Shown here: positions 1 through 64,000 of the stretch, in pieces | How positions within the stretch are numbered: the stretch's first letter is position 1 | Layout of the letters: each line of letters starts with the position of its first letter | DNA from: Elusimicrobiota bacterium | GTDB lineage: Bacteria > Elusimicrobiota > UBA8919 | NCBI GenBank assembly: GCA_040757695.1 | Contig: JBFLWK010000001.1 | Coordinates: forward strand, 89,758-153,757 | DNA length: 64,000 nt | Direction of reading: 5' to 3' | Translations under genes and position numbers: made by a program | Notes under the pieces: model-generated | Databases searched by the model: none | Seen by the model: only the letters and a program-made list of their open reading frames with translations | Told to the model about the DNA's origin: nothing

Positions 1-347
1 CGAACAAGGAAATAAACTAAAAGGACATTCAGGGTATGGAATAAAAGATTAGTCAAATGATAGCCAAACGGTTTCCATTTCCAGATTCTATAGTCAATGC
101 TTAATGCTAAAGTCCGCATTGGTGCCACAGGGACATATGCATCTACATCGTGAAACTTGCGGTAGTTTTTCCAGTAGGAAGGTGTAAGAAAAAAAAGCGG
201 ATTTTTCAGATGGTTTTGATAATCCTGTTGAGAAATCAGTTCTACAAGCCCTGCATCATCCCACATAAATGGGTTTCTTAATGTATTTGCAAAAGTCAAT
301 ATTGAAACAATCACTAAAAGTAAAACATTGATATAGGTTTTTTGCAT
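1..347 (-). CDS. 5'-partial gene (ATG at 345-347, continues past window start): N-terminus of a TMTC/PMT_2-like GT-C glycosyltransferase, probably with C-terminal TPRs
   Basis: My translation of the minus strand: MQKTYINVLLLVIVSILTFANTLRNPFMWDDAGLVELISQQ...YVPVAPMRTLALSIDYRIWKWKPFGYHLTNLLFHTLNVLLVYFLV. It has an N-terminal TM helix, an FxWDD motif and a PxRPLxxLSxxxDY...GYHLxNxLLH block typical of bacterial TMTC/DUF1736-type GT-C proteins. The start sits 3 nt after the stop of the upstream methyltransferase. It is absent from the ORF track only because the window truncates it. Confidence 0.5.
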   Translation of the reverse strand, partial: MQKTYINVLLLVIVSILTFANTLRNPFMWDDAGLVELISQQDYQNHLKNPLFFLTPSYWKNYRKFHDVDAYVPVAPMRTLALSIDYRIWKWKPFGYHLTNLLFHTLNVLLVYFLV

Positions 348-350
348 TTT

Positions 351-953
351 TTACTTTTCGGCGACAACAAGTTGATAGAATATCGGTCCAAACCTTTCAG
401 TTAATTTTACATAGAATTTATTCTCAACTAACAGTGTTTTCAATTGCTTAAAATTATATCTCCTTAAATGGTCGTTCGGCTTGAACCTTAAAAAAGTAGC
501 TATTTTATCAAGAAACGGGTCAACCGCAGTCAATACAATCAGTCCATTTTTTTTTAACACACGATAACTCTCTGAGAGCACTTTTCGGACATCGGTCACA
601 TGCTCAATTACCGATGCGATAATAACTATATCAAACTCGTTCTCATTAAACGGAAGATTCTCACCGTAACCGGCTAAAAGTTCTATATACGTGTCTTTTT
701 TTGCTAACCGAAGTTCATCCGAGGGCTCTATTCCGACTGCTTTTTTTAACTGTAACTCAGCGTTTAACCTGCTTAACATCTCGCCATCAGCCGCACCAAT
801 ATCAAGCACCTGTAAGCCCGGTTTGTAATTTTTTTTTAGTATTCCTAAAACTTTTTCGGTTCTTTTACGAAGCCGGTATCTGGTAAAAAGATTCTTCTGC
901 CGTTTCCTAAGATAACTTGTCATCGTTAAAAAAGCCTCGCTAACGCTCGGCAA
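351..953 (-). CDS. Class I SAM-dependent methyltransferase (type 11 domain)
   Basis: VLDIGAADGEML is a glycine-rich SAM-binding motif I, followed by the acidic loop IVIIASVIEHV; 200 aa. Confidence 0.7.
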   Translation of the reverse strand: MPSVSEAFLTMTSYLRKRQKNLFTRYRLRKRTEKVLGILKKNYKPGLQVLDIGAADGEMLSRLNAELQLKKAVGIEPSDELRLAKKDTYIELLAGYGENLPFNENEFDIVIIASVIEHVTDVRKVLSESYRVLKKNGLIVLTAVDPFLDKIATFLRFKPNDHLRRYNFKQLKTLLVENKFYVKLTERFGPIFYQLVVAEK

Positions 954-1209
954 CCCGCAGAAACCGCAGAATACCCGCAGATTACGCAGAGATTTTTATC
1001 TCTTTCTGCGGACTCTGCGGCTTTTCTGCGTAATCAGCGGACAATACTACAGCGAACACAGAGATTTATTTCTTTTTCAATTTAAGAAACTGTATTACAA
1101 CCAAACTGTCTAATGAAACCAATCCGCATAGTACTGCTGCATCAAAAGGCGTATTTATCACCTTAACCAAGTGTAAAACCAGAAACAAAATCGTTCCCAT
1201 TAGTTTTTT

Positions 1210-2223
1210 TTACCCTGTTAAATAGCAGGGCAACCCTCCTTTTTTTATTACATTCAGTACTGATTTGATTGTGCCGAACTTAAATGCAAGTAAAAAACTT
1301 AACTCAAGCGAGCCGCAAAAGCCGCAACCACTACAACGAACTTCCGGAAGATTAGCAAATGCATTCTTAAAGCCAACCTTAAGCCAATTTGGCAGTTCTG
1401 TTTTATAGCAGATTCGGTCACAAGGATAGACCGTTCCGTCGGTATCAACAATACAGAAAAGTTTACCAGCAGCACAGTGTAATTTTGGATAATCGGGCCA
1501 GTAAAAGATATGTTTAAGTCCGAGTAGTGAATTCCTCATATATCCGTTTCCTTTTTGTTTTAGTTCAATAAGTTCTGAGAGCGCTTTTTGATATTTACTT
1601 TTTTCGGGATAAAGTGATTCTATATTATCTGTACCGTAACCGAATTTTTTTAACGGCTGGAATGCAACGATAGTCTTATATTTTTTTGCCAAGCCAAGTA
1701 TAAAATCTAGCTGCTCAATATTTTGTTTGGTCAGGGTTGTAGCGATTGTTGTTTTTATACCGTGTTTTATAGCGGTTTCTATCGCTTTAATTGATTGTGT
1801 AAATGCGCCTTTTCTGCCGGATAAAAAATCGTGTGTCTGTTCATCACCGTTTATGCTCACTTTAAGCAGGTCCAGATTTTTAATTTTATGAACTTTAGTT
1901 TCAATCCCAGCACCGCGGGAATTCATCTCAGGCGAGATATCCAACGCCCTGCAATAGTCAATAATTTCACCTATATCACTGCGTAAAAGCGGCTCACCAC
2001 CACTGAAAGAAATTTTTTTTGTTCCGGCAGTTTTCAGTTGTCTGATCAGTTCAAAAACCTGCTCCGTTGTCATCTCTTCAGATTTTGTCTGCCATATATC
2101 ACAATAAAGACATTTGTGGTCGCACCGATTGGTCAGTTGAATCCTAACTGCAACAGGAATCCTTTTCCCTGCTTTTACTTTCAGAATAGAAACAGCAGAA
2201 TTTATTATTGCGTTCAGTTTCAT
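1210..2223 (-). CDS. Radical SAM enzyme with C-terminal SPASM/twitch Cys cluster
   Basis: CDHKCLYCDIW is a CxxxCxxC rSAM motif and SFSGGEPLL a G-rich SAM motif. C-terminal cysteines (CAAGKLFCIVDTDGTVYPCDRIC...CSGCGFCGS) fit a SPASM auxiliary cluster domain. Confidence 0.8.
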   Translation of the reverse strand: MKLNAIINSAVSILKVKAGKRIPVAVRIQLTNRCDHKCLYCDIWQTKSEEMTTEQVFELIRQLKTAGTKKISFSGGEPLLRSDIGEIIDYCRALDISPEMNSRGAGIETKVHKIKNLDLLKVSINGDEQTHDFLSGRKGAFTQSIKAIETAIKHGIKTTIATTLTKQNIEQLDFILGLAKKYKTIVAFQPLKKFGYGTDNIESLYPEKSKYQKALSELIELKQKGNGYMRNSLLGLKHIFYWPDYPKLHCAAGKLFCIVDTDGTVYPCDRICYKTELPNWLKVGFKNAFANLPEVRCSGCGFCGSLELSFLLAFKFGTIKSVLNVIKKGGLPCYLTG

Positions 2224-2318
2224 ACTTTTTTTGACAGGATTAACTGGATTTTGACTTAATCCTGTAAATCCTGTCAGAAATATCTTTTGACTTTATCCTG
2301 TTAATCCTGTCAGGGTCT
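2224..2318. promoter_or_regulatory. Direct-repeat motif ATCCTGT(A/T)AATCCTGTCAG(A/G) ×2 plus a related TTGACAGGATTAA, in the 5' region of the rSAM gene at 1210-2223
   Basis: ttgacaggattaactggattttgacttaatcctgtaaatcctgtcagaaatatcttttgactttatcctgttaatcctgtcagggtc. The same motif is upstream of lysA at ~10258-10282. Confidence 0.5.
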
Positions 2319-4529
2319 CTTTAAAGCAGAAACAGTTTTTAAACTTCTGAACATAACGCCTAAAGTGAACTTTGACTTCCCGAAAATTCTGTCGTGATAG
2401 ATTATTGGAATCTCTTTTATTTTTAACCCGTTTCTGACCGCTTTATAGACCGTTTCTATAAGCACTGATGTGCCTTCAACGGACCGAACTGAATCCATGT
2501 TTATGGATTCAATTGCTCCACGGCTGTAACACCTGAATCCTGATGTGCAATCAAAAATACCGTTAAGTTTAAGTTTATTCCTGACATATAAATTGGCAAG
2601 CCAACTTGCCGATTTTCTTAAAATACTTCTGCCTGTCTCGGCGCCACCTGGGACATATCTTGAGCCGATAACTATATCAAAATAATGTATCCAGTAAAGA
2701 AATTCTGAAATATAGCCAGGGTCATGCGATAAATCCGCATCCATCTCTATGATTGTCTCCGCACCTGTAGATAATGCAGCTGAAAAACCGGCTTTAACCG
2801 CGAGACCTCTTTCATTCCAGTGATTATATTTTTTACTTTTTAGAAGATGTACCTGTGGATATAAAACCGAGAATTGTTGAACTGCTACACCGGTGTCATC
2901 AGTAGAATTATGGTCAACAACATATATCCGAATTGACGGGTACAACACAATAATTTTTTTCAATAAGCCGAGTATATTGTCTCGCTCGTTGAATGCCGGG
3001 ATAACAACAGCGACTTTTGTAACAGGTTCAGTTATTATATTTTTATGTAACTGCTGATGGGCTAATTTTTGGATAAACCTTGAGCCCATAGCAATACTAA
3101 CATCCGTATAAAAATAATGAAAAACCATTCTGATAGCAACTTTTATATATCTTGCCAGTTCACTGAAAGATTTTGTTCGTTGAAGCGTTTGAAAAATATA
3201 GCCGGGTCTGAAATAGAAACTGTAATATGCCCGTTTTAATAGTTTCTCTATTTTTGCTTGATTCATTCTTACCCATGGTGTAGGGATTCGCTGTTCGCCA
3301 AGTTTCATCAAAACAAAATCACGCCAGTAATCAGTGCCTGTATTTTTTACCAGTTGTTTATGAAGTTCGGTAGCGGGTTTCGCAATTGTTCTACAAATCT
3401 GAACATAGTCAAGCGCCAATTTTTTAGCGAATTTTACTGTATCGGTTACCGTATCTTCCGTATCGCCAGGGTTGCCTATCATCAAGAATCCAAGATTTCT
3501 TATGCCGAATTTTTTAGCTGTTTTTATAACAACCGCCGTTCTGTTGTGTGTTATTCCTTTATTCACTTCATTCAGTACCTTTTGCGAACTGGATTCTATA
3601 CCCCAGAAAATCATCCTGCAACCGGATAAAGATGCTTCTTTTAAGATTTCGTCGTCAACAACATCAACTCGCGTTCTGCAACTCCATTGGATATCAAGAT
3701 GCCGGTTTCGTATTTCCTGAAATAGTTTGATAGATTTCTGTTTGTCCACAAAAAAAGTAGCATCAAAAAAGTCAATCTCTCTTACACCATAATCATAATA
3801 ACATTCTTCTATTTCGCGGATAACATTTTCCCAGGTTCTCTCTCGGTAATGGTTTAGTGCAGCGATTGCGCAGAACCTGCATCTATACGGGCAGCCGGTA
3901 GAAGTAAGCATAACGGTAAAATTCTTATTTTGTGAAACAAAAGAATGATAGCGGTCGTTCGGCAGAAGATGTCTTGCCGGGAATGGATAAGTATCAAAAT
4001 TAACCAGTTCTGTATCTGGTGGATTGATATGAACTCCACCATTATTATCGCGCCAGCATAACCCTGGAATATTTTGATACGGTTCTGAATTTTCTAAATT
4101 CCGAATAAACTGCGGTAATGTGCGAACCGCCTCGCCAATCAGCCCGAAATCAATCTCTTTATGCGACATTGTCTCAGTCGGATAAAGTGACATATTTATC
4201 CCGCCGACAAGCACAGGCAATCCCGTTGCGAGTTTCAAATACTGTATCCATTCCAATGTCTCCTGAAAATTGTATGTATCCAGCCGGAATGCAATCAGGT
4301 TGGTGTTAAACATTTTTATTTTTTTCAGGACCTGCTCTTTTGATAACCCGAGTGCATGCGCATCTATTAAGATAACATCATTCCCAGCATGCTCTAAAAT
4401 CGAGGATACATAGGCAAGAATAATCGGCGGTGATAGAGTGAATTCCTCGTCTACAACTTTCAGGTTTTCAGAAAATTTCCTATGATGAAACGGCGGAAAA
4501 ATTAGCGCTACTCGCATAGCAAACACCAT
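2310..4529 (-). CDS. Fusion protein: B12-binding domain + radical SAM core + C-terminal GT2 (DPM1/polyprenyl-phosphate sugar synthase-like) glycosyltransferase
   Basis: N-terminal Rossmann-like B12-binding region (RVALIFPP...LIDAHAL), then rSAM CxxxCxxC (TSTGCPYRCRFCAIA). The C-terminal ~230 aa form a GT-A fold: VAVVIPAFNERDNI...DHNSTDDT...EMDADLSHDP...IVIGSRY. Confidence 0.75.
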   Translation of the reverse strand: MVFAMRVALIFPPFHHRKFSENLKVVDEEFTLSPPIILAYVSSILEHAGNDVILIDAHALGLSKEQVLKKIKMFNTNLIAFRLDTYNFQETLEWIQYLKLATGLPVLVGGINMSLYPTETMSHKEIDFGLIGEAVRTLPQFIRNLENSEPYQNIPGLCWRDNNGGVHINPPDTELVNFDTYPFPARHLLPNDRYHSFVSQNKNFTVMLTSTGCPYRCRFCAIAALNHYRERTWENVIREIEECYYDYGVREIDFFDATFFVDKQKSIKLFQEIRNRHLDIQWSCRTRVDVVDDEILKEASLSGCRMIFWGIESSSQKVLNEVNKGITHNRTAVVIKTAKKFGIRNLGFLMIGNPGDTEDTVTDTVKFAKKLALDYVQICRTIAKPATELHKQLVKNTGTDYWRDFVLMKLGEQRIPTPWVRMNQAKIEKLLKRAYYSFYFRPGYIFQTLQRTKSFSELARYIKVAIRMVFHYFYTDVSIAMGSRFIQKLAHQQLHKNIITEPVTKVAVVIPAFNERDNILGLLKKIIVLYPSIRIYVVDHNSTDDTGVAVQQFSVLYPQVHLLKSKKYNHWNERGLAVKAGFSAALSTGAETIIEMDADLSHDPGYISEFLYWIHYFDIVIGSRYVPGGAETGRSILRKSASWLANLYVRNKLKLNGIFDCTSGFRCYSRGAIESINMDSVRSVEGTSVLIETVYKAVRNGLKIKEIPIIYHDRIFGKSKFTLGVMFRSLKTVSALKRP

Positions 4530-4581
4530 CCTTTTTTATTAAGTTCTTTAATTTAACCACGAAAACACGAAAACACGAAAT

Positions 4582-4630
4582 TTCTACGAAACTTTAGTTT
4601 CGGTTATACCGCCACTAAAGTGGCGTAGAA
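4582..4630. repeat. Double-hairpin intergenic element TTCTACGAAACTTTAGTTTCGGTTATACCGCCACTAAAGTGGCGTAGAA (family copy 1), preceded by (ACGAAAAC)×3
   Basis: Outer stem TTCTACG/CGTAGAA; inner hairpins CGAAAC-TTTA-GTTTCG and GCCAC-TAAA-GTGGC. Confidence 0.7.
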
Positions 4631-4697
4631 AGTAGCCTTACTGATATCAATTCTATCTTTCTGTGATTCTGTACTTCAGTGGTAAATACTTTTATCG

Positions 4698-5774
4698 TTA
4701 TATCATAATGGCTCTGATAATCAATGGTAATAACTGATTGATATTAAAAAACGAATTTATCTGCAGGTTACATTCGTTAGTGCACCAGCATCTGCCGTCG
4801 GCTATGTATTCTCTCGTTTTTTCGGCTGCATCCGAAAACCACAGAGACCTGAAATTGTAATCATAATCCCTTAAATTACCCAATTTCTTATCCAGAGATT
4901 CACAGGGATATACATCTAACGAACTATCTATTACCGTACTTAATCTGCCGGCATAACAATCAATCGGATATTTTTTCGTATTCACAATTTCAGTAACCAA
5001 TTCGCTTATTTTTGTCTTGTATGCTGAATAAAACTCGTAAAAACCGAATCCATTCTTTTTTTCTTTTAACAAATCATTGAGAATCTGAAAATACAATTTC
5101 TGATAATCCGCTATATTTATATCATTAGTCGAGCTATCTGTAAAATTTCTACGGCTAAAGTTTAACCCAACAACATCCGGTGACAAATTATTTTTTATGT
5201 ATGTATAAGTATCGCTGAGTGTGTCTTGATTCAACTTTGAGAATGTTAGTAGGATACCGAGTTTAAAATTTGGATATTTCTGTTTCAATCCTTTCAATAC
5301 AGTAAATGTTTCAATATCTTTATTAAAACTACCGTCAATTGCTCTGATATTATCATGCTTTTCACCAATGCCGTCAATAGATATTTTAACTAAAATTTTT
5401 GTCTTACCTGCAATCTTAAGTATCTTTCGGGTTGAATCAAAAATCTTCTCCGTAAAAAAACCGTTGGTCGGAATAGAAATTCTGGCAACTTTGTTTATGT
5501 TAACAAATAGTCCAGCGATTTCTGACAAATCCTCTCTTAAAAACGGCTCACCACCAGTCAAACTCAAAAAACTGAACCTGCCTAAACTGGGAATTATTCT
5601 TTTTAATTCATCTAAAGTAAACTCCACATTTGCTTTGTTCAAATTCTGTCGGTAGAAACAATGCTGGCAGTTCATATTACATCTGTTTGTGACAAAAAAT
5701 GTTACCTGTTCCGGTAGAACACCATTATGCAAAAATATCTTTTTTGACCATCGTATTTTATCAGAAACAGCCAT
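4698..5774 (-). CDS. Radical SAM enzyme with C-terminal auxiliary Cys cluster (SPASM/twitch-like)
   Basis: NRCNMNCQHCFY is CxxxCxxC; LTGGEPFL; C-terminal Cys motif CYAGRL...YPCESL...DGRCWCTNEC. Confidence 0.75.
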   Translation of the reverse strand: MAVSDKIRWSKKIFLHNGVLPEQVTFFVTNRCNMNCQHCFYRQNLNKANVEFTLDELKRIIPSLGRFSFLSLTGGEPFLREDLSEIAGLFVNINKVARISIPTNGFFTEKIFDSTRKILKIAGKTKILVKISIDGIGEKHDNIRAIDGSFNKDIETFTVLKGLKQKYPNFKLGILLTFSKLNQDTLSDTYTYIKNNLSPDVVGLNFSRRNFTDSSTNDINIADYQKLYFQILNDLLKEKKNGFGFYEFYSAYKTKISELVTEIVNTKKYPIDCYAGRLSTVIDSSLDVYPCESLDKKLGNLRDYDYNFRSLWFSDAAEKTREYIADGRCWCTNECNLQINSFFNINQLLPLIIRAIMI

Positions 5775-5775
5775 A

Positions 5776-6804
5776 TTAGTATCTTTTTTTTATGGGAAAC
5801 ATCAGCAGGGTACTGAAAATCGCCATCTGCGCTATCAGCATCTCAAAATAATATACGAAAAAACAGCCGACAGAAATAAATAATCCTTTTCTTTTCCTGA
5901 TAAGATTCAAAAAATCAAAATTCAGAAAAATAAATAACAGAATCAATGCGATACTCACATAAAGGAAATACTGGCTTTTGGATAACGCCGCACCGGTAAC
6001 ACTAGCGGCAATCAAAAACGACAAAAAAATGCTGATAAATTCGGGCATCATTTTTTCCTTTGGGTTCAGCGAATAAGTTATCTCCACAGAATTTTCTGGT
6101 ATTGCCGTTTTCGGTTTAAAATAATTATTCAACAATAAATTCGTTTTGGCGTATACTTTACGGTAATCAGTTCTTAAAAGTCTGGTAAATGTATACCGTT
6201 TCAAATGTTTCACACGAAGATTTTTATCCAATAGAATCTTATAACCGTTTTTTACCAGCCGCATACCGAGTTCAACATCTTCAACTCCTTCATACTGTGG
6301 ATTAAAACCATTTATCTTTTCAAACACCTTTTTTTTAATTGCAAAACAGTAACTGTTAATTCCGTTAATCTGACTACGGTTTATTTTTTCAATTTTATGG
6401 TATTTGTAATAATTTCTGGTCAATGTGGATACATTGTTATCGGCTGCTTCTTCCGTATAAACCCCCTGTATAACATCGGTTTCCGGGTATTTTTCATATA
6501 TTTCGGCGATTCGGTGCAAACAATTTTTCTGTAACATAACATCGGCGTCAAGAAAAAGTATTACTTCTGCATCAGCATTTTTGGCACCTTCGTTTCTTGA
6601 TACGGATGCACCGGAACGCTTACTTAAATTCATAATTTTACACGGGAAGTCCTTCAATCTGTCCGATAAACCGTCTTCCGAACAATCATTAACAACCGTC
6701 ACATCGTATTCTGGATAATTCTGGACATAAATTGCACTTAAACACTGCTTAATGGCATCGCCAGCATTGTGCACAGGCACAACAATAGAAATCTTTTTAA
6801 CCAT
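5776..6804 (-). CDS. Family 2 glycosyltransferase with C-terminal transmembrane helices
   Basis: ISIVVPVHNAGDAI...VVNDCSEDG...FLDADV is a GT-A DxD-type fold; two hydrophobic helices at the C-terminus. Confidence 0.7.
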   Translation of the reverse strand: MVKKISIVVPVHNAGDAIKQCLSAIYVQNYPEYDVTVVNDCSEDGLSDRLKDFPCKIMNLSKRSGASVSRNEGAKNADAEVILFLDADVMLQKNCLHRIAEIYEKYPETDVIQGVYTEEAADNNVSTLTRNYYKYHKIEKINRSQINGINSYCFAIKKKVFEKINGFNPQYEGVEDVELGMRLVKNGYKILLDKNLRVKHLKRYTFTRLLRTDYRKVYAKTNLLLNNYFKPKTAIPENSVEITYSLNPKEKMMPEFISIFLSFLIAASVTGAALSKSQYFLYVSIALILLFIFLNFDFLNLIRKRKGLFISVGCFFVYYFEMLIAQMAIFSTLLMFPIKKRY

Positions 6805-6899
6805 AATAACTTATAACCCATCACTCACATATTGAGATTTTTTATTCATTGTAAGTAATCGGTTATTAGTTATCACATTAACTGCCGGGTGTTCGGGTA

Positions 6900-7514
6900 T
6901 TAAAGCCGAAGGTTGTGGAAACGGTAGTAAAGGCAAGGTGATAAGGTGATAAGGTGATAAGGTGATAAGTAAAAACAAGGAAGTAAAACAACAAAACCTA
7001 AAAGAAGCAAGAATAGTTTTTCAAAAAATTTCTTTAAAACCGTAAATATAACTGCTAAATCTGCAATCTGCAATCTGCAATCTGCAATCTTCAAATAGTG
7101 TTTAGCCACTGTGAATAACTTCTGGAGCAAATTCACAACCAGGATTTGTGAATGAACCGGTGTATTGAATGTCAGTGTGATGAGTGAACTCAAAAAAAGC
7201 GTCCGAAGTCCGAGGCCGGGGATTCGAGACCTGTCATTCTGAGCCGAAGGCGAAGAATCTTGTGTGTTAACACCAGGATTCTTCACTTCGCTGACGCTCC
7301 GTTCAGAATGACAACCTTCTACTCGCAACTCGCTACTCGCTACTTGCTGGTTTTGGGTATCTCTTTCATCCAGACCGCTGTCCCAATTCTTGATTGCCTG
7401 TTTTACTTCATTAGGGCAATTGGGATTGATAGTATTTGCAAAACAAAAAGCACTCGCTAACCCTATTAAGAAAGCGGCAGAAACTATAATAATAATAATT
7501 TCTCGTTTTGACAT
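6900..7514 (-). CDS. Hypothetical small secreted/membrane protein. Only the N-terminal ~60-100 aa look genuine; the 3' part of the ORF runs through SSRs and an inverted-repeat element.
   Basis: N-terminus MSKREIIIIIVSAAFLIGLASAFCFANTINPNCPNEV looks like a signal/TM segment followed by a Cys-containing mature region. The downstream part of the ORF spans the palindromic element at ~7232-7313 and (aatctgc)n / (ggtgataa)n repeats, so the true stop is doubtful. Confidence 0.25.
   Translation of the reverse strand: MSKREIIIIIVSAAFLIGLASAFCFANTINPNCPNEVKQAIKNWDSGLDERDTQNQQVASSELRVEGCHSERSVSEVKNPGVNTQDSSPSAQNDRSRIPGLGLRTLFLSSLITLTFNTPVHSQILVVNLLQKLFTVAKHYLKIADCRLQIADLAVIFTVLKKFFEKLFLLLLGFVVLLPCFYLSPYHLITLSPCLYYRFHNLRL
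7057..7093. repeat. 5× AATCTGC heptanucleotide repeat, with 3× GGTGATAA octamer repeat at 6948-6971, in the 5' region ~150-290 nt upstream of the GT2 gene at 5776-6804
   Basis: ctgcaatctgcaatctgcaatctgcaatct; ggtgataaggtgataaggtgataagg. Confidence 0.8.
7232..7313. repeat. Large imperfect inverted repeat: TGTCATTCTGAGCCGAAGGCGAAGAATC ... GATTCTTCACTTCGCTGACGCTCCGTTCAGAATGACA
   Basis: The two arms share the termini TGTCATTCTGA and GAAGAATC in opposite orientation. A related element is at 40419-40495. Confidence 0.6.
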
Positions 7515-8036
7515 TTTTTGTTCAATCCTTTTTTTTCGGCAGTCAAGCCTCCAAAAATAGCAAATAGCTTCTGGCTTATAGCATATAGTTTTTATAGAAC
7601 TATTCTGCGAAACTTTACCCCGTATCTAATACGGGGCGATGCTAAAGCCTCGTAGAATAAAACCTTACCGAAATTGCAAACTGTTACAGAACCACATTTG
7701 CTATTTTCGTTTAACTATACTTACATCGGCTCGGTACTATGGTACTATAATTATAAAGAATTTTTTGAATTTTGTCAATTACTTTTTTTGTAGTTTCTGT
7801 AGTCAAAAAGAAAACAAGATAACACAGTCTGAAGCCTGCGGCTACCAACCAACAAGGTAGCCGCTCCGATAAATCGGAGCCGCAAAGGACGGTAGAAAGC
7901 TTTTAATTGAAATTTCTGGGTTAAAAAGAAGTGTAAGCACGAAACAAGCGAGCAACCACGAGCAGCAGTGTGTCTCCCGATATTCATCGGGTTCGCAATG
8001 ATACAGGAAATAGATGTCAACCAATTTTGTGGATAT

Positions 8037-8066
8037 CAAAAATGTAAGCATTTGCTTACATTTTTA
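8037..8066. repeat. Perfect palindrome AATGTAAGCATTTGCTTACATT (copy 1 of 3), immediately downstream of the dapF stop
   Basis: Identical 22-mer at ~8041-8062, ~8869-8890 and ~31695-31716; flanked here by A/T runs. Confidence 0.8.
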
Positions 8067-8077
8067 TTATTCTCTTT

Positions 8078-8854
8078 TTAAAGAATGTAATGGACTTTAC
8101 CTTCAAAAAAGGCAGTTCTGCCATTGTAATATATTTTTAACGTTTCACCGCCTTGAGTAAGCACATTGACCGGTGAACAGACATATTTTTTTAGGATAGA
8201 AATTATTGCTGAGGCAACGACACCTGTTCCACAGGCGAGTGTCTCGGCTTCCACACCGCGTTCATATGTTCTGATTTGCAATTTATTTCTGCTTAAAACT
8301 TTTACGAAATTAACATTTGTGCCTGATGGCTGAAATCTCTTGTGCCATCTGATAGCCCTGCCTAAATGTTCAACATCAACATTTTTAATATCTTTAACAA
8401 AAATTACTGTATGTGGCACGCCAGTATCGGCAAAAGATGCTTCAAACTTTTTGCCGGCTATTTTTAGCAAAAAATCTAACCCAAAATTTTTGGGTTCAGG
8501 CATCTTTATTTTTACAACTGATTTTTTTTTTACTTCGGCATTAATCAAACCAGCATCCGATTCAAAAACCATTTTTGCTGAAGAAATTTTATTAAGGTAT
8601 GCAAAAAGTGCTATACATCTGGCACCATTACCGCAAAAAGCAGCGTGACTACCATCAGAATTGTAATAAACCATTCTGAAATCAGTATTTCGGCGCAAAG
8701 ATTTTTCAACAAGCAAAAGCCCGTCTATATCTTCTCTGCGGCAGTATTTTTTTGCGAATACCGACGGATTGCTTACAAGTGGTTTTCTGTTATCAATCAC
8801 AATAAAATTATTACCGCTACCCGACATTTTTGTAAGATTCAAACTTTTTTTCAT
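8078..8854 (-). CDS. dapF: Diaminopimelate epimerase
   Basis: MSGSGNNFIVIDNR at the N-terminus; catalytic cysteines in FCGNGARC and LACGTG; 258 aa. Confidence 0.9.
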   Translation of the reverse strand: MKKSLNLTKMSGSGNNFIVIDNRKPLVSNPSVFAKKYCRREDIDGLLLVEKSLRRNTDFRMVYYNSDGSHAAFCGNGARCIALFAYLNKISSAKMVFESDAGLINAEVKKKSVVKIKMPEPKNFGLDFLLKIAGKKFEASFADTGVPHTVIFVKDIKNVDVEHLGRAIRWHKRFQPSGTNVNFVKVLSRNKLQIRTYERGVEAETLACGTGVVASAIISILKKYVCSPVNVLTQGGETLKIYYNGRTAFFEGKVHYIL

Positions 8855-8865
8855 ATTTGTCGTCT

Positions 8866-8890
8866 AAAAATGTAAGCATTTGCTTACATT
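8866..8890. repeat. Palindrome AATGTAAGCATTTGCTTACATT (copy 2) in the lysA–dapF junction, overlapping the lysA stop
   Basis: Exact match to copies 1 and 3. On the transcribed strand the hairpin is followed by TTTTTAGACG, so it could act as an attenuator/terminator or an operator. Confidence 0.8.
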
Positions 8891-10095
8891 CCAATTTTAT
8901 CGCGTTTTCTTAATACCTCCCACTTTTTTTCTTCAGCCAGTACTTCTACAAGATGGGGTCGCAGGTTATAATTTGACGACATTGAATACCCGTAGGCACC
9001 AGCGCATAAGATAGCAAGAAAATCATTTTCTAAAACCGGCGGTATTGTTCTATCTTTTGCAAAAATATCCGACGATTCGCAAACAGGTCCTACAATATCC
9101 CATTTATGTGTTGTCCCTTCTCTTCTTACAATCGGGATTATTTCGTGATATGCATTATACATCGCAGGACGGAGTAAATCATTCATTCCAGCATCAACTA
9201 TTAAAAAATTCTTTTTTGCTGTTTTTTTGATATAAATTATTCTTGTCACTAATATGCCGGATTCACCGACAATAAATCTGCCCGGTTCTAAAATAACGGT
9301 ACGCTTTGGGGGTAGGTTTGACATAATCGCATCTGCATAGTCCGTTGGATTGATTATTTTCTCATCCTTATATTTTATTCCAAGCCCACCACCCATATCA
9401 ATATATTTCAGTTTTATTCCGTCTTCTGAAAGTTTTTTAATATAGCATCCTACTTTTCGGGAGGCAAGCACAAACGAGTCTAAATCAGTTATTTGGGAAC
9501 CAATATGAATATGAAGTCCGACGATACTGATATTTTTAAGCGATTTTGCTAAAATATAGCCCTCTTTTGCTTCTTCAAATGAAAGTCCAAACTTGTTATG
9601 TAAAAGCCCTGTTGTAATATGCGGATGTGTTCTGGGATTTATATCCGGATTCACTCTGAACGAGATTCTCGCAATTCTGCCGACTGATTTTGCAATTTTG
9701 TTAATTTTGTATAATTCCGGAATAGATTCAACATTAAACATTAAAATATCCTGTTTGATTGCTTCTTTAATTTCATCATCTCTCTTCCCGACACCAGCAA
9801 ACACTATTTTTTGACAACTGATACCACATGATATTGCAAGTTTTAACTCGCCAGATGAAACAATATCACAACCACACCCGTTTTTAGCAAGAATTTTTAA
9901 TAGTTTCGGATTAGCGTTCGCCTTGACTGCATAGCATATAATATGTTTTGTTTTTGAGAATGCGATATCAAGCAGTTTATAATTTTCCAGAATTTTATTT
10001 TTGCTGTAAATATAAACTGGAGTGCCAACTTTATTTGCAATCTCTAAAACTGAAACACCATCCATCAATAACAAACCGTTTTCATACTTTAGCAT
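8884..10095 (-). CDS. lysA: Diaminopimelate decarboxylase
   Basis: PLP-fold motifs YAVKANANPKLLKILA, HIHIGSQ, EPGRFIVGESG, CESSD; 403 aa. Confidence 0.9.
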   Translation of the reverse strand: MLKYENGLLLMDGVSVLEIANKVGTPVYIYSKNKILENYKLLDIAFSKTKHIICYAVKANANPKLLKILAKNGCGCDIVSSGELKLAISCGISCQKIVFAGVGKRDDEIKEAIKQDILMFNVESIPELYKINKIAKSVGRIARISFRVNPDINPRTHPHITTGLLHNKFGLSFEEAKEGYILAKSLKNISIVGLHIHIGSQITDLDSFVLASRKVGCYIKKLSEDGIKLKYIDMGGGLGIKYKDEKIINPTDYADAIMSNLPPKRTVILEPGRFIVGESGILVTRIIYIKKTAKKNFLIVDAGMNDLLRPAMYNAYHEIIPIVRREGTTHKWDIVGPVCESSDIFAKDRTIPPVLENDFLAILCAGAYGYSMSSNYNLRPHLVEVLAEEKKWEVLRKRDKIGM

Positions 10096-10139
10096 ATTTA
10101 TCCTTTTTAAGTTAGTCAGGGCTTCGCCCTGAAACCTGT

Positions 10140-10285
10140 TTTTGACTAGATTAACAGGATTTTATTTTTTGCTACTGAATTTCACTGAAATATTTTCAAA
10201 TCTAAATTCTGTGTATTTCTGTGTGATTCTGTGGCTTGTGTATTTCTGTGGCTGTCTTTTTATCCTGTAAATCCTGTCAGAATCT
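10140..10285. promoter_or_regulatory. Second occurrence of the ATCCTGTAAATCCTGTCAGAA motif (plus ttgactagattaacaggatt) in the lysA 5' region
   Basis: ...ctttttatcctgtaaatcctgtcagaatcttttt...; 19/19 identical to the 2262-2280 copy. Confidence 0.5.
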
Positions 10286-10462
10286 TTTTTTGCCGACTGA
10301 AGTCGGGTATAAATCTTTTTTTCAGTGTTTTCAGTGGTTCCGTGGTGAAAAGAACCAAAACGGTGATTAAAAATCACCGACTACAATTCATACGTTTTCA
10401 GCAAAATTGAACTGTTACCACTGATTAGCATGTTGGTTTTATCTGTGTAATAGAGAAATTTG

Positions 10463-11341
10463 TCATTCAATATATTTCTGTAAAGCAATTGCAAGTTTTT
10501 TAGAAAGCGTGTTTTCTTCGGTATTTAACAAAACTGCCAGATTTTTTTTAGCTTCTGCGATATTATTCTTTTTTAGATAAGTTAGTGCAACTAAAAAATG
10601 CGCATTCACCGCTGTAAAGTTAGAAATTGCGATATCTGGATTTTTTTTCATATTAATATATCCTTCTAAAATTCGGGAATCAAACGATGTAGTAAAAAAT
10701 GGTTCTGATTCAGCATATTTACCAGTTAAAACATTCAACTGTAAAATACTGTTTTTTATACTATCGGTTGGACATAGTGCCAGCGCCCTTTTGTATAAAT
10801 CAATAGCTTCGTTATCTCGCCCGGTATTTTTATAAATAACCGCAAGCCCGTTTAATGCTTCAATACTGCTGTTATCAAGTTGCAGTACTTTTTTATAGTA
10901 TTCTTCTGCCTTTTCGTATAGCAATTTTTTATAATAAACCGCACCCAGCCCGAGATAAATCCGTATATCTTTTGAGCCGTATTTTAATGCTTTATTATAT
11001 TCAAAAATCGCTTCATTATGCATATCAGCACCGCGATATGCCTCCCCTAATTTTAGAAGGACAACCGGGTTTTTTTTCTTAATTTTTTTGGCATCAGTAT
11101 AAAATGTAATTGCATAACTGTACTCGCCACGCATTAAATACTCATCACCTTTAGAGATATAGAATCTAATTTTTTCTTTTTTTGATTCTGCATATAAAAA
11201 GATGGAAAGATAGAAAGATAGAAAGATGGAAAGATAGAGAGATGGAAAGATAGAAAGATGGAAAGATAGAAAGGAAAATCTATTGCCCAACCACCTAGCC
11301 ATCTTACCATCTATCCATCTATTAGAATAGTATTTTTTCAT
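10463..11341 (-). CDS. TPR-repeat protein with a repeat-encoded hydrophobic N-terminus
   Basis: Several TPR-like segments (AITFYTDAKKI..., LYEKAEEYYKKVLQLD...). The N-terminal FSFLSFHLSIFPSLYLSIFLSFYLSIFLY is encoded by 8-nt tandem repeats (agatRgaa)n at ~11199-11275. Confidence 0.5.
   Translation of the reverse strand: MKKYYSNRWIDGKMARWLGNRFSFLSFHLSIFPSLYLSIFLSFYLSIFLYAESKKEKIRFYISKGDEYLMRGEYSYAITFYTDAKKIKKKNPVVLLKLGEAYRGADMHNEAIFEYNKALKYGSKDIRIYLGLGAVYYKKLLYEKAEEYYKKVLQLDNSSIEALNGLAVIYKNTGRDNEAIDLYKRALALCPTDSIKNSILQLNVLTGKYAESEPFFTTSFDSRILEGYINMKKNPDIAISNFTAVNAHFLVALTYLKKNNIAEAKKNLAVLLNTEENTLSKKLAIALQKYIE
11199..11275. repeat. Tandem octanucleotide repeats (AGATAGAA/AGATGGAA, ~9 units) inside the 5' coding end of the TPR gene
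   Basis: Read directly from the sequence. The unit length is not a multiple of 3 and gives an 8-aa periodic hydrophobic peptide. Confidence 0.8.
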
Positions 11342-12294
11342 TTTAGAAATACTATTTTATCAATAAACTTTTCAAGTATTTTATCTTTGATAGCATTCGC
11401 CTTACTTCTTGTGGCAACAAGCCCTGCCTCTATACATTCTGCTGACCTGTCAAGTTCTATCATACTCACATTTTTTATATTCGGTATTATTACAAAATCG
11501 GCATTTTTTATCTGATTAGATACCAGGAATCCAGCTTGAATATTTATCGCCTGAATGAGTGTTTTCATAACATTATCTATATTAAATAATGAATAATCTA
11601 CCTGTGGCCAGACAGCAATTACAAAATCGGCAGCCATTACTTTTGCGATATCAATCGGTAGATTATCAACCAACCCGCCGTCTACAAGCAGCCGATGTCG
11701 GTATTCAACCGGCTTAAAGAGACCCGGGATTATTGCAGAAGCACGCATTGCAAATGCTGCCTCGCCTTCCTTAAAAACGATTCGTTCACCAGTTTTTATA
11801 TCACAGGCGATACAGGCAAACGAAATTTTTAACTCGTCAAACCTTTTTTGCCTGATATGTTTTTCCAGATATTTTTCAAGTTTTTCTGTGCTTAACAGCG
11901 ATTCCGCAGTAATAAGTGTTAGCAGTTTAGTTGCTGAAAGATTTGATATTTTATTCCAGCCAATATCAGTCCCTATCCGTTCTATATCAGTTATCGCCAT
12001 ACCTGTCGCATAGAGCCCGCCAACAAGCGCACCGGCACTGGTACCAACAATAATATCAGTCGGTATATTATTTTCTTGAAGCACCTTTAAGACGCCGATA
12101 TGACTCAGACCTCGTGCGCCGCCACCACCTAATACTACCGCGATTTTAGGCCGCTTAGAGTTCAATGCTAAAAAATCTTTCCATAATAAATCTCTTAATA
12201 AATTATCAGATTGAGCATAAAGGCAGGTAAAAGGTAAAAGGTAAAAGGTAAAAAGTAAAAGGTAAAATCTCAAACTGCGAAGAACAGGATACAT
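11338..12294 (-). CDS. Patatin-like phospholipase
   Basis: GGGARG oxyanion motif, GTSAGA (GxSxG nucleophile elbow), DGGLVDN (catalytic Asp). The signal peptide RFYLLLFTFYLLPFTCLYAQ is encoded by heptamer repeats. Confidence 0.8.
   Translation of the reverse strand: MYPVLRSLRFYLLLFTFYLLPFTCLYAQSDNLLRDLLWKDFLALNSKRPKIAVVLGGGGARGLSHIGVLKVLQENNIPTDIIVGTSAGALVGGLYATGMAITDIERIGTDIGWNKISNLSATKLLTLITAESLLSTEKLEKYLEKHIRQKRFDELKISFACIACDIKTGERIVFKEGEAAFAMRASAIIPGLFKPVEYRHRLLVDGGLVDNLPIDIAKVMAADFVIAVWPQVDYSLFNIDNVMKTLIQAINIQAGFLVSNQIKNADFVIIPNIKNVSMIELDRSAECIEAGLVATRSKANAIKDKILEKFIDKIVFLK
12226..12268. repeat. 6× GGTAAAA heptanucleotide tandem repeat (coding strand TTTTACC) encoding FYLLPFT in the signal peptide of the patatin gene
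   Basis: ggtaaaaggtaaaaggtaaaaggtaaaaagtaaaaggtaaaa. The 7-nt unit is in frame only in multiples of three units. Confidence 0.85.
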
Positions 12295-12297
12295 TTT

Positions 12298-13593
12298 TTA
12301 TTCAATAATTTTGCCGATACTGGTTTCTAAATTGATTTTTGCGATTATAACATCTTTCAATGCATCAATATATTCAAGTTGGATATTCATCGCTGTCTCT
12401 AACATTTCAATAAACTCAAGATATGTAAGTTCTTTTAATACCTCATCTGTTACAGTTGTAGCAAGTTGTTCTTTTTCGTTAGTTTTTTGTTCAAACTTTT
12501 TAACTGCAAACTCGTAATCAACAAAACATTTTCTTACCTCGGCCTGGATTGAGTCGGTAATACTTGCTCGGTTAATCTGTGTTTTTCTATATTGGTACTT
12601 TTTTTGTTTTATTCGGGCAAACTGACCAAAACCATCAAATATCGGTAGTGTAAAATTTATAGTTGCATTCCACGCTCTTTTTTCAAATGGCAACTGTCTA
12701 TCTTCAAGTTGATAGTTGCCACCGAGTGTAATTATAGGATACCTGCCGGATAATGATAGGTTTACTGAAAGCGCATCCATCTGTTCCTGAAGTTGCGTTT
12801 TTTTAAGTTCAGGCCGATATTCAAGCGCCCAGGCAATGCATTTATTGAGGTCTACCACAGCCTTTTTGTGCTCTAACTCGCCTTTGATTGTGAATATCGT
12901 ATTTAACTCTATCCCGATAGAATCAAGAAAATCAATTTCTGCCAGTTCCAGTTCTTTCTGGTTTTTGGTTTCTGCTGATTTTATTTTTTCAATTTTTTTT
13001 TCAGATATAAATCTGTCTTTAGGGTTTAAAGACTCATTTTTTCTATTTGATATTTTTTCAATAGTTGCTTTATAAATCTCAACTTTTTTCTGGATTGATA
13101 GAAGTGTATAGAAATTTTTTTTAGCCGATGAGCCTGTTTTGTTTTTGATTACCTCGTAATCACTTTCAGCCGATTTCAATTCTGTTTCTGCAAACTTCTT
13201 TGTAGCAGAAATTTTGGCACCACTCCATAATATCTGATAGAGCGAAATTTTGGCTGTATAATAATCTTCAATGTTATCAACCAGTGGCTCAATTTTTTGT
13301 GGCAGGATAGTGTTGCCCAAAATAGGCGAAATCAACAGCGGGCTTTCGGCTTTGAATTTGGAATAGTTGGCGTTGAACTCCAATTGCGGATACATTATTG
13401 ACCGCGCTTCTTTCAGCCGTTGTCTGGCAATCTCTATATCCTGTCGGGCGGATAGAAGTTGCTGGTTGTTTGAAATCGCAAGATTAACACTATCGTCAAC
13501 TGTTAAAACTCTTTCTACAAGTTGCTGGGAATAGAGACAGGTAAAAGGTAAAAGGTAAAAGGTAAAAGGTAAAAGGTAAAAAAATTTTTTCAT
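12298..13593 (-). CDS. TolC-like outer membrane efflux protein (OEP family)
   Basis: Signal peptide, then a TolC-type N-terminus LTVDDSVNLAISNNQQLLSARQDIEIARQRLKEARSIMYPQLEFNANYSK; two-repeat coiled-coil architecture; 431 aa. Confidence 0.65.
   Translation of the reverse strand: MKKFFYLLPFTFYLLPFTCLYSQQLVERVLTVDDSVNLAISNNQQLLSARQDIEIARQRLKEARSIMYPQLEFNANYSKFKAESPLLISPILGNTILPQKIEPLVDNIEDYYTAKISLYQILWSGAKISATKKFAETELKSAESDYEVIKNKTGSSAKKNFYTLLSIQKKVEIYKATIEKISNRKNESLNPKDRFISEKKIEKIKSAETKNQKELELAEIDFLDSIGIELNTIFTIKGELEHKKAVVDLNKCIAWALEYRPELKKTQLQEQMDALSVNLSLSGRYPIITLGGNYQLEDRQLPFEKRAWNATINFTLPIFDGFGQFARIKQKKYQYRKTQINRASITDSIQAEVRKCFVDYEFAVKKFEQKTNEKEQLATTVTDEVLKELTYLEFIEMLETAMNIQLEYIDALKDVIIAKINLETSIGKIIE
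13540..13581. repeat. 6× GGTAAAA heptanucleotide repeat encoding FYLLPFTFYLLPFT in the TolC-like signal peptide
   Basis: Near-identical ~50-nt cassette (acag + 6 units + aaaaattttttCAT) to those at 12226 and 20440. Confidence 0.85.
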
Positions 13594-14939
13594 AATCTTT
13601 TAAGTTGCTGTTTTACAGATGATAGCGATGTGCCGCCGTAGGATTTTCTTTTTTCAACAGATTTCCTGAAGTTTAACATATCAAAAACTGACCTGTCAAA
13701 TTTTTCAGAAAATTTTTTCCATTCTGTAATTGATAAGTCATCAAACTTTTTCTGGTTTTTTATACAATAATCCACAAGTTTAGCAACAATACTATGCGAT
13801 GTTCTAAACGGAAGCCCTTTGCAAACAAGATAATCAGCAATATCAGTCGCAAGAATAAAGCCATTCTTACAGGCAGAAAGCATTCTGTCAGGGTTAAGTT
13901 TCATTTCTGAAACCATTCCCGCACAAATATCAAGTATATTTTCTATTGTCTCAGCAGACGAAAAAAGCGGTTCCTTATCTTCCTGCATATCCCTGTTGTA
14001 AGATAACGGAAGCCCTTTCATAACGGTTAAAAACGAAATTAAATTACCGTAAATTCTGCCTGTTTTTGCTCTCACAAGTTCTGCAAAATCCGGGTTTTGT
14101 TTCTGCGGCATCACAGATGAACCTGTTGTAAATTTTGCTGAAAGTTTTATAAATCCAAACTGCTGTGAAGACCATATAACAATTTCTTCAGCAAGCCGTG
14201 AGCAATGCATTGACACTACTGCGCAATCAAACAAAAACTCAATTATGAAATCTCTATCAGCAACGGCATCCACAGAGTTTTCTGAAATTTTTGAGAATCC
14301 TAACTGGCTGGCAACAAAATTTCTGTCAATATTGAACTCTGTTCCTGCAAACGCTGCAGAACCTAACGGACAGATATCAATCCTTTTATAGCAGTCATAA
14401 AACCGTTCTTTATCCCGTTTTAACATCCACACATATGCGAGAAACCAGTGACTGAATAATACCGCCTGTGCATTTTGCAGATGTGTAAATCCGGGCATAA
14501 TTATATTTAAATTTTTTTGAGCAATTTTTTTGAGCATACTGATTGCCTTATCTATTTTTTCAATAATTATCTTTATCTCGTCTTTCAAATAAAGCCGTTC
14601 ATCAAGCGCCACCTGGTCATTTCTGCTTCTTGCAGTATGCATTTTGCCAGCAACATTACCGATTCTTTTTTTGAGTTCTACCTCTATTGAAGTATGAATA
14701 TCTTCATCAGTAAATCTTAATTTACCAGCATTGAAATCTTTCAAGATTGAGTTAAGCCCGTTGATAATTTTTGTGGCTTCTTTTTGTGTAACAATTTTGC
14801 ATTTAGCAAGCATTTTTACATGCGCAATGCTCCCTAAAATATCATACTTCGCAAGTTTTACATCGTAAGAAATTGATGAGACAAACTTTTTTAGTTCCAT
14901 AATACCTGTTAACAGCAAATTCCAAATTCTAAATTCCAA
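13590..14939 (-). CDS. argH: Argininosuccinate lyase
   Basis: Fumarate-lyase signature GSSVMPQKQNPD; SRNDQV; 449 aa; adjacent to argG. Confidence 0.85.
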   Translation of the reverse strand: MEFRIWNLLLTGIMELKKFVSSISYDVKLAKYDILGSIAHVKMLAKCKIVTQKEATKIINGLNSILKDFNAGKLRFTDEDIHTSIEVELKKRIGNVAGKMHTARSRNDQVALDERLYLKDEIKIIIEKIDKAISMLKKIAQKNLNIIMPGFTHLQNAQAVLFSHWFLAYVWMLKRDKERFYDCYKRIDICPLGSAAFAGTEFNIDRNFVASQLGFSKISENSVDAVADRDFIIEFLFDCAVVSMHCSRLAEEIVIWSSQQFGFIKLSAKFTTGSSVMPQKQNPDFAELVRAKTGRIYGNLISFLTVMKGLPLSYNRDMQEDKEPLFSSAETIENILDICAGMVSEMKLNPDRMLSACKNGFILATDIADYLVCKGLPFRTSHSIVAKLVDYCIKNQKKFDDLSITEWKKFSEKFDRSVFDMLNFRKSVEKRKSYGGTSLSSVKQQLKRL

Positions 14940-14971
14940 GTTGACCCGAACAAGTTCGCAACTCCAGTAGC

Positions 14972-15018
14972 CTACCCCTTAAGGGGTAGGCTACATTGGA
15001 ATCCTCAACTTGTTGAGG
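14972..15018. other. Two consecutive perfect hairpins in the argG–argH spacer (12-bp stem GTAGCCTACCCC/GGGGTAGGCTAC, then CCTCAAC/GTTGAGG)
   Basis: Read from the sequence. Neither has a strong U-tract on the transcribed strand, so this is an attenuator, RNA-processing element or REP-like element rather than a classic terminator. Confidence 0.6.
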
Positions 15019-15027
15019 ACAGCTTTT

Positions 15028-16242
15028 TTATTTTCCATTTCTCAAAATCGCTTCAACTTTCTGCGATAGTCCGAACAGATTTATAAAGCCCTCCGCATCT
15101 TTCTGGTTGTAGATATTTTTTTCTCCCCCCCCTTCAAATGTAGACAGTTTTTCCCAGTAAAGTGATTTTGGCGAACTTCTTCCTAAAACAATGCAATTAC
15201 CTTTGTAAAGTTTCAATTTTACAGAGCCACAAACATTTTTTTGTGTTTCGTTTATAAATCCGTCTATTGATTCCTTTAACCGCGAATGCCACAAGCCATA
15301 ATAAATCAGTTCTGAATATCTTTGTGCCAGAATCTCTTTGAAATGCGAGGTTTCTCTATCCAACACCAGCGATTCAATTTCTTTATGCACAGTATACAAA
15401 ATAACCGCCGCAGGACATTCATAAACACCTCGGGACTTCATACCAACCAGCCGGTTTTCAACGAGATCACATCTGCCAATACCATTTTTGCCACCGAGTT
15501 CATTTAACTTTTTGATTATTTTAACAGAGTCGTATTTTTGGTTGTTGATCTTTACCGGGACACCTTTTTCAAAATAGATATCTATGATTGTCGGTTTATT
15601 GGGTGCCCGTTCGGGTGAAACGGTCATTTGGAACATCCCCCCCTTTTTATCATCGGGTGCGTTTGCTGGATTTTCCAAAATACCACCTTCATATGAAATA
15701 TGCCATAGATTCGCATCGGATGAATACGGCTTCTCTGCAGTAACTGATACTGGTATCTTATGTTTTTTAGCGTATTGTAATTCATCCTGTCTTGATTTTA
15801 ATTCCCACTCCCGCCATGGGGCAATAATTTTTATAGACGGCAGCAACGCTTTGAATGTAAGTTCAAACCTTACCTGGTCGTTACCTTTACCTGTTGCACC
15901 GTGTGAAACTGCATCCGCCTTTTCTTTTTTTGCAATTTCTATAACCTTTTCAGCAATTAACGGTCTGGCAAGTGCTGTTGCTAAATAATACTTTCCTTCG
16001 TAAATCGCATTTGCTTTTAATGCCTGGAATATATACTTTTCTACAAATTCTTTTTTTGCGTCTATAATATATGCTTTTACAGCACCTGTTTGCAGCGCTT
16101 TTTTGTAAATTTTTGATAAATCCTCGTCGGGCTGACCTACATCAACAATACAGGCAACCACATCAGCATGATAATTTTCGTTCAGCCATTTTATCATCAC
16201 CGAAGTATCTAACCCACCTGAATATGCAAGAACAATTTTCAT
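15028..16242 (-). CDS. argG: Argininosuccinate synthase. The start is set at the internal Met (MKIVLAYSGGLDTSV); the track ORF extends to 16386.
   Basis: AYSGGLDTS PP-loop, YEGGILE and other ArgG blocks. The 48 codons upstream of MKIVL lack homology and overlap the toxin gene region. Confidence 0.9.
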   Translation of the reverse strand: MKIVLAYSGGLDTSVMIKWLNENYHADVVACIVDVGQPDEDLSKIYKKALQTGAVKAYIIDAKKEFVEKYIFQALKANAIYEGKYYLATALARPLIAEKVIEIAKKEKADAVSHGATGKGNDQVRFELTFKALLPSIKIIAPWREWELKSRQDELQYAKKHKIPVSVTAEKPYSSDANLWHISYEGGILENPANAPDDKKGGMFQMTVSPERAPNKPTIIDIYFEKGVPVKINNQKYDSVKIIKKLNELGGKNGIGRCDLVENRLVGMKSRGVYECPAAVILYTVHKEIESLVLDRETSHFKEILAQRYSELIYYGLWHSRLKESIDGFINETQKNVCGSVKLKLYKGNCIVLGRSSPKSLYWEKLSTFEGGGEKNIYNQKDAEGFINLFGLSQKVEAILRNGK

Positions 16243-16276
16243 AAAATCTCCATAAAAATAGTATTTTTTTAAAAAT

Positions 16277-16582
16277 TTACCTATACACTTCTTTGCGATG
16301 CTTAATTCTGTAAACAAATATACTCTTGGCAGTATCATCAATTCTGTAACAGCATCTGTAATTGCCGAACCGTATCCGATAAGCATCTTGCTGAGATAAA
16401 AGTTTATTGCAACCCCGTGGTCTAGAATCAGATTTTAATACAAGTAAACCTGCTTTTATTTTGGCGAGCGTTTTTTTATCTTTTATGTCGTCTAAATCCC
16501 GTTGTGCTGAAGGCAGAAGTAATACTTTATACTCCTCTTTTTGCAAAATAATCCTCCAACGGTGTAGCAGCAGATTCTTCAA
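16277..16582 (-). CDS. Type II toxin, RelE/ParE family
   Basis: Small basic protein. C-terminal ...AYRIRFGNYRCCYRIDDTAKSIFVYRIKHRKEVY matches the RelE/ParE core. It overlaps the upstream small ORF; the exact start is uncertain. Confidence 0.65.
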   Translation of the reverse strand: MKNLLLHRWRIILQKEEYKVLLLPSAQRDLDDIKDKKTLAKIKAGLLVLKSDSRPRGCNKLLSQQDAYRIRFGNYRCCYRIDDTAKSIFVYRIKHRKEVYR

Positions 16583-16757
16583 ATCGCAATTTCATCATAT
16601 CCGCTGAATCTTCCAATAACTCTTCTCGTTCAATTTTTTCTTTAATAGCATGGCTAATAAACACCCCTATTTTAATGCCTTTTTCTTTACAGTACTTTCT
16701 TATTTCAGTGATTGTATCCTGAGGTAATTTTGCAGCAAAGGATATAACTCTACTCAT
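16527..16757 (-). CDS. Putative cognate antitoxin (small acidic protein)
   Basis: 76 aa with an acidic C-terminus (EREELLEDSADMMKLRFEESAATPLEDYF), immediately upstream of and overlapping the RelE-like gene in the classic antitoxin-first arrangement. Confidence 0.45.
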   Translation of the reverse strand: MSRVISFAAKLPQDTITEIRKYCKEKGIKIGVFISHAIKEKIEREELLEDSADMMKLRFEESAATPLEDYFAKRGV

Positions 16758-17122
16758 TTTTCCCCCTTGTTAGAGAAAAGTTTACTTTCTATTATTAGTA
16801 TATAGAATATTTTACTTTTTGTCAATAGTTTTTTTGTTTTGTAAATTTTTTTATATTTAAGGTAAGGACATTAGGCAGGTTTTACCGTCTCGGAATTGGC
16901 TTTACCACTGAATACTCTGAAGTCACTGAACATACTTTTTTTCTCGCTATCTTCTGTGTCCTCTGGGGTTTCTTTCGTTTAGCCTGGAAGCCTCAGTTGA
17001 AAGTTTTCTACCGTCTAAATGCATCTAACTTTTTTGTTCGTGGTAGCCGATGCTTCAGTGCCACCGATACTGAAGCCCACAAGGGGCTGAAGTATCGGCT
17101 ACAAAAGGCACTTCAGCGTCGG
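16758..17122. repeat. 365-nt non-coding region dense in direct/inverted copies of GTAGCCGATRCTGAAG/CTTCAG motifs
   Basis: tggtagccgatgcttcagtgccaccgatactgaagccc...ggctgaagtatcggctac...cacttcagcgtcggctacc. It shares cagtgccaccgatactgaa with the element at 47114. Confidence 0.5.
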
Positions 17123-18352
17123 CTACCGATTACAATTGAGTAATTCAGGTTCAATAATTTTTTTTAGTACTTTCTGGGCTTTAAGGAGTGCTTCGGCGAG
17201 TGGTGAACGGATAACTGCCTGAACAGATGCACCAGCACGCTGACAGGATTTTTCGGTAAATTGAGTAACAATTTTGTTATGAATAATTTTTAGCGGTATT
17301 CTTTCCTTGATTCTCGGTAGATAAACAATCCTATCCGGATTCAGCTTGTTTTTTCGTGGAATACCTGTAATCCGCTGAGCATAATAACTGATATCCGGAT
17401 GGTTTTTGCCGATAATTTTTTCAGCATACTCAACCGCTTGGGCATTTTCAATATACTCCAACTCTGATAGATACGCTGCATCACCGCATTTTATCTCATC
17501 GTTGGCTGATTCAATATTTTTGTAATGGACCGGTTCTATATCTGACAATTGAAACTCGCATTTATCAACAATCTCCTGGCTATTATCTAAAAATTGTTGT
17601 GGCATCCCGGCATCCAGCATTTCTTTTTCTGATTTCAACCAGTAATGATGCGAATCAATTTTGAACGATGAAATTTTATCAAATCTGGTTTTTATAACTA
17701 AATCGTGTGAAAGCCAATCATCAATCTCTAAATAATGCACATCATTTGTAGCAACGGGCTTGACATCGTATTTTTTAGCAAGTTCTAAAAGCGCTTTGTT
17801 TGATATTTCCTCGTCGGTAATCCCGTGTTTCCCAATCTCAACATAAAAATTTGTTTGAAATATATTTTTGTATCTTAAAAAAATTTTTTCGGCTTCCGGA
17901 AAACCACTCTTTATGTAGACCTGTGATATCTGGTTAAAAAAACAACTTGTTGTCGCAATCAAGCCATCAGAATATTTTTCCAGCAGTTGCCAGTCAACAA
18001 GCCCGCGTTTCTCATAATAGTTATTCTCAAGCCAGCTATCTGAAACAAGTGATACAAGATTCTTATAACCGATAGGATTTTTAGCGAGTAATAGCAGGTG
18101 GTATCTGCTTTTATCCTTTTTGTAAATTGATTTTTTAGCATCATCAACAAAATATACTTCAACTCCAAAAATCGGTTTTATGCCATATTTTTTACAAATA
18201 TCCGAAAACTCATACATAAACGGCATCTCGCCATGCTCGGTTATTGCAATTGCGTTCTGTCCAAGTGTTTTTGCTTTTTTTATACCTTCTTCAAGTTGAA
18301 GTGCACTATCAGAAAACGAGCCAATAAAATGGTTATGCAGATGTGAAAACAT
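17123..18352 (-). CDS. PHP (polymerase/histidinol-phosphatase) domain metal-dependent phosphoesterase
   Basis: N-terminal HxH motif MFSHLHNHFIGSFSD...AIAITEHGEM; 409 aa. Confidence 0.65.
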   Translation of the reverse strand: MFSHLHNHFIGSFSDSALQLEEGIKKAKTLGQNAIAITEHGEMPFMYEFSDICKKYGIKPIFGVEVYFVDDAKKSIYKKDKSRYHLLLLAKNPIGYKNLVSLVSDSWLENNYYEKRGLVDWQLLEKYSDGLIATTSCFFNQISQVYIKSGFPEAEKIFLRYKNIFQTNFYVEIGKHGITDEEISNKALLELAKKYDVKPVATNDVHYLEIDDWLSHDLVIKTRFDKISSFKIDSHHYWLKSEKEMLDAGMPQQFLDNSQEIVDKCEFQLSDIEPVHYKNIESANDEIKCGDAAYLSELEYIENAQAVEYAEKIIGKNHPDISYYAQRITGIPRKNKLNPDRIVYLPRIKERIPLKIIHNKIVTQFTEKSCQRAGASVQAVIRSPLAEALLKAQKVLKKIIEPELLNCNR

Positions 18353-20493
18353 TATTTCTCAGGCAGATTAAATAAATCAATTTTTAGGTTCTGGTTAAAA
18401 TACAACTTTTTAAGCAACAAGTTAGTTTTTACATTAAGCGTGGGATTACTAAAATCAAGCCGATGCGGAAAAATTATTCTGCCGGCTGGTTTATAGTCGG
18501 CAAATTGTATCACAGAACCGTTGTCAAACTCCAGTTCGGTAATTGTATGCGATTTCTTGTCAATTTTTAAGTTGACAGTACTATTTTTAAAACTATAAAG
18601 ATTTTTTTCTTCATTCACAAAATTCAGTTCATCAAAACATTCGGTATCAAAAATCTTGAAAATATCTCTAACCCAGCAAAAGTCGCTAGTTAAGTCATAC
18701 ATTGTTTGAGATGGTGTAATATACACGATTGTCCCCTGTCGTAATAGAATAAGCCCTTGCGGGACTGAAAACAGCCCTAAAATTTCTACTCTGAGTTGTT
18801 TAGGTTTCTTGAAGAAAAACGGGCCATTGATACTGTAGGATTTGTTTTTATAGTTAGTTGTGGCTTTTACAAAGCCGGCAATATCTTGCAGGTTTTTGAA
18901 ACATTTTAACGCACGATTTTTTACCATTTCCGACGACCATTCCAGATTTTTTTTATATTTTCTTATTTTGTTTTCTATCAGTTTATTTCTTTCTAACTCT
19001 AATAACAATGCGGTTTCCCAGTTGTCAACCGCATTCTGAACATCGCCAACAGATAAGTAGCAATCGCCGAGATGGTCAAAAATTATAGGGTCATCCAATT
19101 TCTCAGATGCTTTTTTTAACAATTTTAATGCCTCGTCATATTCTGCCCGACGATAATACACCCAGCCAAGCGAATCAATATATGCGGGATTTTCAGGTTC
19201 TAACTCTAACGCTTGTTTAATAAACTGTTCTGCTTCTACAAGTTTTACATTCTTATCCGCCCAGGTATAGCCAAGATAATTATACGCCTGCGAAGTGGTT
19301 GTATCTATTTCTATAACCTTAAAAAACGATTGCTCTGCCAAAGCCCATTTTTTCAGTTTATCATAAACCACACCGAGTTCAAAATGATATTTAGCATTTT
19401 GTGGCTCCATTTTGAGTGCTTTGTTAAGATATTTTTCTGCTTTCTTGTAGTTATTCAGAACCTCGTAATTCATCGCCAGAAAAAAATATACATCCGGATT
19501 TTCAGAACCTAACCTGATTGCTTGTTCAAACGATTTTACTGCCTGTTTGGTATTTTCTAAAATTGTAAAAATATAGCCCTTCTGTATGTATGGTTCAGGC
19601 AATTTTTTGTTTAGATGAATTGAATGGTCAAAATATTTTAGTGCCTCATCATATTTTTTTTCATCAAGCGCAATCAAGCCAAGATAGTAATCAACCCAGT
19701 GATTTGTTGGAATAGTTTCTTTTATTTTTAACAGATATTTTTTAGCAGTTAATAAATCCTTATTAAGAATTGAAAGCCCGGCAATTTTTAGCATAGGTTC
19801 GGTATCTTCAGGAAAGATATTAAGTAATTTCTCGTATAATTCAATTGCTTTTTTGTAGTCCTTTTTTTCTTCGTAAATCCCAGCAAGCGCAACCAATGGA
19901 ACAATAGAATTGGAGTCCATCTCATATGCTTTTTTAAGATACGATTCGGCTTCAACGGGCTTATTAAGTTTGTGATACAGAATTCCGATACTTACATAGA
20001 TTTCTGGTGATTCCGGCTGTAACTGAAGATATTTTTCAAAATATGTAATTGCTTTTTCGTAATTTTTAATTTCAGCATATAGAACAGCCAGGTTATAAAG
20101 TGCTTTTTCATTTGCTGGTTCTGTTGACAAAATTTTTTCATATGCAGAGATAGCATCTTCAGGTTTTTTTTGATAAACCGATATTTCGGCAATAAGTTCA
20201 GTTGTTAATTTATCTTCAGGCTGCTGTCTGGCTATTTCAGAAATCAGTTCAGATGCGGAGTTTATATCGCCTGTTAGAAAATAGAGGCTCAGCAGTTGTT
20301 TTTTGAGATATATTGAAGCAGAATCATACACTGCAGATTTTTTATACTCGTCTATCGCTTTTTTAGAATCACCCATCAGTTCTGCGATATTGCCTAAAAT
20401 ATAATGATAGTATGCATCGGATTGGGCAGAATGAAGACAGGTAAAAGGTAAAAGGTAAAAGGTAAAAGGTAAAAGGTAAAAATACTTTTTCAT
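18352..20493 (-). CDS. TPR-repeat secreted protein with a C-terminal LolA-like/lipoprotein-sorting-like domain
   Basis: At least ten TPR units (AISAYEKILSTEP..., AITYFEKYLQLQP..., etc.). Signal peptide MKKYFYLLPFTFYLLPFTCLHSAQ encoded by heptamer repeats. C-terminal domain assignment is low-confidence. Confidence 0.6.
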   Translation of the reverse strand: MKKYFYLLPFTFYLLPFTCLHSAQSDAYYHYILGNIAELMGDSKKAIDEYKKSAVYDSASIYLKKQLLSLYFLTGDINSASELISEIARQQPEDKLTTELIAEISVYQKKPEDAISAYEKILSTEPANEKALYNLAVLYAEIKNYEKAITYFEKYLQLQPESPEIYVSIGILYHKLNKPVEAESYLKKAYEMDSNSIVPLVALAGIYEEKKDYKKAIELYEKLLNIFPEDTEPMLKIAGLSILNKDLLTAKKYLLKIKETIPTNHWVDYYLGLIALDEKKYDEALKYFDHSIHLNKKLPEPYIQKGYIFTILENTKQAVKSFEQAIRLGSENPDVYFFLAMNYEVLNNYKKAEKYLNKALKMEPQNAKYHFELGVVYDKLKKWALAEQSFFKVIEIDTTTSQAYNYLGYTWADKNVKLVEAEQFIKQALELEPENPAYIDSLGWVYYRRAEYDEALKLLKKASEKLDDPIIFDHLGDCYLSVGDVQNAVDNWETALLLELERNKLIENKIRKYKKNLEWSSEMVKNRALKCFKNLQDIAGFVKATTNYKNKSYSINGPFFFKKPKQLRVEILGLFSVPQGLILLRQGTIVYITPSQTMYDLTSDFCWVRDIFKIFDTECFDELNFVNEEKNLYSFKNSTVNLKIDKKSHTITELEFDNGSVIQFADYKPAGRIIFPHRLDFSNPTLNVKTNLLLKKLYFNQNLKIDLFNLPEK
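20440..20481. repeat. 6× GGTAAAA heptanucleotide repeat in the signal-peptide codons of the TPR gene
   Basis: aggtaaaaggtaaaaggtaaaaggtaaaaggtaaaaa; same cassette as at 12226 and 13540. Confidence 0.85.
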
Positions 20494-21005
20494 ATGATTT
20501 TTGCCATAATTACTGCATCGTCGGTATTTGAATAGTATTTTTTACGAATACATATTTTTTTAAACCCGAAGTTTTTATAGAGTGTTATCGCAGGTAGATT
20601 GGTATCCCGGACCTCAAGATATATCTTCCCATTTTTTTTTATATTAAATGATTTTACAAAATCTATTACATATTTCAACATCGTTTTCCCAAAACCCTGG
20701 CGCCTATAATTTTTTGAGACGGTAAAATTTGTAAGATGTATTTCATCATCTATACACCAGAACACAACATAGCCGACAATTTTGGAAAAAAGTGTCACTA
20801 CAAAAAAATATGAGAATTCAAGTTGCAGTTCTTTGTAAAACATTTTTGGTGTCCACGGGTCAGGATATGCTTCGTTTTCAATTTTTACTATTTCAGGTAT
20901 ATCGCCGGGAGCAGCAAATCTGATATTTAAACTATCTGTTAATTTTTTTTTGTTCATCAACATATGCATGTCTGATATACAATGGCAAAACGGTTTCATA
21001 GCCAC
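20490..21005 (-). CDS. rimI: Ribosomal-protein-alanine N-acetyltransferase (GNAT). The true start is probably ~20960, since the track ORF overlaps tsaB.
   Basis: GNAT motif RRQGFGKTML; the conserved tsaB-rimI pairing. Confidence 0.7.
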   Translation of the reverse strand: MAMKPFCHCISDMHMLMNKKKLTDSLNIRFAAPGDIPEIVKIENEAYPDPWTPKMFYKELQLEFSYFFVVTLFSKIVGYVVFWCIDDEIHLTNFTVSKNYRRQGFGKTMLKYVIDFVKSFNIKKNGKIYLEVRDTNLPAITLYKNFGFKKICIRKKYYSNTDDAVIMAKII

Positions 21006-21597
21006 CTGTTATATTTTCCTTCTTCTTGAATTTTTTATATGCTAAAAAGCCAACTGTAGAAGCCAATTGTTGGACACAAATAAAATTCGTTTCCATAAAA
21101 TTTGTTTCTGTTGCGATTTTTTTTAGTATCTCAGGTTCTCCTGCGAGCACTGATTTTTTGCCAGCAAGTTTTTCCAAATTGCTTATTTTTACTATTTTGT
21201 ATTCCGTTTCTCGCTTTAAGCCAGTATATTGGGCTGTATAGACCTCTTCACGAAACGCGTCAACTATCGGGAAAATGCGGCTTGTAAAATTTATTCCTTG
21301 TATTGCTGAATATACTAAACAATCCAAACTGGATATTCCAACAACTGGGATTTTTAAGAACTGCCCGAAAACACGAGCTAACGAAATACCTATTCTTATA
21401 CCTGTAAAAGAACCAGGACCTGTATCAACTGCAACAGCATCAAACCGGTGTTTTTTTGTTATACCATTAATAATCTCAAAAATTTTAGATGACGATTTTT
21501 TTGGCAAAAAGATATTTTGCTCTGTAATTATCTCGGTATCACAAACCAGCGCAGCACCACAGGTATTACCCGATGTTTCAATTGCAAGTATTTTCAC
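20932..21597 (-). CDS. tsaB: tRNA threonylcarbamoyladenosine biosynthesis protein TsaB
   Basis: MKILAIETSGNTCGAALV and VDTGPGSFTGIRIGISLA, the ASKHA TsaB/YeaZ core. Confidence 0.85.
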   Translation of the reverse strand: MKILAIETSGNTCGAALVCDTEIITEQNIFLPKKSSSKIFEIINGITKKHRFDAVAVDTGPGSFTGIRIGISLARVFGQFLKIPVVGISSLDCLVYSAIQGINFTSRIFPIVDAFREEVYTAQYTGLKRETEYKIVKISNLEKLAGKKSVLAGEPEILKKIATETNFMETNFICVQQLASTVGFLAYKKFKKKENITGGYETVLPLYIRHAYVDEQKKINR

Positions 21598-23537
21598 TCA
21601 GCTCTTTCTCCATTGTTTTTCACGCATCCTTCTCGTTTTATTTCAGGAAGGGGGCGGGGTTTATAAATTTTTCTGCTGAAAAATAAAATTGAAAATATGG
21701 AAACCAAAATTCCGATTGTAAAAGATACTGGCATAAAAATAAAAACTATTTTTTTGGAGTTGGGGTTGACACTTACAGCACGGGTTAAAACATCTGTTTC
21801 TTTTATTCGTGCTGGTAAACCATCAACAAAAACTCGCCAGCCTGGATAGTTATAATCCGAAAGAATAATTGTGCCATCTTTATTTATATCTTTTTCTATT
21901 TCTATTTTACTATCTTGATATTGTAAAAACTGTAAAGGCAATTTTTTTTGTGTTTTTTTATCTACAAAAATAGCGTGTGAAATATAATCGTTATTGCAAT
22001 AAATTTTCAATTCCGGTAGAAACAACGGTAAATAAATTTTTTCAACCAATACCAATCTTCTATCATTCAATACAGATGATGAGAAAATATATTTTACCGT
22101 TGATTTAGCAAGTTTTAAATACTCTGACTCGTTAACTGGTGCAAGTGGTGAATAAATATTTATAGAACTGATATTAAAAATTGTATTTATATTTGCTGGT
22201 AAATAGTTCAGATAACTTTTTTGCGATATATAATTGGTTTCCGGTTGTGTAGATAGAATATAGTTTCTAATCCACGCTTTCTTGCTATCATCTATCACTA
22301 AAACTTTTGGATTTTCTTTATCGTTTCTTAAGAACTTGACTGAAGCAGGTGGTAAAAAATAGTTCAGATTCAATACCTTATTAAAATCAAAACCAAAGTT
22401 TATCAGTTCTAAAAGAATGATTGAAAAAACTATTATTTTAAATCTTTTTAGTGTCTGAAATCCGGATGCTGAAACTATAGCAAGCGAAAATGCGACAAAA
22501 ACCAGAAAACGCTGTGGTAAACGAAAAAAATTGAAGCAGGGTATATACGAAACCAATTTGGAAATTAACGGGAATACAAGTAAAAAGAGAATTATACCGA
22601 TAACAATTCCATAAAAAAATTTGACAAATTTTTCTTTTTTATTTTTTATAAATCCGATAATCACCAGCAAAAGTGTCATAATTCCGACAAACGCACAATT
22701 CTCATATAAAATGCTATGATAATATCTGTAAGTACCTCGTACAGGATTACCAAATATATAAGGATAAATAAATAACAAAAGGTCTTTTACATAATAGCCC
22801 CAAGAAAACATATCCGCAGATACAACACCTTTAGTCCGTATAGAGTGTGGAATAAGTTCAATCGTAGGCAAAACCTGGCAAAACGCAATCTCAATTGCAA
22901 AAACAGCCGATAATAGAAAATTAAGTATATCTTTAATTTTTCTTGTATTAAATAACAACCAGAAAAATAAAACTATTCCGGTATAATACCCAATTTGTGG
23001 GAAACCTGATAACAATTGTAACGCAAAAATGGCAGACAAGAGTAGATACTTTTTTCTTATGATAAATAGAAACCCTAATGGAATCCATATACATGAATTT
23101 AATAAATTCATATGTTCAGCATGGCAGGCAAAAAAACCTGAAAGGCAGAAAATAACTGCCGCTAAAACTGCGGATATTTTTTTAAGTTTTACTTCTTTTA
23201 CAAAAAGGTACATAAAAAATCCTGCAAAAAAAATATGCAAAACATATACATAATTATACGCAATCCACTGCGGAAAAATCGCAAAAAGAATATTTAGTGG
23301 ATAAAGAAAGCCACCCTGCCCTTCCGCATGAATAGGAAAACCTAAAAATATATTATTATTCCACAGTGGAAATTCACCTGTATACAGAGAATTACCAAAG
23401 AAAAAACGTGCAGGGAAATACATCTTTGTAATATCATTGACACCAGCTTGCTGGGCTGAAAATAGTCCGAACATTAAAATTGTTTTGAAATGCAAAACAA
23501 AAATTAAAAATAACAATACTATTGATACCGCTGCCAT
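21594..23537 (-). CDS. YfhO-like polytopic membrane protein (GT-C-type glycosyl carrier lipid-dependent transferase family)
   Basis: At least 12 TM helices; N-terminal FPLWNNNIFLGFPIHAEGQGGFLYPLN resembles the YfhO signature; large C-terminal extracytoplasmic domain. Confidence 0.5.
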   Translation of the reverse strand: MAAVSIVLLFLIFVLHFKTILMFGLFSAQQAGVNDITKMYFPARFFFGNSLYTGEFPLWNNNIFLGFPIHAEGQGGFLYPLNILFAIFPQWIAYNYVYVLHIFFAGFFMYLFVKEVKLKKISAVLAAVIFCLSGFFACHAEHMNLLNSCIWIPLGFLFIIRKKYLLLSAIFALQLLSGFPQIGYYTGIVLFFWLLFNTRKIKDILNFLLSAVFAIEIAFCQVLPTIELIPHSIRTKGVVSADMFSWGYYVKDLLLFIYPYIFGNPVRGTYRYYHSILYENCAFVGIMTLLLVIIGFIKNKKEKFVKFFYGIVIGIILFLLVFPLISKLVSYIPCFNFFRLPQRFLVFVAFSLAIVSASGFQTLKRFKIIVFSIILLELINFGFDFNKVLNLNYFLPPASVKFLRNDKENPKVLVIDDSKKAWIRNYILSTQPETNYISQKSYLNYLPANINTIFNISSINIYSPLAPVNESEYLKLAKSTVKYIFSSSVLNDRRLVLVEKIYLPLFLPELKIYCNNDYISHAIFVDKKTQKKLPLQFLQYQDSKIEIEKDINKDGTIILSDYNYPGWRVFVDGLPARIKETDVLTRAVSVNPNSKKIVFIFMPVSFTIGILVSIFSILFFSRKIYKPRPLPEIKREGCVKNNGERAE

Positions 23538-23941
23538 TTTATTTCTCTTGTGTTTTCATTCTTAATCTCAATCTTAATCTCAATTCTTTTTTTAGGCGGA
23601 TTTTTTTTGCCTAATTTTTCTGCCCATTCAATTAAAGTAATTCCGTCACCATAAATATACTCGTCAAGCCCTAAATCATTTATTTCTTTTGCCGAATTTA
23701 AACGATACAAATCAATATGATAAACCTGAAATTTCCTTTTGTACTCATTTATAATTTTGAACGATGGGCTATTGACAACATTTTTTACTTTAAGCCCCTT
23801 ACAAATCCCTTGAACAAGCACAGTTTTTCCAGCACCGAGCGGTCCAATAAGATATACAATATCTTTTTTTTTAAGTGTTCGGGCTAACTTAATGCCGAAT
23901 TTTACAGTAGATTCAACTTTATTTGAGATAAAATTTCTCAT
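23519..23941 (-). CDS. tsaE: tRNA t6A biosynthesis ATPase TsaE
   Basis: Walker A LIGPLGAGKTVLVQGI; SPSFKI...YHIDLYRL. Confidence 0.85.
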   Translation of the reverse strand: MRNFISNKVESTVKFGIKLARTLKKKDIVYLIGPLGAGKTVLVQGICKGLKVKNVVNSPSFKIINEYKRKFQVYHIDLYRLNSAKEINDLGLDEYIYGDGITLIEWAEKLGKKNPPKKRIEIKIEIKNENTREIKWQRYQ

Positions 23942-25371
23942 TGTCTTACAAAAATATACAGATTATCATGCCACTGTCCGAAATCTTCAAATTTCTTTGT
24001 AAAAACAAAACCTTTTTTTTCCATTTTTTCAAGTATATCTTTTTTTTGCAAACCGAATCTGTGCATATCAAAATCTTCAATCGCAATCAATTTTATTTTC
24101 GGGTCTGAAATATAGTCCGCAAAAATTTCGTTATTTACTCTTTTATACCGTTTGCATTTATCGGTTGACCAGCCGACCTTGTGCGAGAAACAATCTTCGG
24201 TAAATTCATCCGGAATAAAACGACGCGATTGAACCGCTAATAAAGTGGAAAATGTTAAAATCGTTTCGGATTTTTTTGTGTTGTCTGCGATATAGCCAGC
24301 AACTTCATCAATTTTTTTTATCGGATTTTCTTTCTGCAAAAGATGATGTTCATTTACCAAAACAACCTGCTCCGCAAAATTCAGTAGCAAGACTACTATT
24401 AGTCCAACCGCTATGTATTTTTTTCTTCCGAATACATTTGCAAAAACATAGCCGAGAACAATAAATAGAAACGGTATATTTAGAACATTGTAATAACTTC
24501 CTCTATTACTAATCGGAAAAAGATGCGTAATAAATAATACACTAAAACTCAGCAAAATGAAAACAATTTTGCTCAAATGCTTATTTTTTCGTTTAAGAAA
24601 ATATATACAACTTATAAGAAAACTAATCGCTAAAACTGTATAATCTTTTAAGTTTGCAAGAAATGTATCCAGTATTGTAATTATCCTTTGCTTCATACTT
24701 ATAGAACCAAGATGCCCGCCAAGTATATTATATAAAAATACATCCGATGATTTAAGAATAAAAGGTAAAAAAATAATGGAATAAAATATAACCGTAATTG
24801 TGAATAACAGCCAAACTATTTTTTTCTTATTTTCACTTTCTATTATCAAATAAGCGGCTAAAATCGGAATTATTACTAAAACACTCAAACGGATTGCGGA
24901 AACGAACAATATTACCAAATACGACAATATGGTTTTATTTTTACATACTGCAAAAAACACCGCCGAATAAAGTAAAAATGCCGTAACTGCATATGTTGAA
25001 ACTACGATATAATGTATGAGAATATAAATAGAAGTTATACAAAATAAAAAATAGATGGATTCAGCGGTTTTGCCGCCGAGTTTTTTGGCAATCAAACCAC
25101 CGAATATAAGTCCTGATAAACCAAACAAAGTTGTAACGATTCTATTGATGTAAATATCCTGCCCGAATACAATATTGAGTAATCCGTAAAAAACCGGAAA
25201 TAACGGGCCCTGAACATGCGCAAAATCAAGATATGGAATTTTACCTTCAGAAACCAGTTTGCCCGCATAAAGATAAACACCTTCATCAATTATAACTGCT
25301 CTATGTGATATCAATACAACCATCAGGATTGCTAAAACAAGTATTAGAAAATTTATTTTACTTAAAGACAT
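23938..25371 (-). CDS. GT-C family glycosyltransferase, ArnT/PMT-like (GT39/GT83)
   Basis: N-terminal TM helix, then IIDEGVYLYAGKLVSEGKIPYLDFAHVQGPLFPVFYG (the DE...KPPL-type periplasmic loop of ArnT/PMT enzymes); at least 10 TM helices; C-terminal soluble domain. Confidence 0.6.
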   Translation of the reverse strand: MSLSKINFLILVLAILMVVLISHRAVIIDEGVYLYAGKLVSEGKIPYLDFAHVQGPLFPVFYGLLNIVFGQDIYINRIVTTLFGLSGLIFGGLIAKKLGGKTAESIYFLFCITSIYILIHYIVVSTYAVTAFLLYSAVFFAVCKNKTILSYLVILFVSAIRLSVLVIIPILAAYLIIESENKKKIVWLLFTITVIFYSIIFLPFILKSSDVFLYNILGGHLGSISMKQRIITILDTFLANLKDYTVLAISFLISCIYFLKRKNKHLSKIVFILLSFSVLFITHLFPISNRGSYYNVLNIPFLFIVLGYVFANVFGRKKYIAVGLIVVLLLNFAEQVVLVNEHHLLQKENPIKKIDEVAGYIADNTKKSETILTFSTLLAVQSRRFIPDEFTEDCFSHKVGWSTDKCKRYKRVNNEIFADYISDPKIKLIAIEDFDMHRFGLQKKDILEKMEKKGFVFTKKFEDFGQWHDNLYIFVRQ

Positions 25372-25777
25372 CTCTTGGCCTCGTTGGTTTTGAAAGATTA
25401 TGAATCACCGTAATATCGCCAATTTCTGAAATTTTATAACTTCCGTGACATCTTTTCCTCTTGGCGTAAAATTCCGTCTTGCAAAAGCCGGGCAGAAGCC
25501 ATAAAAAATTCCCCAAAACAATCCCATATACAGTCCCAAAAAGTTTGAATGACAATGCAATTAGAAATGCCTCTATAAAAGTACCACCACCGTAAGAAAC
25601 ATTGTAGGGCTTTATTGTTGTCTTGCCAGTTTCAACCAATTCTTTTGCTATCAAACCATATATCGCTTCCTCGCCAGAAGGATATTGATAGGTTGTAGAA
25701 AGCAAACTAAACCTTAATATCCCTACAGATAATAATATCGTAACAATAGCCAAATTTTTTATATTTTTTTTTGTCAC
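25358..25777 (-). pseudogene. Short ArnT/PMT-like N-terminal paralog fragment (139 aa); possibly a remnant, or a split N-terminal module
   Basis: YPSGEEAIYGLIAKELVETGK mirrors the DE...Y...A motif of the neighbouring GT-C genes, but the protein ends after ~3 TM helices. Confidence 0.3.
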
Positions 25778-27363
25778 CGTATCTCGTAAATTGTAAATTT
25801 TTCTACCGGTATTCTTGAGAATGAATACGGCAGTAGCCCATACATATTTAAGTGAAAACCTGCCTGTGCTAACGGACTCATCGTTTTGAATGGATTCTTC
25901 GTTAGTATATACTTTTGTTCAACAAGTTTTAATCTTTTAACAATCACAGGATGAATTTTCTGCGGAACTGGTAAAACAGGGCAGACAATCAAAGAACCAC
26001 TCGCATAATTCTTACTGTCTGATTCTACCGCATAAAATCCATTTCTTTCCATATAATACTGAAACCCAAGATGTCCTGTAAAATAGACACTTTTGTCAGC
26101 GTATCCTTTTTTGATATATTCTGAAATGTTTCTATATGAATTGGCTAAAATATAATCTGATTGTGCAATCAAAAACGATAAAATAAGCCCGATAATAACC
26201 GTGGTAATCAAAAATATTTTATGTTTTAGGCATATGTCTGAAATTTTTACAAAAAGCAAAATTACAGGCGGCAAAAGTGGTAACAGATACCTGACTGCGA
26301 TTATTGCTGAAACTGCTACAAAAAAAAATAGATACAAAAAAAACCAGCTCACCAGAAAAATTATTTCTTTTTGATAATCCCATTTTTTAAGCGAGCGAAT
26401 AAAAACAAAAAACAAAAGAATTGCTGACGAGCTAAAAAGTCCAAAAAGAAAATTTTGTAGTTTAGTGTATCCAAGTAAATCAAAAAAAAAGGTTCCTGTT
26501 GCAAAAACTACTAAAAAAAGCCAGACAGCACTTTTTTTTAACTGGTAACCTAACCATAATATACTCAATGGAAAAACAAAAGCACCACCAATATAAGTAA
26601 GTAGTGGGATTTCTTTTACAAGCCCAAAAGAGATACCAATACTGACTGATTTTTTCAGAATCTGGAGTTCGTTATAAACAAATTTGTTATGTAATGACCA
26701 TGCAACTAAAAAAAGAATCGGAATTATAAAAAAACCGATATTTTTTTTCAGGGTTTTATTCAGCAGAAACCAAACAAAAAGCAGTCCGAGATTTATTAAT
26801 GCTACAAATTTTATTAAAATTGTAAACCCGAGCAGGAGCCAGCCTAAATATTTTTCACGAATACAAAAATAAATTCCCCATACTGAAAATGTAATCAGCG
26901 GTACATCCAGCATTATATCGGTTGCATTTACAAAAAACGCAGGACTTGCTATCAAAAGAAGCGCAGAAAAAAGTGGATCTGTTTTCAACTTTCTCGCCAA
27001 AAAATACATACCCACAACGGAAAGTATCGCAAAACAAAGAAATGCCAAATGCAGTGCTTTTTCATTTTCGCCGAAAATTTTTATAACACCTGCCAGAAAA
27101 TACGATATAAGCGGAGGATTATTAGCAACATCCCATCCTGAATAATTTTTGTCAGCACAATTTATTGTGAAACTAAACGGTTTTGCTGGCTCCTTTAGAA
27201 TCTGCCTGGCAGTGTAAATATAAAATATAGCATCAGAAGAAATTGCTTTATTATAAAATGGGAATAAAAGCAAAAATGTTAAAAAGCAGAGAAATCTGAT
27301 TTCCGAACATTTGTTCGGTTTTGTATTTCCGAACATTTGTTCGGTTTTATTTGAAATGGTCAT
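25774..27363 (-). CDS. GT-C family glycosyltransferase, ArnT/PMT-like; start uncertain
   Basis: DAIFYIYTARQI...NPPLISYFLAG (KPPL-like motif), at least 11 TM helices. Its first ~20 codons contain two CGAACATTTGTTCG palindromes and overlap the thiL stop. Confidence 0.55.
   Translation of the reverse strand: MTISNKTEQMFGNTKPNKCSEIRFLCFLTFLLLFPFYNKAISSDAIFYIYTARQILKEPAKPFSFTINCADKNYSGWDVANNPPLISYFLAGVIKIFGENEKALHLAFLCFAILSVVGMYFLARKLKTDPLFSALLLIASPAFFVNATDIMLDVPLITFSVWGIYFCIREKYLGWLLLGFTILIKFVALINLGLLFVWFLLNKTLKKNIGFFIIPILFLVAWSLHNKFVYNELQILKKSVSIGISFGLVKEIPLLTYIGGAFVFPLSILWLGYQLKKSAVWLFLVVFATGTFFFDLLGYTKLQNFLFGLFSSSAILLFFVFIRSLKKWDYQKEIIFLVSWFFLYLFFFVAVSAIIAVRYLLPLLPPVILLFVKISDICLKHKIFLITTVIIGLILSFLIAQSDYILANSYRNISEYIKKGYADKSVYFTGHLGFQYYMERNGFYAVESDSKNYASGSLIVCPVLPVPQKIHPVIVKRLKLVEQKYILTKNPFKTMSPLAQAGFHLNMYGLLPYSFSRIPVEKFTIYEIR
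27303..27344. promoter_or_regulatory. Tandem pair of Cheo-box-like palindromes CCGAACATTTGTTCGG (CGAAC-N4-GTTCG), 26 nt apart, directly after the thiL stop and at the 5' end of the GT-C gene
   Basis: Read from the sequence: tttccgaacatttgttcggttttgtatttccgaacatttgttcggtttt. It matches the LexA/DinR operator consensus CGAACRNRYGTTCG of Firmicutes-type SOS boxes. Confidence 0.55.
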
Positions 27364-28321
27364 AGCCGTTATCCTGTAAACTAATTTTTTTATTATTAGA
27401 ATCCAGATAGATAATTTTTCTGTTTTTTGTTATTTTGCCGACCTCATAAAATCTTTTGCAAAAATATGATTTTTTAGACGGTGAAACTGTAAAGAGAAGT
27501 TCGTATTCTTCACCACCAAATAAGACAAAGTGTGAAGTGTGGAGTGTGAAGTGTGAAGTAAAAGCATTCAAAGACGTGGAAACAGGAATTTTATCTAAAT
27601 ATATTTCACAGCCAACTTTTGATTCCTGACAGATAAACCGAACCGACTTATCAAATCCGTCGGAAGAATCAATCATTGCTGTAGCGAACCCGCTTTTGGC
27701 AATAAAAAGCCCTTCTTTTACTTTGGGGTAAGGTCGCAGGTGCTTTTTTTTGAGTTCTTCGTAACCTTTAAATTTCTTTTGCAACAAATACAGCCCTGCA
27801 GCAGAATCACCAAAAGTGCCGGTAGTAAAAATTATATCGCCCGGTTTCGCACCACTTCTTAAAATACCAGCGCCATAATTCTGTTTTCCTATAAGTGTGA
27901 TTGAAATTATTATACAAGCAGGAGATTTTACTGTATCACCGCCAATAATATCAACATTGAACTCTGTGGCAAGTTTTTTGAGCCCTTTATAGAGTGCATC
28001 TATACCAGCAACTTTTACAGACGGCGGAAGTCCAACAGTCACAAGACAGTAAAGCGGCACTCCACCCATTGCGGCAATATCAGACAGGTTGACCGATAAC
28101 GCTTTATATCCAATATCAAAAAAACTGTAATACTTCTGGGAAAAATGGATATTTTCTACAAGAGTATCCGTTGTAAAAAGCAGGTTTTCGTTTTTGCTCT
28201 TTATAACAGCACAATCATCACCTATACTTACTATTACATTATCATTATGAGTGCCGCTTGATAGTTTTTTTTTTCTGATTTTTTCAATCAGGCCGAACTC
28301 ACCAAGTTGGGTTATTTTCAA
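27347..28321 (-). CDS. thiL: Thiamine-monophosphate kinase
   Basis: MKITQLGEFGLIEKI...SIGDDCAVIK...TTDTLVENIHF, the AIR-synthase-related ThiL N-terminus. Confidence 0.8.
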   Translation of the reverse strand: MKITQLGEFGLIEKIRKKKLSSGTHNDNVIVSIGDDCAVIKSKNENLLFTTDTLVENIHFSQKYYSFFDIGYKALSVNLSDIAAMGGVPLYCLVTVGLPPSVKVAGIDALYKGLKKLATEFNVDIIGGDTVKSPACIIISITLIGKQNYGAGILRSGAKPGDIIFTTGTFGDSAAGLYLLQKKFKGYEELKKKHLRPYPKVKEGLFIAKSGFATAMIDSSDGFDKSVRFICQESKVGCEIYLDKIPVSTSLNAFTSHFTLHTSHFVLFGGEEYELLFTVSPSKKSYFCKRFYEVGKITKNRKIIYLDSNNKKISLQDNGYDHFK

Positions 28322-28543
28322 TTATTTCTTTTCCTCAGCCTTTTCTTTCATTTTATCCTTGACTGCTGAAATACCCGCTATAATAGCAAGCACTCCGCCA
28401 AGAACAAGTCCTGAAGAAACTGTTCCTTTCAGACAAACAAGGAAATCATCCCACATATAAACGGGAAGACCGAAAAGCGGCCCTCCAAACAAAAGTACGA
28501 TACCGACTATTACGGCAACTAAACCACCGAGAACTGCTAACAT
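28322..28543 (-). CDS. Small two-TM membrane protein
   Basis: 73 aa, two hydrophobic helices, lysine-rich C-terminus. Confidence 0.3.
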   Translation of the reverse strand: MLAVLGGLVAVIVGIVLLFGGPLFGLPVYMWDDFLVCLKGTVSSGLVLGGVLAIIAGISAVKDKMKEKAEEKK

Positions 28544-28639
28544 TTTTGCTCACCTCCTTTGTAACGACAGAAATTAAGAAAATAGAAATTGAGAGATTAA
28601 AGGAAACTTCGTAGCCATTTTTCAGTATTTTCAGTGCTT

Positions 28640-29455
28640 TCAGTGATTCTCATTTTTAATTTCTAAATTTTTCAGATCTCCATAAATGTTTAAGTTGATA
28701 TTTGCTTTTTTAAAAACTACTATTTTTGTCTTGTATAAACTGGCTAAAAAAATATTGTTGAACAACTCACCATTGCCTCTAGCATACAGGTTAAAACTCA
28801 TTTCACTTAAATTAAATAATTTTTTAATAATCCCAGTAACAGCTAGATTTTTTTTGGTACTATTAAAAACTAATTCTTGTATCCGGAGTTGTTGTTTTGT
28901 AAAATTATATTCTGCTTTTAGCATAGCGGGAATATCATTGACATTAAACGAAAATTGTATTGGTAAAGAACGGTTAAATGAAACATTTTTGATAATCCCG
29001 TGTAAATTGGTGATGGTGTCAAGTTTTGCCCAATCAATTCTGCCGTTTTCAACCACCAGTTCGCCTATTAGTAGAGTATAACCCGGTGAAACAAATTTTT
29101 TGTTTAAATTAAAACCTTTTGTTATCTGAATTACAGGATTTATTATTTCTATTTTATTAAATGTTAACTGTTTTCTGACTAAAGGGAAAAAAATGGGTGA
29201 AATTATTACCTTTTTAATTACTATATCGGATTTGTCAGGAAAAATAATTTTTATATTGTTTAATATAAACCCACGAAAACTAGCCGATACTTCTTTAATT
29301 TCTGTTTTACCGCCGATGATTTCTGAAATCCATAATTGAGCATAATTTTTTAGTACTTTTGATGGCAGAAAAAATTTTACCAAAACTATAGAAGTACCTA
29401 TTACAAAAAACAGTATTAAAAAGAACGCTAAAAAAAACTTCTTAATACCTGTCAT
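28640..29455 (-). CDS. Hypothetical membrane-anchored periplasmic protein (AsmA-like N-terminus)
   Basis: N-terminal TM anchor; no diagnostic motif. Confidence 0.3.
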   Translation of the reverse strand: MTGIKKFFLAFFLILFFVIGTSIVLVKFFLPSKVLKNYAQLWISEIIGGKTEIKEVSASFRGFILNNIKIIFPDKSDIVIKKVIISPIFFPLVRKQLTFNKIEIINPVIQITKGFNLNKKFVSPGYTLLIGELVVENGRIDWAKLDTITNLHGIIKNVSFNRSLPIQFSFNVNDIPAMLKAEYNFTKQQLRIQELVFNSTKKNLAVTGIIKKLFNLSEMSFNLYARGNGELFNNIFLASLYKTKIVVFKKANINLNIYGDLKNLEIKNENH

Positions 29456-30561
29456 TATTTTTTCAAGATTATTATTTCAACCCGCCTGTTCTGTTCGCGG
29501 CCATCGGCAGTTTTATTGTCTGCGATTGGTTTTTCTTCACCATAACCAATCACTTGAAGACGACTTTTATCAACATCATATTTTGTGATTAACATATTAT
29601 AGACCGCCTGTGCCCTTTTTTCAGATAATTTTTTATTATATGCATTACTACCATAACTATCAGTATGTCCCTCAATCAAAACCTTGTTTTCCGGATAATC
29701 CTGCATAAGCTTTACAACCTCGTTCAGTGGAGTAAAAGCGGTTGGTTTTAATTCGGATTTACCAGAATCAAAAAGTACTGACGAGGCAAGATTCACAACC
29801 AGCCCTCTTTTCTCTTCTTTTACCGCAATCGTTTTTACTTCCTGCACTACCACTTTTTCAGGCACATTAACCACTACTTCAACTGGTTCGGCTTCCGCTT
29901 TATTCCCAGCAGCATCGTATATGGTCAACTTTATTTTGTAGACATCATTTGGAACGACATTTTTGTAATAATCGTCTTTACCATCCCATTTGAAATTTTT
30001 CGGTACATCTGTTGTTCCTTTCATAGAGATGACATCTATCCCTTTAGAATTGACAATTGACAACTGCCAGAGTGAAATTCCAGAAGGGTCGTCGGCAATA
30101 AAAGTACAATCACAAAAATCATCCACACTATCGTTATTGGGCGATATACCAAATGTTGATACGGAAATACCAGCAAAAGGTTCAATCGTATCAACATTTA
30201 GCCAGAGTTCATTAGACCGTGCAGGATATTTGCCATCAATAGTCATAACGCAGACATATTTACCGTCAGGCATAACCGCATTTTTGTCATCAGTTCCATC
30301 CCATTCCAATACAGTTGGAATTGTTTCTTCGCCTGAAAATGTTTTTACCGGAACACCTATATCGTTCTTTATTTCAAGTGCCCATTTCTTTATCTTGCCA
30401 ACATCAACAGATGTAACAAATCTTGTTTTTTCATAAAGCCCGTCTTGATTAGGTGAAATAGTTTTGGGCAGTGAATCTAAATTAACCATACCAACTTTTT
30501 TGGCTAATAAAAAATTACACAAACCCACAACACAAACTACACAGATTAAAAACTGTTTCAT
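29455..30561 (-). CDS. OmpA-family protein (signal peptide + Ig-like/FlgD-like repeats + OmpA C-terminal peptidoglycan-binding domain)
   Basis: C-terminus VLFDSGKSELKP...LIEGHTDSYGSNAYNKKLSEKRAQAV...REQNRRVEI is the canonical OmpA-like domain. Confidence 0.85.
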   Translation of the reverse strand: MKQFLICVVCVVGLCNFLLAKKVGMVNLDSLPKTISPNQDGLYEKTRFVTSVDVGKIKKWALEIKNDIGVPVKTFSGEETIPTVLEWDGTDDKNAVMPDGKYVCVMTIDGKYPARSNELWLNVDTIEPFAGISVSTFGISPNNDSVDDFCDCTFIADDPSGISLWQLSIVNSKGIDVISMKGTTDVPKNFKWDGKDDYYKNVVPNDVYKIKLTIYDAAGNKAEAEPVEVVVNVPEKVVVQEVKTIAVKEEKRGLVVNLASSVLFDSGKSELKPTAFTPLNEVVKLMQDYPENKVLIEGHTDSYGSNAYNKKLSEKRAQAVYNMLITKYDVDKSRLQVIGYGEEKPIADNKTADGREQNRRVEIIILKK

Positions 30562-30631
30562 ACACCCTCCAAATTAATGGCAAATTTTAAATTCTAAATT
30601 CTAAATTTAATATAAGTTTGGTTACACTTCC

Positions 30632-31597
30632 TCATTGCGGACAGGAGTGCATTAATTTGTGAATATAATTTTTAATTTCTTTAACTGCAGCAGGGTGGTT
30701 CATAACGAGAATATCGCTGCCGGCTTGAATATACCCGCAGGCAGTTATGATTTCCCAGTTAATACCTCTTGTTTCAAGATTTCCCCACTCGGGCTTTTCG
30801 GTTTCGTCTGCTTTACATTCTTTAGTTTTCCATGTTTCCTGACCAATGAATGTAATTACTGGTTGTGCCATCATTTTGTCATTCACAAGTGCAGCAAGCC
30901 GTGTTCGTTCAATTATAGAATAGCAGTACTCAAACCCGTAACCAAGTCCACCCGTTGAAGGATGAATAACAATTCTGTCTGCTGAAAATCCTATATCGGT
31001 AATCAAAATATTTAACTGTTTTTCAAGATTTATATCAAGCGGTGTCTCTGCAATTAAAGAATGTCCACCTGCCTGCGCAGCGGCAACGAATGTTTTATGA
31101 TTTTCTTTGGTTGCCATACCGAACAAGCAGTTTTCACCTTTTGCTGCCTGGCTTATATCCATAATAATCAACGAGTCTTTCTCATTATTCCCACAGCCGA
31201 CGATTATTAAAGGAACCGAAGTAACAGCCAAAACATCTTTTACTGTTTTTGCTACTTCAGATGCATCCGCGTTTTTACCGTCTGGGTTTGCACTTTCTAA
31301 TCGCAAACATATCAAATCAGCACCGAGTTGCTCGCATTTTTTAGCCCACTGTACTGGATTTTCCAAAACATCACCATACTCATTTTTAAGAATATCAGGC
31401 CAATCAGTTGGCTCAACATCCCAGACCTCCATAGCAACTGCAGGTAGATTAGGGATTTGTCCTTCAAAAAAAAGGAACGGCAGTGTATTGCTACCACCTA
31501 TTTTGATTTTTTTAGTCCGTGTTCCACCTTCCTCTTTTATAGCGCCGATTGTCAGTTCATAAATTTTTCCTTGCCATTTTTCAAGAACCTGCTCCAT
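30632..31597 (-). CDS. acsD: Corrinoid iron-sulfur protein small subunit (CODH/ACS delta subunit)
   Basis: TIM-barrel AcsD/CdhD-like: WQGKIYELTIGA...GGTRTKKIKIGGSNTLPFLFFEG...AVAMEVWDVEP...VPLIIVGCG; 321 aa. Confidence 0.7.
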   Translation of the reverse strand: MEQVLEKWQGKIYELTIGAIKEEGGTRTKKIKIGGSNTLPFLFFEGQIPNLPAVAMEVWDVEPTDWPDILKNEYGDVLENPVQWAKKCEQLGADLICLRLESANPDGKNADASEVAKTVKDVLAVTSVPLIIVGCGNNEKDSLIIMDISQAAKGENCLFGMATKENHKTFVAAAQAGGHSLIAETPLDINLEKQLNILITDIGFSADRIVIHPSTGGLGYGFEYCYSIIERTRLAALVNDKMMAQPVITFIGQETWKTKECKADETEKPEWGNLETRGINWEIITACGYIQAGSDILVMNHPAAVKEIKNYIHKLMHSCPQ

Positions 31598-31694
31598 TGT
31601 AACTCCTGATATAACAGTAAATTCTAAATCCTAAATTTCAATTAGACCATTTGGGCTAATTGAAAAATCAAAAATTACCGACGACCAATATTCA

Positions 31695-31716
31695 AATGTA
31701 AGCATTTGCTTACATT
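31695..31716. repeat. Palindrome AATGTAAGCATTTGCTTACATT (copy 3), ~100 nt upstream of the acsD start
   Basis: Exact 22-mer identical to copies flanking dapF. Confidence 0.8.
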
Positions 31717-31891
31717 CTCAAACAGAACTCTGTTAAGATTTAAACTCCTAAAATCAAGTTTTTAATCACTATTTATTCGTAAATCGAAAATTCACGACTA
31801 CAAATTTCAGCAAAATTTACTTGTTACCAGTACTAAACCTGCCTGCCGGCAAGACAGGGCGAGACAGGTAGAAAGTAGTTAAAACCATTTC

Positions 31892-33820
31892 CTACTTCCT
31901 CCTTCCCGCCATTCTTACTGACGGGAATAGTTCCATATTTGTATGTGGTAAAAACAGGGCTGCGGTATAATTATTCATAAATTCTGGGTCAGCACTTAAA
32001 TCGATATAGGTCATTTTTTGTGCAATCTCTTGGGCTTTTTTCATTGCATTTTGTGATAGCAGGCACATTTTAGCACCCGTTATTGAACCATTCCCGATGA
32101 ATATAAATCTTTCTTTTGGCAAATCCGGCAATAGCCCGAGTGTTATTGATTTCTCAATATCAAGCGCATTTCCAAGCCCACCTGCAATAATGACCCGTGC
32201 AAGTTGGTGGAAAGAAACCCCCATTTTTTTTAGCAACAGTTCACAGCCAGTAAAAATCGCACCTTTAGAATGAATCAGGTTTTTTATATCCGCCTGAGTT
32301 ATTGAAATGTTTGGGGTGATAAAAAACTCAAATTCATCTTCGGTTTTTCTTAAATACTTTGATGAGAGAACCGCAGTTTCTATAAAATTGCCGGATTTGT
32401 CTATCACGCCATTTGTAAAAAGCTCAGCGACAACAGAAATTATCCCTGCGCCGCAGATACCGACTGGTTTTTCGTTACCGATTGTTTCAATTTTGAATTC
32501 TGGTTCTGACTGGCTTGGAGCTTGGATTTTGAATTTCTCTATCGCACCTGCTTGTGCTCGGATACCGTGTTTTATCCCGCCACCTTCAAAACAAGGTCCT
32601 GCAGATGTAGAGCAACATACCAAAAAATCTTTGTTACCGAGCACAACTTCGCCATTGGTACCTAAATCAACAAAAAGTGTAAGTTGTGAAAAATTAGCGA
32701 GACCGCTTGCCAAGACACCGGCGGTAATATCGCCACCAATATATGATGCTATATTCGGTAGAGTTGCCAGTAACCCTCTTGGATTTATTTTTATACCTAC
32801 CTCAGCAGCACGGAGCACAGGAAAATTGTTTGCAACAGGTATATATGGTGACCGCCGGATATTTGACGGGTCAACTTTTAGAAGCAAGTGAATCATTGTA
32901 GTATTACCTGCGCAGACAATACAGTTTATATCGTTAAGTGGTATTTTATTTTCAATAATATGTGAAATAATAAGGTCGTTGATTACCTCAACAACTGTGT
33001 GGTGCAGTCGGTCAAGTCCTGAAAGTTGACCCGCTTGAATTATTCTTGTAATCACATCTTCACCAAACGAAATCTGGGGGTTATAGGTTGCTTTCGCAGA
33101 GATAATCTCTTGTGTGTTCAAATTAACAAGATACGAAACGATTGTAGTAGTTCCGATATCAACTGCAACACCAAAATTTTTTTTAGATGTATTGCCAGGT
33201 TCAACAAGCACGACTTCGGTTGTGCCATTCCGGTTACCGACTGTAACAGTGATTTGGAAATCGGATGGAGGCTGTGATCTTAAAAGTGCGGGCAATTTTT
33301 TTATATTAGCGAGTCCCATCTGCATTACAGGGTTAATGATATTAGATTTTTTTATCTCTCTAAATAACCGTTCAAGGTCAGCAGTTGAATCATCTAAAGA
33401 TGGTTTCGGTAGTTTCAGAAACAGTTTGGTTGAAAGCGGGTTGTATTCAAACACTTTTTCTTCAAAAACAGCAGGTTCAATTCTAGCGGTTTCTGCAGGT
33501 GTATAAATTTGGGTTAAAATTTCTGGTTTTTCAACACGGGTTTCTTCCGGGATAAAAACTTCAATATCACCATCATCTTCTTTACAAACTGTTCTACAGG
33601 CAAGGACATAGCCGTCTTTTTTTTCTTTATCAGACAGGATTGCAGAATCACTTATTACCTGCCCTTTTGTAATTTTTATCTTGCATCTGCCACAAATACC
33701 CTCGCCACCGCAGGAGTTATAAATCTGGATACCTGCCATCATTGCAGCAGTAAGCAAATCAGTTTCAGCGGGAACTGTTATTTCTTTATTATACGGCAAA
33801 AACTTTATTGTACAGGACAT
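31892..33820 (-). CDS. RACo-like reductive activator of corrinoid iron-sulfur protein: N-terminal plant-type [2Fe-2S] ferredoxin domain + ASKHA ATPase domain. Start set at the internal Met MSCTIKF; the track ORF extends to 33919.
   Basis: 2Fe-2S motif NSCGGEGICGRCKIKI...LACRT; linker; ASKHA/DUF4445 region VAVDIGTTTIV...GICGAGIISV. Confidence 0.65.
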   Translation of the reverse strand: MSCTIKFLPYNKEITVPAETDLLTAAMMAGIQIYNSCGGEGICGRCKIKITKGQVISDSAILSDKEKKDGYVLACRTVCKEDDGDIEVFIPEETRVEKPEILTQIYTPAETARIEPAVFEEKVFEYNPLSTKLFLKLPKPSLDDSTADLERLFREIKKSNIINPVMQMGLANIKKLPALLRSQPPSDFQITVTVGNRNGTTEVVLVEPGNTSKKNFGVAVDIGTTTIVSYLVNLNTQEIISAKATYNPQISFGEDVITRIIQAGQLSGLDRLHHTVVEVINDLIISHIIENKIPLNDINCIVCAGNTTMIHLLLKVDPSNIRRSPYIPVANNFPVLRAAEVGIKINPRGLLATLPNIASYIGGDITAGVLASGLANFSQLTLFVDLGTNGEVVLGNKDFLVCCSTSAGPCFEGGGIKHGIRAQAGAIEKFKIQAPSQSEPEFKIETIGNEKPVGICGAGIISVVAELFTNGVIDKSGNFIETAVLSSKYLRKTEDEFEFFITPNISITQADIKNLIHSKGAIFTGCELLLKKMGVSFHQLARVIIAGGLGNALDIEKSITLGLLPDLPKERFIFIGNGSITGAKMCLLSQNAMKKAQEIAQKMTYIDLSADPEFMNNYTAALFLPHTNMELFPSVRMAGRRK

Positions 33821-33866
33821 GGTATTCAATACCAAAACTTTTTGAATTCTTGTAATTCGGCAATTT

Positions 33867-36539
33867 TTAATCGCCGAACAGTTTATCAAATATGTTTTTT
33901 TTCTTACCCTCCACATCACCCTTTTTTTTGGCTTCTTCCTGTTGTTTTACCTGCCATTCTAACAGTCGTTTTTTTAACATCTCGTTTTCTTTAAGTACTG
34001 TTTGATATTTAATCTGCCAGTTTGTTTCAGTCAACATTATTTGTTTTTTAAGTGATGCTGTTTGGCTTTCTAACTCCTCAATTTTCTTATTTAATATCTT
34101 TTTCTGTTCCTCTATTCCTTGCCGGACAAGTTTTTCTATTTCATTAGTTTTTTCTTGTAGTATCTGTTGTTTTTCTTGCTGTAGATTAAATATCTTTTCA
34201 TTCAGTGAGATTCGCTCATCATTCATTTTCTTGTGTAATATTTCCGTTTCGGTTTCAACCTGCGAGAGCCGGTTTAGAAGTTCCTGTTCTTTCTGTTTCG
34301 TTTTTTCAATATGTTTCTCGTTTTCTGCCTGTTGATTTATAAGCATTTGCTCAAATTTTTGCTTCTCAACATTCGCGGATTCTCGCAGTTTTATTATTTG
34401 CATTTGCTCTATCTGTAATTGTTCTTTAACCGTTTTGAGAAGTTGTTCGCGCTTTTCTATTTCAATTTGCCAATTAGCATCTTTCTGGATTATTACTGCT
34501 TCTAATTCATTCTGTTGTGTTACATCTTTTTCTACAACACTCTTTAATCTGTTTATTTCTGCTCTTAATTCATTTATTGTCTGCTTTTTTTCTTCAAACT
34601 CTTTTCGCCAGTGTTCGTCGTTTTGCTTGAACTCCTGTATAAGTGCTAATTTTTCTTTTTCATTATTATCTATTCTGTTTTTGAAACTATTTATTATTCG
34701 TTCCTTTTCCTCTTTCTCTATTTGATACTGTGTTGCTTTTTCTCGTTCAACCAAAATTATCCCGCCCAATTTGTTTAAATCCTCGTCGGTATGTTTTATT
34801 TCCTGTTGTAATTGTTTTATCTTCTGTTCAAAACTCTGCACGATGGTATCTTTTGATTGTAATTGCTCATTGAGCAGTTTTATTGTCAGGTCTTTTTTTT
34901 GCAACTCAGTTTGAAGTTGGAAGGTCTGCTGTAACATTTCTGTTTCTAATTTTTTTATTTCGTCTTCTTTAAGGTTAAGTTTGGCAACCAACTGACTATT
35001 ATTTTCAAGCATTTGATTTTTCAGAGTATAGATTTCTACCTCTTTATTTTCTACTGTTGTTTCTAACTCTTTTAATTGGTTTTCTAATGTTTTGAGCATC
35101 TGGTCTCGTTTCTGAAGTTCAATTTGTAACTGTGTATCTTTCTGTAATATCTCGGTTCCTAATTCACCTTTTTGTTTGATATTTTCTTCTATTGTCTTTT
35201 TTAGTTTACTGATTTCACTCCGTAACTCATCTATTGTTTGTTTTTTCTCTTCAAACCCTTTTCGCCAGCGTTCGTCGTTTTCCTTAAATTCCTGTAAAAG
35301 TGTCTGATTCTCTTGCCCTAATTCTACTATCCGTTTGCTTAAATTGCTTATTTCTTTCTCTTTCGCTTCATGCTCTACACACCATTGCGAAACCTTTTGC
35401 ACTAGTTCTAAATCTAACTCTGCCCGTTGTTGCTCTAATTTGTTCGTTTTTAACTGCCAATCTCTATCATGTTCTTCTAATGTTTTATTAAATGTCTCAC
35501 GCACTTCTTTTATCTGTTTTTTTAATGTTTCTATTTCCTGTTCTTTCTGTTGAACCGTCCCTTGAAACTGGTCATTAATTACATCTTTTTCTCTATCATA
35601 TTTCTCACGCTCGGCTAAAATTATTGCACCTAATCTGTTCAAGTCGTTTTTCTCTCGGTTTAATTCTGTCTGTAATTGTTTTTCTTTTTCGTCAAAACCC
35701 TGTATAAGCGAGCTTTTCTCTTTTTCAAACTCTTTTTTTAACTGCGAACTCTCTATTTCAACCATTTGTAATTTGTCGTTCAGTAATTTTATTGTTTGCT
35801 CTTTTTTCTGCAACTCGGTTTGAAGTTGAAAATTCTGCTGTAACATTTCTGTTTCTAACACACTTTTTTCTTTTATTATAATACCGAGATTTTTATGTGT
35901 TTCGTTTAATTCTTTGCGTAGTTCATCAATTTCTTGCTGTCTGTTCTGCAGACCTTCCTGCCAGCGGTTCTCTTTTTGAACAAATTTATCTATCAGTGAG
36001 TCCTTCTCTTTATCAAAATTATCTTGTAACTCTTTTTCACGAGTTCTGATTTTCCCTAATGCTTCAACTCGGATTTCTTCCCGCTGTCTATCCAGTTTCC
36101 TAATTTCTTCTTCTTTTAGTTGAAATACATCCTGCCAGTGCTTGTTATTTTCAAAAATCTGGGTTTTGAGATTCTGGATTTCAATATCTTTATGTTTAAT
36201 TTTTGTCATTAACTCTGTGATTTCCTGTTTGTATGGTATTTCTATCTCTTTAACTTTTGTCTCTGCTTCTGCCAATTTTTGGGTTATTTGAATTTGTTGC
36301 GATTTAATTTTTTGTATTTCATCTGACCATTGTATCAGTTTGTCTTCTAATTCTTTAACTATATCTGACAGGATTCTTTTAATATTTGTTGCAACTGCAA
36401 AAGCACGAATATCAGTATCAGATTTCCCGGGTTTTGTTATTTTTTCTTCGGTATAACCAAAACCAGTTTTCATTTTGGTTTTTATTTCTAACAGCAAGGC
36501 GTCTATCTCGTCTTTATATTTTTCCATAATTATTTCCAA
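33867..36539 (-). CDS. 890-aa coiled-coil protein with ~100-aa internal repeats (Q/E/K-rich), inserted between acsC and the RACo gene
   Basis: Heptad-rich sequence throughout. Repeated blocks: ETEMLQQNFQLQTELQKKEQTIKLLNDKLQ / ETEMLQQTFQLQTELQKKDLTIKLLNEQLQ, and RWQEGLQNRQQEIDELRKEL / RWRKGFEEKKQTIDELRSEI / HWRKEFEEKKQTINELRAEI. No enzymatic motif. Confidence 0.6.
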   Translation of the reverse strand: MEIIMEKYKDEIDALLLEIKTKMKTGFGYTEEKITKPGKSDTDIRAFAVATNIKRILSDIVKELEDKLIQWSDEIQKIKSQQIQITQKLAEAETKVKEIEIPYKQEITELMTKIKHKDIEIQNLKTQIFENNKHWQDVFQLKEEEIRKLDRQREEIRVEALGKIRTREKELQDNFDKEKDSLIDKFVQKENRWQEGLQNRQQEIDELRKELNETHKNLGIIIKEKSVLETEMLQQNFQLQTELQKKEQTIKLLNDKLQMVEIESSQLKKEFEKEKSSLIQGFDEKEKQLQTELNREKNDLNRLGAIILAEREKYDREKDVINDQFQGTVQQKEQEIETLKKQIKEVRETFNKTLEEHDRDWQLKTNKLEQQRAELDLELVQKVSQWCVEHEAKEKEISNLSKRIVELGQENQTLLQEFKENDERWRKGFEEKKQTIDELRSEISKLKKTIEENIKQKGELGTEILQKDTQLQIELQKRDQMLKTLENQLKELETTVENKEVEIYTLKNQMLENNSQLVAKLNLKEDEIKKLETEMLQQTFQLQTELQKKDLTIKLLNEQLQSKDTIVQSFEQKIKQLQQEIKHTDEDLNKLGGIILVEREKATQYQIEKEEKERIINSFKNRIDNNEKEKLALIQEFKQNDEHWRKEFEEKKQTINELRAEINRLKSVVEKDVTQQNELEAVIIQKDANWQIEIEKREQLLKTVKEQLQIEQMQIIKLRESANVEKQKFEQMLINQQAENEKHIEKTKQKEQELLNRLSQVETETEILHKKMNDERISLNEKIFNLQQEKQQILQEKTNEIEKLVRQGIEEQKKILNKKIEELESQTASLKKQIMLTETNWQIKYQTVLKENEMLKKRLLEWQVKQQEEAKKKGDVEGKKKNIFDKLFGD

Positions 36540-37843
36540 ACAGTTTTCAGATATTTTGGAATACCTGACGCTTCCTTAGGCCCAACCAGAACCTGCCAGC
36601 CGGTAGTATCTTCCAATTTCCCGCTCATCACGGAGACATATCCGGGAATGATTATTTTTTTATGTGAGACCTTACTTGCAATTTCCGTTTTTTTCATCCA
36701 GGTATCAACTATTTCAGCATTAAACTTATCCGCAGCCCAAGCAGTTAAAACAGACATACCATCGGAATCACAGACCAGAAGCCACGCAGGCATTTTTGAG
36801 TTTTCTACTTCAGGCACGACGGTAAAAAATGTTAACGAAAAGTTTGTTGTAACTAAAAAAGGTGATTGAGCATCAGGTGTGCCAATGGTATAAAGTTTGG
36901 GCTCCATCATTATAGGTTTCTGCGGGTCAGTATAGATATTAAGCCGAAGTGTAATCAACGGCAGGATATCTTCAACTTTATCGGTTTCTACAACAAGTAT
37001 GTTCGCATATTTTGTAATATATGTTGACGCTTCAAATATATCTTTGGCAAATGCAAGGACAGGATAGCCAAGCGGTCTAAAATTCTTTTTTAGTGCCAGC
37101 CGTCTGATTTGTGTAAAATCCTGCACACATTTTGATAGTTCCCGAGAACCGCAATCAAGCACAATATCTTTAATACCTGATGAAGATGCCTTTTGAGAAA
37201 GTGAAACAAGTTTTTCAATATTTTCTCCATATACGCAAATCGGTACTTTATACTTTTTTGCCAATCCGAACATTTGTTCGGATTGCTTTTCAGTTGCACA
37301 ATAAATCAGTGGTTTTTTTTGAGAAATATTTTTCAGCACCTCATCTATTGCCGTCGGATTTTCACTAATAAGAATTAAAGGCAATTTTATTTTATCAGAA
37401 AGTTCTTTTGATATATCTGCGAATTTTGATATATCATTTGAAACATTTTTAACCGCAACAAGGTCTATGCTAACCAGCATTCCAACTCTTTCAAACTGAA
37501 GTTTTTTTATTTTTTCTATTTTAGTTGAAAGATTGGGCTCGTTATCGGCGACAGATACAGCAATCGCTGTTGGATGATAGAATGTTTTTTCATGACGGAA
37601 AAGCACTGTCTCGCCACCGATTTCTACTTTTTTTTCACCTTCGCCAATTGTGATTGTTGCCATTGGTGGAAGCGATGCGGACTCTAAAAGTTGTTTTGCC
37701 TGTTCAGTTACATCCGGACATTTATCCAGCGTAGTTTTTTTTCCAGCGAGTGCCATTGCAAATGCCAGACAGGTAGGGAATCCACATTTTTTACAATTTG
37801 TTTTTGGCAGATGTTTGTAAATATCAAGCCCTGAAAGCGCCAT
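36530..37843 (-). CDS. acsC: Corrinoid iron-sulfur protein large subunit (CODH/ACS gamma subunit)
   Basis: N-terminal [4Fe-4S] motif CKKCGFPTCLAFAMALAGKKTTLDKC; TIM-barrel and C-terminal B12-binding Rossmann region; 437 aa. Confidence 0.75.
   Translation of the reverse strand: MALSGLDIYKHLPKTNCKKCGFPTCLAFAMALAGKKTTLDKCPDVTEQAKQLLESASLPPMATITIGEGEKKVEIGGETVLFRHEKTFYHPTAIAVSVADNEPNLSTKIEKIKKLQFERVGMLVSIDLVAVKNVSNDISKFADISKELSDKIKLPLILISENPTAIDEVLKNISQKKPLIYCATEKQSEQMFGLAKKYKVPICVYGENIEKLVSLSQKASSSGIKDIVLDCGSRELSKCVQDFTQIRRLALKKNFRPLGYPVLAFAKDIFEASTYITKYANILVVETDKVEDILPLITLRLNIYTDPQKPIMMEPKLYTIGTPDAQSPFLVTTNFSLTFFTVVPEVENSKMPAWLLVCDSDGMSVLTAWAADKFNAEIVDTWMKKTEIASKVSHKKIIIPGYVSVMSGKLEDTTGWQVLVGPKEASGIPKYLKTVWK
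37263..37284. promoter_or_regulatory. Single 22-nt palindrome AATCCGAACATTTGTTCGGATT (Cheo-box-like core) inside acsC coding sequence
   Basis: Read from the sequence; it encodes ...SEQMFGL in frame. Confidence 0.4.
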
Positions 37844-37871
37844 AAAATCCCTCCAAAAAATTATATGAGTT

Positions 37872-40424
37872 TTATGCTTCTTTCAATGCGGATTTTTCTT
37901 CAGCAGTACGATCTCGCATAGACAACGCGCCTGATAAACATTTTTGAACACAGATACTGCAACCGATACATTTTTCCGGGTCGGTTACTGGATGTTTATC
38001 TTTATCAAATGAGATTGCCTGATATGAACATCTTGTGCAGTTCCCACAGGAAAGACATATATCTGTATTACAGGTTGATATTTTTTTTACCGGTGATAGA
38101 GCCATAAAATCAGTAATCGGCTTTGGCAGTGCGATTCCTATTAGTTCTTTCATTGATTTTATTCCGCGTTCTTTCATCAGGTAACTTGTCCCACTAACAA
38201 GTTCGTCAAAGATTGAGTACCCGTTTTTCATTACGATTGTGCAGAACTGTACCGTTTTACAGCCAAGTGCAAGAAAGTTACAAGCTGCCTTGTAATTCAT
38301 AGGTCCACCATTGCCTGAAACCGCAACACCTAAATGTGAAACATTTGCCAGAGTTAAATAACTTATTGGTAACACCCCTTCACCGCTCATCCCGACAATA
38401 ATTCCTTCTTCCCAATTTGTTTTATTACCCGGTCTAATACACAAAGTTGGGAAAGTATTGGCAAGTGTAATACCAGCTTTTTTATTTGGATATTTAGCAA
38501 AAACTTTTTTTATTGCGTTGATGATTACTGCGATTGAGGTAACCGCTGCAGTTAATTTGAAAAGTTTCGGAATCTCAGGATTACTTATCTCCATAATCCA
38601 GTCAATAATTTTGGCAGTTAATGCTGCATTCTGCGAGACGATATCGCCTTCAGTTCCATCGCCACCCTGCGGGCAGGAAAGCGAGTATTCAATTCCCATC
38701 ACACCGGCATTTTCAAGTTTTTTGGTGTTTGATTGCCAGCCTTTTTTATCGTTTTCATCATTACATGTAACAGGCCCGCCTGTAGAAGCCATTGTAAGCC
38801 GGTCAGGAAATTCTTTAACTAATTTCTGGACTTCTCGGCAAACCCTGTCAAGCGGATGACCTGAAACATTATCGCAATTTCCATATGTTAAATTATTAAA
38901 CAGATGCATATATTCACCAGGGATATGGATTGGGACATTATCAAATGCGGTTTTCATTATCCCACCAGACCAGCCGGCTTCATAACCTTTTTTCATCTGC
39001 TCGTAACCGTCAGATGGTGGTGCAGCAGAAAGCAAAAACGGTGATGATATTTTTCTGTCAAAAAAGTCAGTTTCAAGTGAAACAGGCAGATGAACATACC
39101 CTTTAAGCACCGTTGTGTTTTTTACTTTATTCTCAATTTTTGGTTTTTTAATATTATTTACGAATGCATCAATTTCTAATGCTGCGTTTTTACCAGCAGC
39201 AACTGCTTCTACAACAGTTGTTGGTCCTTGAATACAATCACCTGAATAAAAGACAGTGGGATTATCCGTGTTATTCAATTTTGCTTTTGCACCAATTGCT
39301 ACTATAACTGTTGATATATCCGTTCGGGTTTGTTCGGTATCAGGAATTTCTTTTATGTCTTTGAGGTTAAACTTTACACCTTTAGGTAGTGATACTTTGA
39401 TTGTTTTTAAGCCAGCGATAGCATTACCTTTTTTAAGAATTGAACCAACTTTTGTTCTGCCGGTCAGTTCTATATTGTTTTCCAAAAGTTCGTTCATTTC
39501 TTTTGGTGTAAGTGGCATTTCACCGACGGTTTCTAATGCAATCATTTCAACATTAGTAGCACCATTTAGTTTCGCAATCATCGCACAATCCGCTGCGGTT
39601 GCACCACCACCAATCACTGCAACTTTACTATTCGCTTCGCTCTTAAATTTATATTTCTTTGGGTTTCTTAAATAATCCAAACCAACAATAGCGAGGTCTT
39701 CATTTTCTATACCTAATTTGATTGGTTCTGTAAGCCCGACTGCTACGAGAACTGCATCATAACCACCTGTTTTTTCAAGCAATGTATCCGGATTTTCTAT
39801 CTCTGAATTCAATTTTAGATTTATATCACCCAGCGATGTTAGAAATTTTATATCTTCTTGAAGCATCTCTTTTGTAAGCCGATATTCCGGGATAAGATTA
39901 CACATTCCGCCAGCAACTTTTTCTTTTTCGTAGATATCAACTTTGTAACCGAGTGTGCCGAGTAGTGACGCAGCACCTAACCCAGCAGGACCTGAACCTA
40001 TTATTGCCACTTTTTTGCCATTTGATTTCGGCTTGACAAATTCTGCTATTTCGCCTAACTCTCTTGCTTTTTTTACAATTGTCGCCTGCACTGCTGGGAT
40101 ATTAACTGCAGAATCAAATTTTTTATGCACACAGGCAGCCATACAGAACCGGTCAGGACAGACCAACCCGCACACACCACCGAGTGGATTATTTTTCATT
40201 ATTTGTGCCGCAGACCGTTTTATATCTGAACTGCTAAAAATACTGGCAGCCATAATGAAATCAGCTGCAGAGCAATCGCAGGGACATTTATCCTTGCAAG
40301 GTTTCTCCTCGCAGAATTCACATTTAGCAAATTCATTTTTTAACTGTGCATCCGTCAAAAAAAATTTTTCATCAAGTTTAGCAACCATATTTTCTCCAAT
40401 CATAGCGCACCTCTGAAATGTCAT
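37872..40424 (-). CDS. Dihydropyrimidine-dehydrogenase-like fused oxidoreductase: GltD-like Fe-S/FAD/NAD(P)H module + DHODH-like FMN TIM barrel + 2×[4Fe-4S] ferredoxin domain. The start is probably an internal Met, since the first codons overlap an IR element.
   Basis: Cys-rich N-terminus CEFCEEKPCKDKCPCDC...GVCGLVCP...FCMAAC; dinucleotide folds VAIIGSGPAGLGAA and VAVIGGGATAADCA; C-terminal ferredoxin motifs CLSCGNCTRC and CIGCSICVQKC. Confidence 0.7.
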   Translation of the reverse strand: MTFQRCAMIGENMVAKLDEKFFLTDAQLKNEFAKCEFCEEKPCKDKCPCDCSAADFIMAASIFSSSDIKRSAAQIMKNNPLGGVCGLVCPDRFCMAACVHKKFDSAVNIPAVQATIVKKARELGEIAEFVKPKSNGKKVAIIGSGPAGLGAASLLGTLGYKVDIYEKEKVAGGMCNLIPEYRLTKEMLQEDIKFLTSLGDINLKLNSEIENPDTLLEKTGGYDAVLVAVGLTEPIKLGIENEDLAIVGLDYLRNPKKYKFKSEANSKVAVIGGGATAADCAMIAKLNGATNVEMIALETVGEMPLTPKEMNELLENNIELTGRTKVGSILKKGNAIAGLKTIKVSLPKGVKFNLKDIKEIPDTEQTRTDISTVIVAIGAKAKLNNTDNPTVFYSGDCIQGPTTVVEAVAAGKNAALEIDAFVNNIKKPKIENKVKNTTVLKGYVHLPVSLETDFFDRKISSPFLLSAAPPSDGYEQMKKGYEAGWSGGIMKTAFDNVPIHIPGEYMHLFNNLTYGNCDNVSGHPLDRVCREVQKLVKEFPDRLTMASTGGPVTCNDENDKKGWQSNTKKLENAGVMGIEYSLSCPQGGDGTEGDIVSQNAALTAKIIDWIMEISNPEIPKLFKLTAAVTSIAVIINAIKKVFAKYPNKKAGITLANTFPTLCIRPGNKTNWEEGIIVGMSGEGVLPISYLTLANVSHLGVAVSGNGGPMNYKAACNFLALGCKTVQFCTIVMKNGYSIFDELVSGTSYLMKERGIKSMKELIGIALPKPITDFMALSPVKKISTCNTDICLSCGNCTRCSYQAISFDKDKHPVTDPEKCIGCSICVQKCLSGALSMRDRTAEEKSALKEA

Positions 40425-40495
40425 TGCGAGGGCACTGAAAGTGACCGTGGCAATCCCATATTAAGATTGCTTCGGGCTTTGCCCTCGCATCATTC
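40419..40495. repeat. Inverted-repeat element TGTCATTGCGAGGGCACTGAAAGTGACCGTGGCAATC ... GATTGCTTCGGGCTTTGCCCTCGCATCATTC
   Basis: The arms share GTCATTGCGAGGGCA and GCAATC in opposite orientation. Related in design, and partly in sequence (GTCATT...GAGC/GAGG...AATC), to the element at 7232-7313. Confidence 0.6.
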
Positions 40496-40526
40496 TATTA
40501 TTCTTATCAATAAGTTGCCTTTTTTT

Positions 40527-40928
40527 TCATTTGAGTAATAACAGTATACCACAACCAATCGCTAGTAACCCGCAGACGCGTGCTAACCAGATTGAGATTC
40601 TTACTCCACACATTGCCACTGTCTCTGGTGTTGCAAATGGGAACAATATTGTCAACACACCAAGAAATATGACGGTAATATTAAATGCTGTTTGTATACC
40701 AACGGTTCCAAAAATTATAATTGCAATGATTGAGCCGAGAACAAGTAGCAAGAAAAGAATAGCATATTTTGTGACATATTCTGCAAATCTTCTGAAATTA
40801 CTTTCGTATTCTGGCAGAATATAAAACGTTCGTTCCTGAGGTTTTAAACCAATTCTATTCGGCACTTTTACTATAATTTCTTTTAAGTTATCACTTTTTC
40901 TATTTGTCCAAATACATCGTTTCTTCAT
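40527..40928 (-). CDS. Small membrane protein (3-4 TM helices)
   Basis: Hydrophobic profile only. Confidence 0.3.
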   Translation of the reverse strand: MKKRCIWTNRKSDNLKEIIVKVPNRIGLKPQERTFYILPEYESNFRRFAEYVTKYAILFLLLVLGSIIAIIIFGTVGIQTAFNITVIFLGVLTILFPFATPETVAMCGVRISIWLARVCGLLAIGCGILLLLK

Positions 40929-40959
40929 CTTCTTAAATCCTTTCTTTTGTGTCCCATAT

Positions 40960-42195
40960 TCACAAATACTGATTTCTTAGCGCAATGGGAATATTATATC
41001 TGCGGAGTTTGATATCAGCAAATTTTTCTTCTGATACATCTTTTTCTGAAAGAATTAAGTTATTCATAAACCCGCTGCCTGTGACATCGCCGACATTGAT
41101 ATAGCCAACTAATTTATCATCTTTAAGCACAAATTTTTTATATTTATTTGCCGTGTTAACAACAACCTCTTTGAAACCTTCTTCTTTGGGACGAGAAATA
41201 CCAAAAGAAACCGCAGGGATACCAAAAAATTCACCGATATTCATCGCATATCCACCTTCATAGCTAATTTTTTCACCTGCCATATTTAGCCCGGCAATTT
41301 TTCCCTGTACAACAGCATTAGGCCACATAGCATTGATACGGTTATCTTCATAGAGTGAATCCCATCCTTGTGCAACATCGCCTGCCGCAAAAATATCCGG
41401 GATGTTTGTATTGAGGTATTTATCTACAATTACTCCGCGGTCAACTTTTACACCTGAACCTTTAAGAAAATCAATGTTGGGCTTCACTCCTTTACCGACA
41501 ACTACAAGTTCGCAAATTATTTTCGTACCATCATTAAGTATAACACCTGATACAGATTCTTTGCCAAAAATCTCTTTTACATCAGTATTAAATTTTATTT
41601 CAATTCCTAATGATTCTGCTTTTTTTTGAACTATTGCTGAAGCCTCGTTATCAAGCATCTGTGAAAGCAGCCGATTTGAAGCAACAACGATTGTTACTTT
41701 TAGTCCTCTTTTTATTAAGGAATAAGCTGCTTTGCAAGAAACAAGCCCACCACCGATAATTATTGCTCTTTTTGTCTTTGCAATCCGTTTAACTATCGCA
41801 TTAGCATCTTCAATAGTTCTCAAACCAAACACACCGCTAAGTTTTATTCCAGGTATATCAGGAAAGGTTGGTGTAGCGCCGGTTGCTATTAGCAGTTTAT
41901 CGTAAGAAATTTTTTTGCCATCATCAATTTGAATCTTTTTTTCTTTTACAAAAAGTGTTTTGACCTTTTTTCCAAGTAAATGCTTGATTTTGAATTCATC
42001 ATAGAAATTCCGGGGTCGCATTAACATTTCATTTTCTGTTATTTCGCCTGCAATATAACTGCTTGTAAAAATGCGACAATAAGGTCCGAATCGCTCATCG
42101 GAGATAATCGTAATCTCGCTTTTTTTAGCCGTTGACCTTATTACCTCGGCAGCGGTTACGCCAGCCGCACTGTTTCCTATAATAACATATTTCAT
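40960..42195 (-). CDS. FAD-dependent pyridine-nucleotide-disulfide oxidoreductase family protein (NADH oxidase / rubredoxin- or ferredoxin-reductase-like). The start is probably the Met of MKYVIIGNSAAG.
   Basis: Two Rossmann motifs (VIIGNSAAGVTAA; AIIIGGGLVSCKAA) and a C-terminal AAGDVA FAD motif. Confidence 0.7.
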   Translation of the reverse strand: MKYVIIGNSAAGVTAAEVIRSTAKKSEITIISDERFGPYCRIFTSSYIAGEITENEMLMRPRNFYDEFKIKHLLGKKVKTLFVKEKKIQIDDGKKISYDKLLIATGATPTFPDIPGIKLSGVFGLRTIEDANAIVKRIAKTKRAIIIGGGLVSCKAAYSLIKRGLKVTIVVASNRLLSQMLDNEASAIVQKKAESLGIEIKFNTDVKEIFGKESVSGVILNDGTKIICELVVVGKGVKPNIDFLKGSGVKVDRGVIVDKYLNTNIPDIFAAGDVAQGWDSLYEDNRINAMWPNAVVQGKIAGLNMAGEKISYEGGYAMNIGEFFGIPAVSFGISRPKEEGFKEVVVNTANKYKKFVLKDDKLVGYINVGDVTGSGFMNNLILSEKDVSEEKFADIKLRRYNIPIALRNQYL

Positions 42196-42306
42196 TGTTC
42201 GCTTTCGCTCCATCACGAATATAACCAAATAATAACCGAATTAAACCAAATATTCGGTTATATTCGGTGTTATTATTTGGTTTTCATTCGGGTTTTGTTT
42301 CGCGTT

Positions 42307-42612
42307 TTATTCCAGCATATAATCTTCAAACGGGATTTTTTTCTTTCTTAAATCCTCTTTCCACTTTTCTTTAGCTTGTGGCATTTTTTGTTTTGACATT
42401 TTTACCCATTTTGAGTTGGGCGGTGAAAATTGTTCAACTGCAGTTTGATACCACACATATGCCATCTTCCAGTCGTTATTTGCGGCTGCTTTTTCTGCTT
42501 CTTGGTAAGAATGTCTTGCACGAAACCAGACATCAAGATATATCATAACATACATTACAACTACTGTTAAAATTACTGTAACCGCAGTTCTAACCCATTT
42601 TTTGTTAAACAT
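42307..42612 (-). CDS. Small membrane-anchored protein
   Basis: 101 aa, one N-terminal TM helix, charged C-terminus. Confidence 0.25.
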   Translation of the reverse strand: MFNKKWVRTAVTVILTVVVMYVMIYLDVWFRARHSYQEAEKAAANNDWKMAYVWYQTAVEQFSPPNSKWVKMSKQKMPQAKEKWKEDLRKKKIPFEDYMLE

Positions 42613-43015
42613 TGTTCCTCCTTTCGGTTTCTAAAACTTTTTTTATGTCTAAAACAAGGTTCGCTATATCTATCGGCTTGGAGTAAAAACCTTTTACATT
42701 CGGCTGCGACTTTAAGAACTCGTAGGTTGTTCCGTCGGTAAATTTACCGGTAATAATCATAACCGGTATTTCTTTTGTAGTTTCGTTTTGCTGAAGATTC
42801 TTTAGCACCTGAAATCCACCCTGCTTGGGCAACATCAAATCAAGAATTATTATATCGGGCTTGAGATTTTCAACTTTCAGTAGCGCTTCTGTTCCATCGT
42901 AAGCAACAAAAACAGTAAGGTTTTCTCTTGAAAGAATATGCTTGAACAGTTCTACAATATTTTCATCATCATCAACAACAAGTACTTTTTTGCTTACCAA
43001 ATTTTTTAACTGCAT
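42605..43015 (-). CDS. Single-domain response regulator (CheY-like receiver)
   Basis: KVLVVDDDENIVELF...DIIILDLMLPKQGG...KPIDI; phospho-acceptor Asp in LDLMLP. Confidence 0.8.
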   Translation of the reverse strand: MQLKNLVSKKVLVVDDDENIVELFKHILSRENLTVFVAYDGTEALLKVENLKPDIIILDLMLPKQGGFQVLKNLQQNETTKEIPVMIITGKFTDGTTYEFLKSQPNVKGFYSKPIDIANLVLDIKKVLETERRNNV

Positions 43016-43022
43016 CTATGTA

Positions 43023-43706
43023 TTACCTTACGATTTTGGTTTTTACATTACCAATAATAGAAACTGTTTCTTTGTCAACTGCAAGCACGATTTTGTCACC
43101 GGAGTACTCTGAAACACCATCGGCATCAGTTCTGACTATTTTTGGTGGACCGCCTAAAAGTAAAATTTCGTTTGTTTTATGGTCGTAAAATGCTTCCTTA
43201 CTGAATGCTTCTGTTTCCGATTGAGAAATTTTAACATTTTGGATTGCATGGAACCGGTCGCCGAACTCAAAAATCTCTAATTCTTCACATTTTAATTCAA
43301 TAACATCTGTTGTGTTCTGGCTTAATGTTCTTTTTACTTTTACATTCTTTTTCAAAATACCCTGTCCGTTATTTTTGTTATATTCTGCTTCATCACCCCA
43401 GGAATATGTAACGGATGTGCCACTGGAATAACAGATATAGATATTTCCGGTGCCTGAAATCACACTTGTTTTTTCGTTTGATTTCATTTTATCCGCAGAG
43501 ATTGTAAGGTTCTGCTGTGTAAATTTTACATTCCCAATAAATTCAAGAATCTCGCCTTTAGATAGTATCTTCATCTGGTCACCGGTGATTGTTGCCTGTT
43601 CACCAGCATAGAGGCAGTAAATAAGTGAATAAGTGAGTAAGTGAATAAGTGAAAGACACATAACCACATAACCACTTAACCACTCAACCACTTTATTTAT
43701 CTTCAT
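43023..43706 (-). CDS. LptA/OstA-like periplasmic LPS-transport protein
   Basis: Beta-jellyroll OstA-type repeats (ITGDQMKILSKGEILEFIGNVKFTQQNLTISADKM...); adjacent to lptC-like; signal peptide encoded by octamer repeats. Confidence 0.5.
   Translation of the reverse strand: MKINKVVEWLSGYVVMCLSLIHLLTYSLIYCLYAGEQATITGDQMKILSKGEILEFIGNVKFTQQNLTISADKMKSNEKTSVISGTGNIYICYSSGTSVTYSWGDEAEYNKNNGQGILKKNVKVKRTLSQNTTDVIELKCEELEIFEFGDRFHAIQNVKISQSETEAFSKEAFYDHKTNEILLLGGPPKIVRTDADGVSEYSGDKIVLAVDKETVSIIGNVKTKIVR
43621..43692. repeat. Two blocks of 8-nt tandem repeats (AAGTGAAT ×4; CATAACCA ×4) encoding the signal peptide of the LptA-like gene
   Basis: ataagtgaataagtgagtaagtgaataagtgaaagacacataaccacataaccacttaaccactcaaccac. 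Confidence 0.8.
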
Positions 43707-44344
43707 TTTTTTATTACTTTGACATTTTTTAAAATTGTTATATCTGATAGGTCAGCATTCGCTTCTAAACCGATACCTGTAATCGTCACATCCTGTTTTT
43801 CCTGACGGATAGGGCTATCAGATAAGACCTTGCCAGTTTTTTCAGAATAGTTTATTGATTCTGTAAAAATTGTTGTCGCTCTTGATAACGAAAAAATTAC
43901 AACATTCCCGGAAGCCTGAATATCGCCTGTTTTTGTCTGCATTCCCGCATTATCCGCTGTGATGATAGACGATATTTTTTTATTGTTTTCGTAAAAAGTC
44001 ATTTTTATTTTTTTTGTATTGATACTATTTCTTTTTTCGTATATATCACCTCTATCAGCGACAAAATTCCATTTTTGGTTTTCAAGTTCATATTTATCTA
44101 TTGAAAAATTTTTTACAACCTGGTCAGGAAACGAATCGTTTATAACAATTTTTTCAACTTTTCTACTACACGAAAATTGCATAACCACAGTGACAGCGAG
44201 CCACAGCGAAAAAAATACGTCAACAAGATAACCTGAACAGGTTCGGGACCCCAGAACTGAAATTCTACGACACTTCAGTGTCGGTTCTGATTCAGTTTTT
44301 ATTTTTGTGTATCTGTGGTATAATACTTTATAACTTTGCCCCAT
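43703..44344 (-). CDS. LptC-like membrane-anchored LPS export protein
   Basis: N-terminal TM, then an LptC-type beta-jellyroll segment (…FYENNKKISSIITADNAGMQTKTGDIQASGNVVIFS…); position upstream of lptA-like and next to kdsC. Confidence 0.5.
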   Translation of the reverse strand: MGQSYKVLYHRYTKIKTESEPTLKCRRISVLGSRTCSGYLVDVFFSLWLAVTVVMQFSCSRKVEKIVINDSFPDQVVKNFSIDKYELENQKWNFVADRGDIYEKRNSINTKKIKMTFYENNKKISSIITADNAGMQTKTGDIQASGNVVIFSLSRATTIFTESINYSEKTGKVLSDSPIRQEKQDVTITGIGLEANADLSDITILKNVKVIKK

Positions 44345-44850
44345 ATGCCCTGTGCCTGAAAAATCAGTTCAACAACCTCTCTGAAAACACCCTTGCCACT
44401 TTCAGCATTTGTTACATAATCAACCCGGCTTTTTACTTCCGGTGGCGCATTTTCAGGACATGCAGAAAAACCAGATTGTAAAATTACAGATAAGTCAACC
44501 AAATCATCGCCGATAAACGCAATTTCATCTATTGTTAGATTTTCTTTTTTTAATATCTCGTTTATTGCTGAAATTTTATCCATACATTTCTGATACAGAT
44601 AATGAATACCGACCTCTTTTGCCCTGTTTTCAACCTGCTGTGTTTGCCGACCTGTAATCCAGGCGAGTTTGATATTTTTAGCAAATTTTTTTAATAGCGT
44701 AAATGCAAACCTGTCGTATGTATCCCAGAATTTTATCTCTTCACCGTTGTTTAATATAATGATTTTGCCGTCAGTTAAAACACCATCTACATCTGTAGCA
44801 ATCAATTTTATTTTTTTTGCTTTATTTAGAATTGCTTTTTTAATTTTCAT
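44299..44850 (-). CDS. kdsC: 3-deoxy-D-manno-octulosonate-8-phosphate phosphatase
   Basis: HAD motif I IATDVDGVLTDG; FIGDDLVDL (motif IV); 183 aa. Confidence 0.85.
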   Translation of the reverse strand: MKIKKAILNKAKKIKLIATDVDGVLTDGKIIILNNGEEIKFWDTYDRFAFTLLKKFAKNIKLAWITGRQTQQVENRAKEVGIHYLYQKCMDKISAINEILKKENLTIDEIAFIGDDLVDLSVILQSGFSACPENAPPEVKSRVDYVTNAESGKGVFREVVELIFQAQGIWGKVIKYYTTDTQK

Positions 44851-44873
44851 CTTTTAATTTTTCACTTTTTCCT

Positions 44874-45932
44874 TTAACCTGCCTTTCTCGTGTTTTTTTC
44901 TATATCTAAAAACAATAAAATTGTTTCGGCAATTGCATTAAATGTAATAAAGACCATATACGAGCCCACAGATATACCAATCATTGCTAATAGCGAACTA
45001 AAAATACTTTTAGCAAGCAGTATAACAAAATAACCAAGCGCTGTAATCAGCCCGATAATCAAAACGAACCGAGCAAGGAATCGGAAAACATTTGAGATCC
45101 GGTAAAGCGCTCCATAGCGTCTCGGACTGGCGATTTGAGGTGCTTTCAGAATATTCCCGCAGTTGATACAATACCCGCTAACAGGCGTCTCTTTGTTACA
45201 GATTGCACATATCATTACTGTTTCTTCTTCAGCAATTTTTTCATCAACACCGGGCGTGAACCGTTCTGCCATTCCTAAAAACAAAAATATAATTCCTGCG
45301 GTAATCGCGCCAGAAAAAGCATCAGAAGTTACCAGCATACCTGTTGTAGTCGCCTCGTATCTTAACCGCAAAAATAATTCCCAACCAACCGCACCGCCAA
45401 TCGCACCACCTAACGCACCGCCGATAAATGCTGAAATCCGTTTTCGGCGCTGAGCGGTAAAAAGCCCTATAAACGCACCTGATATTAACCAGGCAACGCT
45501 ACTGGCAGTAGTGTATAACGAAAACTCTAAATTACTTGATTTTTCCGGTATAAACAACCACATAGGAACATCGTTTTTCAAAATAAATATCGCAATAATT
45601 CCGCCTATAAATCCACCAATAAGCCCGCCCAAAATTCCTGAAATTATTTTGCCAGTAGATTTCTCCAATACGCCAACAACAATCCCAATAAATATTGACG
45701 AGACGATAATTCTTAATATGACATTGACGGTTTCTGAAATTTCTAAATTGACAAAATTAAAAAGCCGCGCACAAAGAATCCAGCCAATTAAGCCCGCAAT
45801 TGCGCCTGCAAGTGTTCTTCTTAAAAGCCACGCTACTGTGGTAAGCACAAAATTCATCCCACAATTTCCACAGTATCTTGAACCTTCTCTTACTTCTGCA
45901 TCACAATTTGAACATCGCATTTTTCCTCCCAA
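44874..45932 (-). CDS. Zinc-ribbon-containing polytopic membrane protein
   Basis: CSNCDAEVREGSRYCGNCG and CAICNKETPVSGYCINCG zinc ribbons; Gly-zipper TM helices (GGLIGGFIGGIIA). Confidence 0.4.
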   Translation of the reverse strand: MGGKMRCSNCDAEVREGSRYCGNCGMNFVLTTVAWLLRRTLAGAIAGLIGWILCARLFNFVNLEISETVNVILRIIVSSIFIGIVVGVLEKSTGKIISGILGGLIGGFIGGIIAIFILKNDVPMWLFIPEKSSNLEFSLYTTASSVAWLISGAFIGLFTAQRRKRISAFIGGALGGAIGGAVGWELFLRLRYEATTTGMLVTSDAFSGAITAGIIFLFLGMAERFTPGVDEKIAEEETVMICAICNKETPVSGYCINCGNILKAPQIASPRRYGALYRISNVFRFLARFVLIIGLITALGYFVILLAKSIFSSLLAMIGISVGSYMVFITFNAIAETILLFLDIEKNTRKAG

Positions 45933-46006
45933 AAACGGTAACTAAAAATTATAAATTAAAAATGTAAAATTATGGAATTTATTTTCAGTCTTCAATTTTT
46001 CATTTT

Positions 46007-46267
46007 TCATTTTACATTTTTCATTGGTTCAGTCTTTTCATACATTGGATATTCTGATTCCCAAGTTGGTAAATTTCGGTCAAACTTATCAAGAAAAAAG
46101 CGGGCAACAAAAAACAAAACAATCACAATAGCATAGATTATTCCTAAAACTTTTAAGTGCCATTTCCAACTCGGTCGCCACGGGATATAAGTCAAATCCA
46201 CACCACAACCCTTACAGAATTTCGCAGAATCCTTGTTCTCCATCTGACAGTTATAACATTTAATCAT
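46007..46267 (-). CDS. Small zinc-ribbon + single-TM protein
   Basis: CYNCQMENKDSAKFCKGCG, then a hydrophobic helix. Confidence 0.35.
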   Translation of the reverse strand: MIKCYNCQMENKDSAKFCKGCGVDLTYIPWRPSWKWHLKVLGIIYAIVIVLFFVARFFLDKFDRNLPTWESEYPMYEKTEPMKNVK

Positions 46268-47073
46268 TTCAGCACCTCATACAAAAAATTTTTCAATTCG
46301 GATAGTTTTATTGAGTTGGGGCCGTCGGAAAGTGCTTTTTCGGGCACAGGATGGACTTCTAAAAAAAGTGCATCTACGCCAACGGCAATAGCCGCTTTTG
46401 ATAATGGCAGAATAAATTCTTTCTGTCCACCGGTTCTATCACCAAGCCCGCCTGGAAGTTGAACACTGTGCGTAGCATCAAACACAACCGGATAACCAAA
46501 CTTTTTCAGTATCACAACAGACCGGAAATCAACTACAAGATTGTTGTAACCGAAACAGGTACCACGTTCTGTTAACAAAATTTTTCTATTACCGGTAGAT
46601 TCAATTTTTTCTATCACATTTTTCATATCGGCTGGTGCAAGAAATTGTGCTTTCTTTATATTTATCGTCTTATTGGTTTTTGCGGCGGTAACTATCAAAT
46701 CTGTCTGCCGACATAAATATGCAGGGATTTGAATTATATCCGCAACTTCCGCTACAAACCGGACATCGTGAGTGCAGTGAACATCAACCAAAATTGGGAT
46801 ATTATACTTTTGCTTAACCTTTGCCAGAATCTTAAGCCCTTTTTTAAGCCCGGGACCTCTGAATGATTTTATTGATGTTCGGTTTGCTTTATCATATGAT
46901 GCCTTAAAAATAAATGGAATTTTTAGATTCTGCGTAATCTCTTTTAATTTTTCTGCGATATCTGCGGTACTTTTTTCGGTTTCAATCACGCAGGGACCTG
47001 CAATCAAAACGACAGGATTCCCACCCTCACCACCAACTTTTATATTACTGATTTTAATTTCTCTAAGAATCAT
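46264..47073 (-). CDS. kdsA: 2-dehydro-3-deoxyphosphooctonate aldolase (KDO8P synthase)
   Basis: GGEGGNPVVLIAGPCVIE, FKASYDKANRTS, HCTHDVRF, and other DAHP/KDO8PS TIM-barrel blocks. Confidence 0.9.
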   Translation of the reverse strand: MILREIKISNIKVGGEGGNPVVLIAGPCVIETEKSTADIAEKLKEITQNLKIPFIFKASYDKANRTSIKSFRGPGLKKGLKILAKVKQKYNIPILVDVHCTHDVRFVAEVADIIQIPAYLCRQTDLIVTAAKTNKTINIKKAQFLAPADMKNVIEKIESTGNRKILLTERGTCFGYNNLVVDFRSVVILKKFGYPVVFDATHSVQLPGGLGDRTGGQKEFILPLSKAAIAVGVDALFLEVHPVPEKALSDGPNSIKLSELKNFLYEVLK

Positions 47074-47097
47074 TGGATAAGGACTATCAGGCAGGGA

Positions 47098-47184
47098 GAC
47101 CCTGCCATTACTACAGTGCCACCGATACTGAAACTTCTACGAAACTTAGCGCTTATTCTATACTGCCACTAAAGTGGCATAGAA
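47098..47184. repeat. Composite intergenic repeat: CAGTGCCACCGATACTGAA (shared with 17060) + ~50-nt double-hairpin element TTCTACGAAACTT...TGCCACTAAAGTGGCATAGAA
   Basis: Same family as 4582-4630 and 54359-54417. Confidence 0.65.
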
Positions 47185-47236
47185 ATCAGGGTATGCTCGG
47201 TAATGATATTTTACATAATTTTCAGCAGTTTTTCAA

Positions 47237-47980
47237 TCAAATTATTTCAATATATTTTTTTTCTACCCAGCCACGAACACCGAGTGATTTTACGCCTATC
47301 TCTAACCACTCGCCCCCCTCGCCTGATGTTCCTAACAGTATCACCTTTTTACCTTCCGGCACGGTAAAGTTAACCTTGAAATTAGTATCAGGTCCTGACC
47401 TAACCTCAGCGGTATTGATAACAACTGCTTCCTGCCGGGCTTGTTGACGGTATTTTATCAAATAGAGTGCTGAAAAGAAACCAAAAAATAAAACTGATAC
47501 AACAACCAGCCAAAACATTTTTTTAAACGGATAAACAAATTTTATAGAAATAACAACTACAAAACTAAACAACGAAATCGCAAATAATAATCTTAACCTG
47601 TTTATATTAAACCTTGAAATCAGTGATTGCTCGTAATCCGGGTCTTTTATCAGTTGTGCAATAAACTTTATGTTATAATTAACATCGTCATCCGCTGGCG
47701 AAATTTTTCTTGCTTTTTCATAATAGACCATTGCTAAACCAATTCTACCCAGTCGGAAATAGGTGTTGCCAAGATTATAAAAAAGGTTTGTAGACGGATA
47801 CGATTTTTCAATTATTAAAAACTGTTCAAGTGCTTTTTCATAGTTGCTCTTTTTGTAAAACTCGCAGCCGGTAGAAAAAATTTCAGTTTCTGAAACAGCA
47901 TAGAGGTGATTGCAGATTGCAGATTGCAGATTGCAGATTAAAAACAACAAAAAAATTTGTAATTTTTTCATATTTCCCAT
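47237..47980 (-). CDS. batE: BatE-like TPR + bacterial SH3 domain protein
   Basis: TPR units; C-terminal SH3b (VINTAEVRSGPDTNFKV...GEWLEI...RGWVEKKYIE); signal peptide encoded by (GATTGCA)n. Confidence 0.55.
   Translation of the reverse strand: MGNMKKLQIFLLFLICNLQSAICNHLYAVSETEIFSTGCEFYKKSNYEKALEQFLIIEKSYPSTNLFYNLGNTYFRLGRIGLAMVYYEKARKISPADDDVNYNIKFIAQLIKDPDYEQSLISRFNINRLRLLFAISLFSFVVVISIKFVYPFKKMFWLVVVSVLFFGFFSALYLIKYRQQARQEAVVINTAEVRSGPDTNFKVNFTVPEGKKVILLGTSGEGGEWLEIGVKSLGVRGWVEKKYIEII
47907..47940. repeat. 4.5× GATTGCA heptanucleotide repeat (coding strand CTGCAAT) encoding LQSAICNLQSAICN in the batE-like signal peptide
   Basis: tgattgcagattgcagattgcagattgcagatta. The same unit (aatctgc) is repeated at 7057-7093. 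Confidence 0.85.
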
Positions 47981-49812
47981 TCTTTTTCAATCTCGGAAAT
48001 AATACTTTTTATTTTTTTTATCTCGGTTGCCAAATTAACATTTTTGTCTACCGAGGGTGCAAATCTCATAAAATCAGCATTTTCAAGTAGTTCTCTAATT
48101 TTTTTTATAGCCGTTACAGCAAGATTTTTTTGTGCTAATACATTTTCAATCTCGCTAAAAGTAAAGCCTGACAGATTACTACTCGTTTTATCAGAAAGAT
48201 ATTCTACGACTGAATCAAATACAGTCCCGTAAAATTCTTTAACATCAATAGTATGTTTAATTTTATTTATGTTTTTTTCAAACTTTTTAAAAGCCTTTTT
48301 ACTTCTAATAAACTCGTAATTTTTAGAAACAAAAAATCTGTATCTGTTATATCCTAATCTACCAAAAAAAACCAACACCGAACAAACAAGCAATACATCT
48401 GCGATAATTTTTTCAGATTTCCAACTGATATTTTTGTCCAATTCAGTTTTTATAAACCTTATATCCTGACCGACAATATTGATACCGGAAGCAATCACAG
48501 GCAGGGTTGGGACTGCTGATATTTTAGACGGTAAAACTTTCAGATTAACTACTGGTGTTTTTAGTTTCTGGTATTCTTTTTTTTCAGGATTAAAATACGA
48601 AAAAACAACCTCCGGGATTATCAGATTACCAGCCCGGTCGGGAACGAGTACTGTCTTAAACACTTTAGAGCCGGTAACTTTATAGTTGGCTTTTGATATA
48701 TTAACTGACGAAATCGTATCATATTTTCTTACACCGATAATACTGGGAAATTGCGGCTCCGGAATTGATTTTATATTACCTTCACCTGAAATTGTAACAG
48801 TTAGCGTCACAGGATTGTTTGCTTCTATTTCTTTTTTGTCAACAGAAGCGCTGATATTATAAGCGCCTACAGCACCTGAAAAATCGGCTGGTTTATTTTC
48901 AGTCGGCAATGGTAGAACCTCAACAGATAGCGGTTTTGACTGAACAACGACAGATTTGCCACCACCAAAAAACCCTCTAAAAAAATCATCATCAAAAAAA
49001 CCGCTAAACGGGTCTCGTGTAAAATCCTGAACACTCGCTTTTAAGGACGCCGAGCCAAGCGCATATTTTCCGCTGGTAGTTGGGAACAATTTTGTTTTTA
49101 TCTCAATAACATTGTATCTTTTACCGTTAATAATTGTTTGATAATTTCGTTGTGGTGGTAAATCTTCAACAATAAAACCGGTGAAATTAGGCGGATTATA
49201 TTCCGGATTTGAAAACAGATTTCGTGAAGTAAAAAATCTGAATGTATAGGTTATTCCTTCATTAACAAAACATTTTCTTTTGTCCAATTCGGCTGTTACA
49301 AAAAGTCCTTGTGCTTTTTCATCATCAAGTTTGAATTGTTGAGTATCAACAGGTTTCTGCGATTGTCCGCTTAACACTTCAATATTTATTGGGTTAGTTG
49401 TATAATCTTTTCCACTGACGGTCAATTTTACAGGTCCGATTGCGAATTTCCCAGCACGATTCGGTGAGAGGATAAAATTATATGTTATAGATGCCGATAC
49501 TCTGCCATTAACAAACGAGATATTTTGTGAAGTGCCTGATGAATAAACATTAAAATCGGCTAACGGCGGAAGTTCAGGTTTAGGGATATTTGCAACATCG
49601 CCGGCGACGGTGACCTGCAGAGTAATTGATTCGCCGAAATTAACCGTGTTTCTGTCAACAGTTGCCTGGATATTTATATCCGCATAAAGGCAAGACAGAA
49701 GTAAGAAGCAAGAAGTAAGAAGTAAGAAGACAGAAGACAGATGAAAGATGACAGATGAAAGACTCTGACTTCTGACTTCTGACCTCTGATTTCTGACTTC
49801 TGATTTTTTCAT
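47968..49812 (-). CDS. batD: BatD-like oxygen-tolerance protein (signal peptide, large periplasmic region, C-terminal TM helix)
   Basis: Size and architecture, plus its position in the batA-E operon; N-terminus built from heptamer repeats. Confidence 0.6.
   Translation of the reverse strand: MKKSEVRNQRSEVRSQSLSSVIFHLSSVFLLLTSCFLLLSCLYADINIQATVDRNTVNFGESITLQVTVAGDVANIPKPELPPLADFNVYSSGTSQNISFVNGRVSASITYNFILSPNRAGKFAIGPVKLTVSGKDYTTNPINIEVLSGQSQKPVDTQQFKLDDEKAQGLFVTAELDKRKCFVNEGITYTFRFFTSRNLFSNPEYNPPNFTGFIVEDLPPQRNYQTIINGKRYNVIEIKTKLFPTTSGKYALGSASLKASVQDFTRDPFSGFFDDDFFRGFFGGGKSVVVQSKPLSVEVLPLPTENKPADFSGAVGAYNISASVDKKEIEANNPVTLTVTISGEGNIKSIPEPQFPSIIGVRKYDTISSVNISKANYKVTGSKVFKTVLVPDRAGNLIIPEVVFSYFNPEKKEYQKLKTPVVNLKVLPSKISAVPTLPVIASGINIVGQDIRFIKTELDKNISWKSEKIIADVLLVCSVLVFFGRLGYNRYRFFVSKNYEFIRSKKAFKKFEKNINKIKHTIDVKEFYGTVFDSVVEYLSDKTSSNLSGFTFSEIENVLAQKNLAVTAIKKIRELLENADFMRFAPSVDKNVNLATEIKKIKSIISEIEKEWEI
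49693..49810. repeat. ~118 nt of consecutive heptanucleotide repeat blocks (GAAGTAA/GAAGACA/GATGAAA/TCTGACT types) encoding the first ~40 residues of the BatD-like protein
   Basis: gaagtaagaagcaagaagtaagaagtaagaagacagaagacagatgaaagatgacagatgaaagactctgacttctgacttctgacctctgatttctgacttctg. The protein shows matching 7-aa periodicity (SEVRNQRSEVRSQS; LLLTSCFLLLSC). Confidence 0.8.
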
Positions 49813-50493
49813 CTACCAATCCTTTTCGGGCATTCCAAACACTGGCATTTTTACATTCGCTTTTTCTTTAGGTCTCTTTTCTTCACCTGCTGATTCAAGC
49901 AGTCGTTTAGCATCCTCTTTTGACATTTTCTGTTGTTTATCTTCGCTTTTTTCTTTATCTTGCTCTTCCTTTTTTTTGTTTTCTTGTTCCTTTGTTTTTT
50001 TGTCTTCTTTTTTCGCCTGCTGTTTCAACTTTTTGTCAATATTCTCTTTCAATTTCTTCTGGACAAATTCTATATTGAATTTTGCATCGCTATCGTCGGG
50101 ATAAAGTTCCAGCGCCTTTTTATAAAGTTGTATGGCTTCAGGCAGCTTCCCTAATCTGAATAATGTATTACCTATATTGTAGTATGCTTTTGCCTGTAAT
50201 TTAATATCTTTTGAATATGTTGCCTTTTCATAATTTTTTAGTGCATCTTCATATGCACCTGTTTTGTAATAGACATTACCAAGATTAAACATTGTTTCTG
50301 GTAAATCGGGCTTTTCGGTTTCTGCCTGTTTGTATTTTTCAAGTGCAGTATCATATTTTTCCTTTTTGAATGCAATGTTGCCTTTACCTAAATTACTTCT
50401 CACAGATGGATACAGACCTGTTGAGAAAACCAACATAAACAACCATAGATTCACTCCGAATAGGAATTTTTCTCTGAATACCACAGATTTCAT
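49813..50493 (-). CDS. batC: BatC-like TPR protein with a Lys/Glu-rich C-terminal region
   Basis: N-terminal TM helix, three TPRs, KKEDKKTKEQENKKKEEQDKEKSEDK low-complexity tail. Confidence 0.5.
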   Translation of the reverse strand: MKSVVFREKFLFGVNLWLFMLVFSTGLYPSVRSNLGKGNIAFKKEKYDTALEKYKQAETEKPDLPETMFNLGNVYYKTGAYEDALKNYEKATYSKDIKLQAKAYYNIGNTLFRLGKLPEAIQLYKKALELYPDDSDAKFNIEFVQKKLKENIDKKLKQQAKKEDKKTKEQENKKKEEQDKEKSEDKQQKMSKEDAKRLLESAGEEKRPKEKANVKMPVFGMPEKDW

Positions 50494-50496
50494 ATA

Positions 50497-51507
50497 CTAA
50501 ACTCTTTTCTTGAACCCGTCGGGTAAAAAGAGTTCAACCAATAAAAGAAACAGTCCTATAGCTACAAAATAATAAAATTTGTCTTCATAACGTTCGAACT
50601 TCTGTGCTTTAAGTTGTTTTGTCTCCATATCTGAAATATCGTCTGCTATCCGCGTAACCTCTATCTCACCATCAGTTGCCTGATAATACTTGCCATCGGT
50701 TTGATATGCAATTTTTTGTAAAGCTGCTTCATCTAATTTTGTCATTATCGTTTCACCTTTTTTATTTTTTCTATAACCAACAACATTCCCTGTTTCATCC
50801 CGTTCAGGTATTAACTCGCCACGAGTTGTTCCAAATCCGATTGTAAAAATTTTTATACCTTCTTTTTTTGCTGCTAATGCAGAAGCCACAGGGTCGCTTT
50901 CGTGGTCTTCACCATCGGTTAGAATTACAAGTGCTTTATATTTCCGTTCTTCTTTTACAAAATTTTTTACTGCTAAATCTATCGCTTCGCCAATTGCGGT
51001 ACCCGGAACAGGAATAAGTTCAGTGGTTAGCGAGTTCATAAAAATTTTACAACTTGCTGTATCAAGTGTTAACGGACACTGTAAAAACGGTTTCCCTGCA
51101 AACGCAATAATACCAAGCCGATTGCCTGAAAGTTTATCAATAAGTGAGCGAAGTTCCAGTTTCGCTTTTTCAAGTCGGTTAGGTTGAATATCATTAGCAA
51201 GCATACTTTTTGAAACATCAATTGCAATTATTACATCCACACCGTATTTTTTTATCTTAACAAGTTTTGCACCAAATTTTGGACCTGTAAGCGCAAATAG
51301 TAGAAAAAATAAGCCAATAACTTTTAGAACTTTTTTTAACTCAATTATTCTGGAATCGTATCTTACAAAAAGCTTCTGGATATTTTCTGTAGAAAAAAGT
51401 TCCCTTAAAAATATCCGTTTGTTTTTTTCAGAGGTATATTCTAAAATTATGACTACTGGAATAATAAGAATTAGAAAATAAACAAAAACTGTTGCTGCAA
51501 ATTCCAT
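50497..51507 (-). CDS. batB: BatB: membrane-anchored von Willebrand factor A domain protein
   Basis: TM helices, then a VWA MIDAS-type motif IDVSKSM...; C-terminal TM. Confidence 0.8.
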   Translation of the reverse strand: MEFAATVFVYFLILIIPVVIILEYTSEKNKRIFLRELFSTENIQKLFVRYDSRIIELKKVLKVIGLFFLLFALTGPKFGAKLVKIKKYGVDVIIAIDVSKSMLANDIQPNRLEKAKLELRSLIDKLSGNRLGIIAFAGKPFLQCPLTLDTASCKIFMNSLTTELIPVPGTAIGEAIDLAVKNFVKEERKYKALVILTDGEDHESDPVASALAAKKEGIKIFTIGFGTTRGELIPERDETGNVVGYRKNKKGETIMTKLDEAALQKIAYQTDGKYYQATDGEIEVTRIADDISDMETKQLKAQKFERYEDKFYYFVAIGLFLLLVELFLPDGFKKRV

Positions 51508-51523
51508 AATTTTTTAGGAAAAG

Positions 51524-52507
51524 TTATGGCACTGTTTTATAAACCAAATTTCTTAAGATAATTTCTAACAGAAAAAGTATTACAGCAGAAATAAGAAACC
51601 ATCTGTAGAGCTCGTTGAAATCGGTATATTCTTCAACCTTGAATTCTGTCTTTTCCATAGTATCAATTTTTTTGTAAATTTCTTCTAACGATGATTTATC
51701 TTTTGCTCTGAAATACAAGCCACTGGTTTCATTTGCGATTTGTAAAAGTGTTGGCTCATCAAGATCTTCTTTAAGCCAGTGATATCTTCTGCCAAAAACA
51801 GGGTCATCTACAGGATATGGTGATGCACCAATCCCAGCTGCACCTATTGTATAAATTTTTATCCCGAATGATGATGCAGCACGGGCTGCGGTAATCGGAT
51901 CCACTTCGCCCATGTTATTTCTACCATCGGTAAGTAGAATTACAATTTTGCTTTTTGATGGTATTTCTTTTAAGCGGTTAATAGCGGTCAAAATTGCAGT
52001 CCCAATTGCAGTCCCATCTGTCTGTGTCATACCAATTTCTATTTTATCAATAAAATCCAAAACAGAACCGTAGTCGGTTGTTAATGGACATTGCGTAAAT
52101 GCAACTGCAGAAAAAACAACAACACCTATTCGGTCGTTTTTTCTACTTTTAATAAATTTTTTGACAACCTCTTTTGCCGCATCCAGCCGGTTTTGTGGCT
52201 TAAAATCTTCTGCTCGCATAGAAGTTGAGGTATCAATACACAGCATTATATCAATCCCCTTTTTTGTTAATTCTGCCGACTTCTCGCCACCTTGAGGTCG
52301 CGCAAGTGCAAATATCGTCAGAATCAGTGCAACAACTTTCAAGTTATCAACGACTTTTTTGCCAAATGGTATTTTTTGAGTTGCAAAAACTTTTATATCG
52401 GAAAAAATAATTCCTGAATCGTTTTTAATTCTTCTTTTTTTAAGATAGAAAACAGTACCGATAAAAACCGGAATTAATAATAAAATATACGGATAATAAA
52501 ACCGCAT
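51524..52507 (-). CDS. batA: BatA: membrane-anchored VWA domain protein
   Basis: CIDTSTSMRAEDFKPQNRLDAAKE VWA MIDAS region; TM helices at both ends. Confidence 0.8.
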   Translation of the reverse strand: MRFYYPYILLLIPVFIGTVFYLKKRRIKNDSGIIFSDIKVFATQKIPFGKKVVDNLKVVALILTIFALARPQGGEKSAELTKKGIDIMLCIDTSTSMRAEDFKPQNRLDAAKEVVKKFIKSRKNDRIGVVVFSAVAFTQCPLTTDYGSVLDFIDKIEIGMTQTDGTAIGTAILTAINRLKEIPSKSKIVILLTDGRNNMGEVDPITAARAASSFGIKIYTIGAAGIGASPYPVDDPVFGRRYHWLKEDLDEPTLLQIANETSGLYFRAKDKSSLEEIYKKIDTMEKTEFKVEEYTDFNELYRWFLISAVILFLLEIILRNLVYKTVP

Positions 52508-52518
52508 AATTTTTAAAC

Positions 52519-52555
52519 CCTAAACTCTAAACTCTAAACTCTAAACTCTAAACTC
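52519..52555. repeat. 5× TAAACTC heptanucleotide repeat spanning the stop codon of the DUF4381-like gene, ~25 nt upstream of the batA start
   Basis: ctaaactctaaactctaaactctaaactctaaactccc. On the coding strand this is (GAGTTTA)n, encoding ...SLEFRV with stop TAG inside the repeat. Confidence 0.8.
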
Positions 52556-53478
52556 CCTTCTTTTGGTTTTACCATTTCAACTATATTTCTTGCATTTTCA
52601 AAACTTTGGATTATGTCTTTTTCTTCAGGTATATATCTAGCAAATTTTACAAGGTCAGAAAATTCAAAAAACTCACGAAGTATTACTAGAAATTTTTTGT
52701 CCACAGATTTTTCACGAAGTGCTTTTATTGATTCAGAAGTGGTCATATCTATAATATTCACTAAAAATATCTTCGATAAATAAATCCGAACAATTTGTGT
52801 CAGCCGAAAATAAAATTCTTTCACCAGCCCTCTTTTTATCAAATCCGTTTTTTCCAGTTTTGCGAGTTCATCAGTCGCATACAAGTACGGGTCTACTATT
52901 TCATCAATAATTTGTGCAAAATTCTTTTTCTGTAATTGATACTTATAAATAAAATAACACAGCAAAACTAATATCGGGATACCTGCAACAAGAATATAAA
53001 AAACAGGGTGGTGCTTCAAGTTCACAGGCGGTTTGATGTCTTTTATATCAGCCGCACTTTCTTTATCCAGCAAACTCGTAACTTCTATCCTGATGGGATT
53101 CGTCTGGCTCTGTGCTGGTTTGCCGTCTTGCGTGATAAAATCTATAATGAACGGTTTTATCTCGTAAATCCCGGTTGTGAATGTAGCAAGAATATACTCA
53201 TATTTTTTTTTATATCGCCCGAATAACAGATATTTTTTTCTTTCTTTTGTAATTTTGTAATCTTTGATTTCAAAACTTTTAAGATTTTGTTCTGGTGTAA
53301 AGGAACTAATTTTTACGCCATCTGTATATTCTAGAATAAGCGTCAGTTTTACCTTATCGCCAATTGTTATTTTCTTTTTGTCAGTATAACCTAAAATATA
53401 GACATTGGATAAAAGTGGTTGCACAAAACAACCAATGAAAAATATCCAAGACGATAATCTGCGTAATCTATAATTCAT
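52534..53478 (-). CDS. DUF4381-like membrane protein of the Bat/MoxR operon
   Basis: Signal/TM at the N-terminus plus a central TM (VFYILVAGIPILVLLCYFI); operon position between DUF58 and batA. Confidence 0.4.
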   Translation of the reverse strand: MNYRLRRLSSWIFFIGCFVQPLLSNVYILGYTDKKKITIGDKVKLTLILEYTDGVKISSFTPEQNLKSFEIKDYKITKERKKYLLFGRYKKKYEYILATFTTGIYEIKPFIIDFITQDGKPAQSQTNPIRIEVTSLLDKESAADIKDIKPPVNLKHHPVFYILVAGIPILVLLCYFIYKYQLQKKNFAQIIDEIVDPYLYATDELAKLEKTDLIKRGLVKEFYFRLTQIVRIYLSKIFLVNIIDMTTSESIKALREKSVDKKFLVILREFFEFSDLVKFARYIPEEKDIIQSFENARNIVEMVKPKEGSLEFRV

Positions 53479-54368
53479 CTGTGTAATCTGCGTTCTCGCA
53501 TCTTAAAAAAATTTATCAACGGCAAAATGTATGCCTTATCAGTATAGAGGTTTAATTTATCAATCCCCATATTTTTAGATAGTTTTTCAAGGTATTCCAA
53601 GTTTTTATTTTTTGTTTCAGAAAATTTTTTCAGCAAAAAATAATCTTTTGCATCTACATAGATATCAGTGTTTGTTTCAGCATCTACAAAATGAAAAATC
53701 CCAAAGTTCGGGATTTCGTATTCCATCTGGTCACTAATATTTACAAGTATCAAATCATGTTTTTTAGATGTAACTTTTAATAGTTTATCATAACCAACAT
53801 CTAAAAAATCAGACAATAGAAAAACAACTGCCCGCTTTTTAATCACCCTGTTTAAGTAATCCAGTGCATTATAAATATCCGTTTGTGCTTTTGCTTCTTG
53901 TGAGAGAACTTCGCTGACAATTCTTAAACAATGAATTTTACCTTTCTTAGGCGGAATAAATTTTTCTATTTTATCCGAAAAAAATATAACACCTATTCTA
54001 TCATTGTTCTGTAGTGCAGAAAAACCGAGAATCCCGCATAACTCCGCAATCAGGTCAATTTTTGACTTTTTAGAACCAAACTTTTGAGAACCAGAAATAT
54101 CAATAAGCAACATTATCGTAAGTTCGCGTTCTTCAATAAACTTCTTTACAAAAAGTGAAGCATATCGTGCAGAAACATTCCAGTCAATTGTCTTTATGTC
54201 GTCACCAGCTTGATATTCACGAACTTCAGAGAATTCCATCCCTCTGCCTTTGAATACACTTTTATACTCACCAGCAAAAATCTCATTAACAAATTTTCCT
54301 GTTGTGATTTCTATTTTTCTTATTTTTTTTATTAACTCACCAGTCAACATATTATTACTTCTACGCAA
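53475..54368 (-). CDS. DUF58 family protein (VWA-like, MoxR partner)
   Basis: DDIKTIDWNVSARY...LLIDISGSQKFGS, the characteristic DUF58 segment. Confidence 0.7.
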   Translation of the reverse strand: MRRSNNMLTGELIKKIRKIEITTGKFVNEIFAGEYKSVFKGRGMEFSEVREYQAGDDIKTIDWNVSARYASLFVKKFIEERELTIMLLIDISGSQKFGSKKSKIDLIAELCGILGFSALQNNDRIGVIFFSDKIEKFIPPKKGKIHCLRIVSEVLSQEAKAQTDIYNALDYLNRVIKKRAVVFLLSDFLDVGYDKLLKVTSKKHDLILVNISDQMEYEIPNFGIFHFVDAETNTDIYVDAKDYFLLKKFSETKNKNLEYLEKLSKNMGIDKLNLYTDKAYILPLINFFKMRERRLHR

Positions 54369-54417
54369 CTTTAGTTGCGGTTGAAACCGTTATACCGACG
54401 CTAAAGCGTTGTAGAAG
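54359..54417. repeat. Double-hairpin intergenic element TTCTACGCAACTTTAGTTGCGG...CGACGCTAAAGCGTTGTAGAA (family copy 3)
   Basis: Both internal hairpins are retained through compensatory changes relative to copy 1: cgaaac/gtttcg becomes gcaac/gttgc, and gccac/gtggc becomes acgc/gcgt. Confidence 0.7.
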
Positions 54418-54425
54418 TCATTATT

Positions 54426-55415
54426 TTATGGAACCTCTATTTCGGAAAGGATTCGTTTCACAATATCCTCTGATGTAATATTTTCTGCTTCTGCCTCATA
54501 TGTTAAAATTATTCTGTGTCTTAAAATATCCATTGCGACATTCTTTATATCTTCGGGTGTCACATAGCCACGACCCTGTAGAAACGCATAACTTCTTGCA
54601 ACTTCAGCGAGATAAATTGACGCTCGCGGTGATGCACCGTATAAAATTGTATGTTTTAAATCTTTGATTTTGTAGTCGTCAGGATTTCTGGTCGCAAGCA
54701 CAATATCAACTATGTAGTCCTTTATTTTTTCATCCATATAAACCATACGAACCGTTTCGCGTGCCTTTTTTATTCTGTCAGGATTTACAACTTTTTTTAC
54801 AACACCAAACGCATTTGAGGATACCTTTTCTATAATTTCTTTTTCTTCTTTTCGGTCGGGATATGTTATTTTTAATTTCATAATGAACCTATCAACCTGT
54901 GCCTCAGGTAGCGGATATGTACCTTCCTGTTCTATTGGATTTTGTGTTGCTAAAACCATAAACGGGTCGTCAAGTAGATGGGTTTCGTTGCTGATAGAAA
55001 CCTGTCGTTCCTGCATTGCTTCTAAAAGCGCACTCTGAACTTTGGCAGGTACACGATTTATCTCATCAGCAAGAATCAGATTGGCAAAAATCGGTCCTTT
55101 TCGTATACTGAATTCGCTTGTTTTAGGATTGAAAACCATCGTTCCAATAATATCACCAGGCAGCAAATCCGGTGTGAATTGAATTCGTGAGAACTTGCAG
55201 TCAATTGATTGTGCTAATGTTTTAACTGCGAGTGTTTTGGCGAGTCCTGGAACGCCTTCAATCAGGATATGCCCGTCTGATAACAAGCCAATAAGAATCC
55301 GTTCTAAAAAGTATCGCTGTCCGACAATGACCTTCTGGAGTTCACTCATTACTTCCGATACAAACAACGATTCCTGTTTAACAACTTCGTTAATCTCCCT
55401 GATACTTTTTTCCAT
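54426..55415 (-). CDS. moxR: MoxR-like AAA+ ATPase
   Basis: Walker A GVPGLAKT; LLDEINRVPAKVQSALLEAMQE (Walker B/sensor); 329 aa. Confidence 0.85.
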   Translation of the reverse strand: MEKSIREINEVVKQESLFVSEVMSELQKVIVGQRYFLERILIGLLSDGHILIEGVPGLAKTLAVKTLAQSIDCKFSRIQFTPDLLPGDIIGTMVFNPKTSEFSIRKGPIFANLILADEINRVPAKVQSALLEAMQERQVSISNETHLLDDPFMVLATQNPIEQEGTYPLPEAQVDRFIMKLKITYPDRKEEKEIIEKVSSNAFGVVKKVVNPDRIKKARETVRMVYMDEKIKDYIVDIVLATRNPDDYKIKDLKHTILYGASPRASIYLAEVARSYAFLQGRGYVTPEDIKNVAMDILRHRIILTYEAEAENITSEDIVKRILSEIEVP

Positions 55416-55481
55416 AGTACCTCCTGATATAGTGATTAGTTTTGTAGTCGCAGGTTTTAACCTGCGATTTGTGGTTGGTGG

Positions 55482-56180
55482 TTAGTGGATGGCGAGCATT
55501 TTTTTGACTTTCTCTAAATCATTTTTGGTATCTACACCGATTGTTTTATGTTTTGTTTTCACAACATAAATTTTGTAATTATTTTCTAAAATCCGCAGTT
55601 GCTCAAGCTTTTCTGCTTTTTCAAGTGGTGTTTGGTCCATTTGTGCAAATTTTAGCAAAAAATTTCTGCGGTAGACATATAAGCCAATATGCTTTAATGA
55701 ATTAGGTAGTGGCAGCCGAGAAAAATAAATTGCAAAATTATTTTTGTCTAAAATTACTTTGACATTGTTTGGATTATTTTTTTCTTCTGTATCGTAAAAA
55801 TCGGCTGCAAGTGTTGAAACTAAAATGTTTTTATGCTCTATCACGGGCTTGATTGCAGAGTCAATCATTGCTGCTTTTATCAGCGGTTCGTCACATTGGA
55901 TATTTACAACAATATCGCAATCAATTTTTTTTGATGCAAAAGATATCCGGTCAGTTCCACTATTACAGCGAGGTGTCATAACAATATCTGCATTAAAAGA
56001 TTTTGCAACATCAAAAATTCTTTTGTCATCAGTTGCAATTATAATCCTATCCAGAAGTTTGGATTTTAATACTGCTTCATAAACCCATTGAATCATCGGT
56101 TTCCTGGAAATTTTAATAAGCGGTTTGCCTGGTAATCTTGTGGAAGAATATCTGGCTGGTATTATTCCAATAACATTCAT
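55482..56180 (-). CDS. kdsB: 3-deoxy-manno-octulosonate cytidylyltransferase (CMP-Kdo synthetase)
   Basis: IIPARYSSTRLPGKPL N-terminal nucleotidyltransferase motif; 232 aa. Confidence 0.85.
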   Translation of the reverse strand: MNVIGIIPARYSSTRLPGKPLIKISRKPMIQWVYEAVLKSKLLDRIIIATDDKRIFDVAKSFNADIVMTPRCNSGTDRISFASKKIDCDIVVNIQCDEPLIKAAMIDSAIKPVIEHKNILVSTLAADFYDTEEKNNPNNVKVILDKNNFAIYFSRLPLPNSLKHIGLYVYRRNFLLKFAQMDQTPLEKAEKLEQLRILENNYKIYVVKTKHKTIGVDTKNDLEKVKKMLAIH

Positions 56181-56192
56181 TTTCTCACTTGC

Positions 56193-57170
56193 TCATTTAG
56201 CTAAATGAGCAAGTGACCTTTTTAACTCTTCTATTGAAACGGTAGCAGTGCCTAATTTACCAACAACAATCCCAGCAGCACAATTTGCAATTTTTGCTGA
56301 CTCAATTAACGAAGCACCACACGATAATGCAAGCGTTAAAACCGCAACGACTGTATCACCAGCACCGGTTACATCAAACACTTCTCTTGCCGATGTCGGG
56401 ATATGTGTGCTATTCCCTTTTTCAAACAATGTCATTCCTTGTTCACCTTGTGTAATTAAAACCGAACGGCATTGTAGTTTTTTCAAGATTTTTTTGCCAA
56501 GGTTATCTAAATCTTTTTCTGCTTGTATTTTAGGAACATTCATACCAGTCATCGCTTCGGAAAGGTTCGGTGTAAGACAATCTACATGTTTGTATCTTGT
56601 AAAATGTTCTACCTTGGGATCAACAGTAACAATTTTTTTGTGGCTTTTTGCTAACTTCACCGTTTCTTGTATTATCGTTTTAGTAATAATCCCCTTGCCA
56701 TAATCAGATATTAAAATAGCATTGCAATCCTGTAGTTTTTTATTTATATATTCTAACATTTTTTTTGTCATAGCTGGTGAGAATTCACGAACTGTCTCTT
56801 TATCAAATCTTACAACCTGCTGATGTCCCGCGATAATTCTTGTTTTGATTGAGGTAGTTATTATATCGTCAGTAAAAACGCCTTCTGTATTAATCTTTTT
56901 TTTACGAAGTTCTTTAAGCAAAATCTCCGCAGTATAATCATTACCAACAATTCCACAAATTGAAACCTTTCCACCAAGTGATACAATGTTATTGGCAACA
57001 TTTCCAGCACCGCCTAAACAGTATGTCTCTGTCTTAACATCAACTACTGGAACAGGTGCTTCCGGCGAAATCCTTCTGGTCTCACCACGAATAAATCTAT
57101 CAAGTATCAAATCGCCAATAATAAGCACTCTGGTATCGGAAATCTTTTTCAGTATATTATTAAAACTCAT
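56193..57170 (-). CDS. hldA: D-glycero-beta-D-manno-heptose-7-phosphate kinase (RfaE domain I, PfkB family), stand-alone
   Basis: VLIIGDLILDRFIRGETRRISPEAPVPVVDV...GGAGNVA...DVTGAGDTVVA, ribokinase-like motifs with the RfaE-I N-terminus. Confidence 0.8.
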   Translation of the reverse strand: MSFNNILKKISDTRVLIIGDLILDRFIRGETRRISPEAPVPVVDVKTETYCLGGAGNVANNIVSLGGKVSICGIVGNDYTAEILLKELRKKKINTEGVFTDDIITTSIKTRIIAGHQQVVRFDKETVREFSPAMTKKMLEYINKKLQDCNAILISDYGKGIITKTIIQETVKLAKSHKKIVTVDPKVEHFTRYKHVDCLTPNLSEAMTGMNVPKIQAEKDLDNLGKKILKKLQCRSVLITQGEQGMTLFEKGNSTHIPTSAREVFDVTGAGDTVVAVLTLALSCGASLIESAKIANCAAGIVVGKLGTATVSIEELKRSLAHLAK

Positions 57171-57188
57171 GGAAAAAATTATACAAAT

Positions 57189-58208
57189 TTATTTGAGGAA
57201 AGTCAACAAAGAATTGTATAAAAGCGGGAGCATAATTTCATGGTGACCGATAAAGTAAAAACCGCTATTCCCAGATGGACGGGATACGACATTTTCAAAA
57301 GCACGATACTGATAATTCATATCAAAATTGGCAGCGGTAAAATTTTTTACTTTATACCCAAGATTTCTTGCAAGATTAAGCGCCTTAAGAAAAACTTCAG
57401 GTAAAATTACTGCAGAACCGAAATTTAAAATAACACCACCTTCAAGTTTTGAGATAACTTCAGAAAATTTCAGAAAATCGGTGTATGATGTCTTGCCCCA
57501 AGAGGCACCATCGCATTCAGGATGCTGGTAAATTACATCCGTGCCTATCCCAATATGAACAGTTGCTGGAATTTTTAATTTATATGCGTTTGCAAAAATG
57601 CTGAACTCTGAAAATTTTAATTTTTTTTCAGAAACCATTTTTCCAATACTTTCGCCAAGCCCGAGATTTTTTTCGGCACCGCTTTTTACCGTTTCATTTA
57701 GAAACTTGCCCGTCTCAAAAGCCATACCAAATTTTCCAGTTTTTAATTGTTTAACAACATCTTCGGATGTTTTTCCACAAAAGGCAAGTTCAAAATCGTG
57801 AATAACCGAAGCACCATTTGTTGCAATTGCTGTAACAATTTTTCTTTTCATCATATCAATAACAATACAGGAAAGCCCACATTTTATTATATGTGCTCCA
57901 AACATAAAAATTACTGGTTTTCTGTTTTTTCTTGCTGTAAATATCCTTTTTACAAGTTCTCTAAAGTTTTTACCTGCTAAAATATCGGGCAGCAAATTAA
58001 AAAAATCGTTCTTGAACAATTGTCTAGTGCGAACATTTGTTCGCAGCGAACATTTGTTCGCCTTCGCAAACATATCTATCTGCACTTTGCTTTTTCTTTT
58101 CACCAATGGGTATCTTTTTACATTTCTAAGGTTTAACATTTTTGCCCTCCCAAAATATTTGGAACCACAGATTCCCGCCTGAGGCGGATCCGCCTTTGGC
58201 GGAAACAC
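57189..58208 (-). CDS. Hypothetical protein, tentatively deoxyhypusine-synthase-like fold. The true start is probably the internal Met (MFAKANK..., ~58073).
   Basis: Weak resemblance to the DHS NAD-binding core (IFMFGAHII...GLSCIVIDMM...VTAIATNGASVIHDFE; GGVILNFGSAV). The 5' region carries two GCGAACATTTGTTCGC palindromes. Confidence 0.3.
   Translation of the reverse strand: MFPPKADPPQAGICGSKYFGRAKMLNLRNVKRYPLVKRKSKVQIDMFAKANKCSLRTNVRTRQLFKNDFFNLLPDILAGKNFRELVKRIFTARKNRKPVIFMFGAHIIKCGLSCIVIDMMKRKIVTAIATNGASVIHDFELAFCGKTSEDVVKQLKTGKFGMAFETGKFLNETVKSGAEKNLGLGESIGKMVSEKKLKFSEFSIFANAYKLKIPATVHIGIGTDVIYQHPECDGASWGKTSYTDFLKFSEVISKLEGGVILNFGSAVILPEVFLKALNLARNLGYKVKNFTAANFDMNYQYRAFENVVSRPSGNSGFYFIGHHEIMLPLLYNSLLTFLK
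58029..58061. promoter_or_regulatory. Tandem pair of Cheo-box-like palindromes GCGAACATTTGTTCGC (17 nt apart) at the 5' end of the DHS-like gene
   Basis: tgcgaacatttgttcgcagcgaacatttgttcgcc. Same core as 27303-27344 and 37265-37282. Confidence 0.55.
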
Positions 58209-58311
58209 AGATTTTCATAGATAAAAATCTTTTTAACGAAGATACGAATAAAATCTAAATTCCGTGTTTCCGTGCTTTTGCGGTAATATATTCTGCGGCC
58301 ATCTGCGTCAT

Positions 58312-59145
58312 CTATCTGCGGTCATCTGCGTTACTTAATTCAGCAACGATAGAGCCGACACCGATTTGGGATTTCATTTTAATTGGTATATGGTTTTCAT
58401 CGTCTGTCATCCAAACGAGAAGTTTTCCTTTTTGCATAAAGATTCCGGCATCTTGTAAGTCTGGTTCAACTACAACTGTCTCATATTTTTTGCCGTTAAT
58501 TTTTATTATTTCTTTATTATGAATTTTAACAACCATTTTATAGTTTTTCTTGTTTGAGTTGACATTAAGTGTTAAACTATTTTTAGGTTCTAACTTCTGG
58601 AGTCGTACCCAGTAAAGTGCTGCCAGAATATCCAGCACATTTTCTGGAATACTAAATTTTTCACCTTTATGATTTACTGCAAAATGTTTATCCTGATGAT
58701 AGACAATTTTTCGGTTTCGTTTATATCTACCTTCTGAAATATGCTGTTCAAAAACCAGCGAATGAAATTTTTCAACATCAATATATGATTCGTTTGTATC
58801 ACGCACTTTATAGAAAACATCAAAAAACGGTGAGGACTTTGCAGCAGAATGAATATGGTATGCGTTTCTACCTTGTAAATCTACAATATCTTTGATTTGC
58901 AGTGTTCCATAGCCAACTTTTATAAACTGCCAGTAGACATCAAAAACCAGTTTTTCGCCGACGGGCAGTTCTGAGAAACATAGATTACACAGATAAAAAC
59001 CACAGATTACACAGAAAAAAATTTGCGTTAATCTGCGACTATGGATTCCCGATATAGACATTCGGGAATGACACTTTGTGTCATCTGCGTTAATCTGCGT
59101 TTCTAAGAATCCTTTTCGCAGCATCCAAAATGTCCTTTGCAACAT
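58312..59145 (-). CDS. DUF3108-like secreted protein. The start is probably downstream of the annotated Met; the 5' end overlaps (t)aatctgcg repeats.
   Basis: ELPVGEKLVFDVYWQFIKVGYGTLQIKD...VVVEPDLQDAGIF...LLVWMTDDENHIPIKMKSQIGVGSIVAEL pattern typical of DUF3108. Confidence 0.45.
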   Translation of the reverse strand: MLQRTFWMLRKGFLETQINADDTKCHSRMSISGIHSRRLTQIFFCVICGFYLCNLCFSELPVGEKLVFDVYWQFIKVGYGTLQIKDIVDLQGRNAYHIHSAAKSSPFFDVFYKVRDTNESYIDVEKFHSLVFEQHISEGRYKRNRKIVYHQDKHFAVNHKGEKFSIPENVLDILAALYWVRLQKLEPKNSLTLNVNSNKKNYKMVVKIHNKEIIKINGKKYETVVVEPDLQDAGIFMQKGKLLVWMTDDENHIPIKMKSQIGVGSIVAELSNADDRR

Positions 59146-60817
59146 AATCTGCTCCTTTCACCTCTTTAATATCACCTGTCAAAACAAAAACGGATTTAAC
59201 ACCTACATTTTTTGCTAAATCAATATCGGATTGCATATCACCGACAATATATGAATTTTTTAGAGATATATTGAACTCGTTTTTTGCTCTAAGAACCATA
59301 CCGGGCTTGGGCTTCCGACAAAAACATTTATCATCAGGATGATGCGGACAGACATAAATACTGTTTATTACAGCATTTTTCTCTTTTAAATTTTTTACAA
59401 TAATATTGTTTAGTTTCTCAACATCTTTTTTTGTAAAATACTTTCTTGCAACCCCTGACTGATTTGAGACAATTATTACTTTGAACCCGGCGTTATTCAA
59501 TAATTTTATCGCAGGTGCAGATTCTTCAAAAATTTTTAGTTTTGCTTCGTCGGTTGAATAATGCATATCTTCATTGATTGTCCCATCACGGTCAAGAAAA
59601 ACAGCACGGCTTCTGTAAAATGTTAACGCCATCAGAAACCACATTGTCATCTGTACTTCCGAATCACCATATGAATACTCACTTAACCCTGACAAAAAAA
59701 ATCCAAATATACCGAATATACAACCCAAAATAAAAAATTTCTCATCATTACTTACATTTCTTGCTTTTTTTATACTGTAATAAAAGAAAACTGCAACCAG
59801 CCACAAGAATGCAATCAGTCCAAGAACACCTCTTTCTGCCAGTAAATGGATAAAATTGCTATGTAGATGCGAGAGCATATAAAACTCTTTTGGCAATTTC
59901 AATTTTTCATAATACTCGGGATATATTTTTCTCGTGTTTTTCAAGCCGACGCCCAATACGGGATAATCTTTGAAAATTTTGATGCCCACTTTCCACATAT
60001 TGATACGAACAGGTTCGTTAAAATTAGTTGCCCGTTTTATGATATTCCGCCGACCAGAAATAAAAAATCCTGAAATTAATGCTATATACAAAGCCGCTAC
60101 AAGTATATAGATAACTCTCTTCAAATGCCCAAATTCAACAAAAAATATAATACAGCCAATAAACACCGTCGCAATCCAAACCATTCTTACATAACTAAAA
60201 ACAATACCTAAAAAAATAAGGACTGTTATTAAATAAAAAATCTTTTTTCTGTAATACAATATCGCATAGATTGAAACAGGTAGTGCCATTAAAAGTCCTT
60301 CAGCATATGTCTGAGGCCAGGAACGTGTCCCGTGTGCTCGCCCATCCATCATACTGAATATTTCTCTGGTAGGCAGATTTTTGTCTGTTAGGTATTGTAA
60401 CAAGCCAAGAAAACCCATAATTGCCGACGAAATCACAAAAACAAGTATGATTTTTTTAGCATGTGCAAAATCCTTCACATTAGACAGAATAAGAAAGAAC
60501 AAAAAAAACTCCATTTCCGAATTCAGTCCTTTTATACTTCTGAAAAAATTGATACCGAAAACAGCAGAAATTATTGTTATACTAAAAAACAGCAGGATAG
60601 AATATGTTACAGGTGAAGAAAAATCTTCAGATTTTTTCTGTATTATTTTTATCAGCCATACTAAAAACAAAAAAATCCAAACGATATTTGTAGCCGCGAT
60701 AGAAATAGGAAGCACGAATGCAAGAACAAAAAGTCCATAATACAAAATTATATCAATTTTTTTTAGCAATTTCATTCTCCAAGAATTTTTTGAACTCGTC
60801 TTTTTGATGTATCTCAA
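59090..60817 (-). CDS. Fusion: O-antigen ligase/WaaL-like (Wzy_C) polytopic membrane domain + C-terminal D,D-heptose-1,7-bisphosphate phosphatase (GmhB, HAD-IIIA)
   Basis: ~10-12 TM helices with a Wzy_C-type loop (HLHSNFIHLLAERG). C-terminal AVFLDRDGTIN (HAD motif I)...VIIVSNQSGVARKYF...CPHHPDDKCFCRKPKPGM (GmhB zinc-binding Cys motif)...VGDMQSDIDLA. Confidence 0.7.
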   Translation of the reverse strand: MRYIKKTSSKNSWRMKLLKKIDIILYYGLFVLAFVLPISIAATNIVWIFLFLVWLIKIIQKKSEDFSSPVTYSILLFFSITIISAVFGINFFRSIKGLNSEMEFFLFFLILSNVKDFAHAKKIILVFVISSAIMGFLGLLQYLTDKNLPTREIFSMMDGRAHGTRSWPQTYAEGLLMALPVSIYAILYYRKKIFYLITVLIFLGIVFSYVRMVWIATVFIGCIIFFVEFGHLKRVIYILVAALYIALISGFFISGRRNIIKRATNFNEPVRINMWKVGIKIFKDYPVLGVGLKNTRKIYPEYYEKLKLPKEFYMLSHLHSNFIHLLAERGVLGLIAFLWLVAVFFYYSIKKARNVSNDEKFFILGCIFGIFGFFLSGLSEYSYGDSEVQMTMWFLMALTFYRSRAVFLDRDGTINEDMHYSTDEAKLKIFEESAPAIKLLNNAGFKVIIVSNQSGVARKYFTKKDVEKLNNIIVKNLKEKNAVINSIYVCPHHPDDKCFCRKPKPGMVLRAKNEFNISLKNSYIVGDMQSDIDLAKNVGVKSVFVLTGDIKEVKGADYVAKDILDAAKRILRNAD

Positions 60818-61784
60818 GTTTTATATCTAATACATAACACGGGAAATCCTCGGGTAGTCGGACAACATCTTTTGAAGTAGTAATCACAAATGCTTGAAAT
60901 TCTGCAGCATCCGAGTATAATTTTTTTATATCTTTATCTCTGAAAAAATAGTGGTCAGGAAATTTTTTATGAACCAGAAGATTTACTCCAAGTTCTTTAA
61001 GCGTTTTTTCAAAATCTTCAGGCACTGCAATCCCTGAAACAGCAATCGCATTTTGATTTTTAAGTATTACTGAATTTATTTCAGAACCGTTTTTATTAAA
61101 AATTTTTTTGTTGAAAGATGCATGAAAAATCGGTGCGGACTTGTTATGTTTTCGGATAACATCTTCTATTTTTGAAATACTTGTATTCGCTACCTTGTCA
61201 CATCTTGTAACAACGAATGCCGAAGCACGATTTATATTTTTAACCGGCTCCCTTAAATAACCTGATGGTAAAAGCAAATTGTTCCCGAATGGATTCAATG
61301 CATTTATACAGACAATATCAATATCCCTGAAAAGATTTAAGTGCTGGAACCCATCGTCTAAAATTATAGTATCAATACCAAATTTTTCAATTGCAAACAA
61401 GCCAGTTTTATATCTGTTTTTACCTATAATCACAGGGACGTTATTGAGCAATTTCGCGATAAGATACGGTTCATCACTGGCAATTTTAGGTCCTAAAAAT
61501 ACTTTCTTCCCATCACTTACTACATTTGTATTTTGTAATTTATAATTTGTAATTTGTCTTTTATATCCTCTTGAAATTACACAAACCTTTTTGTTCAATT
61601 TCTTCAACAATTCTGCTAAAAAAATCACAGTCGGCGTTTTACCCGTGCCACCGACTGTAATATTGCCAACCGATATAACCTTACAATGCAGTTTTTTTTG
61701 TTTTATTTTTTTTAACTTTTGTGAGATATTAAAAACTACCAGATATAGAAATGATAGCGGATATAAAATTTTTAATGGTTTCAT
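60753..61784 (-). CDS. lpxK: Tetraacyldisaccharide 4'-kinase
   Basis: P-loop ISVGNITVGGTGKTP; 343 aa. Confidence 0.8.
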   Translation of the reverse strand: MKPLKILYPLSFLYLVVFNISQKLKKIKQKKLHCKVISVGNITVGGTGKTPTVIFLAELLKKLNKKVCVISRGYKRQITNYKLQNTNVVSDGKKVFLGPKIASDEPYLIAKLLNNVPVIIGKNRYKTGLFAIEKFGIDTIILDDGFQHLNLFRDIDIVCINALNPFGNNLLLPSGYLREPVKNINRASAFVVTRCDKVANTSISKIEDVIRKHNKSAPIFHASFNKKIFNKNGSEINSVILKNQNAIAVSGIAVPEDFEKTLKELGVNLLVHKKFPDHYFFRDKDIKKLYSDAAEFQAFVITTSKDVVRLPEDFPCYVLDIKLEIHQKDEFKKFLENEIAKKN

Positions 61785-61817
61785 GTTTGTTTGATAAATC
61801 CCTGCAGTTTTGTAAAT

Positions 61818-62570
61818 TCATTTTTTTTCATTTTGTAATTCCTTTAATTTCAAAAATGATATAAACTCATTATACGAATCCATAACTGCCACTATCAATC
61901 CAACAAAACCATCTAAAAAACCAAATTTTAATATAAAACTTCTGAAAAATTTTAATTTCGAAAACGATATGATGAACAGAATGCTGTGTTTTTTGTTTTG
62001 TTTGAACATATATTCTGCTTTTCTTGATGTATAAAAATCAGATTTCTTCAACATATCAGAAATGTTTTGATATGGATAGTGTAGTATCGCTGATTTTAGT
62101 TTTGCAATTTTGCTGTCAATATAAATTCTTTCGTGAACATGCTCGCAAGGAAATTTCGCAAAACCTTTTTTAAATAGCCTTAATTGGTAATCTGGATATT
62201 TACCACCAAATTTTAAAAATCTACCAAAATAAAAATTCTTTCTCGGAATAAAATAACCGCTGATGACTGATGACCGATGACTGATAACTGATAAAATCTC
62301 ATTTCTTAATTCATCGGTAATTATTTCATCCGGATCAAGATATAAAATCCAATCACCATTGCACTGTTCAATCCCGAATTGCTTATTGACATTAAGATTC
62401 GGATTGTTTTCTTTGTAAAATATTTTTGTTGTATATTTCTTGACAATTTCAACAGTTTTATCCGTGGAAGCACAATCTACAAAAATTAACTCGTCTGCCC
62501 ATTTTATACTTTCGAGACATTGTCCGATGTTTTTTTCCTCATTATGCCCTATAATTGAAATAGATATCAT
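61818..62570 (-). CDS. Family 2 glycosyltransferase (LPS-core KdtX/WaaE-like)
   Basis: ISISIIGHNEEKNI...LIFVDCASTDKT...YLDPDE. Confidence 0.7.
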   Translation of the reverse strand: MISISIIGHNEEKNIGQCLESIKWADELIFVDCASTDKTVEIVKKYTTKIFYKENNPNLNVNKQFGIEQCNGDWILYLDPDEIITDELRNEILSVISHRSSVISGYFIPRKNFYFGRFLKFGGKYPDYQLRLFKKGFAKFPCEHVHERIYIDSKIAKLKSAILHYPYQNISDMLKKSDFYTSRKAEYMFKQNKKHSILFIISFSKLKFFRSFILKFGFLDGFVGLIVAVMDSYNEFISFLKLKELQNEKK

Positions 62571-63625
62571 AATAACCCAAAATAAATCTTTTCCGTTTTT
62601 TCAACCATTTTTTCTTTTGAGAAATTTTTTGATTTGATTTTACTGTTTTGTGAAAACTTTTGTTGTAAATTTTTTTCTGTTAAAATTTTTATCGTTTTTT
62701 CAGCAAGCAGTTCTGGATTTCTCGGTGGCACAAGAAAACCATTCACGCCGTCAGCCACCAATTCGCCTACTCCACCGACATTTGTAGCAACCACAGGCAC
62801 GCATGAAGCCATCGCATCAATTACTGATGTACAAAGTCCTTCTAGATATGATGATAAAACAAAGACATTAAAAATTGACAGAAGTTGCGGTACATCGTTT
62901 CTAAAACCCGTAAAAATTACCGAATCGAATATTTTAAGTTTTTCCGCAATCCGTATCAAAGCATTTTTCAATTTTCCTTCTCCGACAACTAAAAATTTTG
63001 TATTTGGCAGTTTTTCTTTAATAATAGCAGCCGCCTGCAAAAAATTTTTATGGTCCTTATGCGGGGCGAGCGAAGCGATAATACCGACGATATTATTATT
63101 TTTGTCAATTTCAAGTTCCTTGAAAAGATAATCGCTGCTGATATTTTCAAAACGGGAAAGGTCAACACCCGAATAAACAACGGATATTTCGGCATCGGGG
63201 ATACCGTCTTCCACCAAAACCTTTTTCACGCCTTCAGATATCGCTATTATCCTGTCAACATTTTTATATTTCCATAAACTTTTTATGTGGAAATCAACAC
63301 GGCGGGAAGAAACCAGTTTGGGTTTATGTTTCAAAATTTTTGAAGCCAGAAGCCCAATTGTATGAGCATGCGCTGAATGTAAATGAACTATGTCCGGTTT
63401 TATTTTATCTATAATTTTTGCTGTTCTATAAATCGTAAAAGGATCAAATTCAAAAAACATTTTTATAGAAAAGAAGTTTTTTTGTAATTTTGCCAGCAAT
63501 GCACTCCGGGGTTGACATAAAACAAAATTTTTATGTCCTTTTTTTTCGAGCTCCTCTAAAAGCCATAAAAGTTGCTGTTGCCCGCCACGCCATGTTTTTT
63601 CAAAATCAATGTGTAAGATTATCAT
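62567..63625 (-). CDS. Family 4 (GT-B) glycosyltransferase
   Basis: C-terminal EGLCTSVIDAMASCVPVVATNVGGVGELV, the GT4 EX7E-type motif. Confidence 0.75.
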   Translation of the reverse strand: MIILHIDFEKTWRGGQQQLLWLLEELEKKGHKNFVLCQPRSALLAKLQKNFFSIKMFFEFDPFTIYRTAKIIDKIKPDIVHLHSAHAHTIGLLASKILKHKPKLVSSRRVDFHIKSLWKYKNVDRIIAISEGVKKVLVEDGIPDAEISVVYSGVDLSRFENISSDYLFKELEIDKNNNIVGIIASLAPHKDHKNFLQAAAIIKEKLPNTKFLVVGEGKLKNALIRIAEKLKIFDSVIFTGFRNDVPQLLSIFNVFVLSSYLEGLCTSVIDAMASCVPVVATNVGGVGELVADGVNGFLVPPRNPELLAEKTIKILTEKNLQQKFSQNSKIKSKNFSKEKMVEKTEKIYFGLL

Positions 63626-64000
63626 AAATCTTTTCTAAATGATATGTCTGTTTTATTATATCATAATTTTTTTCAATATGTTCTCTGCCTTTTAAGCCTA
63701 ATTGATACCAACTATCAGGATTCAAAACTAAAAATTTTAATTTCTCAGCCAATGATTCAACATCCTGTTCAGGTACTAAATATCCATTATGGCCGTCTAA
63801 AATAACTTCCGGTATATCGCAATGCGTTGTTGAAACTACCGGCATACCTGATGCTGAAGCCTCTATAATGGATACGGGAACACCGCCTTCCGTTTCACCA
63901 TCAGAAGGAGTAATGCTTGGGGAAAGAAAAATATGATTCCTATAAATTTCTTTTAAGAAAAAAGAATAGGGCTTGTAACCCAACAGATCAATACTATTTT
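63606..64000 (-). CDS. Second GT4 glycosyltransferase, 3' portion only; the gene continues past the window end (no stop upstream within the window)
   Basis: ETEGGVPVSIIEASASGMPVVSTTHCDIPEVILDGHNGYLVP, a GT4 C-terminal domain; the reading frame stays open to position 64000. Confidence 0.6.
   Translation of the reverse strand, partial: NSIDLLGYKPYSFFLKEIYRNHIFLSPSITPSDGETEGGVPVSIIEASASGMPVVSTTHCDIPEVILDGHNGYLVPEQDVESLAEKLKFLVLNPDSWYQLGLKGREHIEKNYDIIKQTYHLEKIYDNLTH

What the first reader, a model, noticed from the sequence alone, without database searches (positions are those of the whole stretch)
27303..27344. Tandem Cheo-box-type (CGAAC-N4-GTTCG) palindromes at the thiL / GT-C gene junction
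Two perfect 16-nt palindromes CCGAACATTTGTTCGG match the Gram-positive-type LexA (DinR) operator consensus CGAACRNRYGTTCG. A 14-nt core occurring five times in 64 kb of AT-rich DNA is far above chance. Here the pair sits right after the thiL stop and within the first ~20 codons of an ArnT/PMT-like GT-C gene. This points to SOS (or LexA-like repressor) control of an envelope glycosyltransferase, or else to a structured RNA element.
Basis: partly seen in the sequence, partly recalled or inferred. Interest (0 to 1): 0.6.

Follow-up and report, generated by a model that had tools for sequence, protein, structure and literature searches.

The report
LexA-box repeats embedded inside genes
The two palindromes are real and match the textbook Gram-positive LexA operator exactly, but they lie inside a glycosyltransferase coding sequence as an 11-codon in-frame insertion and belong to a family of identical boxes scattered within genes, so they are not an ordinary SOS promoter switch.

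Summary
CGAACAAATGTTCG (gene strand) occurs five times in the window against 0.02 expected, with no 1-2-mismatch variants. It equals the published S. aureus LexA consensus.

The context does not fit a classical operator. All 64 kb is transcribed on the minus strand and all five boxes lie inside coding sequences:
- Site A (27303-27344) is codons 7-21 of a GT39/PMT_2 gene. Its conserved MTI start overlaps the thiL stop, and 16 box-free homologues lack these about 11 codons.
- Site C is a 14-codon insertion in a deoxyhypusine-synthase-like gene.
- Site B is built on native E-Q-M codons of the corrinoid Fe-S protein. The 16-mer is identical in a relative with 79% protein identity.

No promoter-like site, SOS gene or lexA is nearby. 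Tight arrays of the same box sit in housekeeping genes of other Elusimicrobia and an Ignavibacteria MAG. In that MAG one array directly follows a prephenate dehydrogenase carrying a LexA-type DNA-binding domain. Several close relatives have no boxes.

Best reading (about 0.4): these are dispersed, sequence-constrained binding sites for a dimeric LexA-type winged-helix protein. They may act as an intragenic roadblock or a sink. They seem to start at partial native matches and to be amplified by slippage. The role is inferred. LexA in this genome could not be checked.

The parts
27329..27344 (-). Box A1: CCGAACAAATGTTCGG, read as T-E-Q-M-F-G (codons 7-12 of the GT39 gene). It starts 2 nt after the thiL stop codon.
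27303..27318 (-). Box A2: CCGAACAAATGTTCGG, read in a different frame as P-N-K-C-S-(E) (codons 16-21 of the GT39 gene).
27299..27348 (.). A 26-nt direct duplication (1.9 copies, 100% identical) that carries both boxes. Together they make about 11 extra codons compared with box-free GT39 homologues.
   Evidence: TRF; homologue N-termini and DNA alignment
27347..27363 (-). The 17-nt overlap of the thiL stop (TAA 27349-27347) and the GT39 start (ATG 27363-27361). The start is conserved as M-T-I in the homologues, so there is no intergenic spacer.
25774..27363 (-). GT39/PMT_2 (GT-C fold) glycosyltransferase gene that hosts boxes A1 and A2 in its N-terminal cytoplasmic tail, ahead of the first transmembrane helix.
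   Evidence: PF13231; NCBI name: glycosyltransferase family 39
37262..37285 (-). Box B: a single box inside the corrinoid/Fe-S protein large subunit gene (acsC/cdhD-like, ORF 36530..37843), read as S-E-Q-M-F-G. There is no indel relative to PDB 2h9a. In this lineage the palindrome is extended to 10-bp arms (CAATCCGAAC/GTTCGGATTG).
58029..58061 (-). Boxes C1 and C2: GCGAACAAATGTTCGC twice at a 17-nt period (3-nt spacer), codons 27-37 of a deoxyhypusine-synthase-like gene (57189..58139). They are part of a ~14-codon lineage-specific insertion.
58013..58026 (-). A decayed third copy in phase with the 17-nt period (TAGACAATTGTTCA, 9 of 14 matches).
   Evidence: reading

Best explanation
WHAT IT IS (well supported). 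The pair is two members of a dispersed family of identical 14-nt inverted repeats, CGAAC-AAAT-GTTCG. This is the canonical Gram-positive 'Cheo box' LexA operator consensus. The family has spread through this Elusimicrobiota genome inside protein-coding sequences.

At 27303-27344 a 26-nt unit carrying the box has been duplicated. It forms an in-frame stretch of about 11 extra codons in the N-terminal cytoplasmic tail of a GT39 glycosyltransferase, whose start codon overlaps the thiL stop. The boxes are translated in different reading frames, so what is conserved is the DNA, not the peptide.

HOW IT MOST LIKELY WORKS (inferred).
- The boxes are high-affinity double-stranded DNA sites for a dimeric LexA-type winged-helix protein. 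This could be LexA itself or a LexA-DNA-binding-domain paralogue.
- Closely spaced tandem copies would be bound cooperatively, as at known tandem LexA sites.
- Because they lie inside transcription units, binding could only act as an elongation roadblock or as a sink/anchoring site for the protein. It could not act by occluding a promoter.

HOW NEW SITES ARISE (inferred).
- New sites appear where the native sequence already resembles part of the box.
- They are completed by substitution or by a short templated patch.
- They are then amplified into arrays by slippage, which the alternating CGAAC/GTTCG arms should favour.
- Only in-frame products in tolerant loops or tails survive.
For: 1. Sequence. 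The box equals the S. aureus LexA consensus 14 of 14. The same tandem 14-mer sits directly upstream of lexA in two Actinomycetes MAGs, so it is a genuine LexA operator elsewhere.

2. DNA-level constraint.
- Five identical copies, with no 1-2-mismatch variants.
- The site A boxes are identical in a relative whose surrounding DNA is only ~72% identical (L012/L047/L052).
- The site B 16-mer is identical in L066 (79% protein identity). Codon usage predicts this spelling of S/A-E-Q-M-F-G only ~1% of the time.
- The boxes are read in all three frames.

3. Intragenic insertions or replacements.
- Site A: +11 aa against 16 homologues that start MTIL...FSKI.
- Site C: +14 aa against 18 homologues.
- Arrays in TrxR, CobO, amidohydrolase, HypF and MtnA of other MAGs fall in loop regions, adding 3 to 35 aa.

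4. Both orientations relative to genes occur in the Ignavibacteria MAG. That fits a symmetric duplex-DNA binder better than an RNA signal.

5. Candidate partner. In the Ignavibacteria MAG a box pair starts 1 nt after the stop of a prephenate dehydrogenase that carries a C-terminal LexA_DNA_bind domain (PF01726, 29.8 bits). A further box lies inside that gene.

6. Spacing. Tandem LexA sites 1-10 bp apart with cooperative binding are documented (PMC4951493).

7. Seeding at partial native matches.
- ATGTT(T/C)GC at the left junction of site C.
- TTTTCGAAAAT at the right junction of site A.
- GAACAAATG (E-Q-M) at site B.

8. The genome is very rich in short tandem arrays, so slippage is plausible.
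Against: - No lexA or LexA_DNA_bind gene was found in the window or in any Elusimicrobia locus held. The rest of the genome could not be searched.
- Real LexA regulons show degenerate sites, a variable central spacer, promoter locations and DNA-repair genes. None of these applies here.
- Bacteroidetes lack canonical LexA and use other motifs (PMC8565304). Yet a Saprospiraceae MAG and an Ignavibacteria MAG carry the same boxes.
- The strict identity of the asymmetric AAAT spacer, and the extension of box B to a 10-bp stem, go beyond what LexA binding needs. They hint at copy-paste spread or hairpin formation.
- Several close relatives (83 kb in all) have no boxes, so any function is dispensable.
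- A roadblock ahead of GT39 would also throttle downstream tsaE/tsaB-type genes, which has no obvious benefit.
Confidence: 0.4

Rival explanations
1. Selfish or neutral palindromic mini-repeat. The box is a short repeat unit that spreads by templated patch insertion, gene conversion and slippage, with no trans-acting partner and no benefit. It survives only in tolerant parts of genes because the genome is 93% coding. This would be a miniature analogue of Rickettsia palindromic elements.
For: - Copy-identical units, with a spacer specific to each lineage: ccc in all 5 Ignavibacteria arrays, ggg or cc in PEVQ01, ctg in the window.
- Patchy presence. In the GT39 tree the two box-bearing lineages each have closer box-free relatives. 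Site A is empty in a MAG that has boxes elsewhere (L064 versus L014).
- Zero boxes in 83 kb of relatives.
- Insertions sit in loops and tails.
- Decayed copies at array edges.
- The genome teems with other dispersed short tandem arrays.
Against: - An arbitrary selfish 14-mer would match the LexA consensus at all 14 positions only with negligible probability.
- The same core recurs in different phyla with different spacers.
- Perfect conservation of sites A and B across ~72% nucleotide / 79% protein divergence, with no decayed dispersed copies, argues for constraint.
- No transposase, RAYT or target-site duplication was seen.
Confidence: 0.22
2. Chromosome-organisation sites. The boxes would be the recognition sites of a site-specific nucleoid protein, analogous to parS/ParB, NBS/Noc, SBS/SlmA or matS/MatP. 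Such sites are near-consensus palindromes scattered every 10-50 kb and are mostly intragenic.
For: - Spacing of about 10-20 kb between sites (27.3, 37.3 and 58.0 kb).
- All sites intragenic and near-perfect.
- Sites conserved between lineages.
- Independent of orientation.
- No link to particular gene functions.
Against: - Tight tandem arrays are not typical of chromosomal site families of this kind.
- Close relatives lack the sites entirely.
- No candidate protein was identified.
- The match to the LexA consensus would be a coincidence.
Confidence: 0.12
3. mRNA hairpin. The inverted repeats would act in the transcript, slowing translation just after the GT39 start codon or stabilising/processing the polycistronic mRNA.
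For: - The pair folds into one interrupted 14-bp hairpin, -19.5 kcal/mol, z = -5.8, starting 17 nt after the AUG.
- Box B folds as a 10-bp stem, -15 kcal/mol.
- The flanking pair switches from C-G (sites A and B) to G-C (site C), which keeps a sixth base pair.
- All five window copies have the same orientation as the genes.
Against: - Stability is a trivial consequence of any palindrome.
- In the Ignavibacteria MAG the arrays are antisense in cobO and in the tyrA-aroA spacer.
- There is no covariation in the 5-bp core, and the loop is invariant.
- No Rfam family matches.
- There is no U-tract on the gene strand. The terminator-like hits are on the empty + strand.
Confidence: 0.1
4. Classical SOS operator. 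LexA would bind these boxes to repress a promoter that drives the GT39 gene.
For: - Exact consensus match.
- The tandem arrangement resembles lexA-promoter operators.
Against: - The boxes lie inside the coding sequence, downstream of a conserved start codon that overlaps thiL.
- No promoter-like hexamers overlap them.
- Most homologues manage without them.
- The other three boxes are mid-gene or in non-SOS genes.
Confidence: 0.04
5. Slipped-strand switch. The 26-nt and 17-nt direct repeats at the 5' ends of genes are not multiples of three. Gain or loss of one unit would switch the gene off, as at contingency loci.
For: - Periods of 26 and 17 nt in the first 40 codons of two genes.
- The same window holds about 20 heptamer or octamer arrays in 5' coding regions, many in signal peptides.
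Against: - There are only two copies, so the slippage rate would be low.
- Box B is single and mid-gene.
- Arrays in other genomes lie mid-gene in housekeeping enzymes.
- All observed alleles are in frame.
Confidence: 0.05

Closest known systems
LexA (DinR) 'Cheo box' SOS operators of Firmicutes and Actinobacteria, including tandem operators in lexA promoters
   Same: - Identical 14-nt sequence: CGAACAAATGTTCG is the S. aureus consensus.
- Dimer-type inverted-repeat architecture.
- Closely spaced tandem copies, as at lexA promoters (PMC4951493).
   Different: - Not in promoters, and not next to SOS genes.
- Embedded in coding sequences.
- All copies identical, including the spacer, instead of a degenerate site spectrum.
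- Density of about 1 site per 20 kb, which is far above that of a regulon.
Rickettsia palindromic elements (RPE; selfish DNA inserted in frame into protein-coding genes; from my own knowledge of Ogata et al. 2000)
   Same: - Palindromic, multi-copy and lineage-specific.
- Inserted in frame into otherwise conserved genes at tolerant positions, and translated.
   Different: - RPEs are about 100-150 bp single units. Here the unit is 14-17 nt and forms arrays of 31-66 nt.
- RPEs have no known match to a transcription-factor operator.
- Some copies here replace native sequence with almost no change in length.
REP/BIME elements with RAYT transposases
   Same: Short palindromic repeats, clustered in tandem, dispersed genome-wide and specific to a lineage.
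   Different: - REPs are extragenic and imperfect, and they carry a conserved GTAG head.
- They differ between species.
- No RAYT gene was seen in any locus held.
Chromosomal site families parS, NBS (Noc), SBS (SlmA) and matS (MatP); from my own knowledge
   Same: Near-consensus palindromes of 12-16 bp, mostly intragenic, tens of kilobases apart, and conserved at the DNA level against codon drift.
   Different: - Those sites are single, not arrays.
- Each has an identified protein partner.
- They are not patchy among close relatives.
DNA uptake sequences (DUS/USS) and the cyanobacterial HIP1 palindrome; from my own knowledge
   Same: Over-represented short motifs found inside genes in several reading frames, at tolerant protein positions and in both orientations.
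   Different: - Those motifs are much denser, about one per 1-2 kb.
- They do not form tandem arrays.
- They are taxon-specific sequences, and none equals a LexA operator.

Membership tests
LexA/DinR Cheo-box SOS operator | Sequence matches CGAACRNRYGTTYC | tested here: met
   All five copies read CGAACAAATGTTCG on the gene strand. This equals the S. aureus LexA consensus.
LexA/DinR Cheo-box SOS operator | Lies in or overlaps the promoter or 5' untranslated region of the regulated gene | tested here: not met
   Sites A, B and C are codons 7-21, 186-191 and 27-37 of their genes. There is no sigma-70-like promoter match at sites A or C. thiL and the GT39 gene overlap by 17 nt.
LexA/DinR Cheo-box SOS operator | Associated with SOS genes (lexA, recA, uvrAB, dinB, imuAB/dnaE2) | tested here: not met
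   Pfam scan of 50 window ORFs found none. A tblastn search with LexA gave only noise.
LexA/DinR Cheo-box SOS operator | The organism's lexA gene carries the same box upstream | not testable with these tools
   Only 64 kb of the 155-kb contig is available. No S24 or LexA ORF was found in 501 kb of loci, except in two Actinomycetes.
LexA/DinR Cheo-box SOS operator | A degenerate spectrum of sites around the consensus, as in real regulons | tested here: not met
   Five perfect copies, none with 1-2 mismatches, and 3-mismatch hits at the chance level.
LexA/DinR Cheo-box SOS operator | Bound by LexA protein | not testable with these tools
   This needs EMSA, DAP-seq or ChIP. Indirect lead: a LexA_DNA_bind-domain ORF lies adjacent to an array in the Ignavibacteria MAG.
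In-frame selfish palindromic elements (RPE-like) | Inserted in frame within conserved protein-coding genes and absent from orthologues | tested here: met
   Site A is +11 aa against 16 homologues. Site C is +14 aa against 18 homologues. Arrays also occur in TrxR, CobO, amidohydrolase and MtnA.
In-frame selfish palindromic elements (RPE-like) | Element of about 100-150 bp with a conserved internal sequence | tested here: not met
   The unit is 14-17 nt and the arrays are 31-66 nt. No homology extends beyond the boxes between loci.
REP/BIME (RAYT-mobilised) | Extragenic location, imperfect palindrome with a GTAG head, and an associated RAYT gene | tested here: not met
   All five window boxes are in coding sequence. 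There is no GTAG head. No Y1 transposase appears among the annotated neighbours. A genome-wide search for RAYT was not possible.
Intrinsic transcription terminator | GC-rich hairpin followed by a U-tract on the transcribed strand | tested here: not met
   On the gene (minus) strand the hairpins are followed by AAAT/AAAA. The terminator-like pattern appears only on the + strand, which carries no genes.
Known structured RNA family | Match to an Rfam covariance model | tested here: not met
   No match at gathering thresholds anywhere in the window.
Contingency-locus repeat (phase variation) | Tandem repeat with a unit not divisible by 3, in 5' coding sequence, with copy-number polymorphism | tested here: inconclusive
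   Periods of 26 and 17 nt in the 5' coding sequence are present. There are only 2 copies, and no read-level data on length variants. Copy number does differ between lineages at site A: 2 against 3.

The most novel reading that the evidence does not exclude
Some Elusimicrobiota and Ignavibacteria genomes may carry a previously undescribed genome-wide network of perfect LexA-operator boxes. These boxes are written into protein-coding sequences as in-frame insertions or replacements, often as tight arrays. They are maintained at the DNA level and recognised by a LexA-type winged-helix protein that need not be the SOS repressor, for example the prephenate-dehydrogenase/LexA-domain fusion. In this reading a transcription-factor operator has become a self-propagating intragenic repeat that acts as a roadblock or anchoring site.
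Probability: 0.3. Interest if true: 0.8.

Novelty: new variant of a known kind. Interest (0 to 1): 0.62.

Why it matters
If the boxes are bound in vivo, a canonical operator sequence would have escaped promoters and colonised coding DNA. That would link three fields usually kept apart: evolution of the SOS/LexA motif, selfish palindromic repeats, and intragenic protein-binding site families.

It would also give a concrete, testable case of how new binding sites are created, by seeding at partial matches followed by array expansion. And it would show how much foreign sequence protein loops can absorb.

There is a practical point as well. Motif-based regulon prediction in uncultured phyla would wrongly assign housekeeping and envelope genes to the SOS response if such repeats are not recognised.

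Tried and rejected
- lexA in the window or in any fetched locus: tblastn, phmmer and a small profile were run. Only two Actinomycetes loci have it.
- Promoter and terminator scans at sites A and C: no promoter was found, and terminator-like hits are only on the gene-less strand.
- Rfam scan of the whole window: nothing.
- Viral contigs: only 2 loci carry tandem boxes, so the family is not mainly a phage feature.
- Walking along the source contig: a protein near the window's left end returned only a short Logan contig, a protein near the right end was not on record, and P0001 was also not on record. The rest of the 155-kb contig stayed out of reach.
- Literature: there is no paper on a LexA motif in Elusimicrobia or Ignavibacteria, and none on LexA boxes acting as dispersed or intragenic repeats.
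- ARG boxes, Rex, PurR/LacI-type operators, parS, dif and integron attC were compared from memory and rejected, because half-site or spacing does not match.
- Assembly artefact was rejected. Site B is identical in an independent Logan assembly. The site A arrays recur in a GenBank MAG contig (PEVQ01, L012) and on two contigs of the metagenome collection (L047, L052).
Full report
**1. Observation**

The two 16-mers CCGAACATTTGTTCGG are at 27303-27318 and 27329-27344. The core CGAAC-N4-GTTCG occurs five times in the window: 27304, 27330, 37267, 58030 and 58047. Dinucleotide-preserving shuffles give 0.02 expected. All five have the same spacer and the same orientation.

There are no copies with one or two mismatches. 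The 3-mismatch hits are at chance level. The 16-mers are inverted repeats of 6 nt around an asymmetric ATTT spacer, not perfect palindromes. The site A pair is a perfect 26-nt direct duplication, and the 58-kb pair a perfect 17-nt one.

**2. Orientation and identity of the motif**

Every sizeable ORF in the 64 kb is on the minus strand, and GC skew is uniformly negative. On the gene strand the box therefore reads CGAACAAATGTTCG. That string is given verbatim as the S. aureus LexA consensus in PMC11442139.

A scan of 185,579 species genomes for two such boxes within 30 nt returned 14 loci. In two Actinomycetes MAGs the pair lies immediately upstream of lexA. The sequence is therefore a genuine LexA operator in some bacteria.

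**3. Site A is inside a gene, not between genes**

thiL (PF00586/PF02769) ends with TAA at 27349-27347. The GT39/PMT_2 ORF starts at ATG 27363, which overlaps thiL by 17 nt. Twenty homologues of 49-73% identity were recovered. Apart from two called with a later start, they begin M-(T/I)-(I/V)-L-x-x-x-x-S-K-I, followed by the first transmembrane helix.

The window protein reads MTISNK-TEQMFGNTKPNKCSE-IRFLCF..., which is about 11 residues longer. DNA alignment with box-free relatives shows their junction as ...CATTTTAAGAAGTAAC... or ...CATTTTAAAAAGTGATTTTTCGAAAATA..., with nothing in between (L060, L061 and L064).

The two boxes are read in different frames (TEQMFG and PNKCSE), so the peptide is not what is conserved. 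No sigma-70-like promoter overlaps the region. The only terminator-like matches are on the gene-less + strand.

**4. The other boxes are also inside genes**

*Site C (58029-58061).* It lies in codons 27-37 of a deoxyhypusine-synthase-like gene. The gene's start (ATG 58139, preceded by GGAGGG) agrees with the NCBI call of 316 aa. In an alignment with 22 homologues, the 18 that are 73-82% identical in that alignment lack 'KANKCSLRTNVRTRQL'. The DNA alignment shows a ~42-nt insertion right after native ATGTTTGCG, where the relative L058 has ATGTTCGCC, a native right half-site. A decayed third copy follows in phase.

*Site B (37266-37281).* It lies in the corrinoid/Fe-S protein large subunit. The protein aligns without gaps to PDB 2h9a: SEQMFGLAKKY against YEQMVELAKKY. 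E-Q-M is native to the clade.

A relative with 79% protein identity (L066) has the identical 16-mer at the same codons, with different flanks. From this window's codon usage, S/A-E-Q-M-F-G would be spelled as the box only ~0.7-1% of the time. In the window the palindrome is extended to 10-bp arms.

**5. The family in other genomes**

Tight arrays of the same box occur in other Elusimicrobia MAGs:
- L006: three boxes at the 3' end of lgt.
- L012/L047/L052: syntenic with site A, with three boxes and 31 extra residues.
- L014: inside an alpha-amylase-family ORF.

They also occur in an Ignavibacteria MAG, which has five arrays, all with a ccc spacer:
- inside TrxR,
- inside CobO,
- inside an amidohydrolase,
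- in the tyrA-aroA spacer,
- in the spacer upstream of pyk.

Further arrays lie on low-GC metagenome contigs: four boxes in hypF and three in mtnA. Alignments to solved structures place them in loop regions, adding between 3 and about 35 residues. Orientation relative to the host gene is mixed. Spacers are specific to each lineage and only the 14-mer core is shared.

Many other metagenome hits are ~30-nt-spaced clusters with degenerate neighbours in phage-like regions of small genes. Those look like ordinary operators.

**6. Patchiness and constraint**

The window and L012 share only ~72% nucleotide identity, yet their site A boxes are 14/14 identical. Despite this, in a GT39 tree each box-bearing lineage has closer box-free relatives. 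A MAG with an array elsewhere (JACRDL01, L014) has an empty site A (L064).

Six loci from relatives, 83 kb in total (L056, L058, L059, L060, L061 and L063), contain no box even at two mismatches. The family is thus lineage-specific and dispensable. Where it is present, it is held invariant.

**7. Candidate partner**

No lexA or S24 ORF was found in the window or in 501 kb of fetched loci, other than in the two Actinomycetes.

In the Ignavibacteria MAG, the ORF ending 1 nt before one array is a prephenate dehydrogenase with a C-terminal LexA_DNA_bind domain (PF01726, 29.8 bits). The domain aligns with the N-terminal domains of B. subtilis and E. coli LexA, and the protein has no S24 domain. Another box lies inside that ORF. 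With roughly ten genes flanking the five arrays, a chance neighbour of this kind is unlikely. I estimate about 1%, which is my own rough figure.

Canonical LexA is absent from Bacteroidetes, which use GGA-N5-TCC or CTAA-N5-TTAG instead (PMC8565304). The SOS LexA therefore cannot be assumed for the Saprospiraceae and Ignavibacteria cases. Cooperative binding to tandem LexA sites 1-10 bp apart is documented (PMC4951493).

**8. Interpretation**

*Shown.* The boxes are real and non-random. They are identical to a LexA operator and embedded in coding DNA as in-frame insertions or replacements. They are constrained at the DNA level, patchy among relatives, and shared as a core across phyla.

*Inferred.* They are duplex-DNA sites for a dimeric LexA-type winged-helix protein, acting as an intragenic roadblock or sink. 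New sites start at partial native matches and expand by slippage, which is plausible in a genome crowded with short tandem arrays.

*Rivals.* The alternatives are a purely selfish mini-repeat, chromosome-organisation sites, an mRNA hairpin (-19.5 kcal/mol for the pair), a slipped-strand switch, and the classical promoter operator. The last is the least supported.

**9. Verdict**

What is there is stranger than that. A canonical operator sequence behaves as a dispersed intragenic repeat. I found no description of this in the searchable literature.

Noticed in passing
window 12225-12267, 13539-13581, 20439-20481; also 11194-11273, 43616-43693, 47908-47939, 49692-49803: The hydrophobic cores of many predicted signal peptides are encoded by perfect tandem repeats of 7-8 nt. 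One example is TTTACCT x6 at the 5' ends of three different genes (patatin-like, outer-membrane efflux, TPR), giving ...FYLLPFTFYLLPFTCLY(A/S). Other arrays end in ...CLYA or LYA. The period is not a multiple of 3, so gain or loss of one unit would shift the frame. This looks like mass phase variation, or signal peptides built from repeats.
   Followed up: partly
window 27528-27559 (inside thiL); L012 5465-5495: A heptamer array (CTTCACA x4.6 on the gene strand) occupies codons 255-265 of thiL, with no length change relative to homologues. The relative L012 has a different heptamer (CTTCCGA x4.4) at the same position. Similar 30-45-nt heptamer or octamer arrays are common in the related Elusimicrobia loci and in the Ignavibacteria loci.
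   Followed up: partly
window 7058-7094 and 47908-47939: The same heptamer family occurs as tandem arrays in opposite orientations in two unrelated ORFs: GCAGATT repeats at one locus and AATCTGC repeats at the other, on the gene strand. Short tandem arrays other than the LexA-like box are therefore also dispersed.
   Followed up: no
L003 1640-2710 (Ignavibacteria MAG JBGFRZ010000042.1): A prephenate dehydrogenase is fused to a C-terminal LexA-type DNA-binding domain (PF01726) and has no S24 peptidase domain. It lies in an aroF-tyrA-aroA cluster, with one box inside the gene and a box pair starting 1 nt after its stop codon.
   Followed up: partly
window 58161-58203: Two adjacent GC hairpins, CCGCC-aaa-GGCGG and CCGCC-tca-GGCGG, lie between the DUF3108 gene and the deoxyhypusine-synthase-like gene. 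They are flanked by an AATCTGTG/CACAGATT inverted repeat.
   Followed up: no
L063 about 7346-7356 (JAEMOH010002096.1): A run of N sits exactly at the thiL/GT39 junction in a MAG closely related to the box-bearing L012 lineage. This may be an assembly gap caused by a repeat array at site A.
   Followed up: no
window 33867-36539: An 890-aa ORF lies between the corrinoid-protein gene and the RACo gene. It has no Pfam match, and the 34-36 kb stretch has an extreme AT skew of -0.44.
   Followed up: no
window 1-64000: All sizeable ORFs over 64 kb are on one strand, with uniformly negative GC skew and ~93% coding density. Many neighbouring genes overlap by a few nucleotides.
   Followed up: no
L012 5750-5779; L018, L044, L049: When two boxes are 2 nt apart, the junction reads TGTTC-N4-GAACA, which is the Verrucomicrobia LexA motif. 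This is the mirror image of the situation described in PMC4951493. Arrays with a 1-nt spacer make overlapping TCGAAC...GTTCGA 16-mers.
   Followed up: no

What the first reader, a model, noticed from the sequence alone, without database searches (positions are those of the whole stretch)
30632..37843. Corrinoid Fe-S protein operon interrupted by an 890-aa coiled-coil protein and a RACo-like activator
acsC (gamma) and acsD (delta) are normally adjacent. Here they are separated by a giant coiled-coil protein with ~100-aa internal repeats and by a [2Fe-2S]-ASKHA RACo-type ATP-dependent reductive activator. Both intervening genes overlap their neighbours (10 and ~50 nt), which implies co-translation. 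No CODH/ACS alpha or beta subunit, nor methyltransferase acsE, is in the window. A filament- or scaffold-like protein embedded in a corrinoid-protein operon is unexpected. It could organise the CFeSP and its activator spatially, or be an unrelated insertion.
Basis: partly seen in the sequence, partly recalled or inferred. Interest (0 to 1): 0.65.

Follow-up and report, generated by a model that had tools for sequence, protein, structure and literature searches.

The report
Orphan coiled-coil gene inserted in corrinoid-protein operon
An ordinary corrinoid iron-sulfur protein gene cluster (acsC, its ATP-dependent activator, acsD) in an Elusimicrobiota genome carries one extra gene, an 886-residue coiled-coil protein seen only in a few Elusimicrobiota; most close relatives lack it, so it is probably an accessory insertion rather than part of the enzyme machinery.

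Summary
The gene order is real. On the minus strand lie acsC (36530-37843), an 886-aa all-helical coiled-coil gene (33867-36527), a RACo/AcsV activator (31892-33820) and acsD (30632-31597).

- **The activator is not an interruption.** acsC-RACo-(cooC)-acsD is the usual order in about 35 loci from many phyla and in published acetogen operons.
- **The 10-nt and ~50-nt overlaps are artefacts of longest-ORF starts.** The conserved start codons leave a 2-nt and a 46-nt spacer.
- **The repeats are not ~100-aa tandem units.** They are 40-77-aa modules that recur every 219-303 aa.

The coiled-coil gene is a genuine gene under purifying selection (dN/dS 0.20 against its one full-length orthologue). It is also an orphan: a search of 1.84 billion proteins found two N-terminal fragments. 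Five other close Elusimicrobiota lineages (79-84% AcsC identity) have acsC directly followed by RACo. The two carriers are not sister lineages, yet their coiled-coil genes show much less synonymous divergence than the flanking genes, which points to lateral exchange.

In two relatives a single-domain response regulator precedes the gene. Its conserved C-terminal tail resembles the MinD membrane-targeting helix.

Best reading: a lineage-specific, probably membrane-peripheral coiled-coil protein riding in the operon. Modest interest.

The parts
36530..37843 (-). acsC: large (gamma) subunit of the corrinoid iron-sulfur protein, 437 aa
   Evidence: Pfam FeS (PF04060) + CdhD (PF03599, 360 bits). 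NCBIfam PRK04165 gamma subunit scores 578.7 bits against a cut-off of 306. It is 79-84% identical to AcsC of six other Elusimicrobiota loci.
33867..36527 (-). Orphan coiled-coil gene, 886 aa from the conserved ATG. The TTG at 36539 would add 4 aa and create the reported overlap.
   Evidence: No Pfam, NCBIfam, PADLOC or PDB family membership. Predicted about 93% helix with no globular domain, and heptad periodicity about 9.6 sd (computed) above shuffles. The orthologue in L002 is 1059 aa and 72% identical, differing by block indels. dN/dS is 0.20. Only N-terminal fragments were found among 1.84 billion representative proteins.
36342..36527 (-). Conserved N-terminal head (residues 1-62): helix, GFGY loop, then the start of the long helix. 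This is the only region shared by all family members.
   Evidence: 90% identical to L002 and conserved in P0001, P0002 and P0003. AlphaFold2 on a 4-sequence alignment gives H2-20, a loop, then H37-147 (pLDDT 87). Nothing significant in the PDB by sequence or by fold.
33870..33902 (-). C-terminal tail KKNIFDKLFGD: candidate MinD-type amphipathic membrane-targeting helix
   Evidence: The tail is conserved in L002 (KKNIFKQLFGE) although the 15 residues before it diverge. The E. coli MinD membrane-targeting sequence is KGFLKRLFGG (PMC5471200). Hydrophobic moment is 0.47 against 0.45 for MinD, with the same mean hydrophobicity, and the motif occurs once in the protein. This is an inference, not a test.
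34416..35302 (-). Internal repeat pair D1 (230 nt at 34416-34645 and 35073-35302, 71% identical). With pair D2 (34857-34972 and 35766-35881, 78% identical) it forms the repeated protein modules.
   Evidence: DNA repeats. The matching protein modules, e.g. LLQEFKENDERWRKGFEEKKQTIDELRSEI / LIQEFKQNDEHWRKEFEEKKQTINELRAEI and ETEMLQQ(N/T)FQLQTELQKK, come.
31892..33820 (-). RACo/AcsV-type ATP-dependent reductive activator of the corrinoid protein, 642 aa from ATG 33820
   Evidence: Pfam Fer2 + RACo_linker + Raco_middle + RACo_C_ter. The best NCBIfam match is AcsV at 621 bits (cut-off 800). The start is supported by homologue alignments and by an independent gene call.
31598..31891 (-). 294-nt non-coding spacer between RACo and acsD. 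It holds a GC-rich hairpin just after the RACo stop and a palindrome (31694-31717) that also occurs 3' of two other genes. An AGGAG Shine-Dalgarno sequence precedes acsD.
   Evidence: Sequence. Folding energy is -77.1 kcal/mol against -58.8 +/- 4.5 for shuffles. The palindrome recurs at 8040-8063 and 8868-8891. There is no cooC remnant and no Rfam match. The spacer is 21-94 nt in L002, L003, L088 and L090.
30632..31597 (-). acsD: small (delta) subunit of the corrinoid iron-sulfur protein, 321 aa
   Evidence: Pfam CdhD. NCBIfam NF003376 delta subunit scores 437 bits against a cut-off of 280.
37872..40424 (-). Context: an 850-aa fusion of a GltD-like NAD(P)H flavoprotein with a PreA/dihydroorotate-dehydrogenase-like Fe-S protein, 28 nt upstream of acsC, where relatives carry acsB
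   Evidence: Pfam Fer4_20 + Pyr_redox_2 + Fer4. NCBIfam PRK12771 (248 bits) and PreA (194 bits), both below their cut-offs. Absent from all 80 related loci.

Best explanation
acsC, RACo/AcsV and acsD are an ordinary corrinoid iron-sulfur protein (CFeSP) module of the Wood-Ljungdahl pathway, in its usual gene order. The 886-aa gene is a real, selected gene that encodes a long segmented coiled-coil rod. It belongs to a tiny family known so far only from Elusimicrobiota and is accessory to the operon.

**How it got there.** It sits in the acsC-RACo spacer, which in relatives holds only REP-like (short repeated palindromic) elements. It appears to have been exchanged laterally between lineages rather than inherited with the operon.

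**How it is expressed.** Its start codon lies 2 nt after the acsC stop, so it is most likely co-transcribed with acsC and translationally coupled to it.

**What it does (inferred).** The rod is held at the inner face of the cytoplasmic membrane by a MinD-like C-terminal amphipathic helix. Its conserved N-terminal head binds a partner. In relatives the partner is probably the single-domain response regulator encoded just upstream, which would make the protein a regulated membrane-associated scaffold or cytoskeletal element.

**Shown and inferred.** Shown: it is a selected coding gene, it is patchily distributed, and its synonymous divergence is low. Inferred: membrane binding, the response-regulator partnership, and independence from CFeSP chemistry.
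For: **A real, constrained gene**
- The reading frame is intact in two genomes, with 72% identity over aligned positions and whole-block indels.
- dN/dS is 0.20 overall and 0.14 in the N-terminal 150 residues.

**An orphan family**
- phmmer against 1.84 billion representative proteins gave two hits, both N-terminal fragments of 131-149 aa.
- A profile search of 5.8 billion clusters gave three hits, one annotated as Elusimicrobiota.
- No Pfam, NCBIfam, PADLOC or PDB membership.

**Accessory, not core**
- L003, L085, L086/87, L088/89 and L090 (79-84% AcsC identity) have acsC-RACo-acsD without it.
- About 35 loci from other phyla also lack it.
- The window and L002 are not sister lineages for AcsC, RACo or AcsD. 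Identities are star-like at 72-87% among lineages other than L003/L086 (whose RACo is ~60% identical to the rest). The two carriers share only 1-3 residues exclusively, no more than other pairs.

**Lateral exchange**
- At conserved residues the same codon is used in 73% of coiled-coil gene positions against 49% in the flanking genes (z = 8.4).
- The values expected at saturation are 0.49 and 0.41, so codon bias does not explain the gap. For arginine the figures are 0.63 against 0.15.
- Codon preferences also differ from the flanks (ATA against ATT, TTA against CTT).

**An insertion-prone region**
- The acs cluster of this clade carries other unrelated inserts. Two kinds of type II restriction-modification system lie between acsB and acsC in L002/L085 and in L088. 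A 476-544-aa protein with no Pfam match occupies that position in L003/L086/L089. REP-like palindromes occupy the acsC-RACo spacer.

**Response-regulator link**
- A 125-aa receiver protein directly precedes the gene in L002 (200-nt gap) and in L083 (0-nt gap). The two receivers are 70% identical.

**Membrane tail**
- See the C-terminal tail entry under parts.

**Coupling**
- The junction reads TAA-TT-ATG.
Against: - Only two full-length copies exist, and both lie between acsC and RACo. A functional tie to the corrinoid protein therefore cannot be excluded.
- The other family members sit on short, broken or chimeric contigs (L082, L083, L084), so their wider context is unknown.
- The MinD-like tail is a 10-residue resemblance with 4 identities. 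Its hydrophobic moment is only at the 80th percentile of 10-mers within this protein, and the L083 copy as assembled lacks the tail.
- The window has no response regulator next to the gene. The nearest one (42632-43000) is only 38% identical to the L002 receiver.
- Lateral transfer twice into the same spacer needs an explanation, such as recombination through the conserved flanking genes. That was not demonstrated. The last 60 codons of acsC show only mildly raised codon identity (0.65).
- Low synonymous divergence could in principle reflect selection on the mRNA.
Confidence: 0.6

Rival explanations
1. Dedicated scaffold. The coiled-coil protein is a functional partner of the corrinoid iron-sulfur protein. 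It holds CFeSP and its activator RACo together, or tethers them at the membrane next to the Rnf complex that supplies low-potential electrons.
For: Both full-length copies sit exactly between acsC and RACo. Spacers are 2 nt and 46 nt in the window and 9 nt before RACo in L002. The gene is under purifying selection. The candidate membrane-targeting tail fits a tether. Wood-Ljungdahl Elusimicrobia are reported to depend on Rnf (10.1101/765248).
Against: The gene is absent from five close Elusimicrobiota lineages and from every other phylum examined, all with otherwise intact acsC-RACo-acsD. AcsC, RACo and AcsD show no sequence change specific to the carriers. Synonymous divergence is decoupled from the flanking genes. 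No recognisable interaction domain was found. In L002 and L083 the tighter neighbour is a response regulator.
Confidence: 0.15
2. A split FrzS/AglZ-like polarity or motility adaptor. The receiver protein and the coiled-coil rod together act like the Myxococcus receiver-plus-coiled-coil proteins, localising pili or another polar machine. The operon position would be incidental.
For: A receiver gene is followed immediately by the coiled-coil gene in L083 (stop codon abuts the ATG) and lies nearby in L002. FrzS is a receiver domain fused to a coiled coil (PMC1974792, PMC9811614).
Against: No sequence similarity to FrzS or AglZ was detected. No pilus or motility genes lie nearby. The window copy has no adjacent receiver. 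The L002 receiver has a DD pair and an Asp at the positions expected for a canonical acidic pocket and phospho-acceptor (sequence read; positions assigned by eye, no alignment to a reference receiver was made), whereas the FrzS receiver lacks the phosphorylation site (abstract of PMC1974792).
Confidence: 0.15
3. A selfish or decaying passenger: repeat-rich DNA that is tolerated in the operon and has no cellular role.
For: Patchy distribution, signs of lateral exchange, block indels between the two copies, and one copy (L084) broken after about 80 residues, where a 501-aa ORF on the opposite strand begins.
Against: dN/dS is 0.14-0.39 along the whole length. Reading frames of 886 and 1059 codons are intact in AT-rich DNA, and both termini are conserved. 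No transposase, integrase or terminal repeats flank it.
Confidence: 0.07

Closest known systems
acs operon of acetogens: acsC - orf7 (RACo/AcsV) - acsF (cooC) - acsD - acsE (Moorella, Carboxydothermus and relatives)
   Same: The same three proteins in the same order, acsC then RACo then acsD. RACo has the same domain set: [2Fe-2S] ferredoxin, linker, middle domain and ASKHA-fold ATPase.
   Different: No cooC/acsF lies between RACo and acsD, which is true of the whole Elusimicrobiota clade. In this window acsA, acsB, acsE and ack are also missing on both sides. One extra coiled-coil gene is present.
Bacterial coiled-coil-rich / intermediate-filament-like proteins (crescentin, FilP, Scy, Helicobacter Ccrp)
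   Same: A long, segmented, repeat-bearing heptad rod with short non-helical ends and no enzymatic domain.
   Different: No detectable sequence relationship. Filament formation is untested. The operon context is different.
MinD C-terminal membrane-targeting sequence (KGFLKRLFGG in E. coli)
   Same: A short amphipathic motif at the extreme C terminus, KK-x-hydrophobic-hydrophobic-x-x-LFG, with nearly the same hydrophobic moment and mean hydrophobicity.
   Different: It is attached to a coiled-coil rod, not to a ParA/MinD ATPase. Only 4 of 10 residues are identical, and membrane binding is untested.
FrzS / AglZ of Myxococcus xanthus (receiver domain fused to a long coiled coil)
   Same: A receiver paired with a coiled coil, here as adjacent genes in L002 and L083.
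   Different: The two parts are separate polypeptides. The receiver appears, by eye, to carry the usual phospho-acceptor Asp. No sequence similarity was found, and the window copy has no receiver next to it.
SMC / Rad50-type coiled-coil ATPases
   Same: The only profile hit of the protein is to the coiled-coil arm of prokaryotic SMC (TIGR02168 positions 685-984, 27.5 bits).
   Different: The score is far below the cut-off of 567. There are no ATPase head domains and no hinge.

Membership tests
Corrinoid iron-sulfur protein (AcsC/AcsD, CdhE/CdhD) | Large subunit with an N-terminal [4Fe-4S] motif plus a CdhD-type TIM-barrel/B12 region, scoring above the curated family cut-off | tested here: met
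   PF04060 + PF03599. NCBIfam PRK04165 scores 578.7 bits against a cut-off of 306.
Corrinoid iron-sulfur protein (AcsC/AcsD, CdhE/CdhD) | Small subunit of the delta type, scoring above the curated cut-off | tested here: met
   PF03599. NF003376 scores 437.3 bits against a cut-off of 280. The narrower WLP_AcsD model scores 315.8, below its cut-off of 430.
Corrinoid iron-sulfur protein (AcsC/AcsD, CdhE/CdhD) | Works with acetyl-CoA synthase, CODH and the methyltransferase AcsE encoded in the same genome | not testable with these tools
   None of these genes is in the 64-kb window. All close relatives carry them next to acsC/acsD. The rest of the source genome could not be read.
RACo / AcsV reductive activator | Domain order [2Fe-2S] ferredoxin - linker - middle domain - ASKHA ATPase | tested here: met
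   PF00111, PF17650, PF17651 and PF14574, all above their gathering scores.
RACo / AcsV reductive activator | Score above the NCBIfam AcsV cut-off | tested here: not met
   NF040756 scores 621 bits against a cut-off of 800. It is still by far the best match, covering 5-633 of 642 residues.
SMC family | N- and C-terminal ABC-type ATPase head halves and a hinge, scoring above the cut-off | tested here: not met
   27.5 bits against 567, with only the coiled-coil arm aligned. No P-loop domain in Pfam, and the model is all helix.
DivIVA / GpsB | N-terminal lipid-binding DivIVA domain (PF05103) | tested here: not met
   No Pfam hit at E <= 0.01. A profile of the N-terminal head against PDB sequences returned only generic coiled coils, and Foldseek found nothing with E < 1.
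Intermediate-filament-like coiled-coil-rich proteins | A long segmented heptad-repeat rod | tested here: met
   a/d hydrophobic enrichment of 0.43 against 0.26 +/- 0.018 in shuffles, with frequent register shifts. Helices H38-516, H521-620, H672-747 and H758-866.
Intermediate-filament-like coiled-coil-rich proteins | Cofactor-independent self-assembly into filaments | not testable with these tools
   Needs purified protein and electron microscopy.
MinD-type membrane-targeting sequence | A C-terminal amphipathic helix that binds membrane | tested here: inconclusive
   The motif and its hydrophobic moment are similar to MinD, and the tail is conserved between the two full-length copies. The motif is short, binding is untested, and the tail is absent from the broken L083 copy.
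FrzS/AglZ-type receiver-coiled-coil proteins | Receiver domain fused N-terminally to the coiled coil | tested here: not met
   The protein has no receiver domain. A separate receiver gene lies upstream in L002 and L083 only.
Anti-phage defence systems (PADLOC) | Match to a known defence protein model | tested here: not met
   No hits for the window protein or the L002 protein.

The most novel reading that the evidence does not exclude
The coiled-coil protein is a membrane tether for one-carbon metabolism. Its MinD-like tail would anchor it to the membrane and its N-terminal head would hold the corrinoid iron-sulfur protein and/or its ATP-dependent activator close to the Rnf complex. A response regulator would switch this on and off in some lineages. 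That would be the first dedicated spatial organiser of a Wood-Ljungdahl enzyme, and it would spread laterally as an add-on module.
Probability: 0.1. Interest if true: 0.65.

Novelty: new member of a known kind. Interest (0 to 1): 0.3.

Why it matters
The corrinoid-protein genes and their activator are textbook, so that part adds nothing new.

The extra gene is a small curiosity. It defines an orphan coiled-coil family restricted to Elusimicrobiota. It shows that the acs cluster of this clade tolerates insertions (restriction-modification systems, proteins with no family match, this gene). It also seems to move between lineages into the same spacer.

If it bound the corrinoid protein, it would bear on how Wood-Ljungdahl enzymes are arranged in cells, but the evidence leans against that.

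A separate point deserves a look in the full genome. The CFeSP-activator module in this window has been stripped of CODH/ACS, cooC, acsE and acetate kinase, and it sits among envelope-biogenesis genes. That raises the question of whether this organism still runs the pathway or uses the corrinoid protein for something else.

Tried and rejected
- **Word-indexed homologue search with the full protein.** 8000 candidates, none scored. Coiled-coil words swamp the index, and even the query itself was not returned.
- **Two scans of JGI metagenome contigs** (N-terminal profile, then the full alignment). 600 pattern matches each, none confirmed by tblastn.
- **Structure prediction with the two-sequence alignment.** The single-sequence model is low confidence and only informs on secondary structure.
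- **A DivIVA/GpsB-like N-terminal head**, suggested by the GFGY motif. Rejected: no Pfam, PDB-profile or Foldseek support.
- **The 294-nt RACo-acsD spacer as a decayed cooC or a riboswitch.** Rejected: no tblastn trace of cooC and no Rfam match anywhere in the window.
- **Promoter and terminator consensus scans of the locus.** Counts were no better than in shuffled sequence.
- **Codon bias as the cause of the low synonymous divergence.** Rejected by the saturation expectations and the per-amino-acid comparison.
- **Contexts of L082 and L084 as evidence that the gene occurs elsewhere.** L082 is a chimeric contig (GC 0.63 at the ends, 0.37-0.40 in the middle). L084 has only 77 nt upstream. Both show non-coding DNA, not acsC, immediately upstream, but they cannot show what lies further away.
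- **Literature search** for a coiled-coil gene in corrinoid-protein operons: no paper found.
Full report
**What is there**

The region holds five co-directional minus-strand genes:
- an 850-aa fusion of a GltD-like and a PreA-like Fe-S flavoprotein (37872-40424);
- acsC (36530-37843);
- a long ORF with no domain match (33867-36539 as the longest ORF);
- a RACo-type activator (31892-33919 as the longest ORF);
- after 294 non-coding bases, acsD (30632-31597).

Pfam and NCBIfam identify the three known genes securely. AcsC has FeS + CdhD and scores 578.7 bits on the gamma-subunit model against a cut-off of 306. AcsD scores 437 bits on the delta-subunit model against 280. The activator carries Fer2, RACo_linker, Raco_middle and RACo_C_ter, and its best NCBIfam match is AcsV (621 bits, below that model's strict cut-off of 800).

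**The overlaps are artefacts**

The reported 10-nt and ~50-nt overlaps come from taking the first possible start codon of each ORF.
- The coiled-coil protein starts at the ATG at 36527. Its N terminus MEKYKDEI is the first ATG of the L002 orthologue and is conserved in every family member. That ATG follows the acsC stop as TAA-TT-ATG.
- RACo starts at the ATG at 33820 (MSCTIKF). Homologues align from residues 1-5, and L085 begins MSCKIKF.
- An independent gene call on an identical Logan contig gives 886 aa and 642 aa.

The true spacers are 2 nt and 46 nt. Translational coupling of acsC and the coiled-coil gene remains plausible. Coupling of the coiled-coil gene to RACo is not indicated.

**The activator is where it belongs**

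Eighty loci were fetched with AcsC as the query. In about 35 of them, from Omnitrophota, Planctomycetota (including anammox bacteria), Clostridia, Kiritimatiellia and others, the order is acsC-RACo-X-acsD. X is a 240-280-aa P-loop protein that begins AGKGG(S/T/V)GKTT; I take it to be CooC/AcsF on that motif, its size and its position alone (no profile scan was run on it). This matches the published acsC-orf7-acsF-acsD order of acetogen operons (PMC8359318, Fig. 5 legend). Other loci have acsD-acsC. The premise that acsC and acsD are normally adjacent is therefore only one of the common layouts, and RACo is not an interruption.

**The source organism**

The closest AcsC proteins (79-84% identity) all come from Elusimicrobia/Elusimicrobiota MAGs. 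The window's own AcsC is recorded as Elusimicrobiota. Groundwater Elusimicrobia lineages VII-IX are reported to carry the Wood-Ljungdahl pathway together with Rnf (10.1101/765248).

**The coiled-coil protein**

- **Composition.** 886 aa: 16% E, 15% K, 11% Q, 11% L, 9% I, two prolines, net charge -18.
- **Secondary structure.** AlphaFold2 on the single sequence predicts about 93% helix in a few very long helices and no globular domain (pLDDT 58.7, so only the secondary structure is used).
- **Heptad periodicity.** Hydrophobic a/d periodicity lies about 9.6 sd (computed) above shuffles and shows many register shifts.
- **Repeats.** Internal repeats exist but are not tandem 100-aa units. One module of about 77 aa occurs three times about 219-232 aa apart, and a second module of about 40 aa occurs twice 303 aa apart.
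- **N-terminal head.** The first 62 residues form a helix, a GFGY-containing loop, and the start of the long helix (pLDDT 87 with a four-sequence alignment). This is the only part shared by all relatives.
- **C-terminal tail.** The last 11 residues are KKNIFDKLFGD in the window and KKNIFKQLFGE in L002. They are conserved although the preceding 15 residues are not.
- **Resemblance to MinD.** The tail resembles the E. coli MinD membrane-targeting sequence KGFLKRLFGG (PMC5471200) in position, pattern, hydrophobic moment (0.47 against 0.45) and mean hydrophobicity. This is a lead, not a test.

**Family size**

- HMMER against 1.84 billion representative proteins found two hits, both fragments of 131-149 aa that cover only residues 1-142.
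- A profile of the head against 5.8 billion clusters found three, one named Elusimicrobiota.
- Pfam gives only sub-threshold coiled-coil noise. NCBIfam gives 27.5 bits to the SMC arm. PADLOC and the PDB give nothing.
- The fragments lie on short contigs that break or shift frame inside the repeats.

**Is it a real gene?**

Yes. The L002 orthologue (1059 aa) is 72% identical at aligned positions and differs by whole-block insertions. dN/dS is 0.20 overall, ranging from 0.14 in the N-terminal 150 residues to 0.39 at the C-terminal end. The values for acsC, RACo and acsD are 0.067, 0.049 and 0.027.

| Locus | AcsC identity to window | Arrangement | Coiled-coil gene |
|---|---|---|---|
| Window (= L001) | 100% | acsC - coiled-coil - RACo - acsD | yes |
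| L002 | 82% | acsC - receiver - coiled-coil - RACo - acsD | yes |
| L085 | 84% | restriction-modification system - acsC - 181 nt - RACo | no |
| L003, L086/87 | 81-82% | acsC - RACo - acsD - ack - fhs | no |
| L088/89 | 80% | acsC - RACo - acsD - ack - acsE | no |
| L090 | 79% | cooC - cooS - ferredoxin - oxidoreductase - acsB - acsC - RACo - acsD - ack ... acsE | no |

 Every locus from the other phyla also lacks the gene.

The two carriers are not sister lineages. AcsC, RACo and AcsD identities are star-like: the window's RACo is 76% identical to those of L002, L088 and L090 alike. Carriers share no more exclusive residues than any other pair. Nothing suggests that the corrinoid protein or its activator has adapted to the coiled-coil protein.

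**Signs of lateral exchange**

At residues conserved between the window and L002, the same codon is used at 73% of positions in the coiled-coil gene against 49% in acsC, RACo and acsD (z = 8.4). The values expected at saturation from codon usage are 0.49 and 0.41, so the flanks are nearly saturated and the coiled-coil gene is not. The effect holds for each amino acid: Arg 0.63 against 0.15, Thr 0.67 against 0.30, Ile 0.84 against 0.52. It is uniform along the gene, with sharp edges.

The two coiled-coil genes therefore share a more recent ancestor than the genes around them. Together with the patchy distribution, this favours transfer between lineages over vertical inheritance with four or more losses. 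How the gene reached the same spacer twice was not resolved. Recombination through the conserved flanking genes is the obvious candidate.

The neighbourhood is clearly permissive:
- two kinds of type II restriction-modification system and a protein with no Pfam match occupy the acsB-acsC gap in different relatives;
- REP-like palindromes occupy the acsC-RACo spacer in L085, L088 and L089;
- one of those palindromes recurs at 56186-56215 in the window.

**The response-regulator link**

In L002 a 125-aa single-domain receiver lies between acsC and the coiled-coil gene. By eye, its sequence has a DD pair and an Asp where the acidic pocket and phospho-acceptor normally lie; no alignment to a reference receiver was made. 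In L083 a 70% identical receiver ends exactly where the coiled-coil gene begins. The window has no receiver at this position. The nearest one (42632-43000) is only 38% identical to the L002 receiver. Receiver-plus-coiled-coil is a known architecture in fused form (FrzS: PMC1974792, PMC9811614), but no sequence similarity supports membership.

**Interpretation**

The best-supported reading is that an accessory, laterally exchanged, orphan coiled-coil gene has landed in an otherwise canonical corrinoid-protein module and is expressed with it. I infer that the protein is a membrane-peripheral rod whose head binds a partner, most likely the receiver protein where one is present. The inference rests on the MinD-like tail, the conserved head and the receiver adjacency.

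The scaffold-for-CFeSP idea survives only as a minority possibility, since both complete copies do lie between acsC and RACo. A pure junk reading is unlikely given the purifying selection.

**A separate observation**

The window's CFeSP module is isolated.
- Relatives have cooC-cooS-ferredoxin-oxidoreductase-acsB upstream and ack, acsE and fhs downstream.
- The window instead has the 850-aa flavoprotein fusion and a 133-aa orphan upstream, and an OmpA-family gene downstream.
- The rest of the 64 kb is envelope and lipopolysaccharide biogenesis, a Bat/MoxR cluster, arginine synthesis and radical-SAM genes.

Whether they are elsewhere in the genome could not be checked.

**Verdict**

The extra gene is a new member of a known kind (bacterial coiled-coil-rich proteins) inside an already known operon. 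Interest is modest.

Noticed in passing
window 30632-42228 compared with L002, L088 and L090: The acsC-RACo-acsD module has lost every Wood-Ljungdahl neighbour that flanks it in close relatives (cooC, cooS, ferredoxin and acsB upstream; ack, acsE and fhs downstream). It lies among envelope and LPS genes. An 850-aa GltD-like/PreA-like Fe-S flavoprotein fusion (37872-40424) and a 133-aa orphan (40527-40928) sit where acsB would be.
   Followed up: partly
window 31694-31717, 8040-8063, 8868-8891: An identical 23-24-nt palindrome (AATGTAAGCAAATGCTTACATTT) lies in the RACo-acsD spacer and just 3' of two other minus-strand genes. It is a likely terminator-like or REP-like element and hints that acsD is transcribed separately here.
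   Followed up: partly
window 56186-56215; L085 3397-3424; L088 3941-3971; L089 3056-3086: A REP-like palindrome (TACTTTCTCATTTAGCTAAATGAGAAAGTG) fills the acsC-RACo spacer of relatives that lack the coiled-coil gene. It also occurs once in the window, far from the locus.
   Followed up: no
L002 8185-9971; L085 1-2056; L088 421-2578: Type II restriction-modification systems of two different kinds (HpyAIV/HinfI-like with an N4/N6 methylase; NgoFVII-like) are inserted between acsB and acsC in different Elusimicrobiota. The acs cluster of this clade is an insertion hot spot.
   Followed up: partly
window 31618-31638 and 30588-30608: A 21-nt direct repeat (95% identical) flanks acsD on both sides. 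Its significance is unknown, and with E = 0.001 within the window it may be chance or a shared 5'-UTR motif.
   Followed up: no
L084 78-416 and 391-1896: A homologue of the coiled-coil gene diverges after about 80 residues at the point where a 501-aa ORF begins on the opposite strand. That ORF has no Pfam match and may be an uncharacterised mobile element.
   Followed up: partly
L003 11454-13079; L086 4073-5695: RACo in one Elusimicrobiota sub-clade is only 540 aa, lacks the linker domain, and is about 60% identical to the others, while AcsC stays above 80% identical.
   Followed up: no
L083 (same sample as the window's Logan twin, SRR29635779): A second, more divergent receiver plus coiled-coil pair co-occurs in the same sample. 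Its coiled-coil gene is split over three reading frames and is much shorter, which could be repeat collapse in assembly or a genuine pseudogene.
   Followed up: partly
window 2310-4529: A 739-aa fusion of a B12-binding radical-SAM domain with a family-2 glycosyltransferase, flanked by two further radical-SAM genes and another glycosyltransferase.
   Followed up: no

What the first reader, a model, noticed from the sequence alone, without database searches (positions are those of the whole stretch)
43621..43692. LptA-like gene signal peptide built from two 8-nt repeat blocks
(AAGTGAAT)4 and (CATAACCA)4 together encode WLSGYVVMCLSLIHLLTYSLIYCLY. An LPS-transport component would be an unusual target for repeat-mediated switching, so it is worth checking whether this is really variable.
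Basis: seen in the sequence. Interest (0 to 1): 0.5.

Follow-up and report, generated by a model that had tools for sequence, protein, structure and literature searches.

The report
Repeat-built, swappable LptA export signal
The export signal of an LPS-transport protein in an uncultured Elusimicrobiota bacterium is written in two mutually complementary 8-base tandem repeats; it is one of many such repeat-built export signals in this lineage, which are exchanged as whole cassettes, and nothing shows it acting as an on/off switch.

Summary
Window 43616-43653 and 43657-43693 are two imperfect 8-nt arrays. On the coding (-) strand they read (GTGGTTAN)x4.6 then (CACTTAYT)x4.8 and encode residues 5-31 of a 227-aa LptA homologue that follows kdsC and lptC.

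The switching interpretation is not supported:
- Neither block has more than two identical adjacent units.
- The interruptions remove an in-frame TAA.
- The only length difference seen between alleles is exactly three units (24 nt).
- No out-of-frame allele was found, although read-level data were not available.

The feature is not specific to lptA. In this 64-kb window, 7- and 8-nt arrays are the only tandem-repeat periods present (14 arrays; 0 expected). They build the N-terminal leaders of seven ordinary exported proteins. LptA orthologues carry at least five unrelated array-built leader types.

In most two-block leaders the upstream, purine-richer array is an imperfect reverse complement of the downstream, pyrimidine-rich array.

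Leaders are replaced as cassettes:
- Two loci are 92-100% identical except for the roughly 120 nt around the leader.
- One leader is 75/76 nt identical between lptA of another genome and a TPR/SH3 gene here, against 68-75% for orthologous genes.

Best reading: a Sec-type leader made and remodelled by 7-8-nt slippage and recombination. How the arrays originate is inferred, not shown.

The parts
43023..43706 (-). lptA homologue, 227 aa
   Evidence: ORF. Pfam LptD_N/LptA PF03968 over residues 39-139. PDB LptA 7zax aligns from residue 40. The AF2 model has a helix at 3-33 and a beta-jellyroll at 39-226, pLDDT 87.6. The protein is 100% identical to an NCBI MAG protein annotated Elusimicrobiota LptA/OstA.
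43605..43706 (-). Leader (signal-peptide) module, residues 1-34: MKINK + block 1 + block 2 + CLYA
   Evidence: This segment lies wholly upstream of the conserved mature start (E/G)(P/Q)ATITGD. It is predicted as a single helix. Its ATG overlaps the lptC stop as ATGA. The mRNA strand folds into a -31 kcal/mol periodic hairpin, z = -2.84.
43657..43693 (-). Block 1: (GTGGTTAN) x4.6, residues 5-17 (KVVEWLSGYVVMC)
   Evidence: TRF and codon table. The consensus unit GTGGTTAA has a stop in one of its three reading frames. Here the third unit reads TAT instead.
43616..43653 (-). Block 2: (CACTTAYT) x4.8, residues 18-31 (LSLIHLLTYSLIYC), the hydrophobic core
   Evidence: TRF and codon table. The unit is stop-free, uncharged and hydrophobic in all three frames (HLFTYSLI, mean Kyte-Doolittle 1.1). 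It pairs with block 1 at -27.3 kcal/mol, against a mean of -17.5 for non-cognate arrays.
43606..43616 (-). c-region motif TGCCTCTATGC (Cys-Leu-Tyr-Ala), the putative signal-peptidase I site, directly abutting the array
   Evidence: The pattern TGYCTYYATKC occurs 5 times in the window, each time directly 3' of an N-terminal array. The pattern was derived from these sites, so this is descriptive. CLYAG is shared by most LptA orthologue leaders.
43703..44344 (-). lptC, upstream gene of the operon
   Evidence: Pfam LptC, E 1.9e-19.
44299..44850 (-). kdsC-like HAD phosphatase
   Evidence: Pfam Hydrolase_3. The same synteny is seen in all relatives.
11194..11321 (-). Same class: two-block 8-nt leader of a TPR protein (10463..11341)
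   Evidence: Arrays of 10 and 4.1 copies. Leader MKKYYSNRWIDGKMARWLGNRFSFLSFHLSIF...FLYA. Hairpin z = -4.17.
12225..12267 (-). Same class: (TTTACCT)6 leader of a patatin-like phospholipase
13539..13581 (-). Same class: (TTTACCT)6 leader of a TolC-like outer-membrane efflux protein
20439..20481 (-). Same class: (TTTACCT)6 leader of a 713-aa TPR protein
47900..47971 (-). Same class: (TGCAATC)4.6 leader of a TPR/SH3 protein; the same cassette as the lptA leader of another genome (L148)
   Evidence: Identity is 75/76 nt apart from a 21-nt indel, against 68-75% for orthologous genes.
49692..49803 (-). Same class: two-block 7-nt leader of BatD
   Evidence: Hairpin z = -3.70.

Best explanation
Window 43605-43706 (- strand) is the N-terminal Sec-type leader of LptA. 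It consists of a short basic start (MKINK), a hydrophobic core and a C-L-Y-A end. The folded beta-jellyroll begins just after that end.

Its DNA is two octamer arrays. The upstream, purine-richer array is an imperfect reverse complement of the downstream, pyrimidine-rich array. A 7- or 8-nt unit is read in all three frames. A pyrimidine-rich unit that lacks stops therefore yields a hydrophobic peptide, and its complement yields a more polar one. An inverted pair of arrays placed after an ATG gives the polar-then-hydrophobic layout of a signal peptide.

This leader belongs to a class found across the genome and the clade. These Elusimicrobiota, like other genomes rich in heptanucleotide repeats, generate 7-8-nt tandem arrays. 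Inside genes only frame-preserving three-unit changes survive, and mostly in leaders.

Steps shown here:
- The anatomy of the leader and its position before the folded domain.
- The existence of the class in this window and in relatives.
- Three-unit length steps between alleles.
- Complementarity of the two arms.
- Replacement of leaders as discrete cassettes between close relatives and between non-homologous genes.

Steps inferred:
- Slippage and template-switching as the origin of the arrays.
- Cleavage after Ala34.
- Absence of adaptive ON/OFF switching.
For: Anatomy:
- Arrays and codons are documented.
- The domain starts at about residue 39.
- The AF2 model has a helix at 3-33 followed by a beta-jellyroll.
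- The conserved mature start lies right after CLYA in 25 orthologues.

The class:
- Only periods 7 and 8 are present, against 0 expected. The same holds in relatives' loci.
- Seven of about 11-12 signal-peptide-like N-termini in the window are array-coded. They belong to TPR proteins, patatin, a TolC-like protein, BatD, a TPR/SH3 protein and LptA.
- The h-region units all fall in the 8-10% of 7/8-mers that are stop-free, uncharged and hydrophobic in three frames.
- LptA orthologues carry at least five unrelated array leaders: CACTTATT, CTTTACA, CTTACTCA/ACCACTT, GACATTG and CTTATTA.

Frame constraint:
- L002 and L020 differ by exactly three GTGGTTAA units.
- L148 and the window's TPR/SH3 leader differ by exactly three TACAAAT units.
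- The stop-creating unit is mutated in both type-A alleles.

Complementary arms:
- Hairpin z-scores run from -2.8 to -5.0 in six loci. There is no such signal in single-block or non-array leaders.
- Cognate arms rank first or second of 8 in 7 of the 8 loci compared.

Cassette replacement:
- P0014 and P0036 are 97% identical in the mature part but have unrelated leaders.
- Their loci are 92-100% identical except from -33 to +90.
- The L148 lptA leader equals the window's TPR/SH3 leader at 75/76 nt, against a 68-75% background.
- Three window genes share one leader.

Stability:
- The P0003 allele is carried identically by 24 contigs from at least 10 samples. This look-up is by exact protein sequence, so identity is by construction and the count is not an independent test of stability.
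- Its 90% cluster holds no frameshifted member.
- The flank-anchored metagenome scan found only in-frame lengths.

Literature: heptanucleotide repeats are the dominant long-SSR class in some prokaryotic genomes, with polymerase slippage proposed as the cause (Mrazek 2007, as summarised in PMC4679880).
Against: - No read-level data were available, so low-frequency +/-1-unit variants cannot be excluded.
- The exact-sequence look-ups cannot show variants by construction.
- The window's own population is represented by one assembly plus an identical Logan contig.
- By my count, arrays run at about 5-6 per kb in leader-coding DNA, about 1 per kb in intergenic DNA and about 0.1 per kb in other coding DNA. 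Simple tolerance does not explain the excess over intergenic DNA.
- The leader DNA is more conserved between the window and L002 (82.5%) than any 100-nt stretch of the mature part (at most 74%). This suggests constraint or transfer, not free drift.
- Cleavage is not verified. The hydrophobic stretch is about 20 residues long and could be a membrane anchor.
- The reason for the 7-8-nt preference is unknown.
- The type-A leader was not found on any other protein family.
Confidence: 0.7

Rival explanations
1. Contingency locus. Slipped-strand mispairing changes the number of 8-nt units, shifts the frame and switches LptA ON and OFF, as in opa-type leader repeats.
For: The unit length is not a multiple of three, and the arrays lie in the 5' coding region inside the leader. 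Copy number has changed between lineages. Other leaders in the window carry perfect arrays of 4.6-6.1 copies that should slip readily.
Against: - At most two identical adjacent units occur in either block.
- The interruptions specifically keep the frame open.
- The only differences observed are three units, in frame.
- No out-of-frame allele appears in the P0003 cluster or in the scan.
- The genes carrying arrays are housekeeping exported proteins, not surface antigens.
- No lptA paralogue exists in the window.
- LptA is essential in model Gram-negatives (established knowledge).
Confidence: 0.1
2. The hairpin formed by the two arrays is a selected mRNA element. It would control initiation or translational coupling of lptA to lptC, or slow early elongation to help targeting.
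For: - A -31 kcal/mol stem starts about 9 nt after the AUG, which overlaps the lptC stop.
- Three unrelated lptA leader types (A, B, D) all fold, with z from -4.0 to -5.0.
- The sense strand folds better than the antisense strand in 4 of 7 loci.
Against: - The strand asymmetry is inconsistent. It is equal in two loci, and in L148 it is reversed (-23 sense versus -44 antisense).
- Single-block leaders, type C leaders and the L012 BatD leader have no hairpin.
- L020 has lost three of the four block-1 units without apparent harm.
- There is no Rfam match and no terminator-like call at the site.
Confidence: 0.15
3. The leaders are spread by a dedicated mechanism, such as a small mobile or self-copying array hairpin, and not by ordinary slippage plus homologous recombination.
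For: - Near-identical cassettes with sharp edges sit on non-homologous genes in genomes that are only about 70% identical.
- One leader sits on three genes within 8 kb.
- A B/C leader dimorphism exists in a 92-100% identical background.
- (TTTACCT)n arrays occur in many phyla. An inverted partner lies upstream in 21 of 121 cases and downstream in none.
Against: - No transposase, integrase or reverse transcriptase is found in the 64-kb window.
- Cassette edges show no terminal repeats or target duplications.
- Exchange between orthologues needs only homologous recombination in conserved flanks, and the loci are visibly mosaic.
- Each leader type has a different unit, unlike a transposable family.
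Confidence: 0.2
4. Block 1 is not translated. The real start would be the in-frame ATG at codon 16 (43661), and the upstream array would be a spacer or 5' element.
For: An in-frame ATG (M16) precedes the hydrophobic core. Gene callers disagree about starts in relatives, for example P0018 at 268 aa.
Against: - M1 overlaps the lptC stop (ATGA) and gives the usual basic MK..K start, which M16 lacks.
- The frame stays open through block 1 only because of the TAA-removing substitutions, in two independent alleles.
- The block-1 length differs by exactly three units.
Confidence: 0.1

Closest known systems
Neisseria opa (CTCTT)n and Helicobacter pylori oipA (CT)n repeats in the signal-peptide-coding region (phase variation by slipped-strand mispairing; oipA: PMC10564699; opa from general knowledge)
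   Same: A short repeat whose unit is not a multiple of three lies inside the leader-coding 5' end of an exported protein's gene. The repeat itself encodes the hydrophobic leader residues.
   Different: Those arrays are long and perfect, vary within populations including out-of-frame states, and sit on dispensable surface proteins. Here the arrays are short and interrupted, only in-frame differences are seen, and the genes are housekeeping. There are also two mutually complementary arrays instead of one.
E. coli K1 neuO heptanucleotide 5' repeats (general knowledge; phase-variable NeuO is mentioned in PMC13001214)
   Same: A 7-nt unit in the 5' coding region. The protein is full-length only when the copy number keeps the frame, so functional alleles differ by three units (7 residues).
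   Different: neuO carries many perfect copies and is a demonstrated switch on a phage-borne accessory gene. It is not a signal peptide and has no inverted partner array.
Heptanucleotide-rich long simple sequence repeats of some prokaryotic genomes (Mrazek et al. 2007, as summarised in PMC4679880), TAACTGA direct repeats of Beggiatoaceae, cyanobacteria and Bacteroidetes (PMC4679880), and cyanobacterial STRR heptamers
   Same: There is a genome-wide excess of tandem arrays with about 7-nt units, often just upstream of start codons, with a scattered multi-phylum distribution. Polymerase slippage has been proposed as the cause. The window also has such intergenic arrays (52514, 30582, 14916).
   Different: Those repeats are described as mainly intergenic, and coding ones were expected to have units that are multiples of three. 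Here 7/8-nt arrays are concentrated inside coding leaders, come as inverted pairs, and are exchanged as leader cassettes. None of this is described in the papers I could search.
Borg tandem repeats (PMC9879509)
   Same: Lineage-specific, fast-evolving perfect tandem repeats that arise independently in many genes and create new peptide segments.
   Different: Borg repeats inside genes have unit lengths divisible by three and create disordered regions. Here units are 7-8 nt, are read in three frames, and build hydrophobic leaders.
REP/REPIN extragenic palindromes (PMC3116915)
   Same: Short hairpin-forming repeated DNA that is spread within a genome.
   Different: REPINs are one conserved sequence family mobilised by a RAYT transposase, and they are extragenic. 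Here each hairpin has its own unit and is translated, and no RAYT is seen in the window.

Membership tests
LptA/OstA family (periplasmic LPS-transport bridge) | OstA/LptD_N beta-jellyroll domain | tested here: met
   Pfam PF03968, 44.6 bits against a cut-off of 20.4. PDB LptA 7zax, E 0.003. The AF2 model shows 16 strands at 39-226, pLDDT 87.6.
LptA/OstA family (periplasmic LPS-transport bridge) | Operon context kdsC-lptC-lptA-lptB | tested here: inconclusive
   kdsC and lptC precede the gene. In the window lptA is followed by a response regulator, not lptB, whereas all relatives have lptB there.
Sec / signal peptidase I signal peptide | Basic n-region, hydrophobic h-region, small residue at -1 and a permitted residue at -3, located before the folded domain | tested here: met
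   K2 and K5. Maximum 12-residue Kyte-Doolittle mean of 2.3 at residues 14-25. L-Y-A(34) precedes the conserved mature start. Helix at 3-33 outside the domain. No dedicated predictor was available.
Sec / signal peptidase I signal peptide | Actual export and cleavage | not testable with these tools
   This needs a reporter fusion or N-terminal proteomics. The roughly 20-residue hydrophobic stretch could also be an uncleaved anchor.
SSR contingency (phase-variable) locus | Unit not a multiple of 3, located in the 5' coding region | tested here: met
   8-nt units at codons 5-31.
SSR contingency (phase-variable) locus | Long uninterrupted array (high slippage rate) | tested here: not met
   At most two identical adjacent units in each block. 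TRF match 89-90%.
SSR contingency (phase-variable) locus | Copy-number polymorphism, including out-of-frame alleles, among close relatives or within a population | tested here: inconclusive
   Only an in-frame 3-unit difference was seen. No frameshifted member appears in the 90% clusters, except two 159-aa members on short contigs that are probably contig-edge calls. The scan found lengths 66 and 42 only. There were no reads and few independent assemblies.
SSR contingency (phase-variable) locus | Dispensable, usually surface-exposed or modifying gene product | tested here: not met
   LptA, TolC-like, BatD, TPR and patatin proteins. No paralogue in the window. Essentiality is inferred from model organisms.
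Heptanucleotide-class long simple sequence repeats (Mrazek 2007; PMC4679880) | Genome-wide statistical excess of tandem arrays with 5-11-nt units, dominated by 7 nt | tested here: met
   Ten period-7 and 4 period-8 arrays against 0 expected, and no other period. The same holds in six relatives' loci.
REP/REPIN-type mobile palindromes | One conserved sequence family in many copies, extragenic, with an associated RAYT transposase | tested here: not met
   Units differ between leaders. The arrays are translated. No transposase domain appears among the window ORFs scanned.

The most novel reading that the evidence does not exclude
Inverted pairs of 7-8-nt arrays act as a generator and exchangeable cassette for secretion signals. 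The purine-rich arm supplies the polar or basic n-region, and its pyrimidine-rich complement supplies the hydrophobic core. Whole leaders are created, expanded in three-unit steps, and copied between unrelated genes and between genomes. The process would be specific to lineages rich in heptamer repeats and possibly driven by a dedicated replication or recombination activity. It would be a previously undescribed route for the origin and turnover of signal peptides.
Probability: 0.3. Interest if true: 0.85.

Novelty: new variant of a known kind. Interest (0 to 1): 0.6.

Why it matters
Signal peptides are usually thought to drift by point mutation under loose constraints. Here most of the export signals in a genomic region are written in 7-8-nt tandem arrays, which is the repeat class least expected inside genes. 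They are remodelled in three-unit steps and swapped as cassettes, even between unrelated genes.

If this holds genome-wide, it has four consequences:
- It gives a concrete mutational route by which a protein can gain or replace a secretion signal.
- It links the unexplained heptanucleotide-repeat richness of scattered bacterial lineages to a protein-level outcome.
- It warns annotators that such repeats at 5' ends are coding and are not automatically phase-variation switches.
- For LPS transport specifically, it removes the suggestion that LptA is phase-variable in this organism.

Tried and rejected
- **Relatives in the species-representative genomes.** The search with the LptA protein found none.
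- **Apparent length variation of lptB after lptA in L002-L011.** This proved to be gene-caller start differences on identical DNA.
- **Searching proteins with the leader alone.** A 40-aa query found no candidates in the word index. A 34-aa phmmer search against 1.84 billion representatives gave one irrelevant internal hit. I therefore have no evidence that the type-A leader sits on other protein families.
- **Known RNA families and terminators.** Rfam found no family in the window. There is no terminator-like or promoter-like call at the leader.
- **Strict DNA inverted-repeat search.** It does not report the lptA arms, because the pairing relies on G-U pairs and periodic mismatches.
- **Selection for an mRNA hairpin.** The sense/antisense comparison is inconsistent across loci, so I do not claim an RNA function.
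- **Lipoprotein reading of the conserved Cys in CLYA.** Rejected, because the residues before the Cys (Y, T, S, N, H, L) do not fit a lipobox.
- **Loss of mismatch repair as the cause.** A close relative's locus carries mutL. The idea was not pursued further.
- **Chance or low complexity.** Rejected by the simulations.
- **Assembly difference between the NCBI contig and the Logan contig.** None; they are 100% identical over 11,264 nt.
- **The two truncated cluster members (P0032, P0033).** They could be leader frameshifts or contig-edge calls.
Full report
**1. The observation**

The + strand at 43616-43693 carries two adjacent period-8 arrays: AGTGAATA x4.8 (90% match) and CACTTAAC-type x4.6 (89%). 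The only long ORF there is on the - strand, 43023..43706, 227 aa.

On the coding strand the sequence reads ATG AAG ATA AAT AAA, then GTGGTTGA GTGGTTAA GTGGTTAT GTGGTTAT, a 9-nt spacer, then CACTTATT CACTTACT CACTTATT CACTTATT TAC, then TGC CTC TAT GCT.

The arrays are imperfect. No more than two identical units are adjacent. They are far from chance. At >=85% self-match over 28 nt the window holds 10 arrays of period 7 and 4 of period 8, and none of any other period from 4 to 12. One hundred Markov simulations gave none at all. Exact arrays of >=3 copies have periods 7 and 8 only.

**2. The gene**

- The protein hits Pfam LptD_N/LptA over residues 39-139. The two upstream genes are LptC and a KdsC-like phosphatase.
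- PDB LptA (7zax) aligns from residue 40.
- An AlphaFold model built on 25 homologues (pLDDT 87.6) has one helix at 3-33 and a beta-jellyroll at 39-226.
- The protein is identical to an NCBI MAG protein annotated as Elusimicrobiota LptA/OstA, on a 155-kb contig. A Logan contig from SRR29635779 is 100% identical over 11,264 nt.
- The nearest orthologues are only about 65% identical.
- No second LptA-like ORF exists in the window.
- Unlike all relatives, the window has a response regulator after lptA instead of lptB.

The arrays therefore encode the whole leader: a basic start MKINK, a hydrophobic core and C-L-Y-A. This ends just before the conserved mature start (E/G)(P/Q)ATITGD.

**3. It is not an lptA peculiarity**

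All genes of the window lie on the - strand. 7/8-nt arrays sit at the 5' ends of seven of them:

- a TPR protein (two 8-nt blocks, 11194-11321);
- a patatin-like lipase, a TolC-like efflux protein and a 713-aa TPR protein, all three with (TTTACCT)6 encoding FYLLPFTFYLLPFTC;
- LptA;
- a TPR/SH3 protein, (TGCAATC)4.6;
- BatD (two 7-nt blocks, 49692-49803).

That is seven of about 11-12 N-termini that look like cleavable signal peptides. Each ends in (C)L(Y/H)(A/S) directly after the array. These are ordinary exported housekeeping proteins.

By my count, arrays run at roughly 5-6 per kb in leader-coding DNA, about 1 per kb in intergenic DNA and about 0.1 per kb in the rest of the coding DNA.

The hydrophobic-core units (CACTTATT, TTTACCT, CTTTCTAT, CTTCTTA) all belong to the 8-10% of possible 7/8-mers that are stop-free, uncharged and hydrophobic in all three reading frames. 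Intergenic arrays (GAGTTTA, AATTTAG, AATGAAA) carry stops.

Relatives show the same period spectrum. LptA orthologues carry array-built leaders with different units:

| Type | Block 1 / block 2 units |
|---|---|
| A | GTGGTTAA / CACTTATT |
| B | GTGTAAG / CTTTACA |
| C | CGCAGAAC... / CTTACTCA or ACCACTT |
| D | AGTCCGA / GACATTG |
| E | CTTATTA |

A more distant orthologue (L018) has an ordinary, non-repeat leader.

**4. The two blocks are complementary**

The mRNA strand of the lptA leader folds into a long periodic stem in which block 1 pairs with block 2 (-31 kcal/mol, z = -2.84). The same holds for:

- the TPR leader (z = -4.17) and the BatD leader (z = -3.70);
- lptA leaders of type A in L002 (-4.97), type B in L015 (-4.65) and type D in L016 (-4.04).

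Single-block leaders, type C leaders, the L012 BatD leader and non-array leaders show no such signal.

Cognate block 1 x block 2 duplexes rank first or second of eight against non-cognate combinations in 7 of the 8 loci compared. The exception is L013, a type-C leader whose arms do not pair.

The arms are imperfect complements. A perfect complement of CACTTATT would contain UGA and UAA. The observed block 1 differs from it at positions that remove stops. This last point is an inference.

Whether the stem matters as RNA is doubtful. The sense strand folds better than the antisense strand in four loci, equally in two, and much worse in L148. I therefore read the complementarity mainly as a signature of how the arrays arise, by inverted copying plus slippage. 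An inverted pair conveniently encodes a polar segment followed by a hydrophobic one.

**5. Is it variable?**

Between lineages it is, but not as a switch.

- L002 and L020 have identical flanks and differ by exactly three GTGGTTAA units (24 nt).
- The L148 lptA leader and the window's TPR/SH3 leader differ by exactly three TACAAAT units (21 nt).
- A perfect (GTGGTTAA)n puts TAA in frame at the third unit. The window has TAT there and L002 has CAA.
- The P0003 allele is carried by 24 contigs from at least 10 samples. The look-up is by identity, so this cannot reveal variants.
- Its 90% cluster contains only one further full-length member (one substitution) and a fragment.
- A flank-anchored scan of JGI metagenomes that would have accepted any length from 42 to 72 nt found only 66 (twice) and 42 (once).
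- Two 159-aa cluster members that start at an internal Met sit on 1.1-1.4-kb contigs. They are probably edge calls, and I could not check them.

Read-level data were not available.

**6. Leaders are replaced as cassettes**

Within clusters whose mature parts are 92-97% identical, the leaders are unrelated: P0014 (type B) versus P0036 (type C), and P0004, P0028 and P0029 (types A, D, E). Conversely, the same leader type sits on mature parts only 66-86% identical.

At the DNA level:

- The P0014 and P0036 loci are 92-100% identical through lptC and lptA, except from about -33 to +90 around the leader. There identity falls to 27-50%.
- L146 and L015 (both type B) are 90-98% identical from -470 to +330 and about 75% identical beyond. 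These lineages are therefore recombination mosaics.
- The window's leader is 82.5% identical to L002's. The mature part is 67.8% identical, and no 100-nt stretch exceeds 74%.
- The lptA leader of HGW-Elusimicrobia-4 (L148) and the leader of the window's TPR/SH3 gene are 75/76 nt identical from the ATG to the end of the array, apart from the 21-nt indel, with sharp edges. Orthologous genes of the two genomes are 68-75% identical.
- Within the window, three unrelated genes share one leader.

The leader is thus a discrete, exchangeable module. Exchange between orthologues needs only homologous recombination in conserved flanks. Exchange between unrelated genes needs something else, such as microhomology-based conversion or an unknown mechanism, and that remains open.

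**7. Wider context**

The hits span Acidobacteriota, cyanobacteria, Bacteroidota, Methylococcales, Kiritimatiellota and other groups. Several are N-terminal leaders of long ORFs, for example MKIYKYLLPFTFYLLPLILFSQ and MKKPLFLLPFTFYLLPFALCLATFAQ. One has KVKVKRQKVKVE, an AGGTAAA array, before FYLLPFTF.

Of 121 arrays, 21 have an inverted AGGTAAA partner within 80 nt upstream and none have one downstream.

The literature I could search describes:

- heptanucleotide repeats as the dominant long-SSR class in some prokaryotes, with polymerase slippage proposed as the cause;
- TAACTGA repeats upstream of start codons in Beggiatoaceae, cyanobacteria and Bacteroidetes (PMC4679880);
- leader-located repeats as phase-variation switches (for example PMC10564699).

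I found nothing on array-built or cassette-exchanged signal peptides, or on Elusimicrobia in this respect.

**8. Verdict**

The claim of a repeat-mediated switch on LptA is not supported, although it is not excluded at the read level.

What is there is a Sec-type leader built from two complementary octamer arrays. It belongs to a clade-wide class of repeat-built leaders that change in three-unit steps and are swapped as cassettes.

I file it as a new variant of known kinds: heptanucleotide-class SSRs and leader-located coding repeats. The more novel reading is a generator and exchange system for secretion signals. It remains possible and is worth a whole-genome census.

Noticed in passing
window 47900-47971 (-) and L148:6354-6446: The leader of the window's TPR/SH3 gene and the lptA leader of HGW-Elusimicrobia-4 are 75/76 nt identical apart from a 3-unit (21-nt) indel. 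Orthologous genes of the two genomes are 68-75% identical. The same export-signal cassette therefore sits on unrelated genes in different genomes.
   Followed up: yes
window 12225-12267, 13539-13581, 20439-20481: Three unrelated genes within 8 kb (patatin-like, TolC-like, TPR) share the same (TTTACCT)6 array, the same copy number and the same TGYCTYYAT continuation. There is no similarity further upstream or downstream.
   Followed up: partly
L026-L145 (species-representative genomes of many phyla): (TTTACCT)n arrays are widespread in Acidobacteriota, cyanobacteria, Bacteroidota (several loci in Algivirga pacifica), Methylococcales and other groups. When an inverted AGGTAAA partner exists it is always upstream (21 of 121 against 0 of 121). 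Some arrays are N-terminal leaders of long ORFs.
   Followed up: partly
window 52514-52555, 30582-30607, 14916-14939: Intergenic heptamer arrays of similar units (GAGTTTA, GAATTTA, GAATTTG) end 7-20 nt before start codons. All contain stop codons in the gene's orientation. They resemble the start-codon-proximal heptamer repeats described in Beggiatoaceae.
   Followed up: no
window 61524-61557, 27528-27559, 62260-62292, 6935-7348: 7/8-nt arrays also occur inside genes: LpxK (a 5-residue insertion relative to PDB 4ehw), ThiL (no length change relative to 1vqv), a family-2 glycosyltransferase, and three arrays in the unannotated ORF 6900..7514.
   Followed up: partly
window 952-1040; L002 8560-8680; leaders of L013 and L022: A hairpin whose arms are tandem CGCAGAA-type units (ACCCGCAGAAA... 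/ ...TTTCTGCGG). The same kind of element lies in the lptA-lptB spacer of L002. One arm of it forms the basic n-region (RIAEQTQNRRR) of type-C lptA leaders.
   Followed up: no
window 4581-4631 and 54351-54424: Two similar intergenic palindromes (...CTACG.AACTTTAGT..CGGT / ACCG..CTAAAG...CGTAGAA) containing GTAG/CTAC, reminiscent of REP elements. No RAYT-like gene is present in the window.
   Followed up: no
window 27304, 27330, 37267, 58030, 58047 (+ strand): The 14-mer CGAACATTTGTTCG occurs five times, always on the + strand (0.03 expected). Twice it appears as tandem pairs inside perfect 26-nt and 17-nt duplications.
   Followed up: no
window 17123-18352 (-): A stand-alone 409-aa ORF matches only the N-terminal third of DNA polymerase III alpha (PHP domain and start of the palm; 2hpi residues 7-313). 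The 736 nt downstream cannot hold the rest. Any link to the repeat-prone replication of this lineage is pure speculation.
   Followed up: partly
window 42605-43015 (-): lptA is followed by a response-regulator receiver gene and a small membrane-protein ORF instead of lptB. lptB follows lptA in every related locus fetched.
   Followed up: no
L146, L147, L015, L022 (lptC-lptA): Related groundwater Elusimicrobiota are recombination mosaics. lptC plus the first about 330 nt of lptA are 90-98% identical across four loci. The 3' two-thirds of lptA comes in two versions about 75% identical to each other.
   Followed up: partly
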